45,895 nt of DNA, taken from assembly GCA_018335335.1 (NCBI GenBank), contig JAGXKG010000013.1:1-45895 (forward strand). The letters run 5' to 3'. The stretch comes from Candidatus Thorarchaeota archaeon. GTDB taxonomy: Archaea > Asgardarchaeota > Thorarchaeia > Thorarchaeales > Thorarchaeaceae. Shown piece by piece: positions 1-45,895 of this stretch. The position numbers were made by a program, and so were the translations under genes. The notes below the pieces were generated by a model. That model had not been told where the DNA came from. It saw only the letters and a list, made by a program, of their open reading frames with translations, and searched no databases. Positions within the stretch are counted from its first letter, which is position 1; every line of letters starts with the position of its first letter.

Positions 1-222
1 AATGGCTGCTTCCTTAGCGAGGAGATTGTACGCTTTTGAGCCAAGCTTTTTTTCGCTTCTTCCTTCTTCTTCAAGCTGGCGTTCTGCTTCTCTGTATGCC
101 CAAGATATTACATTCTTGGCATCCTCGCCAAGTAAACCGAGAATGGAATCAATTTTCCGCCATAGATTGTATCTTCTCACATGCTTCTTTATGGGGTCTC
201 CTATGATGCTGCGATTACTCAA
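1..222 (-). CDS. Partial CDS running off the left window edge (N-terminal ~70 aa visible). It reads ...IIGDPIKKHVRRYNLWRKIDSILGLLGEDAKNVISWAYREAERQLEEEGRSEKKLGSKAYNLLAKEAAI.... The start is uncertain: TTG or GTG candidates near 222 and 180, and no ATG after the upstream stop.
   Basis: Manual reverse-complement translation of 1..270. An open frame with a diverse, protein-like composition continues past the edge. It is absent from the ORF track because there is no stop inside the window. The overlapping + strand ORF 2..325 is Ser/Leu-rich antisense junk. Confidence 0.25.
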   Translation of the reverse strand, partial: MSNRSIIGDPIKKHVRRYNLWRKIDSILGLLGEDAKNVISWAYREAERQLEEEGRSEKKLGSKAYNLLAKEAAI

Positions 223-269
223 TATTTCTCAACCTGTACCTTCGTTTTGGAAGCTACACTTGGCAATCC

Positions 270-950
270 CTAAAGGATATCTTTTATCAATCTCGCTTCC
301 TGCGTCTGTTCATCATATTCAATAAGATTAGCATTTGCCAAGTCATGAATAGCCTTTAGGACTTGGGCAGGTTGAATTCCAGTACTGGCTGCTAAGTGTT
401 TTCTGTTAATTGCAGTTTGCGTATCATGAAGGGTATAAAGTATCCGTGCGTGGGGTTTACCATAGAATACCGTTTCCAGAAGCAATACGTAGACGCCCAG
501 TAAATCACTCACATCAACTTTCTCTTTTAATGTTTCTTTCTCAGCTGATGTTTCACGGTACAACTCCGAAACCCTTTCTAGTTTCTGGGTAATCTGTTCC
601 ATCTCTGATTTGAGCTCATCCCGTTCTGTTCGCAAAGTTTCCATTTCTTGATCTCTTGTCGCTTCTGTACTTTCCACCTTGTTTTTCAGTTCTTCAAGTT
701 TCTGTGTTTTTTCGGCTAATTCGTTTTCCAGTCTGTTGTTTTCTTCCTTAAGTTTTGCAGTCTTTTCTTCCAGAGTCTCAAGTTTTTCCTCCACTTCCCA
801 AGCTTTCTCTTCAGCTTCTCTGCGTGCACTGCGAAGCTCTTCATTTTTCTCTTCGAGTGCATCCCGGTCATCCATCACCTTTACGAGTTCGTTTTTGAAT
901 TCATCAAACAATCCAAGCAATTCTTCCCTGTTCTGGGACATCACAGCCAT
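270..950 (-). CDS. Coiled-coil protein with a C-terminal winged-helix/HTH-like domain. Function unknown.
   Basis: The N-terminal ~150 aa are E/K/L-rich heptad-like repeats (EEKLETLEEKTAKLKEENNRLENELAEKTQKLEELKNK). The C-terminal ~70 aa (ILYTLHDTQTAINRKHLAASTGIQPAQVLKAIHDLANANLIEY) fit a wHTH pattern. It lies 27 bp downstream of top6A on the same strand. Confidence 0.55.
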   Translation of the reverse strand: MAVMSQNREELLGLFDEFKNELVKVMDDRDALEEKNEELRSARREAEEKAWEVEEKLETLEEKTAKLKEENNRLENELAEKTQKLEELKNKVESTEATRDQEMETLRTERDELKSEMEQITQKLERVSELYRETSAEKETLKEKVDVSDLLGVYVLLLETVFYGKPHARILYTLHDTQTAINRKHLAASTGIQPAQVLKAIHDLANANLIEYDEQTQEARLIKDIL

Positions 951-977
951 CCTCGACTTATGACAACCATTCGCGAC

Positions 978-2063
978 TTATATCAGTTTCACATCATATT
1001 GACTTGCTTTCTCTCGGATGTACTGAATGTAGAATTCTTTGAGTTCCGCAAGAGGCATCCCAAACGCCTTGAAGGCTTCGAGTTCTCCCTTTCTGCGTTT
1101 CTTTATGAGGATATCATTCTCTCGACTGAGTATCTCGTTCTCTTTGATAGCAGGTATGCCCTTGTTTTGACGTGCACATCTTAGGTCGGACTTGGACATC
1201 GGTTCGAGTGTGTGTTCAATCGATGCAAGTAGTCCGCTTTTCGCCCAGAAATCATCAGTGGTCAAGCCAATCAACTTTGCATCTGGAGCGGCCAGCCCCT
1301 TGATATTCGCCAGCTCTATACTGTTGCTTTGGATTGTCGAGAATATTCGCAGGGACCAAGGCGACATATCTACAAGAACCAGTATTGGAATCTCTTCTTG
1401 TGACAGCTTGCGAATCCATGCACGCATATTACGACCGGGTTGTCCAAAAAGAGCACCAACCCCAATATCCATTTCTTCAGGCATTCCCAACTCAATCAGG
1501 TTTCGCGCCATAGCCTCTTTTTCCACAAAAACTGCGGCTTCAATGTTCAAATCATGGATTTGAACTTCAGAGGGTCTTGACGAAATGAACCAACCGTACT
1601 CGCCGGCTGCATCACATGTGATTCTTTTGCCTGACAAGTCGGAAAGAGTGACATCGCCATAGAAGGTACCTTTGGGAGAGCTTACGACGCCAAACTCTTC
1701 CCGAGGAACCGAATGTCCATTTTTCCGTAGAATTCTCTCGCACAGTTTGATGATTCGATTGGTTTCATTTTGGTTACCGATTTTCAGAACTTGTTTTACA
1801 TCCTTGACCTTGTGCATGTAGTAGAAGTCACGCAATGACATCGACATGCCTTGCTCAAGATGCTCTTTGAATCTAGAAAGGCCGTATGTAAGCCCAGCAA
1901 TCATCTTGGCACTTTTCACCTTGCGGCCATCCATATACGAGGGGGAATCATCCACATGTGTATAACCGGACTCAGACTCGTATTCAACATTTGACTTGGA
2001 AGAAGCGTAATAGCCAATTTCTGGAAAATAGCCGTCATTTAGGGTATCTGCAAGTGTTTCCAA
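978..2063 (-). CDS. top6A: DNA topoisomerase VI subunit A (Spo11/Top6A family).
   Basis: 361 aa. It has an LRDFYY catalytic-tyrosine-type motif and a toprim glutamate motif AAVFVEKEAMARNL, matching the Top6A VVEKDAVF consensus. It lies immediately downstream of top6B in the typical B-A operon order. Confidence 0.88.
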   Translation of the reverse strand: METLADTLNDGYFPEIGYYASSKSNVEYESESGYTHVDDSPSYMDGRKVKSAKMIAGLTYGLSRFKEHLEQGMSMSLRDFYYMHKVKDVKQVLKIGNQNETNRIIKLCERILRKNGHSVPREEFGVVSSPKGTFYGDVTLSDLSGKRITCDAAGEYGWFISSRPSEVQIHDLNIEAAVFVEKEAMARNLIELGMPEEMDIGVGALFGQPGRNMRAWIRKLSQEEIPILVLVDMSPWSLRIFSTIQSNSIELANIKGLAAPDAKLIGLTTDDFWAKSGLLASIEHTLEPMSKSDLRCARQNKGIPAIKENEILSRENDILIKKRRKGELEAFKAFGMPLAELKEFYIQYIREKASQYDVKLI

Positions 2064-2122
2064 TACGTTATTGATGAGCGGAACTACTTCGTCGGCCGCC
2101 CGAATTTCTTTTCTAGATTCGG

Positions 2123-3661
2123 TCAGTATTTACACTCCCCTTGAGGAAAAAGAGATTCGATCGAAACTTCTTGGCTTGTGGATTGTGAAAGGGTACTCGA
2201 TATGAATCTGTAATATTGTTGCAGTTTGTTCTTCCTGCGTCGCTTCCTTCGCGCTCTATGTTTTCTCCTCACATTAGTTGCAATATCTCGAAGGCACTGT
2301 TTGAAGCCCAAATCAATTTCACGTCTGATGCTGTCTACATTACCGATATACTCCTTACCGACCGTCTTGTAAGGGATCTGAGTTGAACATATGTGTGTAA
2401 AGAAAGCGAGTTTATCTTGCTCATCCAAATCATAGTTTCCAAGATTCAAATCCCGCATCACTTTGTTTGATACGTCCGAACCCTCATCATATAGCAAGGG
2501 AATTCTGTTTGCAAAGCGATAGAGGTTCAGCCTCTCTTCAATTTCTCCACCGTAGGCTACACCCACTTCGACGATGAATGGATGCCCTTCGTATACGCTT
2601 GGTTTTCTCTGACACACCGCAAAGAACTGTGGTTCAAGCCTTTTGATTCCTGCTGAAAGAACCTCTTCGCCAGCTGGGGACAGAGCAGAAGCTGAAGGGG
2701 GAAGGAACTCTTCAAAGGTGTCTATACCCCTCATGAGTTGCTTTAGTTCGGCTTTTGTCAGGTCACTTGGATTTTTCTCTGCATCGAGTCCACAGTGTTC
2801 CAGAAGACTTTCGGCGGTTACTTCTCCTACTCGATGGAATGCGCTTCTCAAGAATCCGGCCAAGGTCCTATTTTCCGCTTCATTCAGCATCTTCTTGAGC
2901 ATCTCAAGATCTATCCCTTCTGGGTGCGGTTTCATTTCAGAAGGCACATCGGGCAGGGAGCTAGTTACACGCTTGAATACGAGATGCTCATCATCTGGGT
3001 TTTCAAATCTAAGAGACGCGTAGGGAGCGATGATGCTGGTTTGCCTGAAATAGTCAATAATTCTTCGTTTACTTCTCAGCCAGTCACCTTTAAGATGATA
3101 AGAAACCGTAGTGCCGTGACCTGCCTGATTCTTCGGGAAATCTGTCTCTTCAAGAATTATTGGTTCATTCGCCTCAATATCAAGCTGTAGAACAAGCTTA
3201 TGCCCCACGGGCTCTCCATGTTTACTTGTTTTGATTTCTATCGGGTTTTGTGTAGTAATTTGTCCATAAAGGAGGGCTAAAGCCCCACCGAGACCGAATG
3301 TTCCCCGGCTTTGCTTCTGGGCATATTTTGTGCCGGTTAGCATCTTACCTAGCAGCTTTGGTGCATTCTCTGGGCATATACCGGTTCCATTATCCTCAAC
3401 GGTCAGGCAGTACAGCTGAGGTCCAGCCGCAAAAAGATCTTCGTCATCATCTAGCGAACTTTCTCTCTGAAGTGATACTGATATTTCAGGTAGTACTCTG
3501 GCCTCTTCACAGGCATCAAGAGCATTCTCCACCAATTCCCTCACTGAAACATACAACGATCGAGCAGGATTGTCAAACCCAGCGATGGTACGGTTCCGAT
3601 AGAACCAAGCGGAGACTGATAATTCCTCTAAACTAGAATCTGCGCTGCCAGCTGATAGCAT
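2123..3661 (-). CDS. top6B: DNA topoisomerase VI subunit B (GHKL ATPase).
   Basis: 512 aa. The N-terminus SLYVSVRELVENALDACEE is the Bergerat/GHKL ATP-binding motif typical of Top6B. There is a GxxGxG-like loop (GTFGLGGALALLYG). The size and the adjacency to top6A fit. Confidence 0.9.
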   Translation of the reverse strand: MLSAGSADSSLEELSVSAWFYRNRTIAGFDNPARSLYVSVRELVENALDACEEARVLPEISVSLQRESSLDDDEDLFAAGPQLYCLTVEDNGTGICPENAPKLLGKMLTGTKYAQKQSRGTFGLGGALALLYGQITTQNPIEIKTSKHGEPVGHKLVLQLDIEANEPIILEETDFPKNQAGHGTTVSYHLKGDWLRSKRRIIDYFRQTSIIAPYASLRFENPDDEHLVFKRVTSSLPDVPSEMKPHPEGIDLEMLKKMLNEAENRTLAGFLRSAFHRVGEVTAESLLEHCGLDAEKNPSDLTKAELKQLMRGIDTFEEFLPPSASALSPAGEEVLSAGIKRLEPQFFAVCQRKPSVYEGHPFIVEVGVAYGGEIEERLNLYRFANRIPLLYDEGSDVSNKVMRDLNLGNYDLDEQDKLAFFTHICSTQIPYKTVGKEYIGNVDSIRREIDLGFKQCLRDIATNVRRKHRARRKRRRKNKLQQYYRFISSTLSQSTSQEVSIESLFPQGECKY

Positions 3662-3741
3662 GGTATTCTTTCACCTAGCCTACAGCTCTTATGCGATAGT
3701 GATTGCCTATGAAGCGTAGTGTTATCCCAACATCACAATAG

Positions 3742-4623
3742 CTAGAGAATGAAGAACACGAATATGAGAAGCGCGGCTAATCCTGCAGCCTGAATCGCCC
3801 ATACTCTCTTGTTCCACTTCAATACAGTGGCCCCATCAAATGGTTGAACAGGTATCATGTTGAACAGACCAAGGATGCCGTTCAGCTGTATGCCATATCT
3901 GATGATGAAGCTTACTGGAGTTACAAACATCCCCAGAACTGACAAGAGAATCGCTACTCCTGATAAAATCAAACCCATAACGAAATTCGATAAGGGTCCA
4001 GCCAAATTGGCTTTACCGTGCTGTTTGAGTGTTGCTTTTCCTCTGGTCATGACGGCTCCTGTGCCAAACACTGGGAACCTGAACAAAATGGCCATTGCAG
4101 AGAGTATGTAGCCCTGCGTCGTCATTCGGAATTCACTCCACAGTCCGAAGCTTTGTGCGGTGAATTTGTGTGCCAACTCGTGCACCATGAACGCAGTCAG
4201 AAATAGACCAATGGTTGTCACTGGGTACCACCATAGGGGTGAAAGCAACCAAGCCAACCCACCGATAATAGGTGGATTCCCGGTCAGTGATAAACCAACA
4301 AGAACTACCAACACAGAAGCAATGAGCAAATCCTTGATTTCTCTTTGTGAAAAACGCTTTTGCTTCTTTCTCCTCTTCGGTTGTGATGTTAGTTCGGGAA
4401 GAAGGGAAATTGACAACCCATTGCTTTGGTCGGGTTCTATTTTCCTTGGTGCCTGTGGCCTCATTCGCTTCTCTCGAGCGCGTTCATGGACCTCCTTCAT
4501 TGCCGGGCAATTATGGTTCTCAGGCAGCCTATGATCTGCACAGTACGGCATATTGCAGTATGGGCACGTGAAACAAAGGTCTTCTTTTCCGCAACGAGAG
4601 CAACGAGTCATAGTTGGCTTCAA
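3742..4623 (-). CDS. Membrane zinc metalloprotease of the M50 (site-2 protease) family fused to an N-terminal AN1-type zinc finger.
   Basis: The N-terminus CSRCGKEDLCFTCPYCNMPYCADHRLPENHNC fits the AN1 pattern. It ends in C-x4-C-x2-H-x5-H-x-C with the preceding C-x2-C pairs. After a basic linker come multiple TM helices carrying HELAH (HExxH) and NMIPVQPFDG (the N-x2-P-x4-DG motif of M50 proteases). Confidence 0.75.
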   Translation of the reverse strand: MKPTMTRCSRCGKEDLCFTCPYCNMPYCADHRLPENHNCPAMKEVHERAREKRMRPQAPRKIEPDQSNGLSISLLPELTSQPKRRKKQKRFSQREIKDLLIASVLVVLVGLSLTGNPPIIGGLAWLLSPLWWYPVTTIGLFLTAFMVHELAHKFTAQSFGLWSEFRMTTQGYILSAMAILFRFPVFGTGAVMTRGKATLKQHGKANLAGPLSNFVMGLILSGVAILLSVLGMFVTPVSFIIRYGIQLNGILGLFNMIPVQPFDGATVLKWNKRVWAIQAAGLAALLIFVFFIL

Positions 4624-4763
4624 GTTGCAGATATTCTCTCTTCATATTTACGTATGCATTGTGGCGACGATATTTTATGAGTCTCCTTTACGAAAAGCCT
4701 TAAGTTGGAGTGCGCGTGCGGCGCGTGCGGTTGTCAAGTACCTCCTATTGGAGTCAGACCCTG

Positions 4764-6161
4764 ATGGACTTTGATGTTGCTATTGTGGGCAGTGGTCCTG
4801 CTGGTATATTCTGTGCTTTGGAGCTTCTGAGGAACAAACCAGAACTCCGGGTGAAAATACTAGAGCGTGGCAAGCCTATTGAAGAACGACAATGTCCCAA
4901 TTCAAAAGCTGCACGAGGATGCAAGAAATGCCAACCTTGCCAAATCCTGGCAGGATGGGGCGGTGCAGGAGCATTCTCGGATGGTAAACTCACGATTTCA
5001 CCCCGCGTAGGTGGCTGGCTGGATGAAATAATCGGTATGGATCGTCTGAGTGAGTTCATAGGATATGTGGACGATATTTACCTTGAACATGGTGCTCCAG
5101 AGAAAACCTATGGCTGCGACCAAGACGAGATAGAGGAATACTCTCGAAAAGCAGCTTTGGCGGGAATGGAACTGATACCTCAGCAGATACGCCATATGGG
5201 TAGAGAGGGTTGTATCAGTGTTATGACCAGCATGTATGATGAAATATCCGAGCATGCCGAAATCAATTTCAATACTGAGGCCAAAGAGTTACTTGTCAAG
5301 GATTCCAAAGTAGCAGGAGTCGAAGCAAGAAATGGAGAAGAATCTATTCGGGCGAAATACGTGGTGGCTGCTCCTGGTAGGGTAGGCAACGAATGGCTTT
5401 CAAACCAAGCTGAAAGGTTTCCATCGTTACAAACTGAAAGTAATTATGTTGACATCGGTGTGCGTGTGGAGATACCTGCTCCTGTCATGGCAGATATAGC
5501 TGAGGCACTCTACGAGCCCAAATTGATATACTATAGCAAGCAATTTGATGACAAAGTTAGGCTCTTCTGTTTCAATCCACAGGGCTATGTCACGACCGAA
5601 TACTACGATGAGATTCTCACTGTAAACGGCCAATCCTTTGCAAGCAAGAAAACAAAAAGTTCGAACTTCGCTCTTCTTGTTTCAACGAAATTTACGGCAC
5701 CATTCAATGAACCAATTGAGTATGGTAGGTCAATAGCTAGATTGGCGAATATGCTGGGCGACGGTGTTCTTGTCCAGCGTTTATCCGATCTTCGCAGAGG
5801 AAAGAGAAGCACGAAGAAACGGCTTTCTAGAAGCCCGGTTGAACCTACCCTCCCTGCAGCCTGTCCTGGAGATCTCAGCTTCGCTCTACCTTACCGGCAT
5901 CTTAGTTCGATAATGGAAATGCTTGAAGCTTTGGATGAACTCTGTCCCGGTGTCGCAAGCGATGGTACACTTCTGTACGGAGTAGAAGTCAAGTTCTATT
6001 CTTCGCGAATCGGAGTTGATGCCTCACTTGAGACGAAGGTCGAAAATCTATATGCTATTGGAGATGGAGCTGGTATAACAAGAGGCTTGATGCAATCATC
6101 GGTGTCTGGCGTCGTTACAGCAAGAGATATTCTCGCTAAAGAAGGAGTAGATGTTCCTTGA
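4764..6161 (+). CDS. FAD-dependent oxidoreductase (COG2509-like uncharacterised FAD-dependent dehydrogenase).
   Basis: The dinucleotide-binding motif DVAIVGSGPAGIFCALEL is at the N-terminus, followed by a Cys-rich segment CPNSKAARGCKKCQPCQ typical of this family. The track ORF starts at 4710. ATG 4764 with GGAG upstream is the more likely start. Confidence 0.7.
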   Translation: MDFDVAIVGSGPAGIFCALELLRNKPELRVKILERGKPIEERQCPNSKAARGCKKCQPCQILAGWGGAGAFSDGKLTISPRVGGWLDEIIGMDRLSEFIGYVDDIYLEHGAPEKTYGCDQDEIEEYSRKAALAGMELIPQQIRHMGREGCISVMTSMYDEISEHAEINFNTEAKELLVKDSKVAGVEARNGEESIRAKYVVAAPGRVGNEWLSNQAERFPSLQTESNYVDIGVRVEIPAPVMADIAEALYEPKLIYYSKQFDDKVRLFCFNPQGYVTTEYYDEILTVNGQSFASKKTKSSNFALLVSTKFTAPFNEPIEYGRSIARLANMLGDGVLVQRLSDLRRGKRSTKKRLSRSPVEPTLPAACPGDLSFALPYRHLSSIMEMLEALDELCPGVASDGTLLYGVEVKFYSSRIGVDASLETKVENLYAIGDGAGITRGLMQSSVSGVVTARDILAKEGVDVP

Positions 6162-6253
6162 ATGTTTTGGATGTGCTTAAATCGTCCTTCTTTGCTATAT
6201 GATGTATGCTGACCCTTACGTAAATGATGGACAGAATGTACCCTTCTCAACAT

Positions 6254-6311
6254 TTATATATCTAGGGACTACTTGGTACTATAGTAAGAGTTGGTCCCTA
6301 GTTGACCAACT
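6254..6311 (+). promoter_or_regulatory. Candidate promoter and operator of the hsp20-cdc48 unit. A TATA-like box (tttatata, 6254-6261) is followed by two interlocking palindromes: CTAGGGAC(6262-6269)...GTCCCTAG(6294-6301), and AGTTGGTC(6289-6296)-cctagtt-GACCAACT(6304-6311).
   Basis: Perfect 8-bp inverted repeats, read directly. They are positioned where an archaeal TSS or operator would lie, about 25 bp after the TATA. Confidence 0.45.
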
Positions 6312-6329
6312 TGCAAACATGCACAAAAC

Positions 6330-6378
6330 GAAGTCCCATTGGTGACTCTCAGGGCGGCATAAAGCCGCCCGGGACTTC
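6330..6378 (+). other. Predicted stem-loop in the 5' leader of hsp20. It is a nested perfect inverted repeat: gaagtccc(6330-6337)...gggacttc(6371-6378) enclosing gggcggc-ataaa-gccgccc(6352-6370). It sits 22 nt upstream of ATG 6401, and SD GGAGGT is at 6386-6391.
   Basis: Inverted repeats read directly from the sequence. There is no U-tract downstream, so it is unlikely to be a terminator. It may be a leader structure, a possible RNA-thermometer-like or protein-binding element. Confidence 0.4.
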
Positions 6379-6400
6379 ACTGAATGGGAGGTAGGATATT

Positions 6401-6853
6401 ATGACAAATATTGATGATAATTTCGATGAATTTGACGCTCTATTTCGGAAAATGCTTCGCCAGTTCTTCTCTGGTTCGCCTGCGTTTGGCCGTATGATGG
6501 GCGAAACACATAGGATTAGTCCCCAGGCTGAACAGGGAACGACTCCGAGAATGGCTGAATCTGATGAGAAAGAACATCGGATAGAGCGCATTGATCTTGA
6601 TGATAGAGTTATTATTGTAATTGATAATTGTAAGAACAGCGATAATCCTGAAGCTCATATTGAAGGGAGAGAAGTTGAAGTCACACTGGGTGAAGCTGCT
6701 TCGCACGGTCATGAATTCGAGGTTCCATTCGCGGTTGACGTCGAAGAATCAAAGATGACATTCAGAAACGGAGTAGTTGAGATCACCTTAGTCAAATCCG
6801 AGAAGGAAGATGCTTCTTCGGACTTCAATGAAGGACTCCTTAAACCAGAATAG
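6401..6853 (+). CDS. Small heat shock protein of the Hsp20/alpha-crystallin family (atypical).
   Basis: 150 aa. The C-terminal half (EVEVTL...FEVPFAVDVEESKMTFRNGVVEITLVKSEKE) matches the ACD beta-sandwich end motif (F.r.f.LP..vd...a.f.NGVL.i.lpK). The N-terminus is disordered and Phe/Asp-rich. The gene is 18 bp upstream of cdc48, the same arrangement as the Pyrococcus hsp20-AAA+ pair. Confidence 0.6.
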   Translation: MTNIDDNFDEFDALFRKMLRQFFSGSPAFGRMMGETHRISPQAEQGTTPRMAESDEKEHRIERIDLDDRVIIVIDNCKNSDNPEAHIEGREVEVTLGEAASHGHEFEVPFAVDVEESKMTFRNGVVEITLVKSEKEDASSDFNEGLLKPE

Positions 6854-6871
6854 AGGGAGATGTGAGAGAGA

Positions 6872-9058
6872 ATGTCAGAAGATACAGTGAAATTGAAGGT
6901 AGCAGCGGCGATGCCAAAAGACCAAGGCCGCGGTATAGTTAGATTGAACTCCAAAATAAGGCGAGATCTTGGCCTCCGGTCAGGAGACTACGTGCTTATC
7001 AAAGGAAACAAGGAAACGGTTGCTGTGGCTTGGCCAGCCTTGCAAGAAGATGAAGTCCTCGATATGATTCGGATGGACGGTTTGATTCGAAAGAACGCTG
7101 GAGCTAAGCTAGGTGAAGTTATCAAGCTCCAGAAAATCGACCCTCCTGATGCAACGCGAGTTGTATTGGCTCCAAGCCAACCAATTCGTTTCCGCGGTGG
7201 TTTTGAGACCTACCTTAAGAAACAGATTCTCAACAAGCCACTTACGCGTGGAGATGTACTTATGGTTGCATCCATAGGCTCAGGTCTGAAATTCCATGTA
7301 ACTGCGGTATCGCCCAGTAAGCATGTGAAAGTCAACCGTCAGACGAAGGTTGAGATTAGGACTAAGCCGGTTCAGGCAGAAGATACGCAGGTTCCTCAGG
7401 TTACATACGAGGATATTGGCGGCCTTTCCAAGGAATTGCAGAGAATACGAGAAATGGTAGAGCTGCCAATGAAGTCTCCCGACCTTTTCAAGAGGCTCGG
7501 TATTGAGCCGCCAAAGGGAGTTTTCCTCAGAGGACCTCCTGGAACAGGAAAGACGCTCATTGCAAAAGCTGTGGCAAATGAGTCTGGTGCCAATTTCCAA
7601 GCTATCAATGGGCCAGAAATCATGTCCAAGTTCTATGGAGAATCAGAACAGAAGCTTCGCGAAGTATTCGAGGAAGCCGAGAAAAATGCTCCAAGTATCA
7701 TCTTCATCGACGAGATTGACAGTATCGCGCCCAAGCGAGCAGAAGTCACCGGTGAAGTTGAAAGACGAGTTGTTGCTCAGCTCTTGTCACTCATGGATGG
7801 CCTAGAAGGTCGTGGACAAGTGATTGTGATTGGAGCTACGAACCGTCCTGATGATGTTGACGAAGCTTTGAGACGGCCTGGCAGGTTTGACCGAGAAATC
7901 CATATCGGGATACCTGATAGACAAGGTAGACTGGAGATTCTTCAGATTCATACTCGAGGTATGCCCCTAGAAGAGGATCTTGAGTTGGGTCGCCTTGCTG
8001 ATGTCACACACGGCTTTGTTGGAGCTGATTTGGAGTCTCTTGCTAGAGAAGCTGCAATGCACGCTTTGAGACGGGTTCTGCCTCATGTTGACCCAGAAAC
8101 GGGTGACATTCCTGCAGACATCCTGAATGATCTGTACGTTACGCAAGAGGACTTTGAGGCCGCTATGTCCGAGATTTCACCTTCTGCGCTACGTGCGGTC
8201 ATGGTTGAGTCACCAAATGTACAATGGAATGATGTTGGTGGTCTGGACGAGGTAAAGAGCAGGCTAAGAGAAGCTGTTGAAGCCCCACTTAAGCATCCTG
8301 ATGTCTTTGAAGAGATGGGTATTCGCACTCCTAAGGGTGTGCTTCTATTTGGCCCTCCTGGAACTGGTAAGACCCTTCTCGCGAAGGCGGTTGCTACTGA
8401 AAGCGAGGCCAACTTCATTTCTATCAAAGGTCCAGAAATCTTCAACAAGTATGTTGGTGAGTCTGAGAAGGCTGTTCGGGAGATTTTCAAGAAGGCAAGA
8501 CAAACCGCACCGTGTGTACTGTTCTTCGACGAGATTGATGCCGTAATGGGTCATAGGAGCATGCGCGATGAAACTGGTGTGAGTAAGAGGATTGTAAACC
8601 AGTTCCTCGCAGAGCTTGACGGTATGCAGTCACTTCAGAATGTGCTGGTTGTTGGTGCAACAAATCGAGCAGACATCCTTGATCCGGCTGTATTGAGACC
8701 TGGAAGATTCGACTCGGTGGTATATGTTCCTCCACCTGATGAGGATGCAAGAGTTGAGATTTTCGAGGTACATACTAGGGATATGCCATTGACTGAGGAT
8801 GTTGATTTACGAGAACTTGCAAAAATGACTAAAGGATTCTCCGGTGCGGATATCGAAGGTCTCTGCAGAGAAGCGGCAATGACGGCTGTGAGAAAAGACT
8901 GGAAGGCCAAGCCTGTAGAAATGAAGCATTTCAAGAGCGCCATGGATGAGGTTAAGCCAAGTATATCTGCAGAAGACAAGGAACGGTACAAGTCTCAGGC
9001 TGAACGTGTCCTTCGTAGAGCACCAAGCCGCGATAAGCAACTCTCTGGCTACGTCTAA
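6872..9058 (+). CDS. cdc48: Cdc48/VCP/p97-like AAA+ ATPase with two AAA domains and a double-psi-barrel N domain.
   Basis: 728 aa. There are two Walker A motifs (GPPGTGKTL twice), two Walker B motifs (IIFIDEIDS and VLFFDEIDA), and second-region-of-homology arginines. The N domain VKLKVAAAMPKDQGRGIVRLNSKIRRDLGLRSGDYV is typical of the CDC48 N domain. An SD GGGAG precedes the ATG. Confidence 0.93.
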   Translation: MSEDTVKLKVAAAMPKDQGRGIVRLNSKIRRDLGLRSGDYVLIKGNKETVAVAWPALQEDEVLDMIRMDGLIRKNAGAKLGEVIKLQKIDPPDATRVVLAPSQPIRFRGGFETYLKKQILNKPLTRGDVLMVASIGSGLKFHVTAVSPSKHVKVNRQTKVEIRTKPVQAEDTQVPQVTYEDIGGLSKELQRIREMVELPMKSPDLFKRLGIEPPKGVFLRGPPGTGKTLIAKAVANESGANFQAINGPEIMSKFYGESEQKLREVFEEAEKNAPSIIFIDEIDSIAPKRAEVTGEVERRVVAQLLSLMDGLEGRGQVIVIGATNRPDDVDEALRRPGRFDREIHIGIPDRQGRLEILQIHTRGMPLEEDLELGRLADVTHGFVGADLESLAREAAMHALRRVLPHVDPETGDIPADILNDLYVTQEDFEAAMSEISPSALRAVMVESPNVQWNDVGGLDEVKSRLREAVEAPLKHPDVFEEMGIRTPKGVLLFGPPGTGKTLLAKAVATESEANFISIKGPEIFNKYVGESEKAVREIFKKARQTAPCVLFFDEIDAVMGHRSMRDETGVSKRIVNQFLAELDGMQSLQNVLVVGATNRADILDPAVLRPGRFDSVVYVPPPDEDARVEIFEVHTRDMPLTEDVDLRELAKMTKGFSGADIEGLCREAAMTAVRKDWKAKPVEMKHFKSAMDEVKPSISAEDKERYKSQAERVLRRAPSRDKQLSGYV

Positions 9059-9073
9059 AGCCATATTGTAATG

Positions 9074-9110
9074 GGGACGATTTATTTCGTCCCTTGCCTT
9101 TTTCTTTTTA
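9074..9110 (+). terminator. Hairpin gggacga-tttatt-tcgtccc followed by the T-rich tract ttgcctttttcttttta. Likely intrinsic terminator after cdc48.
   Basis: Perfect 7-bp stem (9074-9080 and 9087-9093), then a T-tract at 9094-9110, located 16 nt after the cdc48 stop. Confidence 0.55.
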
Positions 9111-9258
9111 TGATGCCATTTTGGTTAGTATCTGACCATTGACGTTATTGGTTTTTGTATATGAAAGCGACTCCTCAATGTATAGGAGAAGAGACCGAAT
9201 ACCTCTATAAGGCATCCTTTAGGCCTCAATATCCAAGACAAAAATCGAGGTCATAACC

Positions 9259-11739
9259 GTGGATTCTTCAGAGCGTTCGGTTCTCAATATTTGCCCTTTT
9301 TCGCATTTTGACAATGCTGATGTTGAGACATACGAACACAATATGAGCATGGCAGCTTGGAATCTCAAAGCTGTACTTGATTTCCTAGATCGAGATGACA
9401 AACACCGATTTTGTATCGGCCAAACTACTCTTCTTGAGGGCTTTCAGAAGCTTTTTCCAAACTACTGGGATAAGCTACAGGAACGGATTCTAGAAGGCAG
9501 CTTGGAACTTGTTGGTGGAACATATGTTATGCCCGATTTTGTTTTACCTGATGGAGAATCAATCGCCCGACAATTCGTATTTGGCAAAAGATATGCAAAA
9601 CAGAAACTGGGTGTAGACATACAAACAGGTTGGGCAATCGATTCTGCTGGATTCTGCAGTCAAATTCCACAGATTCTTCGGTTGTCTGGTATAGATTCAC
9701 TGTTTCTATCAAGGGGGATGCCTTATGATGGCCCTAGCGAATTCTCGTTAGTTGCTCCTGATGGAAGCAGAGTATTCGCAATTTGGCTGTCAGAGGGGTA
9801 TGACCTTGCTGCTTGGCTTTCTGAATCGAAACGGGAGGCTTTCTCACAAGTCATGCTTGCTATTGACAAGAAAATGACGCGTAATGTGTCTGGGAATCTG
9901 TTTCTAGCTATGGGGGGCGAGTTGGTGGCGCCTCCGATGCAGCTTTCTGAGGTGATTGAAACCTGGAATGAACTCTTTGGTGATATGAGAAGCACCATTG
10001 TTACTCCCTCGGAGTATGTTGAAAAGATCAAGTCCGTTCAGGCCAAATTGCCCAAGATCCAAGGTCCCTTACTTTCGAATCGCTTTCGCCATGTTGCTTC
10101 TGGAGGCCTGAGTTCCCGGGTTGAGCTGAAGTTGCTTAACCGGAAACTGGAAGGCCTTCTGTATGTAACCGAGATTTGCCTTGCACTTTCAGAAAACCAT
10201 AGCAAAAGCAAAGCCCTTGATAATGAATGGAAAATGCTGTTATTCAATCAGGATCATAACATTATACGCGGAATATGTGGAGACAAACCATATCGAATGG
10301 CTCTGAGAAGATACAACAATGCTATCGAAAAAGCAGATGGTATACTGGAGAATCAGCTACGGACATTAGGGGCCGACCTCGCGACGGATGATGGTGTAGG
10401 GTCGATTTTGGTTGTAAATCCCCTGTCGTGGATTCGAACCGACGTAGCAAGAGTCCGTCTTGGTAATGTTGAATTGAGCGAAAATATCGAAATCATCAAT
10501 CCTGCTGGAGAGGTTGTACCCCACCAAATCGTCGAGGATGATAATGGCCTCGTAGAGGCTGTTTTTATAGCTGAAAATATGCCCAGTACTGGATTCAGAA
10601 TTTATACTATTAGAGAAGAGGTTGAAGAGTCTGAATTTGACAGTCTTCTCGAATGTGGTGACAGCTGGATGGAATCGAACGAGTTTGTACTTAACTTCGA
10701 TGAATACAGCGGATCACTATGTCGACTGTTCGATAAGACCAATGAAGGAGAGGTTTTCAACGGGATGGGCCCCACCATTTCAGTTGAGAACGAAGTTGGC
10801 GATTTATACTCACATCATTCTTCGGAGCTTGCTTCTGAGAAACAGAAGCTGGATTCATCTCGGAATGAGGGTGAGATAAAAATCATCGAAAGCGGGCCAA
10901 TAGCGGCAATTGCTGAAATTCATGGCACGATTTCTGAAAGCCCTTTCAAGCAGCGTGTTACCCTGTACAGATCTATACGAAGAATCGACATAGAGACAAA
11001 GCTCGATTTCAAAGGTATACATAGACGAGTTCGTCTCAGATTCCCGACCCATGTTTATGCCGATGAAGTTACTGTTGGAGCCCAGTTTGGAGTAGAAAAG
11101 AGGCATCTGGAAAACCATGATTTCAGGAGTCGAAGGGAATTAGAGGACTTTCCAGCGCTAGACTGGGTGGATTGTTCAGGCCCTGATTCTGGCATTTGCT
11201 TTTCAAATGTCGGTTTGCATGAGTATAGCTTTCAAGATGGTATTCTAGAAGTAACACTTCTGAGAAGTGTGGACTGGCTTTCTCATGGTAAACATGACAC
11301 TCAGGTGCGGACCCCTCTAGCCAAAGAGGAAGGAATCCATACCTTTCGAGGCTCGATTATTCCGCATGACGGTGACTGGCAAGAAGCTAGAGTCTGGAGA
11401 AGTTCAACCGAGCATCGAATTCCGCTAGTGTGTTCTTTTGTTGACGGCTCGTTAAATCCTAATTCCAAAAGGGAGCTATCATGGCTGAGAGTCGAAGGCT
11501 GTGATTTGTGTCTATCCTGTTTAAGGCCCACTGAGACACCAAACGAGTATGTTCTCAGGTTGTATGAGCCTTGCGGCAATGAGGGAACTTCAGAACTACA
11601 ATTCTATAGGAGACTCAGTAGTATAGAATTGACGGACATCTGCGAAGAGACGATCGGCAGTGTGAGTTTCGAGGGGAATACGGCTGAAATTCATGTCGAT
11701 CCATATACCATACTTACCCTCCGCGTGGAGTTTGCTTGA
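9259..11739 (+). CDS. Glycoside hydrolase family 38 (alpha-mannosidase-like). GTG start.
   Basis: 826 aa. The N-terminal domain carries GH38-like motifs: CPFSHFD (compare PHSHxD), LELVGGTYVMPDFVLPDGESIARQFVFGKRY (compare GRLEFvgGGWVmpDEA..hy...IrQ...G.r) and GWAIDSAGFCSQIPQIL (compare GWqIDpFGhS...P.il, the nucleophile Asp). Confidence 0.68.
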   Translation: MDSSERSVLNICPFSHFDNADVETYEHNMSMAAWNLKAVLDFLDRDDKHRFCIGQTTLLEGFQKLFPNYWDKLQERILEGSLELVGGTYVMPDFVLPDGESIARQFVFGKRYAKQKLGVDIQTGWAIDSAGFCSQIPQILRLSGIDSLFLSRGMPYDGPSEFSLVAPDGSRVFAIWLSEGYDLAAWLSESKREAFSQVMLAIDKKMTRNVSGNLFLAMGGELVAPPMQLSEVIETWNELFGDMRSTIVTPSEYVEKIKSVQAKLPKIQGPLLSNRFRHVASGGLSSRVELKLLNRKLEGLLYVTEICLALSENHSKSKALDNEWKMLLFNQDHNIIRGICGDKPYRMALRRYNNAIEKADGILENQLRTLGADLATDDGVGSILVVNPLSWIRTDVARVRLGNVELSENIEIINPAGEVVPHQIVEDDNGLVEAVFIAENMPSTGFRIYTIREEVEESEFDSLLECGDSWMESNEFVLNFDEYSGSLCRLFDKTNEGEVFNGMGPTISVENEVGDLYSHHSSELASEKQKLDSSRNEGEIKIIESGPIAAIAEIHGTISESPFKQRVTLYRSIRRIDIETKLDFKGIHRRVRLRFPTHVYADEVTVGAQFGVEKRHLENHDFRSRRELEDFPALDWVDCSGPDSGICFSNVGLHEYSFQDGILEVTLLRSVDWLSHGKHDTQVRTPLAKEEGIHTFRGSIIPHDGDWQEARVWRSSTEHRIPLVCSFVDGSLNPNSKRELSWLRVEGCDLCLSCLRPTETPNEYVLRLYEPCGNEGTSELQFYRRLSSIELTDICEETIGSVSFEGNTAEIHVDPYTILTLRVEFA

Positions 11740-11827
11740 TACGCAGTGAGCTCCTATCTGTTGGCGATATCCTTTTCTTGCCGTCTGTGAAGGTTTGGAT
11801 GAATGGAATTCGGTGAGATGATACGAC

Positions 11828-12685
11828 ATGTCTGACTTCTATCCTATCTCGCCCTTAGTTGGCATCCCGAATAGCTCATATGCCGGCCAGATGGGTGTAT
11901 TGGGAGACTACTGGGCTGTAAGGGTCGTTCGTGGAAAGAAAATCCTTGCTGAGAAGGAAATCCCTGAACTGATGCTAGAGAATGTAGTTGGCGTGATTTA
12001 CGGTCATATTCGGCTTGAGGGGTTGAGTAGGCATACAGTCGCTAGAGCTTCAGGACGATTGATGCAGTTTGCGCGACGATATCAACAGTCTGGTCTGAGT
12101 CCTGATTATGAAGTTCCAGAGCTGATTTATGAAAACGGTTCACAAGTCGGAGTGTCCCAGGCTCAAGAGGAACAGGCTGTGAAAGAGCCAGCTCTTGAGA
12201 GAGTTAACATCGAAACGCTTCCAATTGTTTCTGAGAAAGAACCTGAGAATGAAAACAAGACTATCATAGAAAGCCACGCCTTCATGATTTCTGAAATGGC
12301 TGCCTACGGCAATTCCTTACCGGAAGGCCATCTGGATCTCATGTTCAAACAAGCATCACTGGGAACTGTTCGGGAATGGAAGAACAGAGGGAAGCCTACA
12401 TCTCCAATTACTAAGCTCGCCCATCTTTTCCTTGGATGTTCAAAAGATAGTGCAGTCCAAACTTCAGAGGAAGATAGTCTGGAAATAACGGTCGAGAATT
12501 GCTCTCTCCTACAGGAATCAAACAACTACGAGGCTGTTGAAGGTGTTTTCCCTGCTAGATATCCCTGCGTTTTTCACAAGCTGATTGGAGAACATATGGC
12601 TGAAGTTACAAAATGTGGGATTAACATCGAGCTCCGCGATGACGGTTGCCGTCTTTCAGTGTCGCTAAAAGCACCGCCTGAATAG
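11828..12685 (+). CDS. Hypothetical protein of 285 aa with no recognisable motif.
   Basis: A long ORF with diverse composition, co-oriented 88 bp after the GH38 gene. Antisense ORFs in the region are short. Confidence 0.5.
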   Translation: MSDFYPISPLVGIPNSSYAGQMGVLGDYWAVRVVRGKKILAEKEIPELMLENVVGVIYGHIRLEGLSRHTVARASGRLMQFARRYQQSGLSPDYEVPELIYENGSQVGVSQAQEEQAVKEPALERVNIETLPIVSEKEPENENKTIIESHAFMISEMAAYGNSLPEGHLDLMFKQASLGTVREWKNRGKPTSPITKLAHLFLGCSKDSAVQTSEEDSLEITVENCSLLQESNNYEAVEGVFPARYPCVFHKLIGEHMAEVTKCGINIELRDDGCRLSVSLKAPPE

Positions 12686-12767
12686 CTGAGATAATCTTAA
12701 ATCGTGAAGATATTAGCACTAACTTAGAGAATAACCCATCGGGTTATTATGAAGGGAGATTACAAAC

Positions 12768-13043
12768 ATGTCATATCTCACAATCAGAGAGTATGTTAGA
12801 AGTGGCCCAGTCTGCTTTGGTGCCCTGCTTGTTATCGCGGGCTCGATTATTGCGCTACTGCCCTCACTTGGTTATACGTTGGTTGAAGGCTACACCATGA
12901 TAATTGGTGCAGTCGTAGCCATTGTAGGCATTCTGTTGATAGTTGCTGGTTTCTTCCTAACAAGCAAGAAGAGAGATTCAGTCCTACGACCGATAGATAC
13001 TGATGAGGGAGACGCACCTCCTGCACCTCCACCTCCGGACTGA
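12768..13043 (+). CDS. Small membrane protein with two predicted TM helices and a Pro-rich C-terminus (PPAPPPPD).
   Basis: 91 aa. There are two hydrophobic stretches (FGALLVIAGSIIALLPSL and IIGAVVAIVGILLIVAGFFL). A GGGAG-like sequence is upstream, and a terminator-like hairpin is downstream. Confidence 0.5.
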   Translation: MSYLTIREYVRSGPVCFGALLVIAGSIIALLPSLGYTLVEGYTMIIGAVVAIVGILLIVAGFFLTSKKRDSVLRPIDTDEGDAPPAPPPPD

Positions 13044-13081
13044 TTACAACCACATGAAACACTGAACACTACCAATCAGCT

Positions 13082-13123
13082 TGGGGATTGCAATAATAGT
13101 CCCCACTGCTCTTCTTTTTTTAT
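13082..13123 (+). terminator. Hairpin tgggga-ttgcaataatag-tcccca followed by cttctttttttat. Candidate terminator.
   Basis: Stem arms at 13082-13087 and 13100-13105, then a T-tract at 13111-13123, located ~40 nt after the stop at 13043. Confidence 0.45.
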
Positions 13124-13217
13124 GATTATCTGGCTTAATTTTGGCCTTTATCGCGATAACCCTAATATGCTAGAATGACAAACACAGATTCATCAACCAT
13201 CAAAATGGTGCTATACA

Positions 13218-13508
13218 ATGACAACTCTTGAGTATCGAGACAGTAAATTTCATGAATGCGCTGGCCAAGCAACTGCTCCAATAACCTTGGAAGTAGACGA
13301 TAGACAGAAGAGACTGATCCTGTCTGTACCCAATGGTGCAAGCATGATTAAACGACGTGCCGCGGAACGAAATGCCCGCTCCATTCAGAAGTCCGGATTT
13401 CAGACAAGTAATCGCGGACGAATTGGACGCGGATATGATTTGGAAATCCAGGGTCACGGCGGTGGATTGCCTGACCGCCTCAAGAAATCACCACGTGAAG
13501 TCTATTAA
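13218..13508 (+). CDS. Hypothetical small basic protein (96 aa). Weak call.
   Basis: The ORF has a charged, protein-like composition. The competing antisense ORF 13200..13457 looks less protein-like. No motif was recognised. Confidence 0.25.
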   Translation: MTTLEYRDSKFHECAGQATAPITLEVDDRQKRLILSVPNGASMIKRRAAERNARSIQKSGFQTSNRGRIGRGYDLEIQGHGGGLPDRLKKSPREVY

Positions 13509-13606
13509 GTGGATTTTCGATAAAATCTATAGTTCCATAGAATCATAGAAGTATGCTGTGGAATGTGCCTGTAGGATACCACATGGCACTTGGGAGGTAA
13601 TATTGG

Positions 13607-15376
13607 ATGTCTGAAGAGAGAAAATCTAGAATAGTTGAACAATCACGGAAAGATGCCAGTCGAAAATCGGGAGGAAACAATCTCCTTCGCCAAGCCAAGG
13701 AGCTCGAATCTAGCGGGAACAGTTCGAAGGCGAGGGAGCTTTTTGTTCAGGCTGCAAGAGCCTATATTGAATCTGCAACAGAGTATCGAAGTTCGAAGGG
13801 CTACAAGATAGCCGCGCGTAATTCTTCGGAAGCGGGTGATGTTTATTCCCACCTTGCAAAAGCTGGCGAGGCAATGGATGCTTACAAGAACGCCGCAGAG
13901 GATCTATATTCAGCAGCATCTGAGCATCTGATGTGGGACGAACCAGCAGAAACGAAGAACGGTACTGCCTTGGCCATGACATCATGTTTGATGTATCTGA
14001 TGATTGGACAAGAAGATACGGCATTCACGAAAGCCCGTGAATTTCAAAACCAGTACGGTTCCAAACTAAGTTTCCCGGCTGTTCAAAGGCTTTCAAGCCT
14101 TGTTGACAAATTGCGGCAATCAATTGCCAATATCAATATTGAGGCTTTTTCGGAGGCTGAAACAATGGCGATTTCAGAACTGAAGCCAGCCCTTTCCAGC
14201 GCAAAAGCATCATACTTCACGAAGTATGTGGACAAGGGTTTGGAGATGGTTCGGGAGATTCTTCGTGGAAAACTACAGACTCCCAAGTTGACAGGTCGTC
14301 TTCAATTGCCTATTGACATGACCTTCTCAGAGCAATTGGGATTGGTTGCTGTAGTGAACAATGTTGGAGAGGGCGCTGCTCAGAATGTGAAAGTGGAGTG
14401 GTATCTAGACGATGGTCTTGAACTCGTTTCTGGTGATGAAAGAAAGCAGTTCCAAACAATCGATGCAAATGATTCAGTTGAGCTTCGCATTACTGCGAAG
14501 GCAGCTGAGGAACTAATGGGAGCTCGCGACTATGAACTCTTGCTCAGGGGTTCTTATTCGGATCGGCTGAAGACTGAGTATTCACTACAGATTGGACCTG
14601 GCATTCTTACTCTCAAAGATTACAAGGAAAGTGAAAAGATTGCTCAGGATTTGGACATCACCGAGGGAAGAATCGGTCTTCTAAGAGCCTCTCTTGAGCA
14701 GTTCCCTTTTGACCGAGAACCTCTGGACAGAATTGTAAAGCAACTGAAATCTTCGCTGGGGAAAGCACAGGAGAAACTCCAGTCTGGTGACTTAGATACC
14801 GCAAAGGCTCGAGTGAAGATTGTCAACGAGCTGATTAGCCAACTGGATGATCTACTCGCGGATGAGGATTTGAGAAGATCACTTCAGACGAAACGGAAAG
14901 AAGCAAAACGAAAAGCGGTGTCATCCGTCATCACGTCCTTAAAGGGTGATGTTCTGGATATCATTGAGAAATATTTCTCAGATATAGATGCTGAGCTTGT
15001 TCCTGCCGTGAATCGTATGCAGGATTTGGCTTCATCAAGTGGAACCAAACAGCTCCTCGATGCTATGACACACCAAATCGAAGGAATATCTAGAACCCTT
15101 ACGGAGACCGCTTCTGTTGTGCAAGGAATCCCTCAAAAGGACCCTGGCATGATGGACCAAGCCACTAAGGATGCAACTGAAAACATCCAAGCTACGCTAT
15201 CTGAGGTTGAAGTTCTTAAGACGCAACTAGTCAAAGTTTCGGAGGGTCAGAGACAGGCTAGTGAGAAGGCACAACAAAACGCAGGGAACGTGGAGCGTCG
15301 TCTTGCTGAGATTCGTTCTTTGAAGACAGAAGTCCTCAACGCTTTTGAACAGGATACTGATTTGGTACCCGACTAG
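13607..15376 (+). CDS. Multidomain hypothetical protein. It has an N-terminal TPR/SNAP-like helical repeat region, a central Ig-like beta-sandwich segment (CARDB/DUF11-like), and a C-terminal coiled coil.
   Basis: 589 aa. The N-terminal 130 aa show periodic A/Y helical-hairpin repeats (ARELFVQAARAYIESATEY..AGDVYSHLAKAGEAMDAYKNAAEDLYSAA). The middle GLVAVVNNVGEGAAQNVKVEWYLDDGLELVSGDERKQFQTIDANDSVELRITAKA resembles a CARDB-type domain. The C-terminal 200 aa are heptad-rich. An SD GGGAGG precedes the ATG. Confidence 0.55.
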   Translation: MSEERKSRIVEQSRKDASRKSGGNNLLRQAKELESSGNSSKARELFVQAARAYIESATEYRSSKGYKIAARNSSEAGDVYSHLAKAGEAMDAYKNAAEDLYSAASEHLMWDEPAETKNGTALAMTSCLMYLMIGQEDTAFTKAREFQNQYGSKLSFPAVQRLSSLVDKLRQSIANINIEAFSEAETMAISELKPALSSAKASYFTKYVDKGLEMVREILRGKLQTPKLTGRLQLPIDMTFSEQLGLVAVVNNVGEGAAQNVKVEWYLDDGLELVSGDERKQFQTIDANDSVELRITAKAAEELMGARDYELLLRGSYSDRLKTEYSLQIGPGILTLKDYKESEKIAQDLDITEGRIGLLRASLEQFPFDREPLDRIVKQLKSSLGKAQEKLQSGDLDTAKARVKIVNELISQLDDLLADEDLRRSLQTKRKEAKRKAVSSVITSLKGDVLDIIEKYFSDIDAELVPAVNRMQDLASSSGTKQLLDAMTHQIEGISRTLTETASVVQGIPQKDPGMMDQATKDATENIQATLSEVEVLKTQLVKVSEGQRQASEKAQQNAGNVERRLAEIRSLKTEVLNAFEQDTDLVPD

Positions 15377-15389
15377 CCAAGGGAAACCA

Positions 15390-16589
15390 CTAATGTTTCT
15401 GCATGAAACTCTCCAGTCTGTTCATGGCCTTTTCAAGTGTATCTAGTGGTGGCAAGAAGACACTTCTAAAGTGATTAGCGCCATATTTTGGACAAAAACC
15501 TGAACCAGGCACGAATACTACCCCTGTTTCATTTAATACGTCTAGGACAAATTCTTTGTCATTCTTCCACCTGCCATCTAGCTCAACCTTTGGCATGATG
15601 TAGAATGCTGCTTGAGGCAGTGATGTTGAAATACTATCTATAGCATTGAGTCGCTCATGAATGAAATCTCTTCGTTTTCTTAATCGTTGCATAACTGTTT
15701 TCAAATGGCTGCCATTGCTTTTCAGTGCGGCTACTGCGCCATGTTGTGCAGGTCCATTTGTGCAGATTCGTATTCTCGCCTGTCGAACCATAGCATCTCG
15801 TAATGGTTCTAATTCCCCATCGTTATCGTGGAAGTAAACGTATCCGATTCGCCAACCTGGGGCTAGGTAGACCTTGCTGATACCGTTGAATCCAACCACT
15901 GGTACATCGTCAGCTGCTTTGACCATGGGTGTTTGTTTCTTGTCATAGGTTAGCTGGTCATAGATTTCGTCACTGATAAGTGGTAGTTCATACTCACCGG
16001 CAATACTGGCTATTTCTTCTAGGGCTTTTCTGTCGTAGACTGCCCCCGTGGGATTATTGGGGTTGATAACTAGGATTCCAGCTGTTCTCTCGTTGATTTT
16101 GCTACGCAAGTCGTCAATATCAGGATTCCAGTTGTCCTCCTCGTTAGTGCGGTATGTTACAGGCTTGCCGCCGAAATAGCTGATGAAAGAGATATAGGGT
16201 GGATAAGCTGGTCCTGGCACAAGGAACTCTGATTCTTTCTCTACAAGTGCACCTGCTAGAAATTGGATTGCTTCGGAAACTCCAGTCGTGACAATCATTC
16301 TCTGAGGTTCTACATCAATACCATTTACTCGCTTTTCTTTGTCCGCTGCAGCTTGCTTTAGAATATCCTTGCCTTCGGATGGCGCATAGCCATTGTGGCC
16401 TTCCTCTGCCGCTGAACAAAGCGCTTCTACCATGAAATCCGGCGTTTCCCAGTCGTATTTGAGGGGGTCGCCTATGTTGAGATAAAGCGGTGCCTTATTT
16501 TCGCGTTTCTCATATGCTCGAGCCGCCACTACAATATCTCGAATTGCGTATTCCAGATTTGCAGCTCGCGGAGTAATATTCATCTTCAT
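15390..16589 (-). CDS. PLP-dependent aminotransferase, class I/II (alanine/aspartate aminotransferase-like).
   Basis: 399 aa. The N-terminus AIRDIVVAARAYEKRENKAPLYLNIGDPLKYDWETP resembles the archaeal alanine aminotransferase N-terminus. There is a fold-type I lysine region (GISKVY.APGWRIGY) and an NPNNPTG motif. Confidence 0.85.
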   Translation of the reverse strand: MKMNITPRAANLEYAIRDIVVAARAYEKRENKAPLYLNIGDPLKYDWETPDFMVEALCSAAEEGHNGYAPSEGKDILKQAAADKEKRVNGIDVEPQRMIVTTGVSEAIQFLAGALVEKESEFLVPGPAYPPYISFISYFGGKPVTYRTNEEDNWNPDIDDLRSKINERTAGILVINPNNPTGAVYDRKALEEIASIAGEYELPLISDEIYDQLTYDKKQTPMVKAADDVPVVGFNGISKVYLAPGWRIGYVYFHDNDGELEPLRDAMVRQARIRICTNGPAQHGAVAALKSNGSHLKTVMQRLRKRRDFIHERLNAIDSISTSLPQAAFYIMPKVELDGRWKNDKEFVLDVLNETGVVFVPGSGFCPKYGANHFRSVFLPPLDTLEKAMNRLESFMQKH

Positions 16590-16728
16590 GATTCATTACC
16601 CGGCGAATGCAGAGAAAATGTACTTGTATATACGAGTTTTGGAATAACCTGTTTGGATATCCGAACTTATTCCAACTTGCTACAAATCATCCTCTAGTAG
16701 TTCTGAGGGTGCTGGCTGTTGAAATCAT

Positions 16729-17151
16729 CTATTTTTCTAAAAGGCGTCCAATTTCCTTGGCATACTTTCGCATCTGAGTTACTGCGAGCCCCATCGAGGT
16801 TATGTCTTTCGCGGAGCCCATGATAAGAAAATCTCCAGCATGCGAGAGGACGACAAAACCATCCCTGCCTCGGACGATGACCTCATATAATTCGTCCAAT
16901 GCTAGTTTATCGGTTGCCATCTCACCCTGCACCAGTAGGGCTGCACTTACAGCCGCCATGAGGTCGGGATCAGCGTCAGATTCTTCTGTTGCGAAATAGG
17001 CTAGTTTCACGCCTTGTTTACTGACTACTGCGATTGCATCCATATCAGCATAGTTGGTGAGTCCCATAAGGAGCTCAACCAGCTCTTCTTCTTTTTCGGG
17101 ATCAAGTTGCGCGGACGTTTTCTTCTCCTCCAAGATATTTTTGAAACTCAC
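16729..17151 (-). CDS. Roadblock/LC7 (MglB-like) domain protein.
   Basis: 140 aa. The pattern AIAVVSKQGVKLAYFATEESDADPDLMAAVSAALLVQGEMA...GFVVLSHAGDFLIMGSAKDITSMGLAVTQMRKYAKEIGRLL fits the Robl_LC7 alpha-beta-beta-alpha-beta-beta topology signature. The apparent GTG start overlaps the stop of the upstream gelsolin gene by 4 bp (GTGA). Confidence 0.78.
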   Translation of the reverse strand: MSFKNILEEKKTSAQLDPEKEEELVELLMGLTNYADMDAIAVVSKQGVKLAYFATEESDADPDLMAAVSAALLVQGEMATDKLALDELYEVIVRGRDGFVVLSHAGDFLIMGSAKDITSMGLAVTQMRKYAKEIGRLLEK

Positions 17152-18095
17152 TTAGCAACGAGTTTCTTTTTTCCTTTCTTACCGCCTGCCTTTTTATTCT
17201 TGGCTGTTTCTTCTTCTACTTCTTCTTGAAAGAAGGTAATCAGATCACCCAGTCTTTCTTTCATCTCTACCTTTATGGGGCTTAGAATGGCGTCCGGTGT
17301 ACCCTTAAGGAGCTCAATTCCCAGTACATTACCATCTTTTACAATAACTCGTGGAATGAATCCTTCTGCCATGAATGTTCCTTCGGGGGGATCCTTCACC
17401 TTCTCAATTTCGTGCTCTATTTTTTCCTTTCCGAAGATTGAAGTCTTCTTCTCAGCCACTGTGTAAAGCTCATTGTATATGATGACCAGTTCGCGTTCGT
17501 AGCCTTCTGGTGGGCTTTGTTCCTTCAATTGTTCAATCATCGATCGGATTTCATCATTTGGTGCTCTTGTTGCTGTTTTGGAAACTGGAGCAGGTTCTTT
17601 AGGTTGGGAGCTGGTCTGTGTTGTGCTTGCTCCGCTGCTAGTTGGAGGCGGTGTTGGTGGTTTCTCATGAGTTCTCTTTTCTGGAACCTTTTTGGGTGGC
17701 GGAGCTGGCTTTGAAGATGGAACCTCCGGTTCTTTCTTCGGTTTCTTTTTTGTTGAGTCCTTCGGTTTCTTCTTGGGTTTTGGAGGTGTTTTTACACCTG
17801 GTTTCTTGACTCTTTTGGCCCCTTCTCCCTCTAAGGCAACGAAGAACGGAGGTGGTTCCTCTCCTTCATCGAGTGGTCTGACACTGAAATGGAAACCATA
17901 TTCACTTCGTAGATTTGTAGCTACTCGCGCACCAATGAATTTCCTTCTTATTCCTGCCTGACTTCCTTTCCAGAGGAAGATGCTCTTGGTTTCACCATCA
18001 ACGACACAGAAGACTTCACCCGAATCCAACGAATCTTTCGTTATTTCATGTTCTTGCAGTGTGCCATCTTCTGAAACTTTGTAACCAGTTACCAT
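17148..18095 (-). CDS. Gelsolin-domain protein: a single N-terminal gelsolin repeat, a Lys/Pro-rich linker, and a ~130-aa C-terminal domain of unknown function. This is the 1DGelX-like architecture described for Thorarchaeota.
   Basis: 315 aa. The N-terminal LDSGEVFCVVDGETKSIFLWKGSQAGIRRKFIGARVATNLRSEYGFHFSVRPLDEGEEPPPFFVALEG matches the gelsolin-repeat signature (hydrophobic strand, D, x, IFxWxG, ..A....A, then EGxEPxxF). The low-complexity linker is KPKKKPKDSTKKKPKKEPEVPSSKPAPPPKK. Confidence 0.7.
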   Translation of the reverse strand: MVTGYKVSEDGTLQEHEITKDSLDSGEVFCVVDGETKSIFLWKGSQAGIRRKFIGARVATNLRSEYGFHFSVRPLDEGEEPPPFFVALEGEGAKRVKKPGVKTPPKPKKKPKDSTKKKPKKEPEVPSSKPAPPPKKVPEKRTHEKPPTPPPTSSGASTTQTSSQPKEPAPVSKTATRAPNDEIRSMIEQLKEQSPPEGYERELVIIYNELYTVAEKKTSIFGKEKIEHEIEKVKDPPEGTFMAEGFIPRVIVKDGNVLGIELLKGTPDAILSPIKVEMKERLGDLITFFQEEVEEETAKNKKAGGKKGKKKLVAK

Positions 18096-18251
18096 AGTTA
18101 TCCCTACACAAACCGGGGTTTTCCCTGTTTTTACGAGCTAAAGAATGGGTTGGCCCCATTTCTTAGCTTCAACAGTTCGAACTCATATATGATATTTATT
18201 GGTTTATCTTATATTCCCCTGTTTCTTTCGATTGGATGTATTTCTCTATCC

Positions 18252-19316
18252 CTATTTTTCTTCTGATAAGACTACTGTGTCTCTAGGGTCGAAGATGAAT
18301 CGTATATTTTCCCCTCTTTTTCTTCTGAGTTTCGCCGCTGTTTCCGATTCGGTCACGAGGGCAATCAAGGGTTCTCCATTAAACTCCATTGTGGCTTTAT
18401 ATGCTCCAATCTGTGGCGTTATCGACCGGACAGTTGCCATCGCTCCATTATCATTACTATCCAGAATTCTGATTGCTGCGGGTTTCACCGTGAATGTAAC
18501 TGCGCTTCCGGGGTCATAGGAACCCCTTATTTTGAGTAAACTATCTCCAATTCTCACTCTTGAGGTCTTTTCTGTTTTTTCTTCAACTAAGCCTGAAAAA
18601 ACATTGCCCCTTCCTACAAACCGTGCCACGAACTCGTTTTTTGGTTCATTGTATAGCTCTTCTGCTGTACCCGTTTGAACAACTCTGCCACCTTCCAGTA
18701 TGGCTACTCTGTCTGATACCGAGAAGGCTTCAGCCTGACTATGTGTTACATAGATGGTGGTGATTCCCAATTCCCTCTGAATCTTCCTGATTTCAACCTG
18801 AAGCCGTTCTTTGAGAATAGGATCTAAATCTGACAACGGTTCATCTAGAAGGAGTAGACGTGGTGATTTGGCTACCGCACGGGCAAGCGCAACCCGTTGT
18901 GCTTCACCTCCACTAACTTCGTCAATGTTCCGCTCAAGCAGATTATCTATGCCGAAAACAGCTGCCAATTCTTTCACCCTTTCTATAATTCTGTCCTTGC
19001 CCCATCCTTCCATTTCAAGTCCAAAGGCGATATTGTGAAAGACATCCATATTTGGAAACAAGGCTATTGATTGAAAGACCATCCCAATCTGTCGCTTTGT
19101 GGGGTTTAGAAATGTGACATCCTGCTCATCAAAGAGGAGTCTCCCGCTATCAGGTTTGATAAACCCGGCAACCATCCTAAGCGTGGTTGTTTTTCCAGCG
19201 CCACTAGGACCCAGCAAAGCCATCAATTCCCCGTCTTCTAACTTCAAACTGATTGGCCCTACTCTGGTACCATCGCGGAACTGTCTTTCCATCTGGATGA
19301 TTTCAACTTCCACCAT
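18252..19316 (-). CDS. ABC transporter ATP-binding subunit (PotA/FbpC/ThiQ-like) with a C-terminal TOBE/MOP-like regulatory domain.
   Basis: Walker A GPSGAGKTT, ABC signature LSGGEAQRVALARA, Walker B LLLLDEPLS and an H-loop. The C-terminal ~100 aa form a beta-rich TOBE-like domain. Confidence 0.9.
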   Translation of the reverse strand: MVEVEIIQMERQFRDGTRVGPISLKLEDGELMALLGPSGAGKTTTLRMVAGFIKPDSGRLLFDEQDVTFLNPTKRQIGMVFQSIALFPNMDVFHNIAFGLEMEGWGKDRIIERVKELAAVFGIDNLLERNIDEVSGGEAQRVALARAVAKSPRLLLLDEPLSDLDPILKERLQVEIRKIQRELGITTIYVTHSQAEAFSVSDRVAILEGGRVVQTGTAEELYNEPKNEFVARFVGRGNVFSGLVEEKTEKTSRVRIGDSLLKIRGSYDPGSAVTFTVKPAAIRILDSNDNGAMATVRSITPQIGAYKATMEFNGEPLIALVTESETAAKLRRKRGENIRFIFDPRDTVVLSEEK

Positions 19317-20963
19317 CTACAGCGCACCTCCAGCGGCTTTGTCAGATAAGCGTTCAATTGATAGAAAGGCTAGAGAGCAACAAAGAGTAAGAATCAAGGC
19401 TGCCGCTCCTGCTTCAACGAATTTACGAACTGCTAGATACTGATATATCGCTACTGCCAGCGTAGTATTTTGTGGAAGCGCTATGAACAGTGTTGCTGAC
19501 ATCTCTCCGATGGCCATCGCAAAGGAGAACGTGGCACCTACCAGTATCCCTGGAGCAATAAGTGGCAGTTCAATGAAAAACAATCTTTCTAGTCTCGATG
19601 CACCGAGTAAATCGGCTTGTTCCAGCAGTGAGCGATCTATGTCTTTTACCGCAATTTCAATTGCTCGTACAGTAAATGGAAGACCAATAATCGTCTGAGC
19701 GATTACAATGAGAGGCCACGGATTTGTACTCAAGCCCAGCGGCACTGCAATTGCTCTCATTAGGCCATACGCTAGCGTGATGGATGATATTCCCAAGGGT
19801 AAGAGAGTGATGGCTGAAGTTACTGTAGCAATCCGAGAATGATTGAACCGTTGGCGATATGCTAGTGGTATGGCGATGAGAACAGCAAAGAAAGTTGAGA
19901 GAATAGCGTAGAAAAGTGAGTTGATAAATGGTCGAAGCCCTTTTCCTGTACCTAGCTGTACTAGATTGACGAAGCCCTGTAATGTGAACTCGTCTGTTAT
20001 CGGACTGTAGAATGAAGAGCCAACTACAGCAACTATGGGTCCTATAATTAGTATAGATACGATTACTGTATATAGTGCAGCAAGGAACTGAAAAACCCTT
20101 CTAAGATTTTGGAACTGAACCGTTTTTACTGCCCTTGTCTGTCCTGTAGCATGAGTGTCTGATCTACCAATGGTGATATACCAGTATGCCAAGATGATCG
20201 TAATTATCAACTGAATCAACGCTAGGGCGCTGGCTTCACCGTAGTCTGCTAAACGAAATGCATTCCAAATCCGGACTTCGATTGTTGCGTAACGACCCTG
20301 TCCAAGAGCAAGGACAATCGGAAATGACATGAAGCAGAACAAGAAGGTCAACAGGCTGGCAGCAACAATAGACTTTAGGATGTGTGGGAGGATAATGCGC
20401 CTGAATTTCTGCAGTGGACCCGCTCCCAAAATATCGGCGCTTTCTTCGATTTCCGGACTCAGTCTTTGGAGTGATGCTGATACGATAAGAGCAACTAGAG
20501 GTATGTTATAGAAGACGTGAGCGAGTACTATTCCAGTAAAGCCAGAGGCTAGATCCAAGGCTGAGGTATCCGCGCTGAGAATAGTCATCAGAATAGAATC
20601 GATGAAGCCTCCCTGACCGAACATTCGTAGAAAACCAACTACAACGACAATTGGCGGCAATACAAATGGAATAAGCATAGCAGCTTGAATCAGCTCTTTT
20701 CCACGAAAGTCCAATTTGGCGAGTATGATTCCGCCAGGAAGACCAAGAAGTACTGTGGCAATGGTACTTACTACTGCTTGGACAATCGTAAATCCAAAAA
20801 CGCGATGCGTTACTGATGAAGTCCAGACCTCCAAGAAGGAGGACCCTGGGCCCACAAGGAGGCCTCTAACTAGAACTGAAAGAACAGGATACACAAGGAA
20901 TACGAACAGGAGTGCGACGGGAATCCCAATAATGGCATATTGCCTGATTTTCCTCGCATGCAT
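19317..20963 (-). CDS. ABC transporter permease with a duplicated (two-domain, ~12 TM) permease, as in FbpB/ThiP.
   Basis: 548 aa, hydrophobic throughout. It has two EAA-like loops, and its stop directly abuts the start of the ATPase gene (19316/19317). Confidence 0.85.
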   Translation of the reverse strand: MHARKIRQYAIIGIPVALLFVFLVYPVLSVLVRGLLVGPGSSFLEVWTSSVTHRVFGFTIVQAVVSTIATVLLGLPGGIILAKLDFRGKELIQAAMLIPFVLPPIVVVVGFLRMFGQGGFIDSILMTILSADTSALDLASGFTGIVLAHVFYNIPLVALIVSASLQRLSPEIEESADILGAGPLQKFRRIILPHILKSIVAASLLTFLFCFMSFPIVLALGQGRYATIEVRIWNAFRLADYGEASALALIQLIITIILAYWYITIGRSDTHATGQTRAVKTVQFQNLRRVFQFLAALYTVIVSILIIGPIVAVVGSSFYSPITDEFTLQGFVNLVQLGTGKGLRPFINSLFYAILSTFFAVLIAIPLAYRQRFNHSRIATVTSAITLLPLGISSITLAYGLMRAIAVPLGLSTNPWPLIVIAQTIIGLPFTVRAIEIAVKDIDRSLLEQADLLGASRLERLFFIELPLIAPGILVGATFSFAMAIGEMSATLFIALPQNTTLAVAIYQYLAVRKFVEAGAAALILTLCCSLAFLSIERLSDKAAGGAL

Positions 20964-20987
20964 TTTTGGTACTCCTCGTCGCTGAAT

Positions 20988-22121
20988 CTAGGCTGCTGTC
21001 ATAATATTTTCCCATTCGTCAAGCCATGACTCAAGATTGGTTGCAGTTTCGTTCCTGGTAAGCAGATTATTGAGCATATTTATTTCGTCAGGATGGAGGG
21101 CATACTGGAATGCCGGTTCCAATTCTACAGATCCATTGACTGGATACATCCATTGATTCACTGCAATATGGGACTGGACATTCCCTGTAAGACAGTACTG
21201 GATAAATTCCCTAGCCAAATCCGGATGAGGCCCTCCTTTGACTATTCCCATGCCTTCAATTTGTACCCATGCATATTCCTGATTATTGTGGACGATTGGT
21301 GCTACCCCTGTTGATGGTTCGGTCTCCGACATGTACGCAGAATAAGCTGGGTCCGTTCCATAGCTGACGAGCAGGCTCCGTGATTCATCACTATCCCACT
21401 TGCTCCATGCTTCCGACCACCCCTCTTGCACATTAATGTCATCTCTAACTTGAGTCCACCAATCGGTCCAATCTTCTTCTTTGAGTTTCTCTTGCACAGC
21501 GATTTCACTCAAAAGGAAGCTTAGACCTGGGCTACTCATCTGAGGATTCTCAGTAACGAGACTTGATGCCATCTCGGCAAGATTTGAAAATGTAAGATTA
21601 GCTAATTGAGGGTGCGTTGTTACATTCATATTTGCCATAGAGTAGATGAGTGTAACCAAGCCGTAATCAAAGGGCACAACGTAATGCTCTGGGTCAAGAG
21701 CATTCACCAAGTCCAGTGATGTATTCTCCAAAGACTCTTGTAGGTTTGGAGGAACATATGGTTCCAATACGGTCTTTGTATCTTCTCGGAGGATGAGGAT
21801 GTTATCGATTCCAATAACAACATCGGCGACTGGATTCTCTTTTTCGGCAACTAACCTCGAAATAATTCCACTTGCATCGGTTTGAAGACGCTCGATTTGC
21901 ACATCAATCCCATATTCCTCTTCAAATCCCGAAAACACTTGATCATCAATTTCGTCAGGATTTGGTCCCCACGCCATAAAGCTATCATAAGTGTAAACTC
22001 TGAATTTGGGTTTAGGCCATGTGAGAATTCCATACACTGACACACCGATGACGACAATAATGAGTACAACTGCGATTATCTTCTTTGGATCCTGCCTTGG
22101 ACTGTAGTCACTTTGTGACAT
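20988..22121 (-). CDS. Extracellular solute-binding protein of an ABC importer (thiamine or iron(III)-type SBP family). N-terminal TM/signal anchor.
   Basis: 377 aa. The N-terminal hydrophobic anchor IIAVVLIIVVIGVSVYGILTW is followed by KFRVYTYDSF, the conserved start of TbpA/FbpA-type SBPs. It is the first gene of the SBP-permease-ATPase operon. Confidence 0.8.
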   Translation of the reverse strand: MSQSDYSPRQDPKKIIAVVLIIVVIGVSVYGILTWPKPKFRVYTYDSFMAWGPNPDEIDDQVFSGFEEEYGIDVQIERLQTDASGIISRLVAEKENPVADVVIGIDNILILREDTKTVLEPYVPPNLQESLENTSLDLVNALDPEHYVVPFDYGLVTLIYSMANMNVTTHPQLANLTFSNLAEMASSLVTENPQMSSPGLSFLLSEIAVQEKLKEEDWTDWWTQVRDDINVQEGWSEAWSKWDSDESRSLLVSYGTDPAYSAYMSETEPSTGVAPIVHNNQEYAWVQIEGMGIVKGGPHPDLAREFIQYCLTGNVQSHIAVNQWMYPVNGSVELEPAFQYALHPDEINMLNNLLTRNETATNLESWLDEWENIMTAA

Positions 22122-22205
22122 ATCAGACTATCACCTTTATATGCTTGTTATACAACTCTGTTATGAAAGAAAGCTGAATAAATAGTTTCTGTTGGTGATA
22201 ATGAT
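22122..22205. promoter_or_regulatory. Divergent promoter region between the ABC importer operon (-) and the HTH regulator gene (+). A TATA-like cctttatatgc sits at 22134-22144. An inverted 7-mer TATCACC(22129-22135)/GGTGATA(22194-22200) flanks the region.
   Basis: Read directly. The TATA is ~18 bp from the start codon of the minus-strand gene, suggesting a leaderless or short-leader mRNA, and ~67 bp from the plus-strand ATG. Confidence 0.35.
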
Positions 22206-23123
22206 ATGCGGCCTCCATGCGAAATAGTGATTCGAGAGATCCTACCAAGAATTAGGGCAGGCGTGGCTCGACGTCTAAGTAACGAGGACATGTCTCAGAG
22301 CAAAATAGGAGAAAGACTGGGCATCACGCAGGCTGCTGTGAGCAAATATCTTGGTGAAACACCTAAAATTGATGAGAACCTGAAGGGTCTGGTAGAGAAT
22401 ATTTCAGACATGATTGTGAGCGGAACCAATAGACCTGATCGAACGGTTAAGGCCATTTGTAGAACGTGCATGTATTTGCGGATTGGTTCTTCAACGTGCA
22501 AGCGTCATCGGGAGCTCATTCCCGCTCTTGAAGATGTGGACTGTAGAATATGCTCTGAACTGCTTGGAGATAAAGAAAAGGGATTCTCAAATCGTGCCAA
22601 ACTCCTACAAGACATGGAAGAGGCCGTGCGAATAATTGAAACGATTCCGAATTTCGACATGCTCATTCCCCAAGTACGCGCGAATCTGGCTTCGTGTGAA
22701 CATTCTCCCAAATCTATTCGCGATGTTATTAGCATACCTGGCAGAATCACTTTGCTCAAGAATCGTGCTCATGCGGTCGGAGCTCCCGAGTTTGGTTCCT
22801 CTGAGCATACTGCTGAGATTCTGCTTTGGGGAAACGAGGTACGTGAAGAAATCCGTTCGTGTCTCTGTTTGAGCGGAAGATCCGCTGTTCGGGAAATCGC
22901 TGAAACGGCGGGATTCGATATCATTGAGGTGGAAACGCCAGCTCGAAGCGCAAAAGAAATTATTAAACACTCGCAACCCCTTGTTGAGACCTCAGGTTTC
23001 GATTCAGATTATCCGGCCATTTATGTTCCTGGCGGCCTCGGCGTGGAGCCAATATTGTACCTTTTCGGACCAGGATCCATACCACTAGCAAATAAATGCA
23101 GCGAGATGACAGATTCCTTGTGA
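22206..23123 (+). CDS. Transcriptional regulator with an N-terminal HTH, a Cys4 cluster, and a ~200-aa C-terminal domain. It may be a ThiR-like (HTH + ThiN) thiamine regulator.
   Basis: The HTH is SQSKIGERLGITQAAVSKYL. The Cys motifs are CRTCMYLRIGSSTCKRH...DCRICSE. It is divergently adjacent to a thiamine-type ABC importer, consistent with the archaeal ThiR regulon described in the literature. The ThiN assignment is not verified from sequence. Confidence 0.5.
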   Translation: MRPPCEIVIREILPRIRAGVARRLSNEDMSQSKIGERLGITQAAVSKYLGETPKIDENLKGLVENISDMIVSGTNRPDRTVKAICRTCMYLRIGSSTCKRHRELIPALEDVDCRICSELLGDKEKGFSNRAKLLQDMEEAVRIIETIPNFDMLIPQVRANLASCEHSPKSIRDVISIPGRITLLKNRAHAVGAPEFGSSEHTAEILLWGNEVREEIRSCLCLSGRSAVREIAETAGFDIIEVETPARSAKEIIKHSQPLVETSGFDSDYPAIYVPGGLGVEPILYLFGPGSIPLANKCSEMTDSL

Positions 23124-23182
23124 TACTTATCCTAAAATTGGTACATTATCTCATTCAATCATAGAATTCAGGATGTTCCAAA

Positions 23183-24025
23183 ATGATGATCCGCGAAGGC
23201 AAGATGTGGGACTGCAATGATTTGCTTACTGTTTACCAGACGACGAGATGGTCGGAGGAATACACCGCGGAACAGGTGAAACAAGAACATCGCCTTGTTG
23301 GATTGGAACGCTGGGGATGGCTTGTTGCAGAGAAAGATGATCAGGTTATTGGAGAAATCATATTCCGTGTTGAACCTACTCCAAACAAAGGATTAGTGGG
23401 AATAGTCCGGAGTATTGATGTTGATATTCGTTTTCAGAAACAAGGCGTGGGACGCAAGTTGGTTTCAGAAGCTGAAAGCATTTTGAAGAAGAAACAGGCC
23501 CAACGAATAGTGATTCGGTCCCCTCCTAGTGCCTACAACTTCTGGATGAAGCTTGGCTACTTCAAAAGAGGTCAACTAACATGGATTGAAGATGAAATCG
23601 AAGATATCCCCGTCATGCGGAATTCAAGCATCTCAACCCATCGACTAAGGGGCCTCAATGATTTGCCAGACTCTCTTGCGTTTTCTCATTTCGCTCTTGC
23701 TGATTCCTTGGCGAAAGCGGCTAGCGATGTTATTGACAAGGGGGAAGTTGGTAGAGTATTCGAGTTCAAGAGGGAAGGGAAACCGATTGGGGCCGGTGTA
23801 GTTGTCAAGAGAGACGCAAAAAAGGCTGAATTTGTAGCAGATATAGTCCCTGATGCGCTGGATTACTTCTCTGTAATCGTAAGCAGAACTGCCAGAGCAG
23901 CGAATCCTTGGACCACTAAGACGGCCTATAGTGTTATTCCTGATGATTCACTTGGGCAGTATATTGAGTCCGCCACGTGGGATATCAAAGAAGCACGTGA
24001 TATCCCCGTGATGAAACTCCTATAA
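23183..24025 (+). CDS. GNAT family N-acetyltransferase with a C-terminal extension of unknown function.
   Basis: 280 aa. Acetyl-CoA-binding motif A is FQKQGVGRKLV (Q/R-x-x-G-x-G/A). The N-terminal 130 aa fit a GNAT fold pattern. Alternative starts exist at MMIREGKMWD. Confidence 0.6.
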   Translation: MMIREGKMWDCNDLLTVYQTTRWSEEYTAEQVKQEHRLVGLERWGWLVAEKDDQVIGEIIFRVEPTPNKGLVGIVRSIDVDIRFQKQGVGRKLVSEAESILKKKQAQRIVIRSPPSAYNFWMKLGYFKRGQLTWIEDEIEDIPVMRNSSISTHRLRGLNDLPDSLAFSHFALADSLAKAASDVIDKGEVGRVFEFKREGKPIGAGVVVKRDAKKAEFVADIVPDALDYFSVIVSRTARAANPWTTKTAYSVIPDDSLGQYIESATWDIKEARDIPVMKLL

Positions 24026-24028
24026 TCT

Positions 24029-25612
24029 CTATTCGCTCTTGGTTGTACCCGTTACCAATGGTATGACCCAATTAGTGAACACAAGAACTGAACCAACGGC
24101 CCATATGCTGCTCAGATTGAAGTGCCAGACAAGTATTGGGATTGTATTGATTCCTAGGGAGACAAAAAGCCCAAGAATAACCGCGAAGAATATCAAATCA
24201 ACCACAAGTACTGGCCTCAGTGGTTGTCCCTTCTTCTTTCTGTACAGTGGGATTAGTATGGCTATTCCTAGCAGCCCTATTGCGCTTACTATTTCTTCAG
24301 TTCTAAGACTAGCGAAACCAAAGATTTCGGTAATTTCAGTGGTCTCTCCTTCTGGCGTAGTAACTACTATCTTCACATCGTGTTCCCATTTGCTGTAGCT
24401 ATTAGTATCTATGTGGAAGGTGTATTCTCCCGTGGGTACTGTTCTATTGATTAGTCCTTCAACGGGTTCATCATCTACGTAAACTGTGACATTTACTGTT
24501 TCCCACCCGCTCTCGATAGTTATGGTGAATCTAGCCATACCCACCACTATGTCTGTAGTTGGAGATTTGAATGAGACTTCTGGAAGACCGAAATTATCAA
24601 TCACCAGAGTCATTCTGGATGCCCATTTGTGGCCGTACAAATCATATGCCTTGAATGTGAAATTTGCCTCACCTTCTGGATATGGCGTCGTATTCAGTGT
24701 AAAGGAACTGCGCCCTTTTGGTAAGGTAATATTTTCTACATCGGGTGCTAGCTCGCCTTCGACATAAGCTGAGAACGTCACATTATCGTAGGGTGTGAAT
24801 ACCTTTACTGAGATTTCCTGATTACCTGAAACCGTATCGAACATGGCAAGACCAGAAATGGCAAATCTAACATGATCTAGAAACTCGAGTTGGATGCTTG
24901 TTGAATCCGTGAGGCCTTCTTCTGTGTAGACAAGTAGGTCTATTTGGTGAATTCCATTTTCAAACTCGCTACCGTTAATCATTACGCTGTAATTGCCGCC
25001 TGTTACAGGCACAGATGCAGCACTGTAGCTGGGCACTAGTTCTCCATCTACGCTTACGTTCAAGAATACCGATTCATAGTCTGCAGTTATGTTTACGGTT
25101 ATAGAATCGAAGCCAGTGAATGTAGAATTCTCGTCTGGAGCTAGGATTTCGATCATGGGAGGACCATGATTATTGACCGAGAAGACGAGTGGAAAACTCT
25201 CTTTTTCGGGTGTTACTAGGTCCTGGTTAATGAATAGAAATGTGAAATTTACATTTCCTTCTGACAAATTCGTTGTGTCAATCGTAAAATTCTGTTCTCC
25301 AGTGGTAATTGGTGTGTTATTATAGTCAGGATACTCTTCTCCGTCAGTATAGAGAGTCACATTGAGTGGTCCCGCCGAGCTTGTAATATTCAGTGTGATA
25401 TTAGAAAGCCCTGAAATTTCAGTATTATTTGCGGGGGAAATGAGATCGATGGTGATGTTTTCAGAATCGAATCCGGCTGCTACATATGGATTTGCATTGA
25501 TAAACGGGGCCGTATTCTTTGGTAATGTCTGGATGTTGTGCTGTGGCTGGATTGCTCCAAGGAGAACCATTGACACTGCGAGGGTTATCACGAATATCTT
25601 CCTGTTTCTCAT
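24029..25612 (-). CDS. Secreted, cell-surface glycoprotein-like protein with four Ig-like repeats and a C-terminal multi-TM anchor.
   Basis: 527 aa. The signal peptide is MRNRKIFVITLAVSMVLLGAIQP. There are at least 20 N-x-S/T sequons. A ~90-aa unit is repeated (ITLNITSSAGPLNVTLYTDGEE / ITVNITADYESVFLNVSVDGELV / ISVKVFTPYDNVTFSAYVEGELA / FTITIESGWETVNVTVYVDDEPV). The C-terminal hydrophobic helices are followed by a basic RKKKG. Confidence 0.7.
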   Translation of the reverse strand: MRNRKIFVITLAVSMVLLGAIQPQHNIQTLPKNTAPFINANPYVAAGFDSENITIDLISPANNTEISGLSNITLNITSSAGPLNVTLYTDGEEYPDYNNTPITTGEQNFTIDTTNLSEGNVNFTFLFINQDLVTPEKESFPLVFSVNNHGPPMIEILAPDENSTFTGFDSITVNITADYESVFLNVSVDGELVPSYSAASVPVTGGNYSVMINGSEFENGIHQIDLLVYTEEGLTDSTSIQLEFLDHVRFAISGLAMFDTVSGNQEISVKVFTPYDNVTFSAYVEGELAPDVENITLPKGRSSFTLNTTPYPEGEANFTFKAYDLYGHKWASRMTLVIDNFGLPEVSFKSPTTDIVVGMARFTITIESGWETVNVTVYVDDEPVEGLINRTVPTGEYTFHIDTNSYSKWEHDVKIVVTTPEGETTEITEIFGFASLRTEEIVSAIGLLGIAILIPLYRKKKGQPLRPVLVVDLIFFAVILGLFVSLGINTIPILVWHFNLSSIWAVGSVLVFTNWVIPLVTGTTKSE

Positions 25613-25766
25613 AAAGTACCCTTCCTGATACTAACGAAGCGGAGCTTGGCGCTTGTTGGGTGAGTTCGTGGTGAGTTTTTAAAGATAGCGCCAGTTTCAT
25701 TGCTGTACAACGCTTCGGAGTTTTTCCGGTGCCAATGCCTTATTTACTGATTGATAGGTTCTATCT

Positions 25767-26738
25767 ATGCGGAACTCGATGAAGAATGGAGCCCTCGACT
25801 TGAAAGGCCTGATCACAAAAATAGAGAGATGCTCAACAGAGGATGGCCCCGGGATACGAACAACAGTCTTTCTAAAAGGGTGTCCAATGAGATGCCTCTG
25901 GTGTCACAACATAGAAGCAATTGATAGCGACCCCCATCTTGTATGGCATGAATCGAAGTGCATAGGCGATTTAGCTTGTATCGAAGCGTGTCAATACAAA
26001 GCTCTAGAGATGACTAGGTCAGGTTTGATTATCGATCGAGAAAGATGTTGTCTGTGCAGGACGTGTGAGGAAACATGTCCGTCGGGTGCATTGGAAATCA
26101 TAGGTACAGAGTGGGAACCTATGGAACTTGTTGAAGAGATTGCTCGAGATTCTGTATTCTTCGAACAATCCGGCGGTGGTGTGACATTTTCAGGAGGCGA
26201 ACCCACACAACAGATTGATTTCTTGGAAACGGTTGCCAAGGCCCTCCACCAAGAAGGAATTCATGTTGCTCTTGATACTTGTGGATACTGTAATGAGCAG
26301 GTCCTGTTGCGTGCAATCAACAACGTTGACTTGATTCTATACGATCTCAAGATTATGGATCCAGTTAAGCACAAGGAATACACAGGCGTACCCCTAGACG
26401 TCGTAATTGACAACGCTCGTCTTATTGGGCAGACACGCATTCCTACTTGGGTCCGTACCCCGGTGATTCCAGGTTACACGGATTCGAATCAAAATATCAT
26501 GAGTATTGCTCGATTCATACGGGAAAAACTACCAAATGTGCAGCGATATGATCTCTTAGCATTCAATCGGATGTGTACAGAAAAATATCATCTGCTTGGA
26601 CAAGAGTACCCTCTTGAAGAGGTGTCTTTGATGACTGAAAATCGAATGGAGGAGCTGGTTGATATAGCTCGACATGAAGGTCTCGAAGAAGTTGAATGGT
26701 CGGGAATAACTCGAAGAAGGAACTCAGTTGGGGGGTAA
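25767..26738 (+). CDS. Radical SAM enzyme of the glycyl-radical-enzyme-activase family (PflA-like with an inserted ferredoxin-like Cys cluster domain).
   Basis: The radical SAM motif CPMRCLWC (C-x3-C-x2-C) is near the N-terminus. An insert carries CIGDLACIEAC and CCLCRTCEETCP (C-x2-C-x2-C-x3-CP). It has a glycine-rich SAM-binding GGEP motif. No glycyl radical enzyme gene is nearby. Confidence 0.75.
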   Translation: MRNSMKNGALDLKGLITKIERCSTEDGPGIRTTVFLKGCPMRCLWCHNIEAIDSDPHLVWHESKCIGDLACIEACQYKALEMTRSGLIIDRERCCLCRTCEETCPSGALEIIGTEWEPMELVEEIARDSVFFEQSGGGVTFSGGEPTQQIDFLETVAKALHQEGIHVALDTCGYCNEQVLLRAINNVDLILYDLKIMDPVKHKEYTGVPLDVVIDNARLIGQTRIPTWVRTPVIPGYTDSNQNIMSIARFIREKLPNVQRYDLLAFNRMCTEKYHLLGQEYPLEEVSLMTENRMEELVDIARHEGLEEVEWSGITRRRNSVGG

Positions 26739-26741
26739 GCC

Positions 26742-27272
26742 ATGAAGACTTGGGAATTCGAATGCAAAGACGGCGAATCTGTATTCATTCGACATGCAAG
26801 GCTTTCTGATGGACAGAATATGTTTGAGGGATTTGCTGAAGTTGTTGCAGAGAAGAAGTGGCTCCCCACCTTGGACACAACAACTAGCCTTGCCCAATGG
26901 TTTGATTGGATTGAACGGAGCAAAGATACAGATGATGTTATACTTGTAGCTTTGATAGACGGACACTATGTAGGCCACTTGACATTGAGGCCAGAGCGGT
27001 GGGATGCATCAGAACATGTTTGTAGACTTGGTATCATTGTCCGGAAGCCCTATAGGAACACAGGTGTCGGCAAAGCATTGATGACTGCTTCTGAAGAAGC
27101 CGCTCATGATGCCGGATTTGAGAAAATTGTTCTGAGCACACTATCTAACAACACTACAGCAATTGCTTTGTATCGGTCCATGAAGTACCGAGAAATCGGG
27201 ATTCGAAGAAATCACTTCAAAATGCCCAATGGGTACGTAAATCAGGTACTTTTTGAGAAATTACTTCAGTAG
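26742..27272 (+). CDS. GNAT family N-acetyltransferase (RimL/RimJ-like).
   Basis: 176 aa. Motif A is RKPYRNTGVGKALMTAS. The start is 3 nt after the radical SAM stop, so the two genes are likely co-transcribed and translationally coupled. Confidence 0.75.
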   Translation: MKTWEFECKDGESVFIRHARLSDGQNMFEGFAEVVAEKKWLPTLDTTTSLAQWFDWIERSKDTDDVILVALIDGHYVGHLTLRPERWDASEHVCRLGIIVRKPYRNTGVGKALMTASEEAAHDAGFEKIVLSTLSNNTTAIALYRSMKYREIGIRRNHFKMPNGYVNQVLFEKLLQ

Positions 27273-27395
27273 CAGATCCCATATTGAATACGAAAGCAAC
27301 ATATATCCGATTGGTTACTCTTAATCAGTTCATTTCGAAACTCCGTATAATGCTATACATCATGCATCATTGGTGAAGTTTTTGGTGCGCCCGAG

Positions 27396-27914
27396 GTGAA
27401 TATAATGTGGGAAAAGATATGTGACAAATTTGAAGCCTATCCTCAACGGTTGGTTGTTGCGCAGGAAATAGTTCGTCACGGTCTAAGAGTTGAAGCGCCT
27501 GGTGTGGTTAAGTGTGGCGACATCGGTATTTCGTTGACGGCTATAGGCGAAGCAGTAGGGGTTGATAGGCGTACCGTGCGCTCCATGACTGAAGACGTGT
27601 GTGCCGATGAAGAGCTTCGTGAATTCTTCTCACGTCTACGGCCTGCGGGACCATCGCTTGAGAATGTTTGTGAAGTGTTTGGGTATGGTTTCGTTAAGAT
27701 TTACGTGGAGTCTCCAGAAAACCCAGGAATCCTTTCTGAGGTGACTGCAACTATTGCAGGATATGGGGTGGCAATCCGTCAAGTATTAGCTGAAGATGTA
27801 GCTATCTATCAGAAACCTTGTCTCAAGGTGATTACCCAGAAACCCCTTCGCGGTGCGATTATTGAGACATTATCAAATATCAAGGGCGTAACTCGGGTCA
27901 TCATCGAAAACTGA
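27396..27914 (+). CDS. ACT-domain protein with an N-terminal HTH-like region (COG2150-like predicted regulator of amino acid metabolism).
   Basis: 172 aa. The C-terminal VKIYVESPENPGILSEVTATIAGYGVAIRQV fits the ACT beta-alpha-beta-beta-alpha-beta pattern. The N-terminal VVAQEIVRHGLRV...GISLTAIGEAVGVDRRTVRS is HTH-like. Confidence 0.55.
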   Translation: MNIMWEKICDKFEAYPQRLVVAQEIVRHGLRVEAPGVVKCGDIGISLTAIGEAVGVDRRTVRSMTEDVCADEELREFFSRLRPAGPSLENVCEVFGYGFVKIYVESPENPGILSEVTATIAGYGVAIRQVLAEDVAIYQKPCLKVITQKPLRGAIIETLSNIKGVTRVIIEN

Positions 27915-27972
27915 ATCTATATCCTTAAGACTCAAATTCTCGAACGTTGGAAAACAGCAAAGTGTTCCTTAC

Positions 27973-29241
27973 ATGACATCGCCCAAGACAGCGGAAATAG
28001 TATCTGATGATACCACCTCTATCACGCCTCAGAGCGGTGGCCTGCGTCAAGTTCTAATGCTCGCAATTTCACTCTGTATGCTCCAGATTGGTTTTGGAAT
28101 CATCACTCCGATTTTTCCCTATTACATCGCTGCTCTTGGCGTTGGTGCTACAGAATTAGGTGTTTTGGCTGCATCTTTTGCTCTCTCACGAATAGTATTT
28201 GCGAGTCCTTTAGGAGGCCTCTCTGATAGCCGAGGAAGAAAACCTGTGATGCTTGCAGCTTTGTTGGGATTCGCTTCAGCGAATGTGATGTATGCATTTG
28301 CGCCTGACATCTGGGTTATGATTTTTGCGAGAGCAATTGAAGGAGCAGTTTCCGCTGGATTCTATCCTGCCGCAAACGCTTACGTGTCAGATGTAACCAT
28401 TCCAAAGAACCGCGGTACTGGTATGGGCTATCTCAGCATGGGAAATATGGTTGGCTTCGTCATCGGTCCGACTGCTGGCGGTGTCATGGCTCAGTTTCTT
28501 GGAATCAGATTGCCTTTCTTGGTGGCTACTGTGTTTACTATGGGGACCCTTATGGCCCTCTATGTTCTGGTAAATGAACCGAAGAAAAACAAAGACCCAT
28601 TTGAAGAAACCGATTCCTCAGTAGACCTCAGAAAAGTCTTTGGCCGGCATACGCACTCTTACTTCGCTTTAGCTGTGGCTCTTTTTGGAAACATGTTTGC
28701 CATTGGGATCTTAGAGGTTGCATTTCTAGTCGACGCGGTAACTCGATTTGGGGTTATTCCCATTCAGATATCGTTCTTCTTTGGCATAATTGGTATAATC
28801 ACGCTGCTTGGAAATCTTGGCTTTGGTCATCTGTCGGATCGAATTGGCCGTAAATGGCTAATAGTGTTCGGTTGTGTGATTAGTGGTGGTGCTATGTTTG
28901 TCTTCATGTTATCCTCAAATGTAATAGGATTCTATCTGGGTGGGGCAGTCCTAGGCGTTGGCCTTTCAATGCGTGGACCGACAATTCAAGCTTTGATTGG
29001 AGATCTTACAGATGATGAAGCTTATGGGAAAGTGATGGGAGCATACGGTGCTATCAGTAATAGTGCTTACGTGGTAGGACCGATTCTAGGTGGGCGACTC
29101 TATGACTCTACCGGTAGTTGTCTGTCAAGTTTGGCCATGGCCGGGACAGTATCACTCGTTGGGGCTATTACAACTTCACTAGGACTTCCCGATTCAGTAC
29201 CTGAAGATAATAGCTCCGACTACGAAAGAGTCAGAGATTAG
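27973..29241 (+). CDS. Major facilitator superfamily transporter (12 TM).
   Basis: 422 aa. The MFS signature GGLSDSRGRKP (G-x-L-x-D-R/K-x-G-R-R/K) sits between TM2 and TM3 and repeats in the second half (GHLSDRIGRK). Confidence 0.85.
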   Translation: MTSPKTAEIVSDDTTSITPQSGGLRQVLMLAISLCMLQIGFGIITPIFPYYIAALGVGATELGVLAASFALSRIVFASPLGGLSDSRGRKPVMLAALLGFASANVMYAFAPDIWVMIFARAIEGAVSAGFYPAANAYVSDVTIPKNRGTGMGYLSMGNMVGFVIGPTAGGVMAQFLGIRLPFLVATVFTMGTLMALYVLVNEPKKNKDPFEETDSSVDLRKVFGRHTHSYFALAVALFGNMFAIGILEVAFLVDAVTRFGVIPIQISFFFGIIGIITLLGNLGFGHLSDRIGRKWLIVFGCVISGGAMFVFMLSSNVIGFYLGGAVLGVGLSMRGPTIQALIGDLTDDEAYGKVMGAYGAISNSAYVVGPILGGRLYDSTGSCLSSLAMAGTVSLVGAITTSLGLPDSVPEDNSSDYERVRD

Positions 29242-29258
29242 GCTCTTATCTCGTGAAT

Positions 29259-30104
29259 TCAAACTATTTCTGCCGCAACGTATGCTACAACGCTTTCTTT
29301 GTCTCCGGTCACATCACCAGAATTCGTGTATTGAAGGAGTCTGAATTCCTCAGCCCCTTGTTCGTTAGCATAGACGACCGCGGATGCTATTGGTCCAGCG
29401 CCACAAATACTGATTCTATGTTCACGAACAAAATTGATGAAACCCTCTGAATCTAAGAATTCGAGATACTCCATTGCTTGGTTATCTTTTCTTTTAGCTG
29501 TATCTGCCGGTTCAAAATGGGTGAAATCGGAACTGGCTATAACCAGAATATCCATTTCTTCACTCAATGAAGCAAAGGTTTCACCAAGAGATTTGCAGAT
29601 TTCATATGACTGAGTTTTCAGACAGATGGGAACAAATGGAGGAGCGCTATCAAATATGTACTGTAAGAAAGGAAGCTGAACTTCAATTGAATGCTCTTGA
29701 GCGTGAGCAACGCAATCGCTTTTGACAAATTCATTTTCGTCAAGAATGGCCTTTCCCAGCTCGGTATCATACTTGACTACACCAAGTGGTGTTTCCCAGT
29801 CCTCTTCACAGATAGCAGCTCGCGCTCCTTGCCCTGAGTGATTGGGACCTAATATGATTATGTGATCAGGTCTTCCGTCTTCGAAAATCTCTAGGTAGGA
29901 GTGTGCGGCAGTCATACCCGAATATACATAGCCTGCATGAGGAGCAATCACCGCCTTAATATTCCTATTTTCTCCAGGTGTGCCTACTGGTGTTTTTTCT
30001 GGCCCCATTTTCTTGGAGAAGCAATCCTCAAGCCTCTGCTCTAGAAGCCCCTTCTGTCCTTCGTAGAATTTGCCTGCTACTACCGGAAGACGTGTCATTT
30101 CCAA
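29259..30104 (-). CDS. MEMO1-family protein (AmmeMemoRadiSam system protein B-like).
   Basis: 281 aa. The conserved blocks are RLPVVAGKFY, APHAGYVYSG, ILGPNHSG, EHSIEVQLPFLQ and SSDFTHF. Confidence 0.8.
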   Translation of the reverse strand: MEMTRLPVVAGKFYEGQKGLLEQRLEDCFSKKMGPEKTPVGTPGENRNIKAVIAPHAGYVYSGMTAAHSYLEIFEDGRPDHIIILGPNHSGQGARAAICEEDWETPLGVVKYDTELGKAILDENEFVKSDCVAHAQEHSIEVQLPFLQYIFDSAPPFVPICLKTQSYEICKSLGETFASLSEEMDILVIASSDFTHFEPADTAKRKDNQAMEYLEFLDSEGFINFVREHRISICGAGPIASAVVYANEQGAEEFRLLQYTNSGDVTGDKESVVAYVAAEIV

Positions 30105-30169
30105 TCCCTACCCTAATACATACTGCCCTGGTGAGAAAAGGCTTTCCCTACACGGTCCCCAGACATCCG

Positions 30170-31495
30170 TTAACTTTCTGATGCCTTATCTAGTCCCTCT
30201 TCTACGTGGTGGACTATTTCTTCTTTTGGGACTTGGGTAGTTTTCTTAGTCTTCATGTCTCTGATACTAAGCTTACCTTCGCTTAGGTCCCTTTCACCCA
30301 CGATAATCGCCAGAGCAGCACCTTCATCATCAGCCTGCTCAAGCAACCTCCCCAAGGGCCTATCCATCAAATCGACACCACAAGAGAAGCCTGCTCTTAT
30401 CATATCTTTCTGTATGCTCATTGCATACTTCTGCATATCCTTTGAGATAGGAGCCACAAATACATCCAGTTTGGGTCGAAGTTCCTCGCCTAACCCTTTT
30501 TCCATCAGTATGTCGATGATTCTCCCTACCCCCAGTGATATCCCTGTCGCACCAATTGATGGTCCGCCAAACTTCTCGATAAGGTTGTCATATCTACCTC
30601 CTCCTGCAATCGATCCAACATCTGGTTCTCCCAAATATCGCCCCTCAAAAACTGGACCTGTGTAGTAGTCTAACCCCCTAGCAAGAGAAATATCGAATTT
30701 GATGAATTTTCCTAGTTCTGCTTTGGTGAAGATATCTTCCATTCTGGCGAGCTCCGCTACACCTTCTAATCCGACATCTGAGCCGGATAAGAGATCTCGA
30801 AATTCATCAAGACTAGAGATAGTCTCTTCTTCATCAAAGACATTGTTCGATAGAAATTCAATCTGTTCTTGGTTCATGCCTTTTTCGCCAAGCTCTTCGA
30901 CCACACCTTCAACACCGATTTTGTCCAGCTTGTCTATGGCTCTGAAACATTCGTGTGTGAGTTCTTTAGGTATGCCTGCTTTTTCTGTTAGCCCGCGGAG
31001 CACCTTTCTGTTGTTGATTTTAATGAGGGAATGATCATCATCGAATATTGCATTCATGAATTCAAGAGCAACCATAACAACCTCGGCATCTGCTGCAGGT
31101 GTGGTATTGCCTATCACATCAACATCCGCTTGTGTAAATTCTCTGTATCTGCCGGCTTGTGGTCTGTCATATCTCCATGCCTTTCCTATGGCATATCTCT
31201 TGAATGGTTTTGGAAGAGTGGGGTTTGATGAAACTATTCTTGCCAAAGGTACTGTAAGATCAAATCTGAGTCCAACTTGTCTGTCACCCTTGTCCGTGAA
31301 TTTGAAAGTATCTGCTTCAATCTCTTCTCCTCCTTTTGCAGAAAGGGTCTTCCACAATTCTACAGCCGGAGAATCCAGAGGTTCGTATCCAAAGAGCTTG
31401 AAAACGTCAACAGCTGTCTGGATGAGATAATCGCGAACATACATTTCTGGGCCCATTAAGTCTCGCATACCACGGACTGTCTGCATTTCAGTCAT
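30170..31495 (-). CDS. hisS: Histidyl-tRNA synthetase (class II).
   Basis: The HisRS N-terminus is MQTVRGMRD. Class II motifs 1-3 are present (FRYDRPQAGRYREF, GGGRYD), and the C-terminal anticodon-binding domain is present. ATG 31495 is preferred over the track start 31513 because GGAGG lies 7 nt upstream of it. Confidence 0.9.
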   Translation of the reverse strand: MTEMQTVRGMRDLMGPEMYVRDYLIQTAVDVFKLFGYEPLDSPAVELWKTLSAKGGEEIEADTFKFTDKGDRQVGLRFDLTVPLARIVSSNPTLPKPFKRYAIGKAWRYDRPQAGRYREFTQADVDVIGNTTPAADAEVVMVALEFMNAIFDDDHSLIKINNRKVLRGLTEKAGIPKELTHECFRAIDKLDKIGVEGVVEELGEKGMNQEQIEFLSNNVFDEEETISSLDEFRDLLSGSDVGLEGVAELARMEDIFTKAELGKFIKFDISLARGLDYYTGPVFEGRYLGEPDVGSIAGGGRYDNLIEKFGGPSIGATGISLGVGRIIDILMEKGLGEELRPKLDVFVAPISKDMQKYAMSIQKDMIRAGFSCGVDLMDRPLGRLLEQADDEGAALAIIVGERDLSEGKLSIRDMKTKKTTQVPKEEIVHHVEEGLDKASES

Positions 31496-31655
31496 AGAAA
31501 ACCTCCAAAACAAGAAGAACTGAGCGAAATGAGGTTACCTCCACCAGAAGATTACTCTTCTCCAGACCTGTGAACGGAGCCACCAACGCTCAAATGCTTC
31601 ACCATCAAAGAGGTGAATTGGGAGCATTTTAAGGATTATGTTGAGTCGGAATGCA

Positions 31656-32984
31656 CTAGAACCAAGGGAAAATACCCCACGCTAACAGGGCCAAATACAC
31701 AAGGACTCCGACAGCCATGAGGAGTGAGTCTCTGCCCACTTTCTTTGTCAACTCCGGTTCTTGATCCGTAGAATAGACGTAGATTATCTTGTTCAGAACT
31801 GCGATGGTTGTTGCTATGATCACGGAATAAACAGCTGACTCAATTGATATGTTTCCCATTGCATATCCTGTGGTAACCGTTGATACAAGCGCTGCAGCAG
31901 AGACAAAGCCACCAAATACCGCCGCTATGAGGATTCCAAAGTCACTGAAGGTGTCTTGAAGAAATAGGGAAATCACTGTTACTACAGTGAACACCAAGGC
32001 GAACTTCAGTGCTGCTGTTAATTCGAAAGGCGAGACAAACCTGGTGTCTAGTTTCTCCTCATCCGGCTTCTGTATGACGGTCCGCTCGTGAAACAAACGG
32101 ACCAAACCACCCATTGTGAGAATACCAAGAGGGATGATGTAGAACCTGAAGATACTGAGGGATGGATCAATAAGTAACACGAGTACCCCATTCCTCAAAA
32201 CCATGGCTATATTCGCGAAAATTACTGACAGTGAGATTCTGCCGGTGAATCTTCTTTCCGTTCGTACATGAAAATCAGCTAGGCTCGTTACAGTGGCTTC
32301 ACTGTTCGCAAATCCACCAAAGAATCCGAAGAAGTAGGTTCCTCGTGTTCGGTACTGCTTAACCAAGATGTAGTTGGCAAAGCTGATGCTGAGAAGGAGA
32401 ACAACAAGCAGATACGTCTGATGCACCGCCAAGGTGATGGGCCCAATTTCCCAGGTGGCAGGCAAGAGAGGCCACAGGAAGAATATCAGGACACCAAGCT
32501 GCACTGCACTAATCATCTCTTCTTTCGTAATCACTCCTACTGCGCTTGCTACTTCCTCCTTAAAACCAAGCACCAAGAAAATGAAAAATGACATGGTCAT
32601 AGCAAGAACCTGTAGAGGGCCGACCAGTTGCCCTTCAAGCGGAGCTTCGTCCAACCCGACAAGCGCTCCTAGAACGAAGGAGATGCCAAAAACGATGCTG
32701 GTGGTTGTTCCCTTCCGCATGGTGCGAAACATCTTGTATACGATTTGTGAACTTGTTAGAATCGCTGATATCACGATGGCATAGATGAATAGAGTCGGGC
32801 TTCCTGATACTGTGAATGAGTACGCAGCAAGCGTTGCCATGAGGCTATGCAGACCGAATGAACGTATGCCTGCTGTAAGATCTTCTCTCATTCGCTTCTG
32901 TCTTTCCAGACCAATGAGTGCTCCTACAGCAAATCCGATTATGCAGCGGAGTACGAGTGTAGTGTCAAGTAATATCTCCTGCAA
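31656..32984 (-). CDS. MgtC/SapB family membrane protein with an extended C-terminal (DUF4010-like) multi-TM domain.
   Basis: 442 aa. The N-terminal VGALIGLERQKRMREDLTAGIRSFGLHSLMATLAAYSF matches the MgtC signature (GLER....AG.RT..Lv..gsa.f). The remainder is polytopic. Confidence 0.65.
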   Translation of the reverse strand: MQEILLDTTLVLRCIIGFAVGALIGLERQKRMREDLTAGIRSFGLHSLMATLAAYSFTVSGSPTLFIYAIVISAILTSSQIVYKMFRTMRKGTTTSIVFGISFVLGALVGLDEAPLEGQLVGPLQVLAMTMSFFIFLVLGFKEEVASAVGVITKEEMISAVQLGVLIFFLWPLLPATWEIGPITLAVHQTYLLVVLLLSISFANYILVKQYRTRGTYFFGFFGGFANSEATVTSLADFHVRTERRFTGRISLSVIFANIAMVLRNGVLVLLIDPSLSIFRFYIIPLGILTMGGLVRLFHERTVIQKPDEEKLDTRFVSPFELTAALKFALVFTVVTVISLFLQDTFSDFGILIAAVFGGFVSAAALVSTVTTGYAMGNISIESAVYSVIIATTIAVLNKIIYVYSTDQEPELTKKVGRDSLLMAVGVLVYLALLAWGIFPWF

Positions 32985-33083
32985 CCATAATCACCATGGG
33001 GAAGAGAATTATGGAATACCCCCACTATTAAGGAGTACTGTTTTGATAATATGAAAAAAGGGGAAAAGAGGTGGATTGGGAAA

Positions 33084-33827
33084 TCAATCCAGCCTCGTGT
33101 TCTCTAGTAGCAATGAAAGCGGAATGTCACGATGCTCTCCAGTAGGCATTCTCCGTCTCACGGTCATTGGTAGCATTCCCATTTTCAGCTCAGCTTCTGC
33201 CAGCGCGAAGAGGTTACCGTCAACGTTGTCAGGATTGACGAGAAGAGGAGCTCCCATCGAAAGCTGAAGTGCTCGTGCTCCGATGATTCTGGCCTTCTCA
33301 AACTTGGTTAACCATTTTGGGCCTATTGGAATGCCCATATCCTCTTTCTCTTCCTCTAAGCCTGTAGTAAGTTCCGATCTTTCCGGTGGCGGTTCGAATT
33401 CTTCCGCACTAGGTAGTTCGTGAGCTTCGTTGGGTTCCTCTGGTTCAGGTCTTTTCCGTTTACGGAGTCTCTTCTGGCTGAGGTCGATTTCACCAGATTC
33501 AATGGCCTTTCTGATTTCACTAGCCGCGTCAATAACGTTCCTGGCTTTTCTGACGCTCAAGCCATTGATGCTTACAGCAATAACTGCTGAGTTGGCCTTC
33601 TCCAGCTTTTCCAGATCACCGTATCCTTCTCTGTACAGCTTCTCAGCAGTACGAGGGCCTACGCCTGATATCTCTGCCAGAGCGAGGAGCTGTCGTTCCT
33701 TCTCGGTGTGTCCACTGTCATCTTCGTCATCCTTGTCTTCTTCCTTCTCTTCCTCTTCTTGTTCTTCCTCAGGTTCCTGTTCCTCGGAGTTCTTGTCGTC
33801 CTTCGAATCATCTGACATATGCCACAC
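33084..33827 (-). CDS. rpoK: DNA-directed RNA polymerase subunit K (Rpo6/Rpb6 homolog) with a ~170-aa N-terminal extension: an acidic tract plus a helix-hairpin-helix motif.
   Basis: The C-terminal 75 aa, [25 protein letters not shown]...[28 protein letters not shown], match the RpoK/Rpb6 core ([18 protein letters not shown].GAp.lv...dp..iA..El..g.lP..irR..pdG). The N-terminal D/E-rich segment is [23 protein letters not shown]. The HhH is [29 protein letters not shown]. It is a single uninterrupted ORF. Confidence 0.7.
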
Positions 33828-33855
33828 CTATCTAATCGGCGTTCGGGACGCTTTA

Positions 33856-35484
33856 TTAATCTAGGTCTTCGCCCGCCCCGGGTGCGCCGCCCTGACCCAT
33901 ACCGCCGCCTTTGCTACTGATGACGTCATCGATCTTCAAAAGCATCTGTGCAGCTTCAGAAGCAGACATAACAATCTGTCTATTGACGGCAGCCGACTCA
34001 ATGACACGATTCTTCTTCATGTCATCTATCTTGCTACTGGTGATGTCGACTCCAAAGTGCTTCTTGCCTTCCGAATGTGCGGAACGGAGCTCAACAAGCA
34101 TGTCGATTGGATCGAGTCCAGCGTTCTCAGACAAGGTTGTGGGTACAACCTCTAGAGCATCAGCGAAAGCGTTGACAGCGTATTGCTCTCTGCCTTCAAA
34201 CTTGGATGCTTGTTCACGAAGACTCTGAGCCATTTCACAAGCGAGTGCTCCACCACCATAGGTGACTTTTGGTTCCATGATTACATCACGGACAACGTAG
34301 AGTGCATCATTGAGAGCACGATCTACCTCATCTACGATGTGATCTGTACCGCCGCGCACCATTATTGTAACCGCTGAGGCCTGGGGTGTGCCTTCAACAA
34401 AGAGCATTTTGTCATCAGCGACCTTCCGTTGTTCAACAAGGTCTGCTTCACCCAAGTCATCCTTGGTAAGATTGTTTATCTGTGAAACAATAGTTGCACC
34501 TGTCGCTTTGTGCAGGCGCTCAACATCTGATTTCTTGATTCTCCTGACCGCTAGAATACCGTTCTTCGCCAAGAAGTGTTGTGCGAGGTCATCGATACCT
34601 TTCTGGCAGATAACGACGTTGGCACCAGTCTCTACAATCTTGTTTACCATCGACTTCAGCATATTCTGCTCTTCGTCTAGGAATGATTGCATTGATGTTG
34701 GGTCAGATATAGAAATCTTGGTATCAAATTCAGTCTTAGAGACTTCAAGAGGTGCCTCAAGAAGTGCTATCTTGGCCTTGTCTATTTTCTTGGGCATTCC
34801 GGCATGTACGATTTCCTTGTCAAGAACCAAACCGTTAATCAGCTCAGTGTGGTCGACTTGAAGGCCTTCCTGCTTCTGTCGTGGTATATCCTTTATTGAA
34901 ATGTCTTCACCAGCTTCTTTTCCCTTGCTGATTGCAAGAACTGCATCGACAACAATTTCTGCCAGTGCCTCCTTGGAAGTTGAAACGAACTTGCTTGACA
35001 TGGCAGTTTTTGCTACATCAACGAGAATATCACGATAATTCTCATCTTCTGGGTCGATTTCATCAGCAGTCTTATCAATAATATCTAGTGCATGCTGTGA
35101 GGCTTTCCTATAACCACTAATTATAGTAGTGGCGTGGATTTTCTGATCCAGCAGTTCCTCTGCTTGCTTGAGAAATTCGCCTGTAAGAACTGCTGCTGTG
35201 GTAGTACCATCGCCCACTTCATCGTCCACGGTTCGGGCTACTTCGATAACCATCTTCGCAGCAGGATGGGACACGTCCATCTCTTTGAGGATGGTTGCAC
35301 CGTCATTGCTAACGGTAATGTCGCCAAATCCATCTACAAGCATCTTGTCCATACCTTTTGGACCCAAGGCAGACCTAACTGACTCGGCAATTACCTTTGC
35401 CGCCATGATGTTGTTTCTCTGGGCATCACGGCCCCTACGTCTCTCGGTATCCTCTCGTAATACGATAATCGGTTGTTGACTCAT
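33856..35484 (-). CDS. Thermosome subunit (group II chaperonin, CCT/TCP-1 family).
   Basis: The N-terminus [22 protein letters not shown] is typical. The ATP-binding GDGTTT motif is present. The C-terminal [12 protein letters not shown] is a GGM-type tail. The start was moved to the internal ATG 35484 with GGAGG 7 nt upstream (the track ORF starts at 35529). Confidence 0.93.
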
Positions 35485-35653
35485 CCTTATTCCTCCAGTT
35501 TCATTCTTAGCCTTATTTTGGTAAAACAAAACTGTACATGCGCTTCGTCGAAGATATCCATTTAAGCATTACTTTGTGAACACATTAACTTCGATTTCAA
35601 ACCCAATAAAAAGCCTTCTCTCAGCCACATTCTCTCCGAATCTTTCTAAAATT

Positions 35654-36562
35654 CTATTTGCGTCTAAGAACAACGTTCTCTCCCTTTGAAACACCCAATA
35701 CGCTCGCAATATGCGGGCATTTTGCTCTTGAGATATAATATGTTTCCACATTCAGTTCTCGCTGGATTTCTGGAAATGTTTCAATGTTCGCCTGCCCCTT
35801 TGAGATGACCACGTCTGCTTGAGCCACGGAATCAAGGAACTCTTCACTTACCCATTTCTTGGGAACACCAAATGCCCATGCCCCTGATGTGATGACCTCA
35901 GCGATTTCCTCAATCCCTGTTTCCCTGACATCTTCCAAGACAACATCATTCATCATTGGCTTATCCTTCACAACATAGGTCACAGTCCAGTCCTTTGCAT
36001 TGGCGATTTCAACAAGCGGGATATCGAAGTATGTTTCACCAACATTATCGGCAAGGAATACCATTTTGCCGTCCCTGGATTTCAATTGTTGCCAAAGCTT
36101 TTGTGAGTCATCAACTGCGAAACCCTGTTCCTCGATTGAAACAAAGGCTTCTACGAGTTTACTCAAATCCGGATTATGCCCTGCTGTGTTGAAATCAATC
36201 ATATTGCCCGCGATTGCTGAAGCCAAAGCAGCCCGCAGTTTCTCATAACCTTCCAGAGAATTGATTCTTTCCCGTACCTTCTTCATGCCCTTTTTCGCTG
36301 CTTCATTGCTGATCTTTTTGATATCATGATACGGGTCAACAGCGTCTTCCATGGAATAGAGATCCCTGTAAAGTTCGATAGAAAGGGTTGCGGGATCTTT
36401 CTTCTCTTGAAAACCCTCGGCCAAAATGTCAAATGCAGTAGAGAACAATTCGAACTGTCTCTGTTTGTCTTCGGTAAGCAAAGGTATCAATGTCTTAAGT
36501 GAGTTGACCATGCATGCTGAACAGTCAGGAATCAGCGGAACAACTAGTGGATCATCTGTCAC
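35654..36562 (-). CDS. DUF89 family protein (ARMT1-like damage-control phosphatase family).
   Basis: 302 aa. The metal-site motif is FLADNVGETYFD (DUF89 D-N-x-G-E), and a C-x-x-C pair lies near the N-terminus. The start is 4 bp after the stop of the upstream acetyltransferase gene. Confidence 0.7.
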   Translation of the reverse strand: MTDDPLVVPLIPDCSACMVNSLKTLIPLLTEDKQRQFELFSTAFDILAEGFQEKKDPATLSIELYRDLYSMEDAVDPYHDIKKISNEAAKKGMKKVRERINSLEGYEKLRAALASAIAGNMIDFNTAGHNPDLSKLVEAFVSIEEQGFAVDDSQKLWQQLKSRDGKMVFLADNVGETYFDIPLVEIANAKDWTVTYVVKDKPMMNDVVLEDVRETGIEEIAEVITSGAWAFGVPKKWVSEEFLDSVAQADVVISKGQANIETFPEIQRELNVETYYISRAKCPHIASVLGVSKGENVVLRRK

Positions 36563-36566
36563 TGCT

Positions 36567-37079
36567 TCATTCTTCCTCTTCTTTCTTGTTGACCATCAAG
36601 TAGGCGTCTTCTCCATCCCTATAGTACCCGTTAAGGGTCTTTTTGATGCTGAAACCAAGGTTTTGATAGACAGATACAGCCGCATCATTTGTTTTTCGAA
36701 CTTCGAGGAAGTATTCATCAGCGCCGTATGAAGTCATGGACTTCATCGCGGAATCAACCAATGCCCCACCAATTCCTATCCTCCGATGATCTGGTAGGAC
36801 TGCCACAGAAACTATGTGCCCTTTCTTAGTCGGTCTGATTCCAAAGTTTGATATTCCACGCTCAATACGACACATAATATAACCAACAACTTCTCCCTCT
36901 CTACTGGCGATAAGAAACGCTTTGGGTGCATGTTTGTACAAGCCCAGAAAGAAACGCTCTGGATAGTTTTCGGGTAAACATTCTCTGTTGATTTCAACGA
37001 CGGAGTCAAGGTCGTCTTCAGTAAATTGACGGATTTGAAATTCTGAATCCATCGCTTTTTCAACTTCTTTTGATTGCAT
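36567..37079 (-). CDS. N-terminal acetyltransferase of the Naa10/ARD1 type (GNAT).
   Basis: LPENYPERFFLGLYKHAPKAFLIA...GHIVSVAVLPDHRRIGIGGALVDSAMKSM...EYFLEVRKTNDAAVSVYQNLGF...GYYRDGEDAYLM closely follows the Naa10/Ard1 consensus (LPENY..kyY......GHItSlaV.r.hRrlGla..Lm......yvsLHVR.sN.aA..LY...gF....YYaDGEDAy.M). The true start is possibly the internal Met (MDSEFQI, ~37052). Confidence 0.8.
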   Translation of the reverse strand: MQSKEVEKAMDSEFQIRQFTEDDLDSVVEINRECLPENYPERFFLGLYKHAPKAFLIASREGEVVGYIMCRIERGISNFGIRPTKKGHIVSVAVLPDHRRIGIGGALVDSAMKSMTSYGADEYFLEVRKTNDAAVSVYQNLGFSIKKTLNGYYRDGEDAYLMVNKKEEEE

Positions 37080-37246
37080 GGAGTCAGACCTAATTGTGCG
37101 AGCGATTTTCCATACTTATTACCGTTTTCATGCCGACTGCTGAGAGTGAATCCTTCTAACCAACCAAATTGAGTTGTGTATATTCAATTTCTGTTACAGC
37201 TGATATTCCCTTAAGCTAATATTTGGCCAGTTTCTTAGTTTCTAGT

Positions 37247-37825
37247 ATGAATGCAATTGTCATCGGTGGTAGTCCAGGATGTGGAAAGACCACAGTTGCA
37301 TCTTTGCTTGGACGAAGCTTGGATCGAGACGTCATTTCACTTGGCGAGCTTGCTGTCGAGAAGGACTGTATAACTGAAGAAGACCTAGAGAGAGACACCT
37401 TGGTCATTGATGAGGATTGTATGGTTAAGGCTATTCGGGACGAAATCCACAAAAACGACGATGAAATAATTTTAGAAGGTCACTACGTAGATTTGGTGCC
37501 CTTCAGAGACGTTGAGAAAGTTATCATTCTTCGAGTACATCCTGAAGCCCTACGGACTCGTCTCATGGAACGCGACTATCCAGAAATCAAAGTCAGAGAG
37601 AATGTTGAAGCCGAAGTCTTCGGGGTCTGTCAGATGGACGCAATTCATTCCTTCGGAGAGGAACTTGTTTTTGAAGTAGATACGACAGGTCTCACTCCTG
37701 AAGAGACCCGCGACAAAATAATCGATCTACTACGTGGCTCTAGTGAACCTGCCAGGATAGACTGGATGCAGCGTCTTGAGAAGGAAGGCATCCTTGATGA
37801 CTACGTTACTCCCCAATTTGAATAG
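37247..37825 (+). CDS. Adenylate kinase isoenzyme 6 / Fap7-type NTPase.
   Basis: The P-loop IVIGGSPGCGKTT starts at the second Met. The HYVDLVP...VIILRVHPEALRTRLMERDY and KVRENVEAEVFGV blocks match the AK6/Fap7 pattern. The track ORF begins at 37223. The internal ATG was chosen because the upstream TATA-like ttaagctaatattt abuts 37223. Confidence 0.7.
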   Translation: MNAIVIGGSPGCGKTTVASLLGRSLDRDVISLGELAVEKDCITEEDLERDTLVIDEDCMVKAIRDEIHKNDDEIILEGHYVDLVPFRDVEKVIILRVHPEALRTRLMERDYPEIKVRENVEAEVFGVCQMDAIHSFGEELVFEVDTTGLTPEETRDKIIDLLRGSSEPARIDWMQRLEKEGILDDYVTPQFE

Positions 37826-37868
37826 GCTAGATTATCATCAATCGTATCAAATGTTGCCTCTTGCTGTG

Positions 37869-38462
37869 CTACTCCTTCTCTCGAAGTGGTATGGAGAGCA
37901 ATGCTACAATTGCGTATACTATCATCGTTAATGGAATTCCTGTTGCTGCCAGATTGGCTTCTGGATCCACACTGAGACCAAATGAGATGAGGAAGTACAC
38001 GGTTGTAGCTGACATAGCTAACATCATGGCGGGAATGACCGACAAGTAAGGAGCTCTTGGTTCTGTATACGCCCAGTATCCAATTGCCAAGAGAAGAACA
38101 CCACCTATCATTGGGAACAGGAAGAATAGGCTACCAGTCATCAGATAGGCATCGAAAAACGTATCAAAGCCAATATCTGGTGGATGGTTCATCACCGGCA
38201 AAAATTCTGACCATATACCCAAGAATCCTGTGATCATGAGAATCATGGCCGGCCAACGGTATTTCATAAGGCCGAGCTCTCGCTTTCTGAGCTTCGCTCT
38301 CAGTTCTTTGGCCTTTTTCTTTCTCTCCTGTTCCTTGGCTCGCTCTATTCTCTCTTCTGATTTGGTTAGACCCTTTTCTTTGGCTTTGTCTTCCCTAACG
38401 GCCTTTTCGATGTCAGAAGCCATCTCACTGGAATCCTTCTTTTCCTCATTCTTTCGACCCAT
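37869..38462 (-). CDS. Hypothetical membrane protein with a highly charged K/E-rich N-terminal ~65 aa followed by 4 TM helices.
   Basis: 197 aa, with hydrophobicity periodicity. It is co-oriented 61 bp downstream of the methyltransferase gene. Confidence 0.45.
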   Translation of the reverse strand: MGRKNEEKKDSSEMASDIEKAVREDKAKEKGLTKSEERIERAKEQERKKKAKELRAKLRKRELGLMKYRWPAMILMITGFLGIWSEFLPVMNHPPDIGFDTFFDAYLMTGSLFFLFPMIGGVLLLAIGYWAYTEPRAPYLSVIPAMMLAMSATTVYFLISFGLSVDPEANLAATGIPLTMIVYAIVALLSIPLREKE

Positions 38463-38523
38463 GGTGAATCTTGCACCACTTATTGTCTGTTTATTTAAGC
38501 CTCAGCTTCTCAGCCGCACTAAC

Positions 38524-40338
38524 TCAATTACCCATTTTGGGAGAGTTTTCTATTTGAAGTACTTCTGAATTGTTCAGTACTTCCTTCACTCTCTTGCTGA
38601 TTTCTTCTGAAATCATGCTATTTGCTGTTTGAAAAGGATTGCTTTGATTGTCTCTATTCTCGAGCTTTTCATCTAGCTTCTCGACAAGAGTGCTCCCTAC
38701 TCCAAGATAGAGTTCGTAAACGAGTGCATCCGCGATTCTGTCAAGTGATTCTATCGTTCTTTGTATCTCTTGGGAGTGAGAATCCATTCTGTGTAGATTC
38801 TGCAAAAACTCAAACAGGGCTATGTATGGTCGCTGGATATCTGGATAGACGATTGGGATTTCTTCGATGATACCTGTATTCAAACAAGTTGTGAGCTTTG
38901 AGTAGTTCGTGAGATACCTTACGCATAGGTAGCGAATCATTCGAGAATTGAGAATGAGACCTAAGACTTTTGGATTCATTTTTTGGTTGTGGACTGCTAT
39001 GCTAACAACGCCTCCACCATGAATCATTCCTTTGGGCTTAAGGACACACCGTGGATATGCTTTGTTCTTCGTTGCAAGGAGGAATCTACTGTCTTTGGTT
39101 TCTTGGAGATTCTGCTCATCCAAATAGGAGTCTTCGGCGTACTTGAAGTACTTTCTGTCAAATCTATAGCGTCTTACGCTCCTTCCTGATGAAGGATAAG
39201 GCACGGAGAATAAATCCGACCTGTTTTCACTAACATGCTCGCTGGGAATATCTCTCCCTCGGGTGGCAGAGATGTGTCCCGTTATTCCTTTATGGACTAC
39301 TCTGTCGAATAAATCATCATGATACAGAACTGCAATTCCGCCATCTTGGAAGGTGCTTCTTGGCATTACATTCTCAATGTGGATTCCAGGTCTCCTTGAC
39401 ATCACGATGATTCCCGATTTCTGTGATTTACTCCGAGAACAGAACACACTTACCATCTCAAGCGTGACATCCTGGAATGGGCTGCCCTCATCTACTATCA
39501 TCCAGACTCCCAATTTTCCTGCCAGGAACGCTCGCGTTTTGCTGAACTGCTTGGTTCGCATAATACTATTGGGTAGGATGAACGCAATCTCTCCACCCTC
39601 TTTTAGAAGGGCGTTTGCTCTAGCAAGAAAATGGGCTGCGATATTCCATGTACCACGCCTCCCTCCAAAAAGTGCGGCATCGTACTTACGTTGAATATAC
39701 TCCTTCTCAAAGCTTGTGAGTATGTTTCCAAAGGGTGGATTGCCTAAGATGATATCGAAACCCGGCTTTGGATTCTTGAAAACCTGAGGGAATTCCTTGC
39801 TCCAAGATAATGGATTGGAAGTACTCTCTTTCATTGATGAAATAATGGGCCTATGCTCATTGCAGCTCTCTTTGAATGTATTGGACTGCTGCCCATTGGA
39901 ATTAGCACTCCCAACTAAACTATTCCCTTTCCGTATTTGTCTTTGAACGATCTCTTGCAGACTGCTACGTGGAAGCTCATGGGATGTCTTTTGTGCCCAG
40001 CTCGCTAGTTTCGTTCTGCATTCTTGAACTGCATTTTCCCGAAGATCTACACCAAAAAGATTGGTGGACAGTATAGAACCTCGAAGCTGACCCGTATCCT
40101 TCACTTCGGTGAGTCTACATCGTTGTTGAAGAAGTTGTTCTGCTGCAGCCAGGAGGAACACACCGTTCCCTACAGCAGGATCCAGCACCCTCACAGAGGT
40201 CAGCATCTCTGAGGTTCTTTCGGCTCGCTCGTTTATCCATGCGCCTATCGATTTTTTGGTGATATAGTCCGCGATTTCTGCTGGAGTGTAATATGTCCCC
40301 GTTCTTCTGGAGTGGTATTTACCGCTCCGCTCGGGCAT
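38524..40338 (-). CDS. N6-adenine DNA methyltransferase (gamma-class, HsdM/Eco57I/TaqI-like catalytic domain) with a ~350-aa C-terminal region, possibly a target-recognition domain. No partner nuclease or specificity gene is adjacent.
   Basis: Motif X is GTYYTPAEIADYI. Motif I is LDPAVGNGVFLLAA. Motif IV is ILGNPPFG (the NPPF/Y catalytic motif). The order X-I-IV is gamma-class. Confidence 0.8.
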   Translation of the reverse strand: MPERSGKYHSRRTGTYYTPAEIADYITKKSIGAWINERAERTSEMLTSVRVLDPAVGNGVFLLAAAEQLLQQRCRLTEVKDTGQLRGSILSTNLFGVDLRENAVQECRTKLASWAQKTSHELPRSSLQEIVQRQIRKGNSLVGSANSNGQQSNTFKESCNEHRPIISSMKESTSNPLSWSKEFPQVFKNPKPGFDIILGNPPFGNILTSFEKEYIQRKYDAALFGGRRGTWNIAAHFLARANALLKEGGEIAFILPNSIMRTKQFSKTRAFLAGKLGVWMIVDEGSPFQDVTLEMVSVFCSRSKSQKSGIIVMSRRPGIHIENVMPRSTFQDGGIAVLYHDDLFDRVVHKGITGHISATRGRDIPSEHVSENRSDLFSVPYPSSGRSVRRYRFDRKYFKYAEDSYLDEQNLQETKDSRFLLATKNKAYPRCVLKPKGMIHGGGVVSIAVHNQKMNPKVLGLILNSRMIRYLCVRYLTNYSKLTTCLNTGIIEEIPIVYPDIQRPYIALFEFLQNLHRMDSHSQEIQRTIESLDRIADALVYELYLGVGSTLVEKLDEKLENRDNQSNPFQTANSMISEEISKRVKEVLNNSEVLQIENSPKMGN

Positions 40339-40449
40339 TGTGAATCCATCACCAAGGTCACGGGAACGATTTCTGATTTGAATGTATGCTTAGCTTCTCC
40401 ATGAACCAATGACTGATGGATCCTCACCAAGTACTCAACCTAGTGAAGC

Positions 40450-40503
40450 AAATAAGAAAAAGAAAAACGAATGAGAGGCGAGGCCCCAAATGATTCTCTC
40501 ATT
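40450..40503 (-). terminator. Minus-strand hairpin followed by a T-tract (cgtttttctttttcttatttg). Candidate terminator of the SPFH-like gene. The arms are aatgagag(40470-40477) and ctctcatt(40496-40503) on the plus strand.
   Basis: Perfect 8-bp inverted repeat with an 18-nt loop, immediately followed on the minus strand by a long U-tract, 23 nt after the stop at 40526. Confidence 0.5.
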
Positions 40504-40525
40504 TGGACTGCTCGTCTTTCATCCT

Positions 40526-41407
40526 TCAACCGATTTTTGTACCGCAGTTGGGGCAAAACTTGGCGCCCTTGAGCTCCTGTCCACAATTGGGGCAGAATTT
40601 CGCACCTGCAGGAGCACTTGCTTTTCCGCTATCTTGCTCTCCTTGCATCTGTTTCCCCATTGCACCCATCATGGCAGCCCCAGCACCGAAACCGGCACCT
40701 TCGCTCTTGCCAATCGATTCAGCAGCTGACTTCATTGTCTCTGATCCCATGACCTGCTGACCACTGACCTTGCCAGTCTTCAACCAGAACAGTCTCTCTC
40801 TATATTTCTCGGTTGTATCGATACCTTCAAACTTCAAGTCAACAAGCTCTAGGCCTATCCGTTCGAATGACATTCTGACCTTCGTTTTGACCTTCATCGA
40901 TGTCTCATCGAGTTGCGTGAACACTGTCTGGAGGTCATAGTGTGCAAATTCGTCAATAATCCGCTCATTAAGGAACGATCGCAGGTAATCGTTGACCTTC
41001 TTAGTTGTGAAGGCGTTCTGATTTCCTACTACGTCGCTGACAAATACCTTTGGCTCCTTAATCCTGAACCAGAAGTTGCCATGGAACATAAGTGGAGCGA
41101 GGTCACTTGTCTGTCCCCTTCCTCCGAATTTGCCCTGGAATTGAGAGCGTGAGACAAAAATGCATGTTGCCTGGAATATGTCTCCCTTGACTTTCTCCTG
41201 CAACCAGCCTACCAGACTGGGCATCTTGCTTGTTGTTAGTTTGTGTCGTCCTGCCAGGAAGGTATCAAGGGCTTTACCATCCCGATAGAAGATTGCTGCC
41301 TGATTCTCATGTACAATGAGTTGGCTACCCCAGTCCAATCTGTTGTCTGGGTACCGCCAGACAATTTGGTTCGGCCCGGCGTTCGTCCATTCAATTGCAT
41401 CGGCCAT
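40526..41407 (-). CDS. SPFH/Band-7-like (Band_7_1 type) domain protein with a C-terminal Gly/Ala/Met-rich linker and tandem zinc-ribbon motifs.
   Basis: 293 aa. The C-terminal KFCPNCGQELKGAKFCPNCGTKI has two C-x2-C pairs (zinc ribbon). The body resembles the cytosolic SPFH-like proteins that carry a C-terminal zinc ribbon. Assignment is by pattern only. Confidence 0.45.
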   Translation of the reverse strand: MADAIEWTNAGPNQIVWRYPDNRLDWGSQLIVHENQAAIFYRDGKALDTFLAGRHKLTTSKMPSLVGWLQEKVKGDIFQATCIFVSRSQFQGKFGGRGQTSDLAPLMFHGNFWFRIKEPKVFVSDVVGNQNAFTTKKVNDYLRSFLNERIIDEFAHYDLQTVFTQLDETSMKVKTKVRMSFERIGLELVDLKFEGIDTTEKYRERLFWLKTGKVSGQQVMGSETMKSAAESIGKSEGAGFGAGAAMMGAMGKQMQGEQDSGKASAPAGAKFCPNCGQELKGAKFCPNCGTKIG

Positions 41408-41551
41408 ATTGTATACTTCCGTATATTGGATTCTGATTCACTTTGTCAGTTTGTGTCGATTTAAATATTGACATGCTATATTCCCCGTTTATCTGCTGCA
41501 TTCATGCTTTGAGTTATTAGGGGAAATCCGAAAAGGAAAACGGCAATTCAG

Positions 41552-42013
41552 ATGTTACGAGCAGATTCCCCCAACGGTGAGAATGAAGAAGAAAACGGCG
41601 GAGGTTCAGGTAGTGGGGAGCCGTTAAGTTACTTCAATCCAATGGGGAACTACTTCACTTTGGTGGTAGGAATCGTTGTTAGTTATGTTCTGTTTTTCAT
41701 ATTTGGTTATCCTGTTTTGATAATAACGATGCTGTTTTTTGTTGTCCAAATTATGAAGGAAACCATGGATCTTCTTGAGAGGATTCCAGGGGGATTTCTA
41801 CGAAAGGCAGCATACCTGAATGTCGGTCTAACCCTACTTTATTTTGGAATTCTCGCAATTAATGGACTTGCGATTTTTCGGGGTTCTCCACCTCCGATAT
41901 TGCCTCAAATAGCGGATCTTACGTTTCTCACCCCCATACTGATGATGACAGCTATGTACGGGCTGAGAAACATCAAAGGAATGTTCGAAGCCCGTCAAGA
42001 CTCCAATGATTAG
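41552..42013 (+). CDS. Hypothetical membrane protein with 4 predicted TM helices and an acidic Gly-rich N-terminus.
   Basis: 153 aa. The hydrophobic helices are LVVGIVVSYVLFFIFGYPVLIITMLFFVV, LNVGLTLLYFGILAINGLAIF and LTPILMMTAMYGL. Confidence 0.45.
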   Translation: MLRADSPNGENEEENGGGSGSGEPLSYFNPMGNYFTLVVGIVVSYVLFFIFGYPVLIITMLFFVVQIMKETMDLLERIPGGFLRKAAYLNVGLTLLYFGILAINGLAIFRGSPPPILPQIADLTFLTPILMMTAMYGLRNIKGMFEARQDSND

Positions 42014-42046
42014 CTGAATCATTCTTCTCCGATTGGCGATTTTCAA

Positions 42047-42802
42047 CTAAAGATTGATTTCAACAAGGTCTTCTCCAATGACGACTTCTGCGCTATTGGA
42101 CCTACCAACGATTTCAACAACCGAATCCTGTTCTCGGACCACTGGCGGAGATACATGAACTAGTATCACCTTTACTGGGCCTGCGTCCGAGACAACTTTG
42201 TTGAGCTCGCTGGGGCTTGTATGAACGCCTTCACGATGATCACCATCAAGCCAGTTGCACTCATGAATCAGCACGTCTACATCCTTGGCCATTTCAATGA
42301 CCTCTTCACAGACTGAAGTATCACCGGTATACACGAGTGATGCATCTTCATTCGTTACTTTGAACGCCCTGCTGTCTTGATCGCTGTGACAGGTTGGATG
42401 TGCCTCCACTTTCACCTCGCCGAAATCTACTTTGTCGTGTTCTGCCAGCTCATTAACCTCTGTAGAGATCCTATCGAGAAGATATGGGAATGACACTTCA
42501 TTGATGCCTTTGAGCCACTCGTGAATGTCTGCAGATCCATAGATTTCGAGTGTTTCTTGGTATTCTTCAAGCCAAAGCGTCTGATACAGCGGAAGAAAAT
42601 CTGAACAATGGTCAATGTGAAAATGAGTGAAGAAGACCGCTGAAAGATCGGTAAGGTCGATTTTTGTTTGAGTTAGACGATGAAGTATTCCTGATCCCAC
42701 ATCAAGTAGAATCTTGAAGTCTCCACTTTCAACAAGCACTCCCGATTGAACTCTATCTGGATCGGGATAAGAAGTACCGGTACCAAGCACCGTGACATGC
42801 AT
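42047..42802 (-). CDS. MBL-fold metallo-hydrolase (RNase Z/ElaC-like or beta-lactamase-like).
   Basis: The HFHIDH (H-x-H-x-D-H) zinc-binding motif is present. The N-terminus VLGTGTSYP is typical of the RNase Z/MBL family. There are downstream His/Asp ligands (TGDTS, HECN, HVSP). Confidence 0.8.
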   Translation of the reverse strand: MHVTVLGTGTSYPDPDRVQSGVLVESGDFKILLDVGSGILHRLTQTKIDLTDLSAVFFTHFHIDHCSDFLPLYQTLWLEEYQETLEIYGSADIHEWLKGINEVSFPYLLDRISTEVNELAEHDKVDFGEVKVEAHPTCHSDQDSRAFKVTNEDASLVYTGDTSVCEEVIEMAKDVDVLIHECNWLDGDHREGVHTSPSELNKVVSDAGPVKVILVHVSPPVVREQDSVVEIVGRSNSAEVVIGEDLVEINL

Positions 42803-42872
42803 ATTTATCAGATATGTGACGGTATGTTAGCTAATCAGTCTTGTCTCAACTACAACTGATTGCTGATGGCAG

Positions 42873-43340
42873 TTATGCTGGGAGTGGCTTTGGTTTGAGC
42901 ACGTATCGCACGGTGTTTACGAACAGCTTCAACTGACTGGCCAGCTTCTCAGGGGTTTTTTGTGCAAGCTCGTGGGGCGAAAGTATTTCTTTACAGGTTG
43001 TCTGCCGAAGCACTCGCAGAAGTGCGATTGACTCGACTCTGCAATTGCCTTCTCGAACTCCTCTCCATAGTTGTTCAACAGCATCAACCAGATTCTCGCC
43101 ATACCGAACAAGCTCATTTGTGTTGATATTCCCTTCTAAGCAATCAATTACACGTTTGGCTTTCTCTGTTAGGGTCTGTGTTATTGGATTGTTACCCGCT
43201 ACATTCTGGTATGTCATTCTGTCATCCAGTATTTCTGTGTCGCTTTCTGCTATATAATTCCCCCCATTTACGGTTACCATGTTATTTTGCATCCGCGCTA
43301 TTTCGCTTATTACATTTTGATTTAATGTATTAGCCGCCAA
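42873..43340 (-). CDS. Hypothetical protein of 155 aa with an Asn/Gln-rich N-terminus.
   Basis: ORF with a plausible composition and no motif recognised. Confidence 0.4.
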   Translation of the reverse strand: MAANTLNQNVISEIARMQNNMVTVNGGNYIAESDTEILDDRMTYQNVAGNNPITQTLTEKAKRVIDCLEGNINTNELVRYGENLVDAVEQLWRGVREGNCRVESIALLRVLRQTTCKEILSPHELAQKTPEKLASQLKLFVNTVRYVLKPKPLPA

Positions 43341-43445
43341 ACATATTATTTATTTCTTTAATTAACGGAAAGCTTAATTTATTTGATAATTTTTGCGTAG
43401 CTCTTATTAACTCGCTCTAAAAAATCGTGCCGAGGATTAGGTGTA

Positions 43446-45895
43446 ATGAATCACAAGCACGCCATACTTCTTTCACTCATAATGCTAATTGGCATGAGTA
43501 TGTTTCCATTTGGAGCTTCTCCTAACGTAGTTTCTCGGAAAGACCCCATGGAACAAGTAACCCCGGCTGAAATCACGCCGCGTAATATTCGAGTAGCAAT
43601 ATACAATGAAACCAATTTTACTAAACCCACTTGGGCATATGATGGGTTGTTTACACAGGATTCAACCGACATTGCTCAGGTGTTGGAGGATGCTGGCTAT
43701 CAAGTCGAGCTGCTGACATTTCAAGATCTGCTTGACCATAGACTTATTGTAGCAGATTTTGATGTGTTCGTACTGCCAAACAATCTACCACGTGAGAACG
43801 TCACCATGTTGGCAAAGGAGTTCTGGTTGGCTGGAGGTGGCCTTCTTACCGTCGACAGCGCAGCTAGCTTCTTGGGATATGCTGGAGTGGTCCCGTACGA
43901 GTCCGAAGGGAATCACGGTTATGACTCCTACTGGTACTACAATTGGTCAGAAATTCAGACCGTCGCCAGTCTGCACCCCGTTACAAAGAGATATTCTACT
44001 GGAGACACGATAAATGTAACAGACTTTGAGTGGGCAACTTTCAACTGGTCTGCGCTTTCAGCTACTTCAGAATACTCCCATTATACGAAGCTACTGAACA
44101 TTGAGGGCCAGCCAAACAACGTAACTGGTTTCGCATATGATCCCCTTCTTCGAGGCGGTAAGGTTGTTCATCTGCCAGGATTTGTAGCTAACACCAGTGA
44201 CACGAGATACATGGTTCAGGGGATAAGGAACCTCTGCATAGATGCTGTAGAGTGGCTATGTCCAGTTCCAAAATCACGGATTGCGTATGATCTTTCTCAT
44301 CATCCACGGAACGGAATTGATCCTTGGGATGAGGAGGCTCTATTCCCTAGCAAGTTTGGCACTTTCAGGAACCTGCTTGTAAATCATTCATTTACAGTAG
44401 ACAAGCTCTATCCTTCACCAGAAGGAAACCTGACACAAGAAAGACTTGAACCATATGATGTTCTTATACTGGTGTTGCCTGAATACAACTTTACAGACGA
44501 TGAACGAACAGCCGTACAATCGTGGGTTCATTCAGGTGGGTCGCTTCTGACAATGTCGGAGTCACTCAGCTACCAATCTGCAAACATCAAGCCTGTAGAT
44601 CAAATCAATCAACTAATGGGCCCTTTCGACATGGAAATTGTCTCAGGTCTCAACTGGAGCGTAACTGCATCGATAGTGAAGCATCCCATCAGGGACCGAG
44701 CATCCCAAGTTTACATGGATTGCGTTGGTCCTCTGAATATCACTGAAGGTGCCTTTCCACTGGTTGAGAAGGATGAAGACGTTTTCATGGCTGGAAGTGA
44801 ATACGGAAATGGCCGGGTGGTACTATCTGGTGGTATGAACTGGCCTGGTCATATAGCGCTCACTTCTCTGGATAACCGACACTGGGCACTCAATGTACTC
44901 AATTGGTTGGGCGCAAGTGAGGCCGATACATTACTGTACTGTGATAATCTCATCTCGGATGATTTCTACGACAGTCCGGCTTCAAAAGCGCTGAACGAAC
45001 TCGGAGTGGACTACTTCCTTGTAACTGATGCGAGCAATCTCAACCTGACGCTTCATGAGTATGAGTGGGACCGGATCATCATCGATTCGGTGGTGTGGGA
45101 CGTTTCAGGATCCATCGAGCCGCTGATTGAACATCTTGAAAATGGCGGATACCTAGCTATGGCCTGTAGCAATTTTGACAACTCGATGTATGAACCTCTG
45201 CTAAACATGATGGGGGCATCTCAGGCCAGTAACTATCCATTCAATTCTGAGTTCTATATATGGGAAGAGGATCATCCTGTGTTCCAGACGCCCGTCAATG
45301 TGAGTACGAGTTCCTTTAGTACGGTGAACTACTATTGGGATGATGGAGACGAATTAAGCGTCTTAGACAACGCGACCGCACTGGGCGGATCAACCTCTTA
45401 TAAGGATGAGACCGCCAAGGCAGCTCTGGCGGTTCGAAATGACGGCAAGACCGTTGTCATGGGTTACATGTTCGACCAGATTGATGGGGACAATGATAAT
45501 TCATCATATGCTGATAGTTTTGAAATGTGGCTCAACACAGTGTCCCACATCTTTGCACCTTCTGTTGACAGTCCCTCTGACAAGACTATCGAGCTGGGTA
45601 CAACTGGAGAATTCATCACTTGGCATCCATCCAGCTACAGACCTGACAGCTTTATCATCGAAGAGAATGGTGTGGTAATCGATAGCGCTACCTGGAACGG
45701 TGGTGACATAAGCCAGCCGTTGGATGGTTATGAAGCCGGAACCTATAACTTCACGTTGATAGTGGAGGATGTCTTTGGTCAAACCACATCCGATCGAGTT
45801 CGAGTGGTGGTAGAGGACACGATTCCTCCTGCATTGAATTCTCCATCAGATGTAGAGTTCACTGAAGGAGATGAAGGCCACTTCGTTAACTGGAC
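43446..45895 (+). CDS. Large secreted N-glycosylation-sequon-rich protein, 3'-partial (more than 815 aa visible). It has a signal peptide, three repeated ~230-aa domains with a class-I glutamine amidotransferase-like/ThuA-like signature, and then the start of Ig/HYR-like repeats.
   Basis: Not in the ORF track because it has no stop inside the window. Manual translation from ATG ~43446 reads MNHKHAILLSLIMLIGMSMFPFGASP... with no in-frame stop to 45895. There are at least 15 N-x-S/T sequons. The three blocks are IRVAIYNE...DFDVFVLPNN...AGGGLLTV, RIAYDLSH...YDVLILVLPEYN...HSGGSLLTM and TLLYCDNL...WDRIIIDSVVWD...ENGGYLAMA. The C-terminal TWNGGDISQPLDGYEAGTYNFTLIVEDVFGQTTSDRVRVVVEDTIPPA is Ig/HYR-like. 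Confidence 0.65.
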   Translation, partial: MNHKHAILLSLIMLIGMSMFPFGASPNVVSRKDPMEQVTPAEITPRNIRVAIYNETNFTKPTWAYDGLFTQDSTDIAQVLEDAGYQVELLTFQDLLDHRLIVADFDVFVLPNNLPRENVTMLAKEFWLAGGGLLTVDSAASFLGYAGVVPYESEGNHGYDSYWYYNWSEIQTVASLHPVTKRYSTGDTINVTDFEWATFNWSALSATSEYSHYTKLLNIEGQPNNVTGFAYDPLLRGGKVVHLPGFVANTSDTRYMVQGIRNLCIDAVEWLCPVPKSRIAYDLSHHPRNGIDPWDEEALFPSKFGTFRNLLVNHSFTVDKLYPSPEGNLTQERLEPYDVLILVLPEYNFTDDERTAVQSWVHSGGSLLTMSESLSYQSANIKPVDQINQLMGPFDMEIVSGLNWSVTASIVKHPIRDRASQVYMDCVGPLNITEGAFPLVEKDEDVFMAGSEYGNGRVVLSGGMNWPGHIALTSLDNRHWALNVLNWLGASEADTLLYCDNLISDDFYDSPASKALNELGVDYFLVTDASNLNLTLHEYEWDRIIIDSVVWDVSGSIEPLIEHLENGGYLAMACSNFDNSMYEPLLNMMGASQASNYPFNSEFYIWEEDHPVFQTPVNVSTSSFSTVNYYWDDGDELSVLDNATALGGSTSYKDETAKAALAVRNDGKTVVMGYMFDQIDGDNDNSSYADSFEMWLNTVSHIFAPSVDSPSDKTIELGTTGEFITWHPSSYRPDSFIIEENGVVIDSATWNGGDISQPLDGYEAGTYNFTLIVEDVFGQTTSDRVRVVVEDTIPPALNSPSDVEFTEGDEGHFVNW

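Follow-up and report, generated by a model that had tools for sequence, protein, structure and literature searches.

Among the closest described counterparts are the heat-shock systems of Euryarchaeota, where an sHsp and a Cdc48/VAT AAA+ ATPase belong to the regulons of both Phr (Pyrococcus/Thermococcus) and HSR1 (Archaeoglobus), with the thermosome outside both regulons (PMC10653856). HSP20 and VAT1 are adjacent in P. furiosus, and each gene has its own transcription start site (TSS) and Phr site (PMC10746257). In CIRCE/HrcA and HAIR/HspR control of bacterial chaperone operons, the inverted repeats lie 3' of the promoter and 5' of the start codon. The CIRCE repeat is itself transcribed, is active both as DNA and as mRNA, and affects mRNA stability. 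Ribosomal-protein leaders and the L7Ae k-turn leader are protein-binding leader structures that autoregulate archaeal and bacterial operons. Further, sHsp RNA thermometers (ROSE, fourU, and the Synechocystis hsp17 5' UTR) are structured 5' leaders of sHsp genes, and the hsp17 thermosensor consists of one hairpin whose internal loop is asymmetric (PMC3074152).

We analyzed a 45,895-nt piece of a Thorarchaeota MAG contig (hereafter, the window) and compared one of its loci with orthologous Thorarchaeota loci, approximately 30 loci from approximately 12 lineages. Every sequence feature listed in an initial annotation of this DNA was recovered at the position given there. The locus holds an sHsp-like gene and cdc48, the same pair of adjacent gene functions, hsp20 and AAA+ (VAT/Cdc48-like), as in the Phr/HSR1 systems. 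The explanation that we favor, and regard as a whole as somewhat probable, is a two-gene proteostasis operon conserved across Thorarchaeota with 1 control region, consisting of an operator-controlled promoter and a protein-binding or stability leader RNA. For Thorarchaeota (Asgard archaea), this promoter and folded leader offer a first handle on the control of protein quality-control genes. The genes and the putative 3' end of their transcript are as follows:

6401 to 6853, plus strand: small ORF encoding a divergent sHsp (Hsp20/alpha-crystallin-domain [ACD] protein) of 150 aa (profile and predicted fold)
6872 to 9058, plus strand: Cdc48/VAT-type AAA+ ATPase of 728 aa, with CDC48_N, CDC48_2, and 2 AAA domains with lid domains (Pfam)
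9073 to 9110, plus strand: terminator-like hairpin (GGGGACGATTTATTTCGTCCC), then a T-run (sequence)

The ATPase showed the Cdc48/p97/VAT architecture in Pfam (PF02359, 5e-25; PF02933, 8e-15; 2 copies of PF00004, 8e-97; and 2 copies of PF17862) and was 75-99% identical to Thorarchaeota proteins annotated as CDC48 family ATPases. The sHsp-like gene lies 18 nt 5' of this true cdc48 on the same strand, and the pair, as initially annotated, is real and tightly linked in all relatives examined. Because the gap is only 12-22 nt in every relative, the 2 genes are probably cotranscribed. The small protein carries an N-terminal helix (MIDDDF... in relatives), a disordered linker, and then a C-terminal ACD. 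Its designation as sHsp-like was supported by the family profile and the predicted fold, which agree, and not by Pfam, where the window protein had no match at E<0.01, including HSP20 (PF00011), and its best matches were DUF7127 (E 0.032) and CS (E 0.15). Among 49 family members, 9 matched PF00011, with a best value of 2.9e-6. The family profile matched S. solfataricus Hsp20.1 (4rzk, E 2.4e-11) and MjHsp16.5 (E 8.9e-7). The AlphaFold2 model (pLDDT >88 for residues 61-150) has the beta-sandwich fold of an ACD, and its top Foldseek match against the PDB was the S. solfataricus Hsp20.1 ACD (E 1.6e-4, TM 0.67), followed by many sHsps; CS domains, which share the superfold of the ACD, were also among the matches. 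A C-terminal tail, (E)G-x-L-(K/R)-x, is conserved in the family and modelled as a strand; typical of sHsps are a C-terminal I-X-I/V anchoring motif and large oligomers that act as holdases. Judged by profile and model, the small protein belongs to the Hsp20/ACD superfamily.

Upstream of the small ORF, the following promoter elements were identified:

6244 to 6253, plus strand: BRE-like element TTCTCAACAT (TTCnCAAnnC in relatives), directly 5' of the TATA box, where conservation starts (alignment of relatives)
6253 to 6261, plus strand: TATA box TTTATATAT (TATA-like TTTATATA/TTATATAT; sequence and orthologs)
6262 to 6270, minus strand: box 1, AGTCCCTAG on the minus strand (CTAGGGACT on the plus strand), between the TATA box and the predicted TSS (alignment)
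6283 to 6285, plus strand: predicted TSS, within TATAGTAAG (CTAGTGAAC in relatives), approximately 30 nt past the start of the TATA 8-mer (placed by spacing)
6293 to 6301, plus strand: box 2, GGTCCCTAG, at approximately +10 of the predicted transcript (alignment)

The conserved block starts at the BRE/TATA and ends at the ATG in the approximately 30 orthologous loci, with neutral sites at approximately 50% identity. When the window was aligned with L001, the nearest other species, 46.5% of positions were identical 5' of the BRE and 88% between the BRE and the ATG, compared with 74% over the small ORF and 57% at the third codon positions of cdc48. These alignments show strong purifying selection on the TATA box and on the sequence 3' of it. 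A TTATATA/TTAAATA box was present at the same place in all orthologous loci, in agreement with the TATA-like box annotated upstream of the sHsp-like gene. The spacing between TATA box and TSS is established for archaea, and applied to the ortholog alignment it would place the TSS at approximately 6283-6285.

What is conserved at the promoter is a (G)GTCCCTAG box, with 1 or 2 copies bracketing the predicted TSS, usually 2 as direct repeats. Most other clades have 2 direct TGGTCCCTAG boxes, with box 1 in direct orientation. The position of the boxes relative to the TATA box was kept in clades with a small protein only approximately 30% identical, and box 2 lies 39-41 nt after the TATA start in the 3 clades measured (the window, L008, and L009). 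Both boxes were changed together in L150 (CCCTAG to CCTTAG), box 1 was degenerate in L008 and L010, 1 clade had a single variant box, and L011 had different palindromes. An arrangement this variable is unusual for a rigid dimeric operator. Two interlocking perfect palindromes had been annotated here, and both are present in the window: CTAGGGAC (6262-6269) and GTCCCTAG (6294-6301) bound an imperfect palindrome of 40 bp (6262-6301) with 75% complementarity, and AGTTGGTC (6289-6296) and GACCAACT (6304-6311) form the second. Perfect 8-bp inverted repeats with spacers of 3-40 nt numbered 37 in the window versus 33 +/- 8 in first-order Markov simulations of it, so the palindromes are not significant by count. 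The exact layouts did not hold up beyond the window's clade, to which both the inverted CTAGGGAC...GTCCCTAG arrangement and the AGTTGGTC-n7-GACCAACT palindrome are specific, the latter being already imperfect in L001 and absent from other clades. Conservation in orthologous loci, and not frequency, raises these elements above chance, the conserved part being the box.

Apart from this promoter, the GTCCCTAG 8-mer had 1 stray match versus approximately 8 expected in approximately 275 kb of Thorarchaeota DNA, and the exact palindrome motifs had no further copy in the 45.9-kb window. No second site was identified in the window, in the approximately 275 kb, upstream of the thermosome gene of the same window, or in a metagenome-wide two-box promoter scan. 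These searches gave no support for a distinct stress regulon, and because the boxes were found at no other promoter, the "regulon" may comprise this operon alone. The conserved neighborhood yielded no candidate gene for a regulator, and no HTH regulator was found among the scanned ORFs of the window. The boxes may be the operator of a dedicated DNA-binding regulator, which would most simply be a repressor blocking RNA polymerase recruitment. Repressors of archaea act in this way when their site lies between TATA box and TSS.

We consider it extremely unlikely that the promoter belongs, in diverged form, to the Phr/HSR1 heat-shock system of Euryarchaeota, although the gene pair is of the same kind, the conserved operator-like element lies similarly at or around the TSS (predicted in Thorarchaeota) of an archaeal TATA promoter, and the thermosome is not in the set, its promoter in the window lacking the boxes. 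Against these likenesses, a search for a Phr-type consensus palindrome allowing up to 3 mismatches gave no match at 6200-6400 and 10 in the whole window versus 17 expected by chance, in line with the annotated difference between the palindromes and the Phr consensus. The conserved box GGTCCCTAG, often present as direct repeats, is unrelated in sequence to the A/T-rich Phr palindrome, and the Thorarchaeota operon has a long structured leader and 1 promoter with an 18-nt gap between its genes, whereas the P. furiosus genes have separate TSSs and Phr sites (PMC10746257). That the operon responds to stress or heat may be proposed solely from its likeness to the hsp20 and AAA+ genes that Phr and HSR1 control in Euryarchaeota.

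The sHsp-cdc48 operon has a folded RNA leader that is conserved and previously undescribed. From the predicted TSS, it would be approximately 117 nt long. Box 2 is part of its first hairpin, P1, which is variable, and a strongly conserved bulged hairpin, P2, follows:

6289 to 6311, plus strand: P1, 5'-proximal leader hairpin AGUUGGUC-CCUAGUU-GACCAACU, equal to the second annotated palindrome (fold per ortholog)
6320 to 6329, plus strand: linker immediately 5' of P2, single-stranded, in which an ACA(G/A)AA motif is conserved (alignment)
6330 to 6378, plus strand: P2, conserved leader RNA hairpin of 49 nt, ending 22 nt before the ATG at 6401 (covariance model and covariation)
6330 to 6337 and 6371 to 6378, within P2: outer stem, arms GAAGTCCC/GGGACTTC
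6338 to 6351, within P2: 5' internal loop, with an invariant GUGACUC at 6342-6348
6352 to 6358 and 6364 to 6370, within P2: inner stem, arms GGGCGGC/GCCGCCC
6359 to 6363, within P2: variable loop, ATAAA in the window
6386 to 6392, plus strand: Shine-Dalgarno (SD) sequence of the small ORF, GGGAGGU (GGAGG 6387-6391), spaced 7 nt from the end of P2 and 8 nt from the ATG (sequence)

The leader folded better than its shuffles (z = -4.56). A hairpin including box 2 was kept in most clades with differing registers and lengths, the window form being a clade-specific long form (fold computed per ortholog), and the orthologs carry GGAGG 4-10 nt 3' of P2. As only 16-25 GC-rich nt precede the ATG, with no room for a TATA box downstream, P2 must be transcribed. 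The nested hairpin of the initial annotation, just 5' of the SD, is not only present in the window but kept across Thorarchaeota with covariation. A covariance model gave 1 P2 match per orthologous locus, scoring 50-80 bits and upstream of the sHsp-like gene, and no match in 268 kb outside the sHsp-cdc48 operon. P2 cells were paired in 91-93% versus 32-66% with the partner columns slid, and compensatory (double) changes were found at 7 pairs. The covariation score of 0.149 (versus 0.087 in shuffles) was reached by 0 of 500 shuffles, in an alignment of related sequences of which about half were retrieved with patterns fixing part of the motif; much of P2 is invariant instead of covarying. G·U pairs occur on the sense strand, 1 pair being GU in 16 and AU in 11 of 27 sequences. 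The loop is 3-7 nt long and its sequence differs between close relatives; the stems do not. The internal loop contains GGUGACUC (6341-6348) in all but 2 lineages, and GTGACTC was present in 13 of 13 loci retrieved by the promoter pattern alone, without use of P2, and was also invariant in loci reached through Cdc48 and in those reached through the small protein. From its constant position, compensatory changes, and strand-specific G·U pairs, comparative analysis identifies P2 as a real conserved structured RNA of cis-regulatory type. Rfam 15 gave no match at gathering thresholds in the whole window; in E-value mode, the best match for 6230-6420 was PtaRNA1, on the wrong strand and at 19.4 bits versus a gathering threshold of 47. 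Known RNA-binding motifs (k-turn, BHB), compared by eye, did not fit P2.

The position of P2 in the 5' leader of an sHsp-like gene, adjoining the SD, recalls ROSE, fourU, and the hsp17 leader, of which the last shares with P2 the form of one hairpin whose internal loop is asymmetric (PMC3074152). An alternative fold in which UCCC of P2 is paired to GGGA of the SD is confined to the window's clade. An RNA-thermometer-like element was one of the possibilities raised in the initial annotation; such an element would melt on heat shock and free the sHsp ribosome-binding site. Folding over a range of temperatures spoke against this: most of the 15 pairs in P2 are G-C, the hairpin has -26.8 kcal/mol at 37 °C and was predicted to be still folded at 80 °C, and the predicted probability of an unpaired SD was flat, at 0.47-0.52 from 20 to 90 °C. 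Further, the SD and AUG lie outside the conserved structure, the SD-pairing fold is not kept in other clades, P2 matches no Rfam thermometer, and a melting device needs no invariant loop of 7-8 nt; we consider this function very unlikely. It is also improbable that the inverted repeats of P2, which lie 3' of the predicted TSS, act as DNA and not RNA, forming the operator for a transcription factor that binds as a dimer. As in CIRCE/HrcA and HAIR/HspR, they lie between promoter and start codon, and the arms GGGCGG/CCGCCC are highly conserved in sequence. The fixed spacing of a CIRCE-like palindrome was, however, not found, since the inner arms are separated by a loop of 3-7 nt, the outer arms are set apart asymmetrically by an insertion of 11-17 nt on 1 side only, and wobble breaks the symmetry: G·U, in 16 of 27 sequences at 1 position, means mismatched half-sites in DNA, with C·A on the other strand. 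The changes in P2 are compensatory and not sequence-preserving, its sequence is unrelated to CIRCE and HAIR, and its host is an archaeon. Given the variable spacing, the asymmetric insertion, and the G·U covariation, P2 behaves as RNA and not as a fixed-spacing DNA palindrome.

GGUGA of the internal loop could be an SD-like sequence on a rigid scaffold; in sHsp translation it would be a standby site for the ribosome, an enhancer, or a decoy. Of 35 gene upstreams in this genome, 6 have GGTGA as an SD variant, versus 5 with GGAGG, and the distance from the loop to the true SD 3' of it is 40-50 nt. However, the conserved block reaches GGUGACUC, whereas complementarity to the usual anti-SD at the 3' end of archaeal 16S rRNA is limited to 5 nt, GG and UC are predicted to be paired in a mini-helix in many clades, with a covarying flanking pair (AU 11, CG 5), no start codon follows, and an upstream ORF ending at the UGA of the loop is absent in 13 of 28 leaders; we give this reading little credence. 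Alternatively, P1 and P2 could have a structural role only: they would shield a long-lived operon mRNA from 5'-end-dependent decay or mark where it is processed, and neither a dedicated trans factor nor regulation by a signal would be involved. Stem-loops at the 5' end stabilize prokaryotic mRNAs, both hairpins are predicted to be stable, and P1, a few nt from the predicted 5' end, is kept as some hairpin in shifting registers. Such a role has no need for an invariant GUGACUC or for near-invariant stems across lineages whose small proteins are approximately 30% identical, and it leaves the conserved, untranscribed box 1 unexplained, which makes it rather unlikely.

In the explanation that we favor, P2 on the transcript would be a sequence- and shape-specific site for a protein or other trans factor, and the bound factor would set translation or mRNA stability of the operon. 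Close parallels are the autoregulatory protein-binding leaders, to which P2 is similar in being a compact hairpin that covaries, keeps its internal loop invariant, and lies just 5' of the SD of 1 operon only; P2 differs in having no recognizable k-turn or rRNA mimic, and the Thorarchaeota operon encodes a chaperone and an unfoldase, not RNA-binding proteins. More tentatively, as a possibility that we hold with less than moderate confidence, P2 with its invariant GUGACUC may be a new Thorarchaeota-specific class of cis-regulatory RNA that senses a protein or small ligand (e.g., the operon's own products or unfolded-protein load) and tunes sHsp/Cdc48 synthesis jointly with a dedicated DNA-binding regulator of the GGTCCCTAG boxes. 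If true, this would be the first defined stress/proteostasis control circuit in Asgard archaea, unrelated to Phr.

At the other end of the operon, the transcript carrying both genes would end at the hairpin and T-run after cdc48. The terminator annotated there is present, and relatives also have a hairpin and T-run 3' of cdc48, with differing stem sequences.

We identified the TATA box, palindromes, nested hairpin, SD sequence, ORFs, and terminator claimed in the initial annotation, all of which are present in the sequence, which is part of a Candidatus Thorarchaeota MAG.

Features of the sHsp-cdc48 locus (forward-strand positions in the window)
6253-6261, plus strand: TATA-like box, read in the sequence
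6262-6269: CTAGGGAC, one end of a 40-bp imperfect palindrome
6294-6301: GTCCCTAG, other end of the 40-bp imperfect palindrome
6289-6296 and 6304-6311: AGTTGGTC and GACCAACT, arms of a second palindrome
6330-6378: nested hairpin P2, ending 22 nt upstream of the small-ORF ATG (6401)
6387-6391: SD, GGAGG
6401-6853, plus strand: small ORF, 150 aa
6872-9058, plus strand: cdc48, 728 aa, 18 nt after the small ORF
9073-9110: hairpin and T-run 3' of cdc48

The window leader has a more stable predicted fold than its shuffled versions (z = -4.56), and the exact palindrome motifs occur at a single location in the whole window, in which no tRNA or known RNA families were found. Palindrome counts were rejected as evidence of function, as inverted repeats of 8 bp are no commoner than chance predicts (37 in the window vs 33 +/- 8 in simulations). 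Any argument for function must therefore come from comparison between loci.

Orthologous loci were obtained through Cdc48 look-ups (L003-L012), through the P2 core pattern in GTDB genomes, and with a pattern confined to the promoter in JGI metagenomes (13 orthologous loci), with 1 distant family member, L150, added further. Genomic contigs of this clade derived from SRR25621648, SRR25621645, SRR12689834, and JGI 3300037504. The GTDB search was flooded by chance matches in high-GC bacteria and gave at least 11 usable archaeal loci among the matches listed, all of them orthologous sites; rare paralogous copies may have escaped it. All sampled loci share an architecture of a BRE-like TTCnCAAnnC, a TATA element, 1 or more operator-like boxes, a variable 5'-proximal hairpin (P1, 6289-6311 in the window), an ACA(G/A)AA linker, and P2, followed by GGAGG 4-10 nt after P2 and then the start codon. 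Comparison of these loci shows that the promoter and its operator-like boxes are conserved, as is a structured leader apparently specific to the sHsp-cdc48 operon. Between the window and L001, which represents the closest other species and has a small protein 67% identical, the footprint shows 88% identity from BRE to ATG, compared with 46.5% in the scrambled intergenic DNA upstream of BRE/TATA, 74% in the small ORF, and 57% at cdc48 third codon positions. Leader substitutions between the two fall in the P2 loop (ATAAA vs GCAAT), the P2-SD interval, and the second palindrome. The perfect AGTTGGTC/GACCAACT palindrome of the initial annotation is thus not conserved, being already broken in L001 (AATTGGTC...GACCAAAT).

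The larger ORF (728 aa) encodes a canonical Cdc48, composed of CDC48_N, CDC48_2, and two lid-bearing AAA domains, and is 75-99% identical to Thorarchaeota orthologues. The 150-aa protein had no significant Pfam match of its own and belongs to a small family (53 representatives among 1.84 billion). Its N-terminal helix, which reads MIDDDF in relatives, is conserved, and it has a C-terminal tail. The label "sHsp-like" is right, albeit for a divergent lineage, because PF00011 was matched by 9 of 49 family members, the family profile matched solved sHsps (S. solfataricus Hsp20.1, E 2.4e-11; MjHsp16.5, E 9e-7), and the AlphaFold model is an alpha-crystallin-domain sandwich with pLDDT >88 over residues 61-150. 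The proposed pairing of an sHsp-like gene with cdc48 is likewise borne out in relatives, with a gap of 12-22 nt in every one and most sharing the gene order FAD-oxidoreductase, sHsp-like, cdc48, and (mostly) GH38, often with a divergent zf-AN1/M50 peptidase gene upstream of the operon. No regulator gene was recognised in the operon neighbourhood. Two distant sHsp relatives, L149, which is not beside cdc48, and L151, a canonical Hsp20, are without P2.

The operator-like element in most clades is TGGTCCCTAG, present as two direct repeats 24-26 nt apart, with box 1 (6262-6270, minus strand, in the window) abutting the TATA box and box 2 (6293-6301, plus strand) located 39-41 nt from the TATA start in those clades where the distance was measured. 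By the usual archaeal spacing, the predicted transcription start site (TSS) lies between the two copies, at ~6283-6285 in the window. Box 1 is inverted in the window clade, which accounts for the first palindrome described initially; that inverted layout is real in this clade but gives way to direct repeats in most others. L008 and L010 have a degenerate box 1. The GGTCCCTAG boxes are replaced by two TACCA-N2-TGGTA palindromes in L011 (2410-2460) and by a single TGGTATC(C/T)TAGG box in L040, L070, L085, and L118, where the TATA-like element is duplicated and the leader is shorter; P2 is unchanged in all these loci, and of the two elements the operator seems to be the faster-evolving one. The distant L150 carries an identical change in both boxes (CCCTAG -> CCTTAG), which suggests that one factor reads both.

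Outside this promoter, the 8-mer GTCCCTAG was found as 1 stray copy against ~8 expected in ~275 kb of Thorarchaeota DNA, a depletion that may reflect general CTAG avoidance and that makes the box an unusually specific marker. The JGI metagenome scan yielded the 13 orthologous sites and 3 contigs, with no two-box promoter upstream of other genes. Matches on the 3 contigs (L134, L136, and L142) were judged unrelated, consisting of a 24-nt tandem repeat with GGTCCCTAG in ORF-poor DNA and no P2. These repeats, with 3-4 tandem copies of the ~24-nt unit ATCnGGTCCCTAGAATCAnAnAAA (L134 81-160, L136 1560-1660, L142 297-380), share the 9-mer box and have no sHsp gene, and their box match is probably a coincidence. 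As regards the suggested stress operator, the boxes are thus conserved in orthologous promoters, but no wider regulon was found in the metagenome scan. In the window itself, the promoter (~35530-35600) of the thermosome (Cpn60/TCP-1) gene at 33856-35529 on the minus strand has neither GGTCCCTAG boxes nor P2. That promoter has a similar BRE-like TTCACAAAG, a CTTAAATG box, and then a CTTCGACGAAG palindrome.

A covariance model of P2, built from 18 leaders, gave exactly one match per orthologous locus (50-80 bits) and nothing else in 268 kb, the whole window included. It found P2 in L150 at 50.8 bits, where the small protein is only 29% identical, and had no match on sHsp genes without an adjacent cdc48. 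Covariation was analyzed on 18 and then on 27 distinct sequences; in the latter, 91% of cells were paired vs 32-66% with partner columns slid, most of the "unpaired" cells being register errors of the automatic alignment, and seven pairs carried changes in both partners (21 cells). The covariation score of 0.149, vs 0.087 in shuffles, was reached by 0 of 500 shuffles, and the leader hairpin proposed from one sequence is thereby upheld as a conserved RNA. Single-sequence folds gave the identical structure in every lineage, with the outer stem varying from GAAGUCCC/GGGACUUC to GAAGCCCC/GGGGCUUC, GAGGCCC/GGGCCUC, and GAAGCCCA/UGGGCUUC, and the inner stem from GGGCGGC/GCCGCCC to GGGCGGU/ACCGCCC, GGGCGGG/CCCGCCC, and GGGCAGC/GCUGCCC. 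The frequent G·U pairs (present at one position in 16 of 27 sequences), the variable loop (3 to 7 nt), the internal loop on the 5' side only (11-17 nt), and changes that keep pairing rather than sequence argue for a sense-strand RNA structure and not a DNA palindrome. P2 must also be within the transcript, because only 16-25 GC-rich nt separate it from the start codon, leaving no room for a promoter. The internal loop contains GUGACUC in every sequence, including the 13 loci retrieved by promoter alone, which serve as an unbiased check, and GGUGACUC in all but two lineages. In many clades, the GG and UC of the internal loop are able to pair, together with bases beside them, as a mini-helix that closes a UGAC loop; the flanking pair covaries (AU 11, CG 5) but is unpaired in several lineages. 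No Rfam family matched P2.

We considered several readings of P2. The RNA thermometer first proposed is contradicted by the predicted folding: at -26.8 kcal/mol (37 °C), P2 is still folded at 80 °C, the SD lies outside the helix, and the predicted accessibility of the SD does not change between 20 and 90 °C. An alternative fold of the window leader that would sequester the SD was rejected, as other clades do not keep the pairing, and P2 does not behave as a CIRCE-like fixed palindrome. The window leader holds a short uORF (ATG 6319 to TGA 6343-6345, MHKTKSHW) whose stop lies within the invariant GGUGA of P2, and in-frame equivalents of 5 or 8 codons occur in several clades, with an AUG-UGA start-stop in L008; a conserved uORF ending at the loop UGA was nevertheless rejected as a general feature, being absent from 13 of 28 leaders. 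A loop pseudoknot with GAGUCA of the coding start was seen, by reading sequences, in one clade only, and a k-turn or bulge-helix-bulge was dismissed by eye, with no unpaired GA on the 3' strand and one-sided bulges. The GGUGA of the P2 loop could, though improbably, act as a ribosome standby site, since GGUGA is used as an SD variant in this genome.

Phr and HSR1 each control an sHsp and an AAA+ ATPase, with the thermosome lying outside both regulons (PMC10653856), and in P. furiosus, the adjacent HSP20 and VAT1 each have their own TSS and Phr site (PMC10746257). The gene pair mirrors these systems in outline, as first noted, but the locus does not belong with them, having a box unrelated to the Phr consensus, a single promoter, and an added RNA element. 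The pairing of sHsp and AAA+ genes is a known theme; neither the box nor the P2 RNA is known to have been described.

Function, regulator, and any inducibility of the locus are inferences. A dedicated regulator would bind the boxes and would probably be a repressor, judging by the place of box 1, which lies between the TATA box and the predicted TSS. Translation or mRNA stability may be controlled by a protein or other factor bound to P2, and P1 may protect the 5' end. The small ORF and cdc48 are presumably co-transcribed, with transcription ending at the hairpin and T-run after cdc48; the terminator noted there recurs in relatives with other stem sequences.

Cdc48/p97 is a central proteostasis machine of eukaryotes, and the pairing of a divergent sHsp with Cdc48 across the whole class suggests that the sHsp is a partner or substrate-delivery factor for it. 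Two short conserved elements make testable handles on the locus, namely a DNA box of 9-10 bp, almost unique to this promoter in the sampled genomes, and a ~50-nt RNA with an invariant loop; either could serve as bait for the regulator(s) or as a metatranscriptome marker. P2 is a candidate new Rfam family, and the locus is a concrete, testable way into Asgard archaeal proteostasis regulation.

Among the top Cdc48 matches was P0009, a 1007-aa Cdc48-like protein with extra domains on a 3.7-kb ENA contig (58% identity over 95% of the query), which is possibly a fusion or an artefact of gene calling; the small-protein relative P0171 is listed on an equally sized contig. Divergently upstream of the operon, at 3742-4623 on the minus strand, lies a gene for an M50 (site-2-type) membrane peptidase that carries an AN1 zinc finger at its N terminus, also near sHsp-cdc48 in most relatives (L001, L003, L007, L008, L010, L011, and L150). 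Eukaryotic AN1 zinc-finger proteins are stress factors associated with Cdc48/p97 and the proteasome, so the peptidase could be functionally linked to sHsp-cdc48. Downstream of cdc48, on the plus strand, a GH38 alpha-mannosidase-like gene (9259-11739) and a gene for a 285-aa protein without a Pfam match (11828-12685) follow in an order kept in most relatives, with the GH38 gene missing from L001 and L011, where the gene for the 285-aa protein comes directly after cdc48. Further, a Roadblock/LC7-domain protein gene (16729-17151, minus strand) adjoins a 315-aa ORF without a Pfam match (17148-18095), and a Robl_LC7 gene is likewise near the operon in L150.

Follow-up and report, generated by a model that had tools for sequence, protein, structure and literature searches.

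A gene for a 1DGelX-type gelsolin protein is conserved beside a Roadblock/LC7 gene in Asgard archaea

In the 45.9-kb stretch of Thorarchaeota DNA analysed here (referred to as the window), a gene for a 1DGelX-type gelsolin protein is directly followed by a gene for a Roadblock/LC7 protein. This adjacency is retained across Asgard lineages in which the flanking genes have changed, and we regard it as a conserved gene neighbourhood. In contrast to the 2DGel proteins, 1DGelX acts on actin, by severing and nucleation, independently of calcium (Akil et al. 2020, PNAS, PMC7444086), so another regulatory input would be needed. We propose, with about even confidence, that the pair belongs to a conserved module, which couples calcium-independent actin severing to a Roadblock/small-GTPase switch.

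The severing activity of 1DGelX is already published, and its gene context is new relative to the literature searched. The 1DGelX study (PMC7444086) contains no mention of gene context, Roadblock or operons. A sequence-only reading of this DNA had named no described link between a Roadblock protein and a gelsolin-type regulator. Likewise, we found no description of a 1DGelX-Roadblock linkage in the literature searched.

Results

Domain architecture of the 1DGelX protein

The two genes that the sequence-only reading had paired are both present on the minus strand (Table 1). The 1DGelX protein carries the gelsolin repeat motifs (...ETKSIFLWKG...DEGEEPPPFF), a Lys/Pro-rich stretch and a C-terminal region without a Pfam family, all three of which had been read from the letters.

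Table 1. Features of the 1DGelX-Roadblock gene pair in the window
Feature	Positions	Strand	Basis or remark
Roadblock/LC7 gene, 140 aa as ORF, GTG start	16729..17151	minus	PF03259, PDB matches
Ancestral Roadblock start site: GGAGGAG (17125-17131), then ACG (Thr12, 17116-17118)	17116..17131	minus	sequence and junctions of 68 loci
GTGA, 1DGelX stop over Roadblock GTG start	17148..17151	minus	sequence
1DGelX gene, 315 aa plus stop, ATG start	17148..18095	minus	ORF list; orthologue of the Thorarchaeota single-gelsolin-domain actin-severing protein, as judged from sequence
Basic C-terminal tail, ending in invariant KKLVAK	17151..17189	minus	alignment A1
Domain X, residues 176-302	17190..17570	minus	no Pfam family, no solved structural relative
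Lys/Pro/Thr-rich low-complexity linker, residues 93-175	17571..17819	minus	alignment A1
Gelsolin/cofilin-type domain, residues 1-92	17820..18095	minus	phmmer against PDB
Intergenic region, ABC-transporter ATPase gene to 1DGelX	18096..18251	minus	AT-rich, TATA-like stretches

A phmmer search against the PDB matched residues 1-86 to the Thorarchaeota ProGel (7c2f_B, E=5.7e-12). The gelsolin domain also matched the Thorarchaeota 2DGel3 (7c2g_G, E=5.6e-7), the Loki and Heimdall 2DGel proteins (7whg_G, E=9.7e-6; 7whf_G, E=1.9e-5) and horse gelsolin (1d0n_A, E=3.8e-4), the actin-binding ProGel and 2DGel being its nearest solved matches. The Pfam family PF00626 stays below its gathering score for this protein (13.8 bits against a cutoff of 21, E=0.055), and none of the 120 close homologues listed has a precomputed Pfam match. 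The PF00626 model is built mostly on eukaryotic repeats. Judged by the solved-structure matches, membership of the gelsolin/cofilin superfamily is firm, while it is sub-threshold in Pfam.

The published 1DGelX architecture comprises one gelsolin/cofilin domain, a linker and domain X (PMC7444086). Given this definition, the ProGel match and alignment A1, the window protein is by sequence a 1DGelX orthologue with the three parts in order, which upholds the earlier assignment. We collected 329 homologues, and the best 120 of the 329 are all approximately 300-340 aa long, with E<=2e-107 and labels that are mostly Thorarchaeota. Over its full length, the window protein is 59% identical to the orthologue of Thorarchaeota SMTZ1-45 (P0035).

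The linker opens with a conserved K-P-G...P-P motif, of which K98, P99, G100, P104 and P105 are invariant in A1, and the remainder varies in both length and sequence. At the tail, residues K311, L312, V313, A314 and K315 are invariant in A1. The tail codons differ synonymously among loci while the peptide stays the same, so selection acts on the peptide.

Domain X was predicted to be a coiled coil (PMC7444086). In contrast, AlphaFold with a diverse alignment predicts a compact alpha-beta5-alpha fold (pLDDT 93), in which five strands pack between two helices and the last helix extends over 35 residues. The coiled-coil prediction is unsupported by this model; only the last helix could yield a coiled-coil signal, and the predicted fold would correct the published structural picture. 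We found no Pfam match for domain X, no relative among solved structures, and no profile or fold similarity to Roadblock/longin domains. Among 99 clusters of domain X homologues, nearly all have a gelsolin domain ahead of domain X.

The Roadblock gene and its junction with 1DGelX

The downstream gene had been read as Roadblock/LC7, and the searches bear this out. PF03259 matches residues 26-111 of the ORF above its gathering score (39.6 bits against 23, E=4.3e-10), and the protein matches two solved chains, 9jue_D and 7f8m_A, at E~1e-7. A literature search for PDB codes 7F8M and 9JUE gave nothing relevant. The Pfam check suggested for both proteins therefore recovers the Roadblock family and leaves the gelsolin family under its cutoff. 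The label 'MglB-like' holds at the superfamily level only: phmmer with the Roadblock query found no MglB match among solved structures at E<=10, and no Ras-like GTPase gene of the MglA type was found in the window or in the 6-kb flanks of 72 Thorarchaeota pairs.

There are 147 Roadblock orthologues, and the 120 listed are at least 79% identical and labelled mostly Thorarchaeota. The 1DGelX-linked Roadblock proteins form one subfamily across lineages, those of other lineages being 33-42% identical to that of the window (E from 5e-20 to 4e-36). Across Thorarchaeota, Roadblock identity is 73-92%, compared with 53-84% for 1DGelX and 39-79% (mostly 50-58%) for the neighbouring ABC ATPase.

At the junction, the plus-strand letters of 17148-17151 are tcac, the reverse complement of GTGA, and the TGA stop and the GTG start overlap by 4 nt. 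Translational coupling had been proposed from this overlap. The overlap itself is present in the window, but among the 68 Thorarchaeota species loci it occurs in L001 only. Elsewhere in Thorarchaeota, a spacer of 11-285 nt (median 32 nt) separates the two genes, and Roadblock has its own RBS and ATG; of the 66 loci whose spacer measures 8 nt or more, 62 have an RBS-like motif. Translational coupling via the 4-bp overlap is thus peculiar to the window's sublineage.

The start of the Roadblock gene has also changed in this sublineage. The ORF encodes 140 aa in the window, compared with 128-129 aa in relatives. In nearly all relatives the protein begins at an ATG (MSSHLDP...), and the same codon is ACG in the window. 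The window ORF is open from this ACG up to the GTG, with the ancestral GGAGGAG retained before the ACG. The Thr codon and the N-terminal extension are common to the sublineage P0121-P0125.

We consider it probable from the gene arrangement that 1DGelX and Roadblock are co-transcribed in the window, and the intergenic region upstream of 1DGelX is a possible, putative promoter of the pair. A TATA-like box lies between both genes in 13 Thorarchaeota species, and the Loki-like spacer has a median of 156 nt. Considering these boxes, the long Loki-like spacers and the convergent orientation of some Roadblock genes, strict co-transcription is not universal.

Conservation of the linkage

The sequence-only reading had made its case depend in part on conservation of the pair outside this genome, and the pair is widely kept. 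In Thorarchaeota, all species-level loci in which the 3' end is present (68/68) have the same Roadblock orthologue immediately after 1DGelX and in the same orientation (L068, L070 and L071 stop at contig ends). The SMTZ1-45 and AB_25 assemblies bear the same gene pair (L022, L033). A complete Thorarchaeota chromosome, L069, appeared to be a counter-example with residues 1-93 only and no Roadblock gene. Its ORF enters a masked run of N, which makes this locus uninformative.

In Loki-like metagenome loci, which we scanned using the Loki-like 1DGelX subgroup, the Roadblock orthologue is adjacent in 57 of the 58 loci with at least 600 nt downstream; 54 are on the same strand and 3 are convergent, and the adjacency outlasts this inversion of the Roadblock gene. 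The approximately 130 pairs collected group into two tight clades. Another three divergent lineages keep the adjacency; in the divergent 1DGelX groups, the spacer to Roadblock is 22 nt (L081), 43 nt (L084), 12 nt (L085) and 1 nt (L082). At L078, the gene for a Roadblock-domain protein is convergent with one small ORF between. Exceptions to the adjacency are L074-L077 and L168. The last is one very divergent locus, where the downstream gene encodes a ubiquitin-like GG protein, neither Roadblock nor GTPase.

In Thorarchaeota the pair is flanked by an ABC ATPase gene upstream in nearly all loci and by an aminotransferase gene downstream in approximately 30. Outside Thorarchaeota, the flanking genes are YjeF_N and VWA, tRNA synthetase and HD, or Meth_synt_2. 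Between lineages 1DGelX identity falls to approximately 30-45%, and the pair stays together with none of its other neighbours retained. Searching approximately 860 kb of Thorarchaeota flanks with the window Roadblock, we found no second Roadblock copy besides the adjacent one, and the background in these flanks is low.

Small GTPase genes near 1DGelX

In the Heimdall-type loci L073, L080 and L087, the gene directly downstream of 1DGelX encodes a Ras-family GTPase (PF00071, 160-174 bits). Among solved structures, the L073 neighbour matches Rab30, Rab11 and Rab21 best, at approximately 1e-36. A Rab-like GTPase gene thus occupies the Roadblock position in three loci. Heimdall-type genomes encode many small GTPases, however, and some such adjacency may arise by chance. 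The closest GTPase gene in the 'Asgardarchaeia'-type group encodes an extended Arf-like protein and is three genes distant.

In the window, we found no small GTPase gene, either in the main ORFs by Pfam search or across its full length by tblastn with the neighbour GTPases. Using three 1DGelX-neighbour GTPases as queries, we also found no GTPase gene at a distance of up to 6 kb from the pair in any of 72 Thorarchaeota loci (the same flanks of approximately 860 kb), so the GTPase partner in Thorarchaeota is hypothetical. The GTPase connection raised for this pair is therefore strengthened by the Heimdall-type loci and has no counterpart next to the pair in Thorarchaeota.

Discussion

Possible roles of the Roadblock protein

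On the basis of gene order and protein families, we propose that the cell would produce the 1DGelX severing and nucleating protein jointly with a Roadblock-family protein dedicated to it. This partner would most likely bind 1DGelX, the candidate contact sites being domain X, the long helix at its C-terminal end and the basic tail. As a regulatory platform, it would let a Rab/Ras-like small GTPase control severing, so that actin would be disassembled or remodelled at particular sites or moments. In Heimdall-type lineages, it is the GTPase gene that adjoins 1DGelX. The data establish the identities of both proteins, their co-linear order in this genome and the conserved linkage; from these we infer co-transcription, binding, dependence on a GTPase and the direction of regulation.

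The Roadblock protein might instead be a structural subunit that works independently of GTPases. Roadblock proteins also have such roles, and the LC7/Roadblock dimers on the dynein intermediate chain and the LAMTOR dimers in Ragulator would serve as models. A Roadblock dimer could clamp two 1DGelX molecules, for example via the long C-terminal helix of domain X, giving a bivalent severing and bundling factor or an anchor to another structure. The 35-residue helix and the lack of a GTPase gene near the pair in any Thorarchaeota locus fit this explanation, as do the dimeric crystals of Asgard Roadblock proteins, which resemble the eukaryotic Ragulator/TRAPP platforms (Tran et al. 2024, PMC10933270), and the short bundles that arise during 1DGelX severing assays (PMC7444086). 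However, recombinant 1DGelX alone is active in vitro (PMC7444086), and a structural role would leave the Rab-like GTPase in the exact Roadblock position of Heimdall-type lineages unexplained. We consider this explanation unlikely. Simple inheritance of gene order, with the two neighbours perhaps co-expressed and engaged in different processes, seems to us quite unlikely. The wider Thorarchaeota region is indeed syntenic, promoter-like boxes occur in some of the spacers and the Roadblock gene is convergent at some loci. Against this, the pair persists at low 1DGelX identity when all other neighbours have changed (68/68, 57/58 and several single loci), adjacency is kept after inversion of Roadblock, and inertia would hardly account for the swap to a GTPase from the same signalling system.

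1DGelX might also be mainly a regulator or effector of small GTPases, with its gelsolin fold contacting the GTPase and its activity on rabbit actin being a side property. The gelsolin-like domain of Sec23 contacts Sar1, a eukaryotic precedent for such a contact, and this domain is missing from Asgard Sec23-like proteins (PMC11914678). The neighbours of 1DGelX are consistently parts of the GTPase system, and GFP-1DGelX in human cells associates weakly with filaments and is enriched at nuclear-envelope and ER-like regions (PMC7444086). On the other hand, 1DGelX binds rabbit actin with a Kd of 7.7 uM, the tightest among the Thorarchaeota gelsolins tested, and the SMTZ1-83 protein used in the in vitro severing and nucleation assays with rabbit actin severs robustly (PMC7444086). 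The gelsolin domain is also nearest to actin-binding proteins, and we regard a main role in GTPase regulation as improbable.

Comparison with known systems

Bacterial MglA/MglB combines a Roadblock-fold GAP with a Ras-like GTPase, and in Myxococcus its cytoskeletal target is the actin-like MreB. The proposed module would share with it a Roadblock-fold protein (PF03259), a small-GTPase system and a cytoskeletal output. Unlike MglA/MglB, the window pair has no adjacent MglA-like gene, and its cytoskeletal partner is a gelsolin-type severing protein of eukaryote-like actin rather than MreB. The GTPase of the Heimdall-type loci is Rab-like, unlike MglA.

In eukaryotes, Rho, Rac and Cdc42 act through WASP, formins and cofilin, and gelsolin uncapping is Rac-dependent. 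As in these routes, a GTPase switch would set the place and time of actin remodelling in the Asgard module. Unlike the Asgard pair, these routes rely on Rho-family GTPases, kinases and phosphoinositides, and have no Roadblock partner; we imply no pathway homology. The Sec23/Sec24-Sar1 system resembles the role proposed for 1DGelX in that a gelsolin fold works with a small GTPase (PMC11914678), whereas Sec23 is a coat protein of five domains, of which the gelsolin-like one is not actin-binding.

Among Asgard neighbourhoods, the LAMTOR1-like/Rab-like/DENN operon is a known conserved operon of Roadblock plus Rab-like genes, and most eukaryotic signature proteins are without conserved neighbourhoods (Liu et al. 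2020 preprint). The neighbourhoods reported there and by Tran et al. 2024 (PMC10933270) include no link to an actin-binding protein.

Implications for Asgard actin regulation

Our findings bear on how Asgard archaea regulate eukaryote-like actin, and on the roles of their many small GTPases and Roadblock/longin proteins. Asgard GTPase genes generally lie outside operons with Roadblock genes (PMC10933270), so partners are hard to assign. Here, one Roadblock subfamily, or a Rab-like GTPase in Heimdall-type lineages, is tied by gene order to a characterised severing protein. Tentatively, a three-part module of a Rab/Ras-like GTPase, a Roadblock platform and 1DGelX may have been present in the common ancestor of the Thor, Loki and Heimdall-type lineages, with domain X as the signal-receiving adaptor. 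Such a module would be a prokaryotic forerunner of GTPase-actin control. The gene neighbourhoods suggest that small GTPases controlled actin remodelling before eukaryotes arose. Signalling from GTPases to actin is a hallmark of eukaryotic cell biology, and the pair bears on whether it is older than the eukaryotes.

The 1DGelX and Roadblock proteins of the window

The sequence-only reading had described a 1DGelX-like gene, with the architecture reported for Thorarchaeota, overlapping a Roadblock/LC7 gene. The two ORFs do share 4 bp, which read GTGA in the coding direction (tcac on the plus strand) and join the TGA stop of 1DGelX to the GTG of the Roadblock ORF, and the quoted motifs IFLWKG and DEGEEPPPFF are present in the 315-aa protein, as is a Lys/Pro-rich linker. 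The gelsolin domain is supported by solved structures but not by the Pfam threshold. The Pfam gelsolin match reaches 13.8 bits against a cutoff of 21, and the C-terminal half gave no Pfam match, whereas residues 1–86 match Thorarchaeota ProGel (7c2f_B, E=5.7e-12), Thorarchaeota 2DGel3 (E=5.6e-7), the Loki and Heimdall 2DGel proteins (about 1e-5) and vertebrate gelsolin (about 4e-4).

The database holds 329 relatives of 1DGelX, the best 120 of which are about 300–340 aa long (E<=2e-107), with the named ones mostly labelled Thorarchaeota. An 18-sequence alignment revealed a highly conserved gelsolin domain (residues 1–92), a variable Pro/Lys/Thr-rich linker opening with an invariant KPG..PP, and a very conserved C-terminal domain (domain X), with an invariant KKLVAK at the C-terminus. 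This layout is the one reported by Akil et al. (2020; PMC7444086), in which the SMTZ1-83 1DGelX binds rabbit actin with a Kd of 7.7 uM and its nucleation and severing of filaments are not controlled by calcium. The codons of KKLVAK vary while the peptide is invariant across all Thorarchaeota orthologues. The C-terminal tails of Loki-like 1DGelX are basic, of FGF(R/K)xQK or FKIKFKK type, and the Heimdall-type protein ends in L(R/T)DL(T/S)KLGI.

The Roadblock/LC7 identity of the 140-aa protein is confirmed by Pfam (39.6 bits, threshold 23) and by two solved Roadblock chains (about 1e-7). Its family is tight and numbers 147 sequences. Among the 120 listed, identity is 79% or higher, the usual length is 128–129 aa, and those with names are mostly labelled Thorarchaeota.

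Positions of the gene pair, neighboring genes and comparable loci (L numbers, 1DGelX loci in other genomes or metagenomes)
Locus	Position	Strand	Feature	Detail
Window	18095..17148	minus	1DGelX ORF	315 aa, ATG start
Window	17151..16729	minus	Roadblock ORF	140 aa, GTG start
Window	17148-17151	minus	GTGA overlap	
Window	17151-17168	minus	KKLVAK	
Window	17116-17131 region	minus	ACG at ancestral Roadblock ATG	
Window	18252-22121	minus	ABC transporter operon	binding protein, permease, ATPase; directly upstream of 1DGelX
Window	22206-23123	plus	ThiN thiamine-phosphate synthase	adjoins ABC transporter operon
Window	33084-37825		thermosome, Rpb6-like, AAA_18 kinase-like genes	15-20 kb from 1DGelX
Window	13607-15376	plus	589-aa protein	long helical regions; weak CARDB/DUF11-like middle domain
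Window	38524-40338	minus	Eco57I/MmeI-type DNA methyltransferase	type IIG/IIL-like restriction-modification
Window	978-3661, 6872-9058, 9259-11739, 29259-30104		ordinary neighbors	topoisomerase VI A and B subunits, CDC48-type AAA ATPase, GH38 alpha-mannosidase, Memo-like protein
L014, L020, L040-L042, L047, L050, L051, L053, L057, L059, L060, L072			TATA-like spacer box	Thorarchaeota loci
L081		same as 1DGelX	Roadblock directly downstream	spacer 22 nt
L082		same as 1DGelX	Roadblock directly downstream	spacer 1 nt
L084		same as 1DGelX	Roadblock directly downstream	spacer 43 nt; 130 aa; PF03259 at 21 bits
L085		same as 1DGelX	Roadblock directly downstream	spacer 12 nt
L078	2209-3054	minus	Roadblock-domain protein, 281 aa	convergent, one small ORF from 1DGelX
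L073 (labelled Hodarchaeales), L080, L087			Ras-family GTPase	directly downstream of 1DGelX
L074, L075, L076			N-terminally extended Arf-like GTPase	three genes from 1DGelX
L074	7260-8743		Arf-like GTPase and coiled-coil protein	4-nt overlap
L076	7165-8621		Arf-like GTPase and coiled-coil protein	4-nt overlap
L168	2186-2476		96-aa protein ending ...ISHGG	downstream of 1DGelX

The pair is conserved across Thorarchaeota

Surveying one genome per GTDB species gave 72 Thorarchaeota loci, four of which were set aside (three end inside 1DGelX and one enters a masked N stretch). Each of the other 68 has a Roadblock orthologue (73–92% identical) as the next gene after 1DGelX, in the same orientation; the published assemblies SMTZ1-45 and AB_25 are among them. 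To gauge the background, about 860 kb of Thorarchaeota flanks were searched: the window Roadblock as query gave no copy other than the adjacent one, and three GTPase queries gave no match. No GTPase gene was detected in the window either.

Median spacer length is 32 nt, with 53 loci at or below 50 nt. Where the spacer is at least 8 nt (66 loci), the Roadblock ATG (protein start MSSHLDP...) is preceded by an RBS-like GAGG or GGAG in 62. Among 15 loci with 64–285-nt spacers, pattern matching located a conserved TATA-like box (TATTTAA, TATTTAT or TATTTTA, often AAAGGTATTTAAC) in 13, roughly 25–50 nt upstream of the ATG at the junctions examined. These boxes suggest that in long-spacer species the Roadblock gene can be transcribed from an internal promoter.

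The GTGA overlap is limited to the window and one other locus (L001) among the 68. Almost all relatives start Roadblock at the ancestral ATG. In the window sublineage this codon now encodes Thr (ACG in the window itself), with the preceding GGAGGAG kept; the ORF continues 11 codons upstream to GTG. The resulting N-terminal extension (MSF..LEEnK) is common to close relatives. The true start could be the GTG at 17151, a TTG at 17133 or the non-canonical ACG.

As to the surroundings, nearly every Thorarchaeota locus keeps the ABC ATPase gene in synteny with 1DGelX. In the 'Asgardarchaeia'-type loci L074 and L076, the thermosome, Rpb6-like and AAA_18 kinase-like genes immediately precede 1DGelX, and their proximity in the window may be left over from an older gene order. 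The 589-aa protein has no significant Pfam match.

The pair beyond Thorarchaeota

1DGelX representatives split into several groups, with taxon labels of loci and relatives taken from record titles alone. Outside Thorarchaeota, the Roadblock neighbors are 33–42% identical to the window protein (E 5e-20 to 4e-36). A metagenome scan with the Loki-like subgroup as query yielded 80 loci, of which 58 have 600 nt or more of downstream sequence. The Roadblock orthologue is on the same strand in 54 of these (median spacer 156 nt) and convergent in three, 21–56 nt away; the one exception, L106, carries an AT-rich insertion in its place. Conservation outside this genome, which the earlier reading left to be checked, extends to 57 of 58 Loki-like loci. 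Since the flanking genes vary between lineages, the 1DGelX–Roadblock pair is the only conserved unit across them.

In the three Heimdall-type loci sampled, the neighboring GTPases score 160–174 bits on PF00071, and a class-I tRNA synthetase gene is upstream of 1DGelX in all three. Among solved structures, the L073 GTPase is closest to Rab30, Rab11 and Rab21 (about 1e-36). The most divergent locus, L168, has neither Roadblock nor GTPase downstream.

Individual loci show further features. The L078 Roadblock-domain protein is extended at its C-terminus by 150 residues that are acidic and rich in Pro and Gln. In L074 and L076, the Arf-like GTPase has a 120-residue N-terminal domain, and its overlapping partner of 204–221 aa shows weak CdvA-like and other coiled-coil matches. 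The GG ending of the 96-aa L168 protein is like that of beta-grasp modifiers of the ubiquitin, SAMP or ThiS type, and a topoisomerase-like gene comes next.

Domain X

Domain X was previously predicted as a coiled coil without homology to actin-binding proteins (PMC7444086). Searching residues 180–295 against 1.84 billion representatives with phmmer returned 99 clusters (cutoff E<=1e-3). Almost all consist of 270–330-aa proteins with domain X C-terminal behind a gelsolin domain; a few contain two X domains or an additional coiled coil. The variant architectures (proteins P0275, P0315, P0300 and P0298) comprise gelsolin with a tandem pair of X domains (434 and 442 aa), gelsolin with X and a long coiled coil (430 aa), and an unrelated protein of 444 aa that begins with X.

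From a 39-sequence alignment (mean column identity 34%), AlphaFold2 predicted domain X at pLDDT 93.2 as a five-stranded antiparallel sheet with one helix before it and a helix of 35 residues after it. An initial model built on nine close sequences showed the same topology at pLDDT 75. The best Foldseek match has E=0.34, the domain X profile found no PDB sequence at E<=10, and hhalign against a Roadblock profile gave a probability of 2.3%. Domain X is thus compact in the model, and these searches recognised no relative of it among solved structures.

Discussion

Gene context goes unmentioned in the 1DGelX papers, and other papers naming gelsolin, Roadblock and Asgard together draw no connection between them. 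According to Tran et al. (2024; PMC10933270), the GTPase genes of MK-D1 do not as a rule share operons with genes for Roadblock, longin or TRAPPC3 proteins. Conserved neighborhoods of eukaryotic signature proteins named so far are that of ESCRT and a LAMTOR1-like/Rab-like/DENN operon (Liu et al., 2020, preprint). The linkage is undescribed in the literature searched, and it may be described outside that literature.

Adjacency is kept at about 30–45% 1DGelX identity while all other neighbors changed, and a small GTPase gene replaces the Roadblock gene in one clade; both argue for a functional link, and the replacement also suggests that a small-GTPase system is involved. That the two genes are mere neighbors without coupling is improbable. 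The Roadblock protein might have a GTPase-independent dimerising or scaffolding role, which we regard as rather unlikely. 1DGelX could also act primarily in GTPase regulation, as analogy to the gelsolin-like domain of Sec23 would have it, a reading to which we give little weight.

Co-transcription, binding and GTPase dependence of the pair are all what we infer. We favor, with roughly even confidence, a module in which the Roadblock protein would bind 1DGelX and would couple it to a Rab/Ras-like GTPase. As 1DGelX acts without calcium control, a protein switch is plausible as an alternative input.
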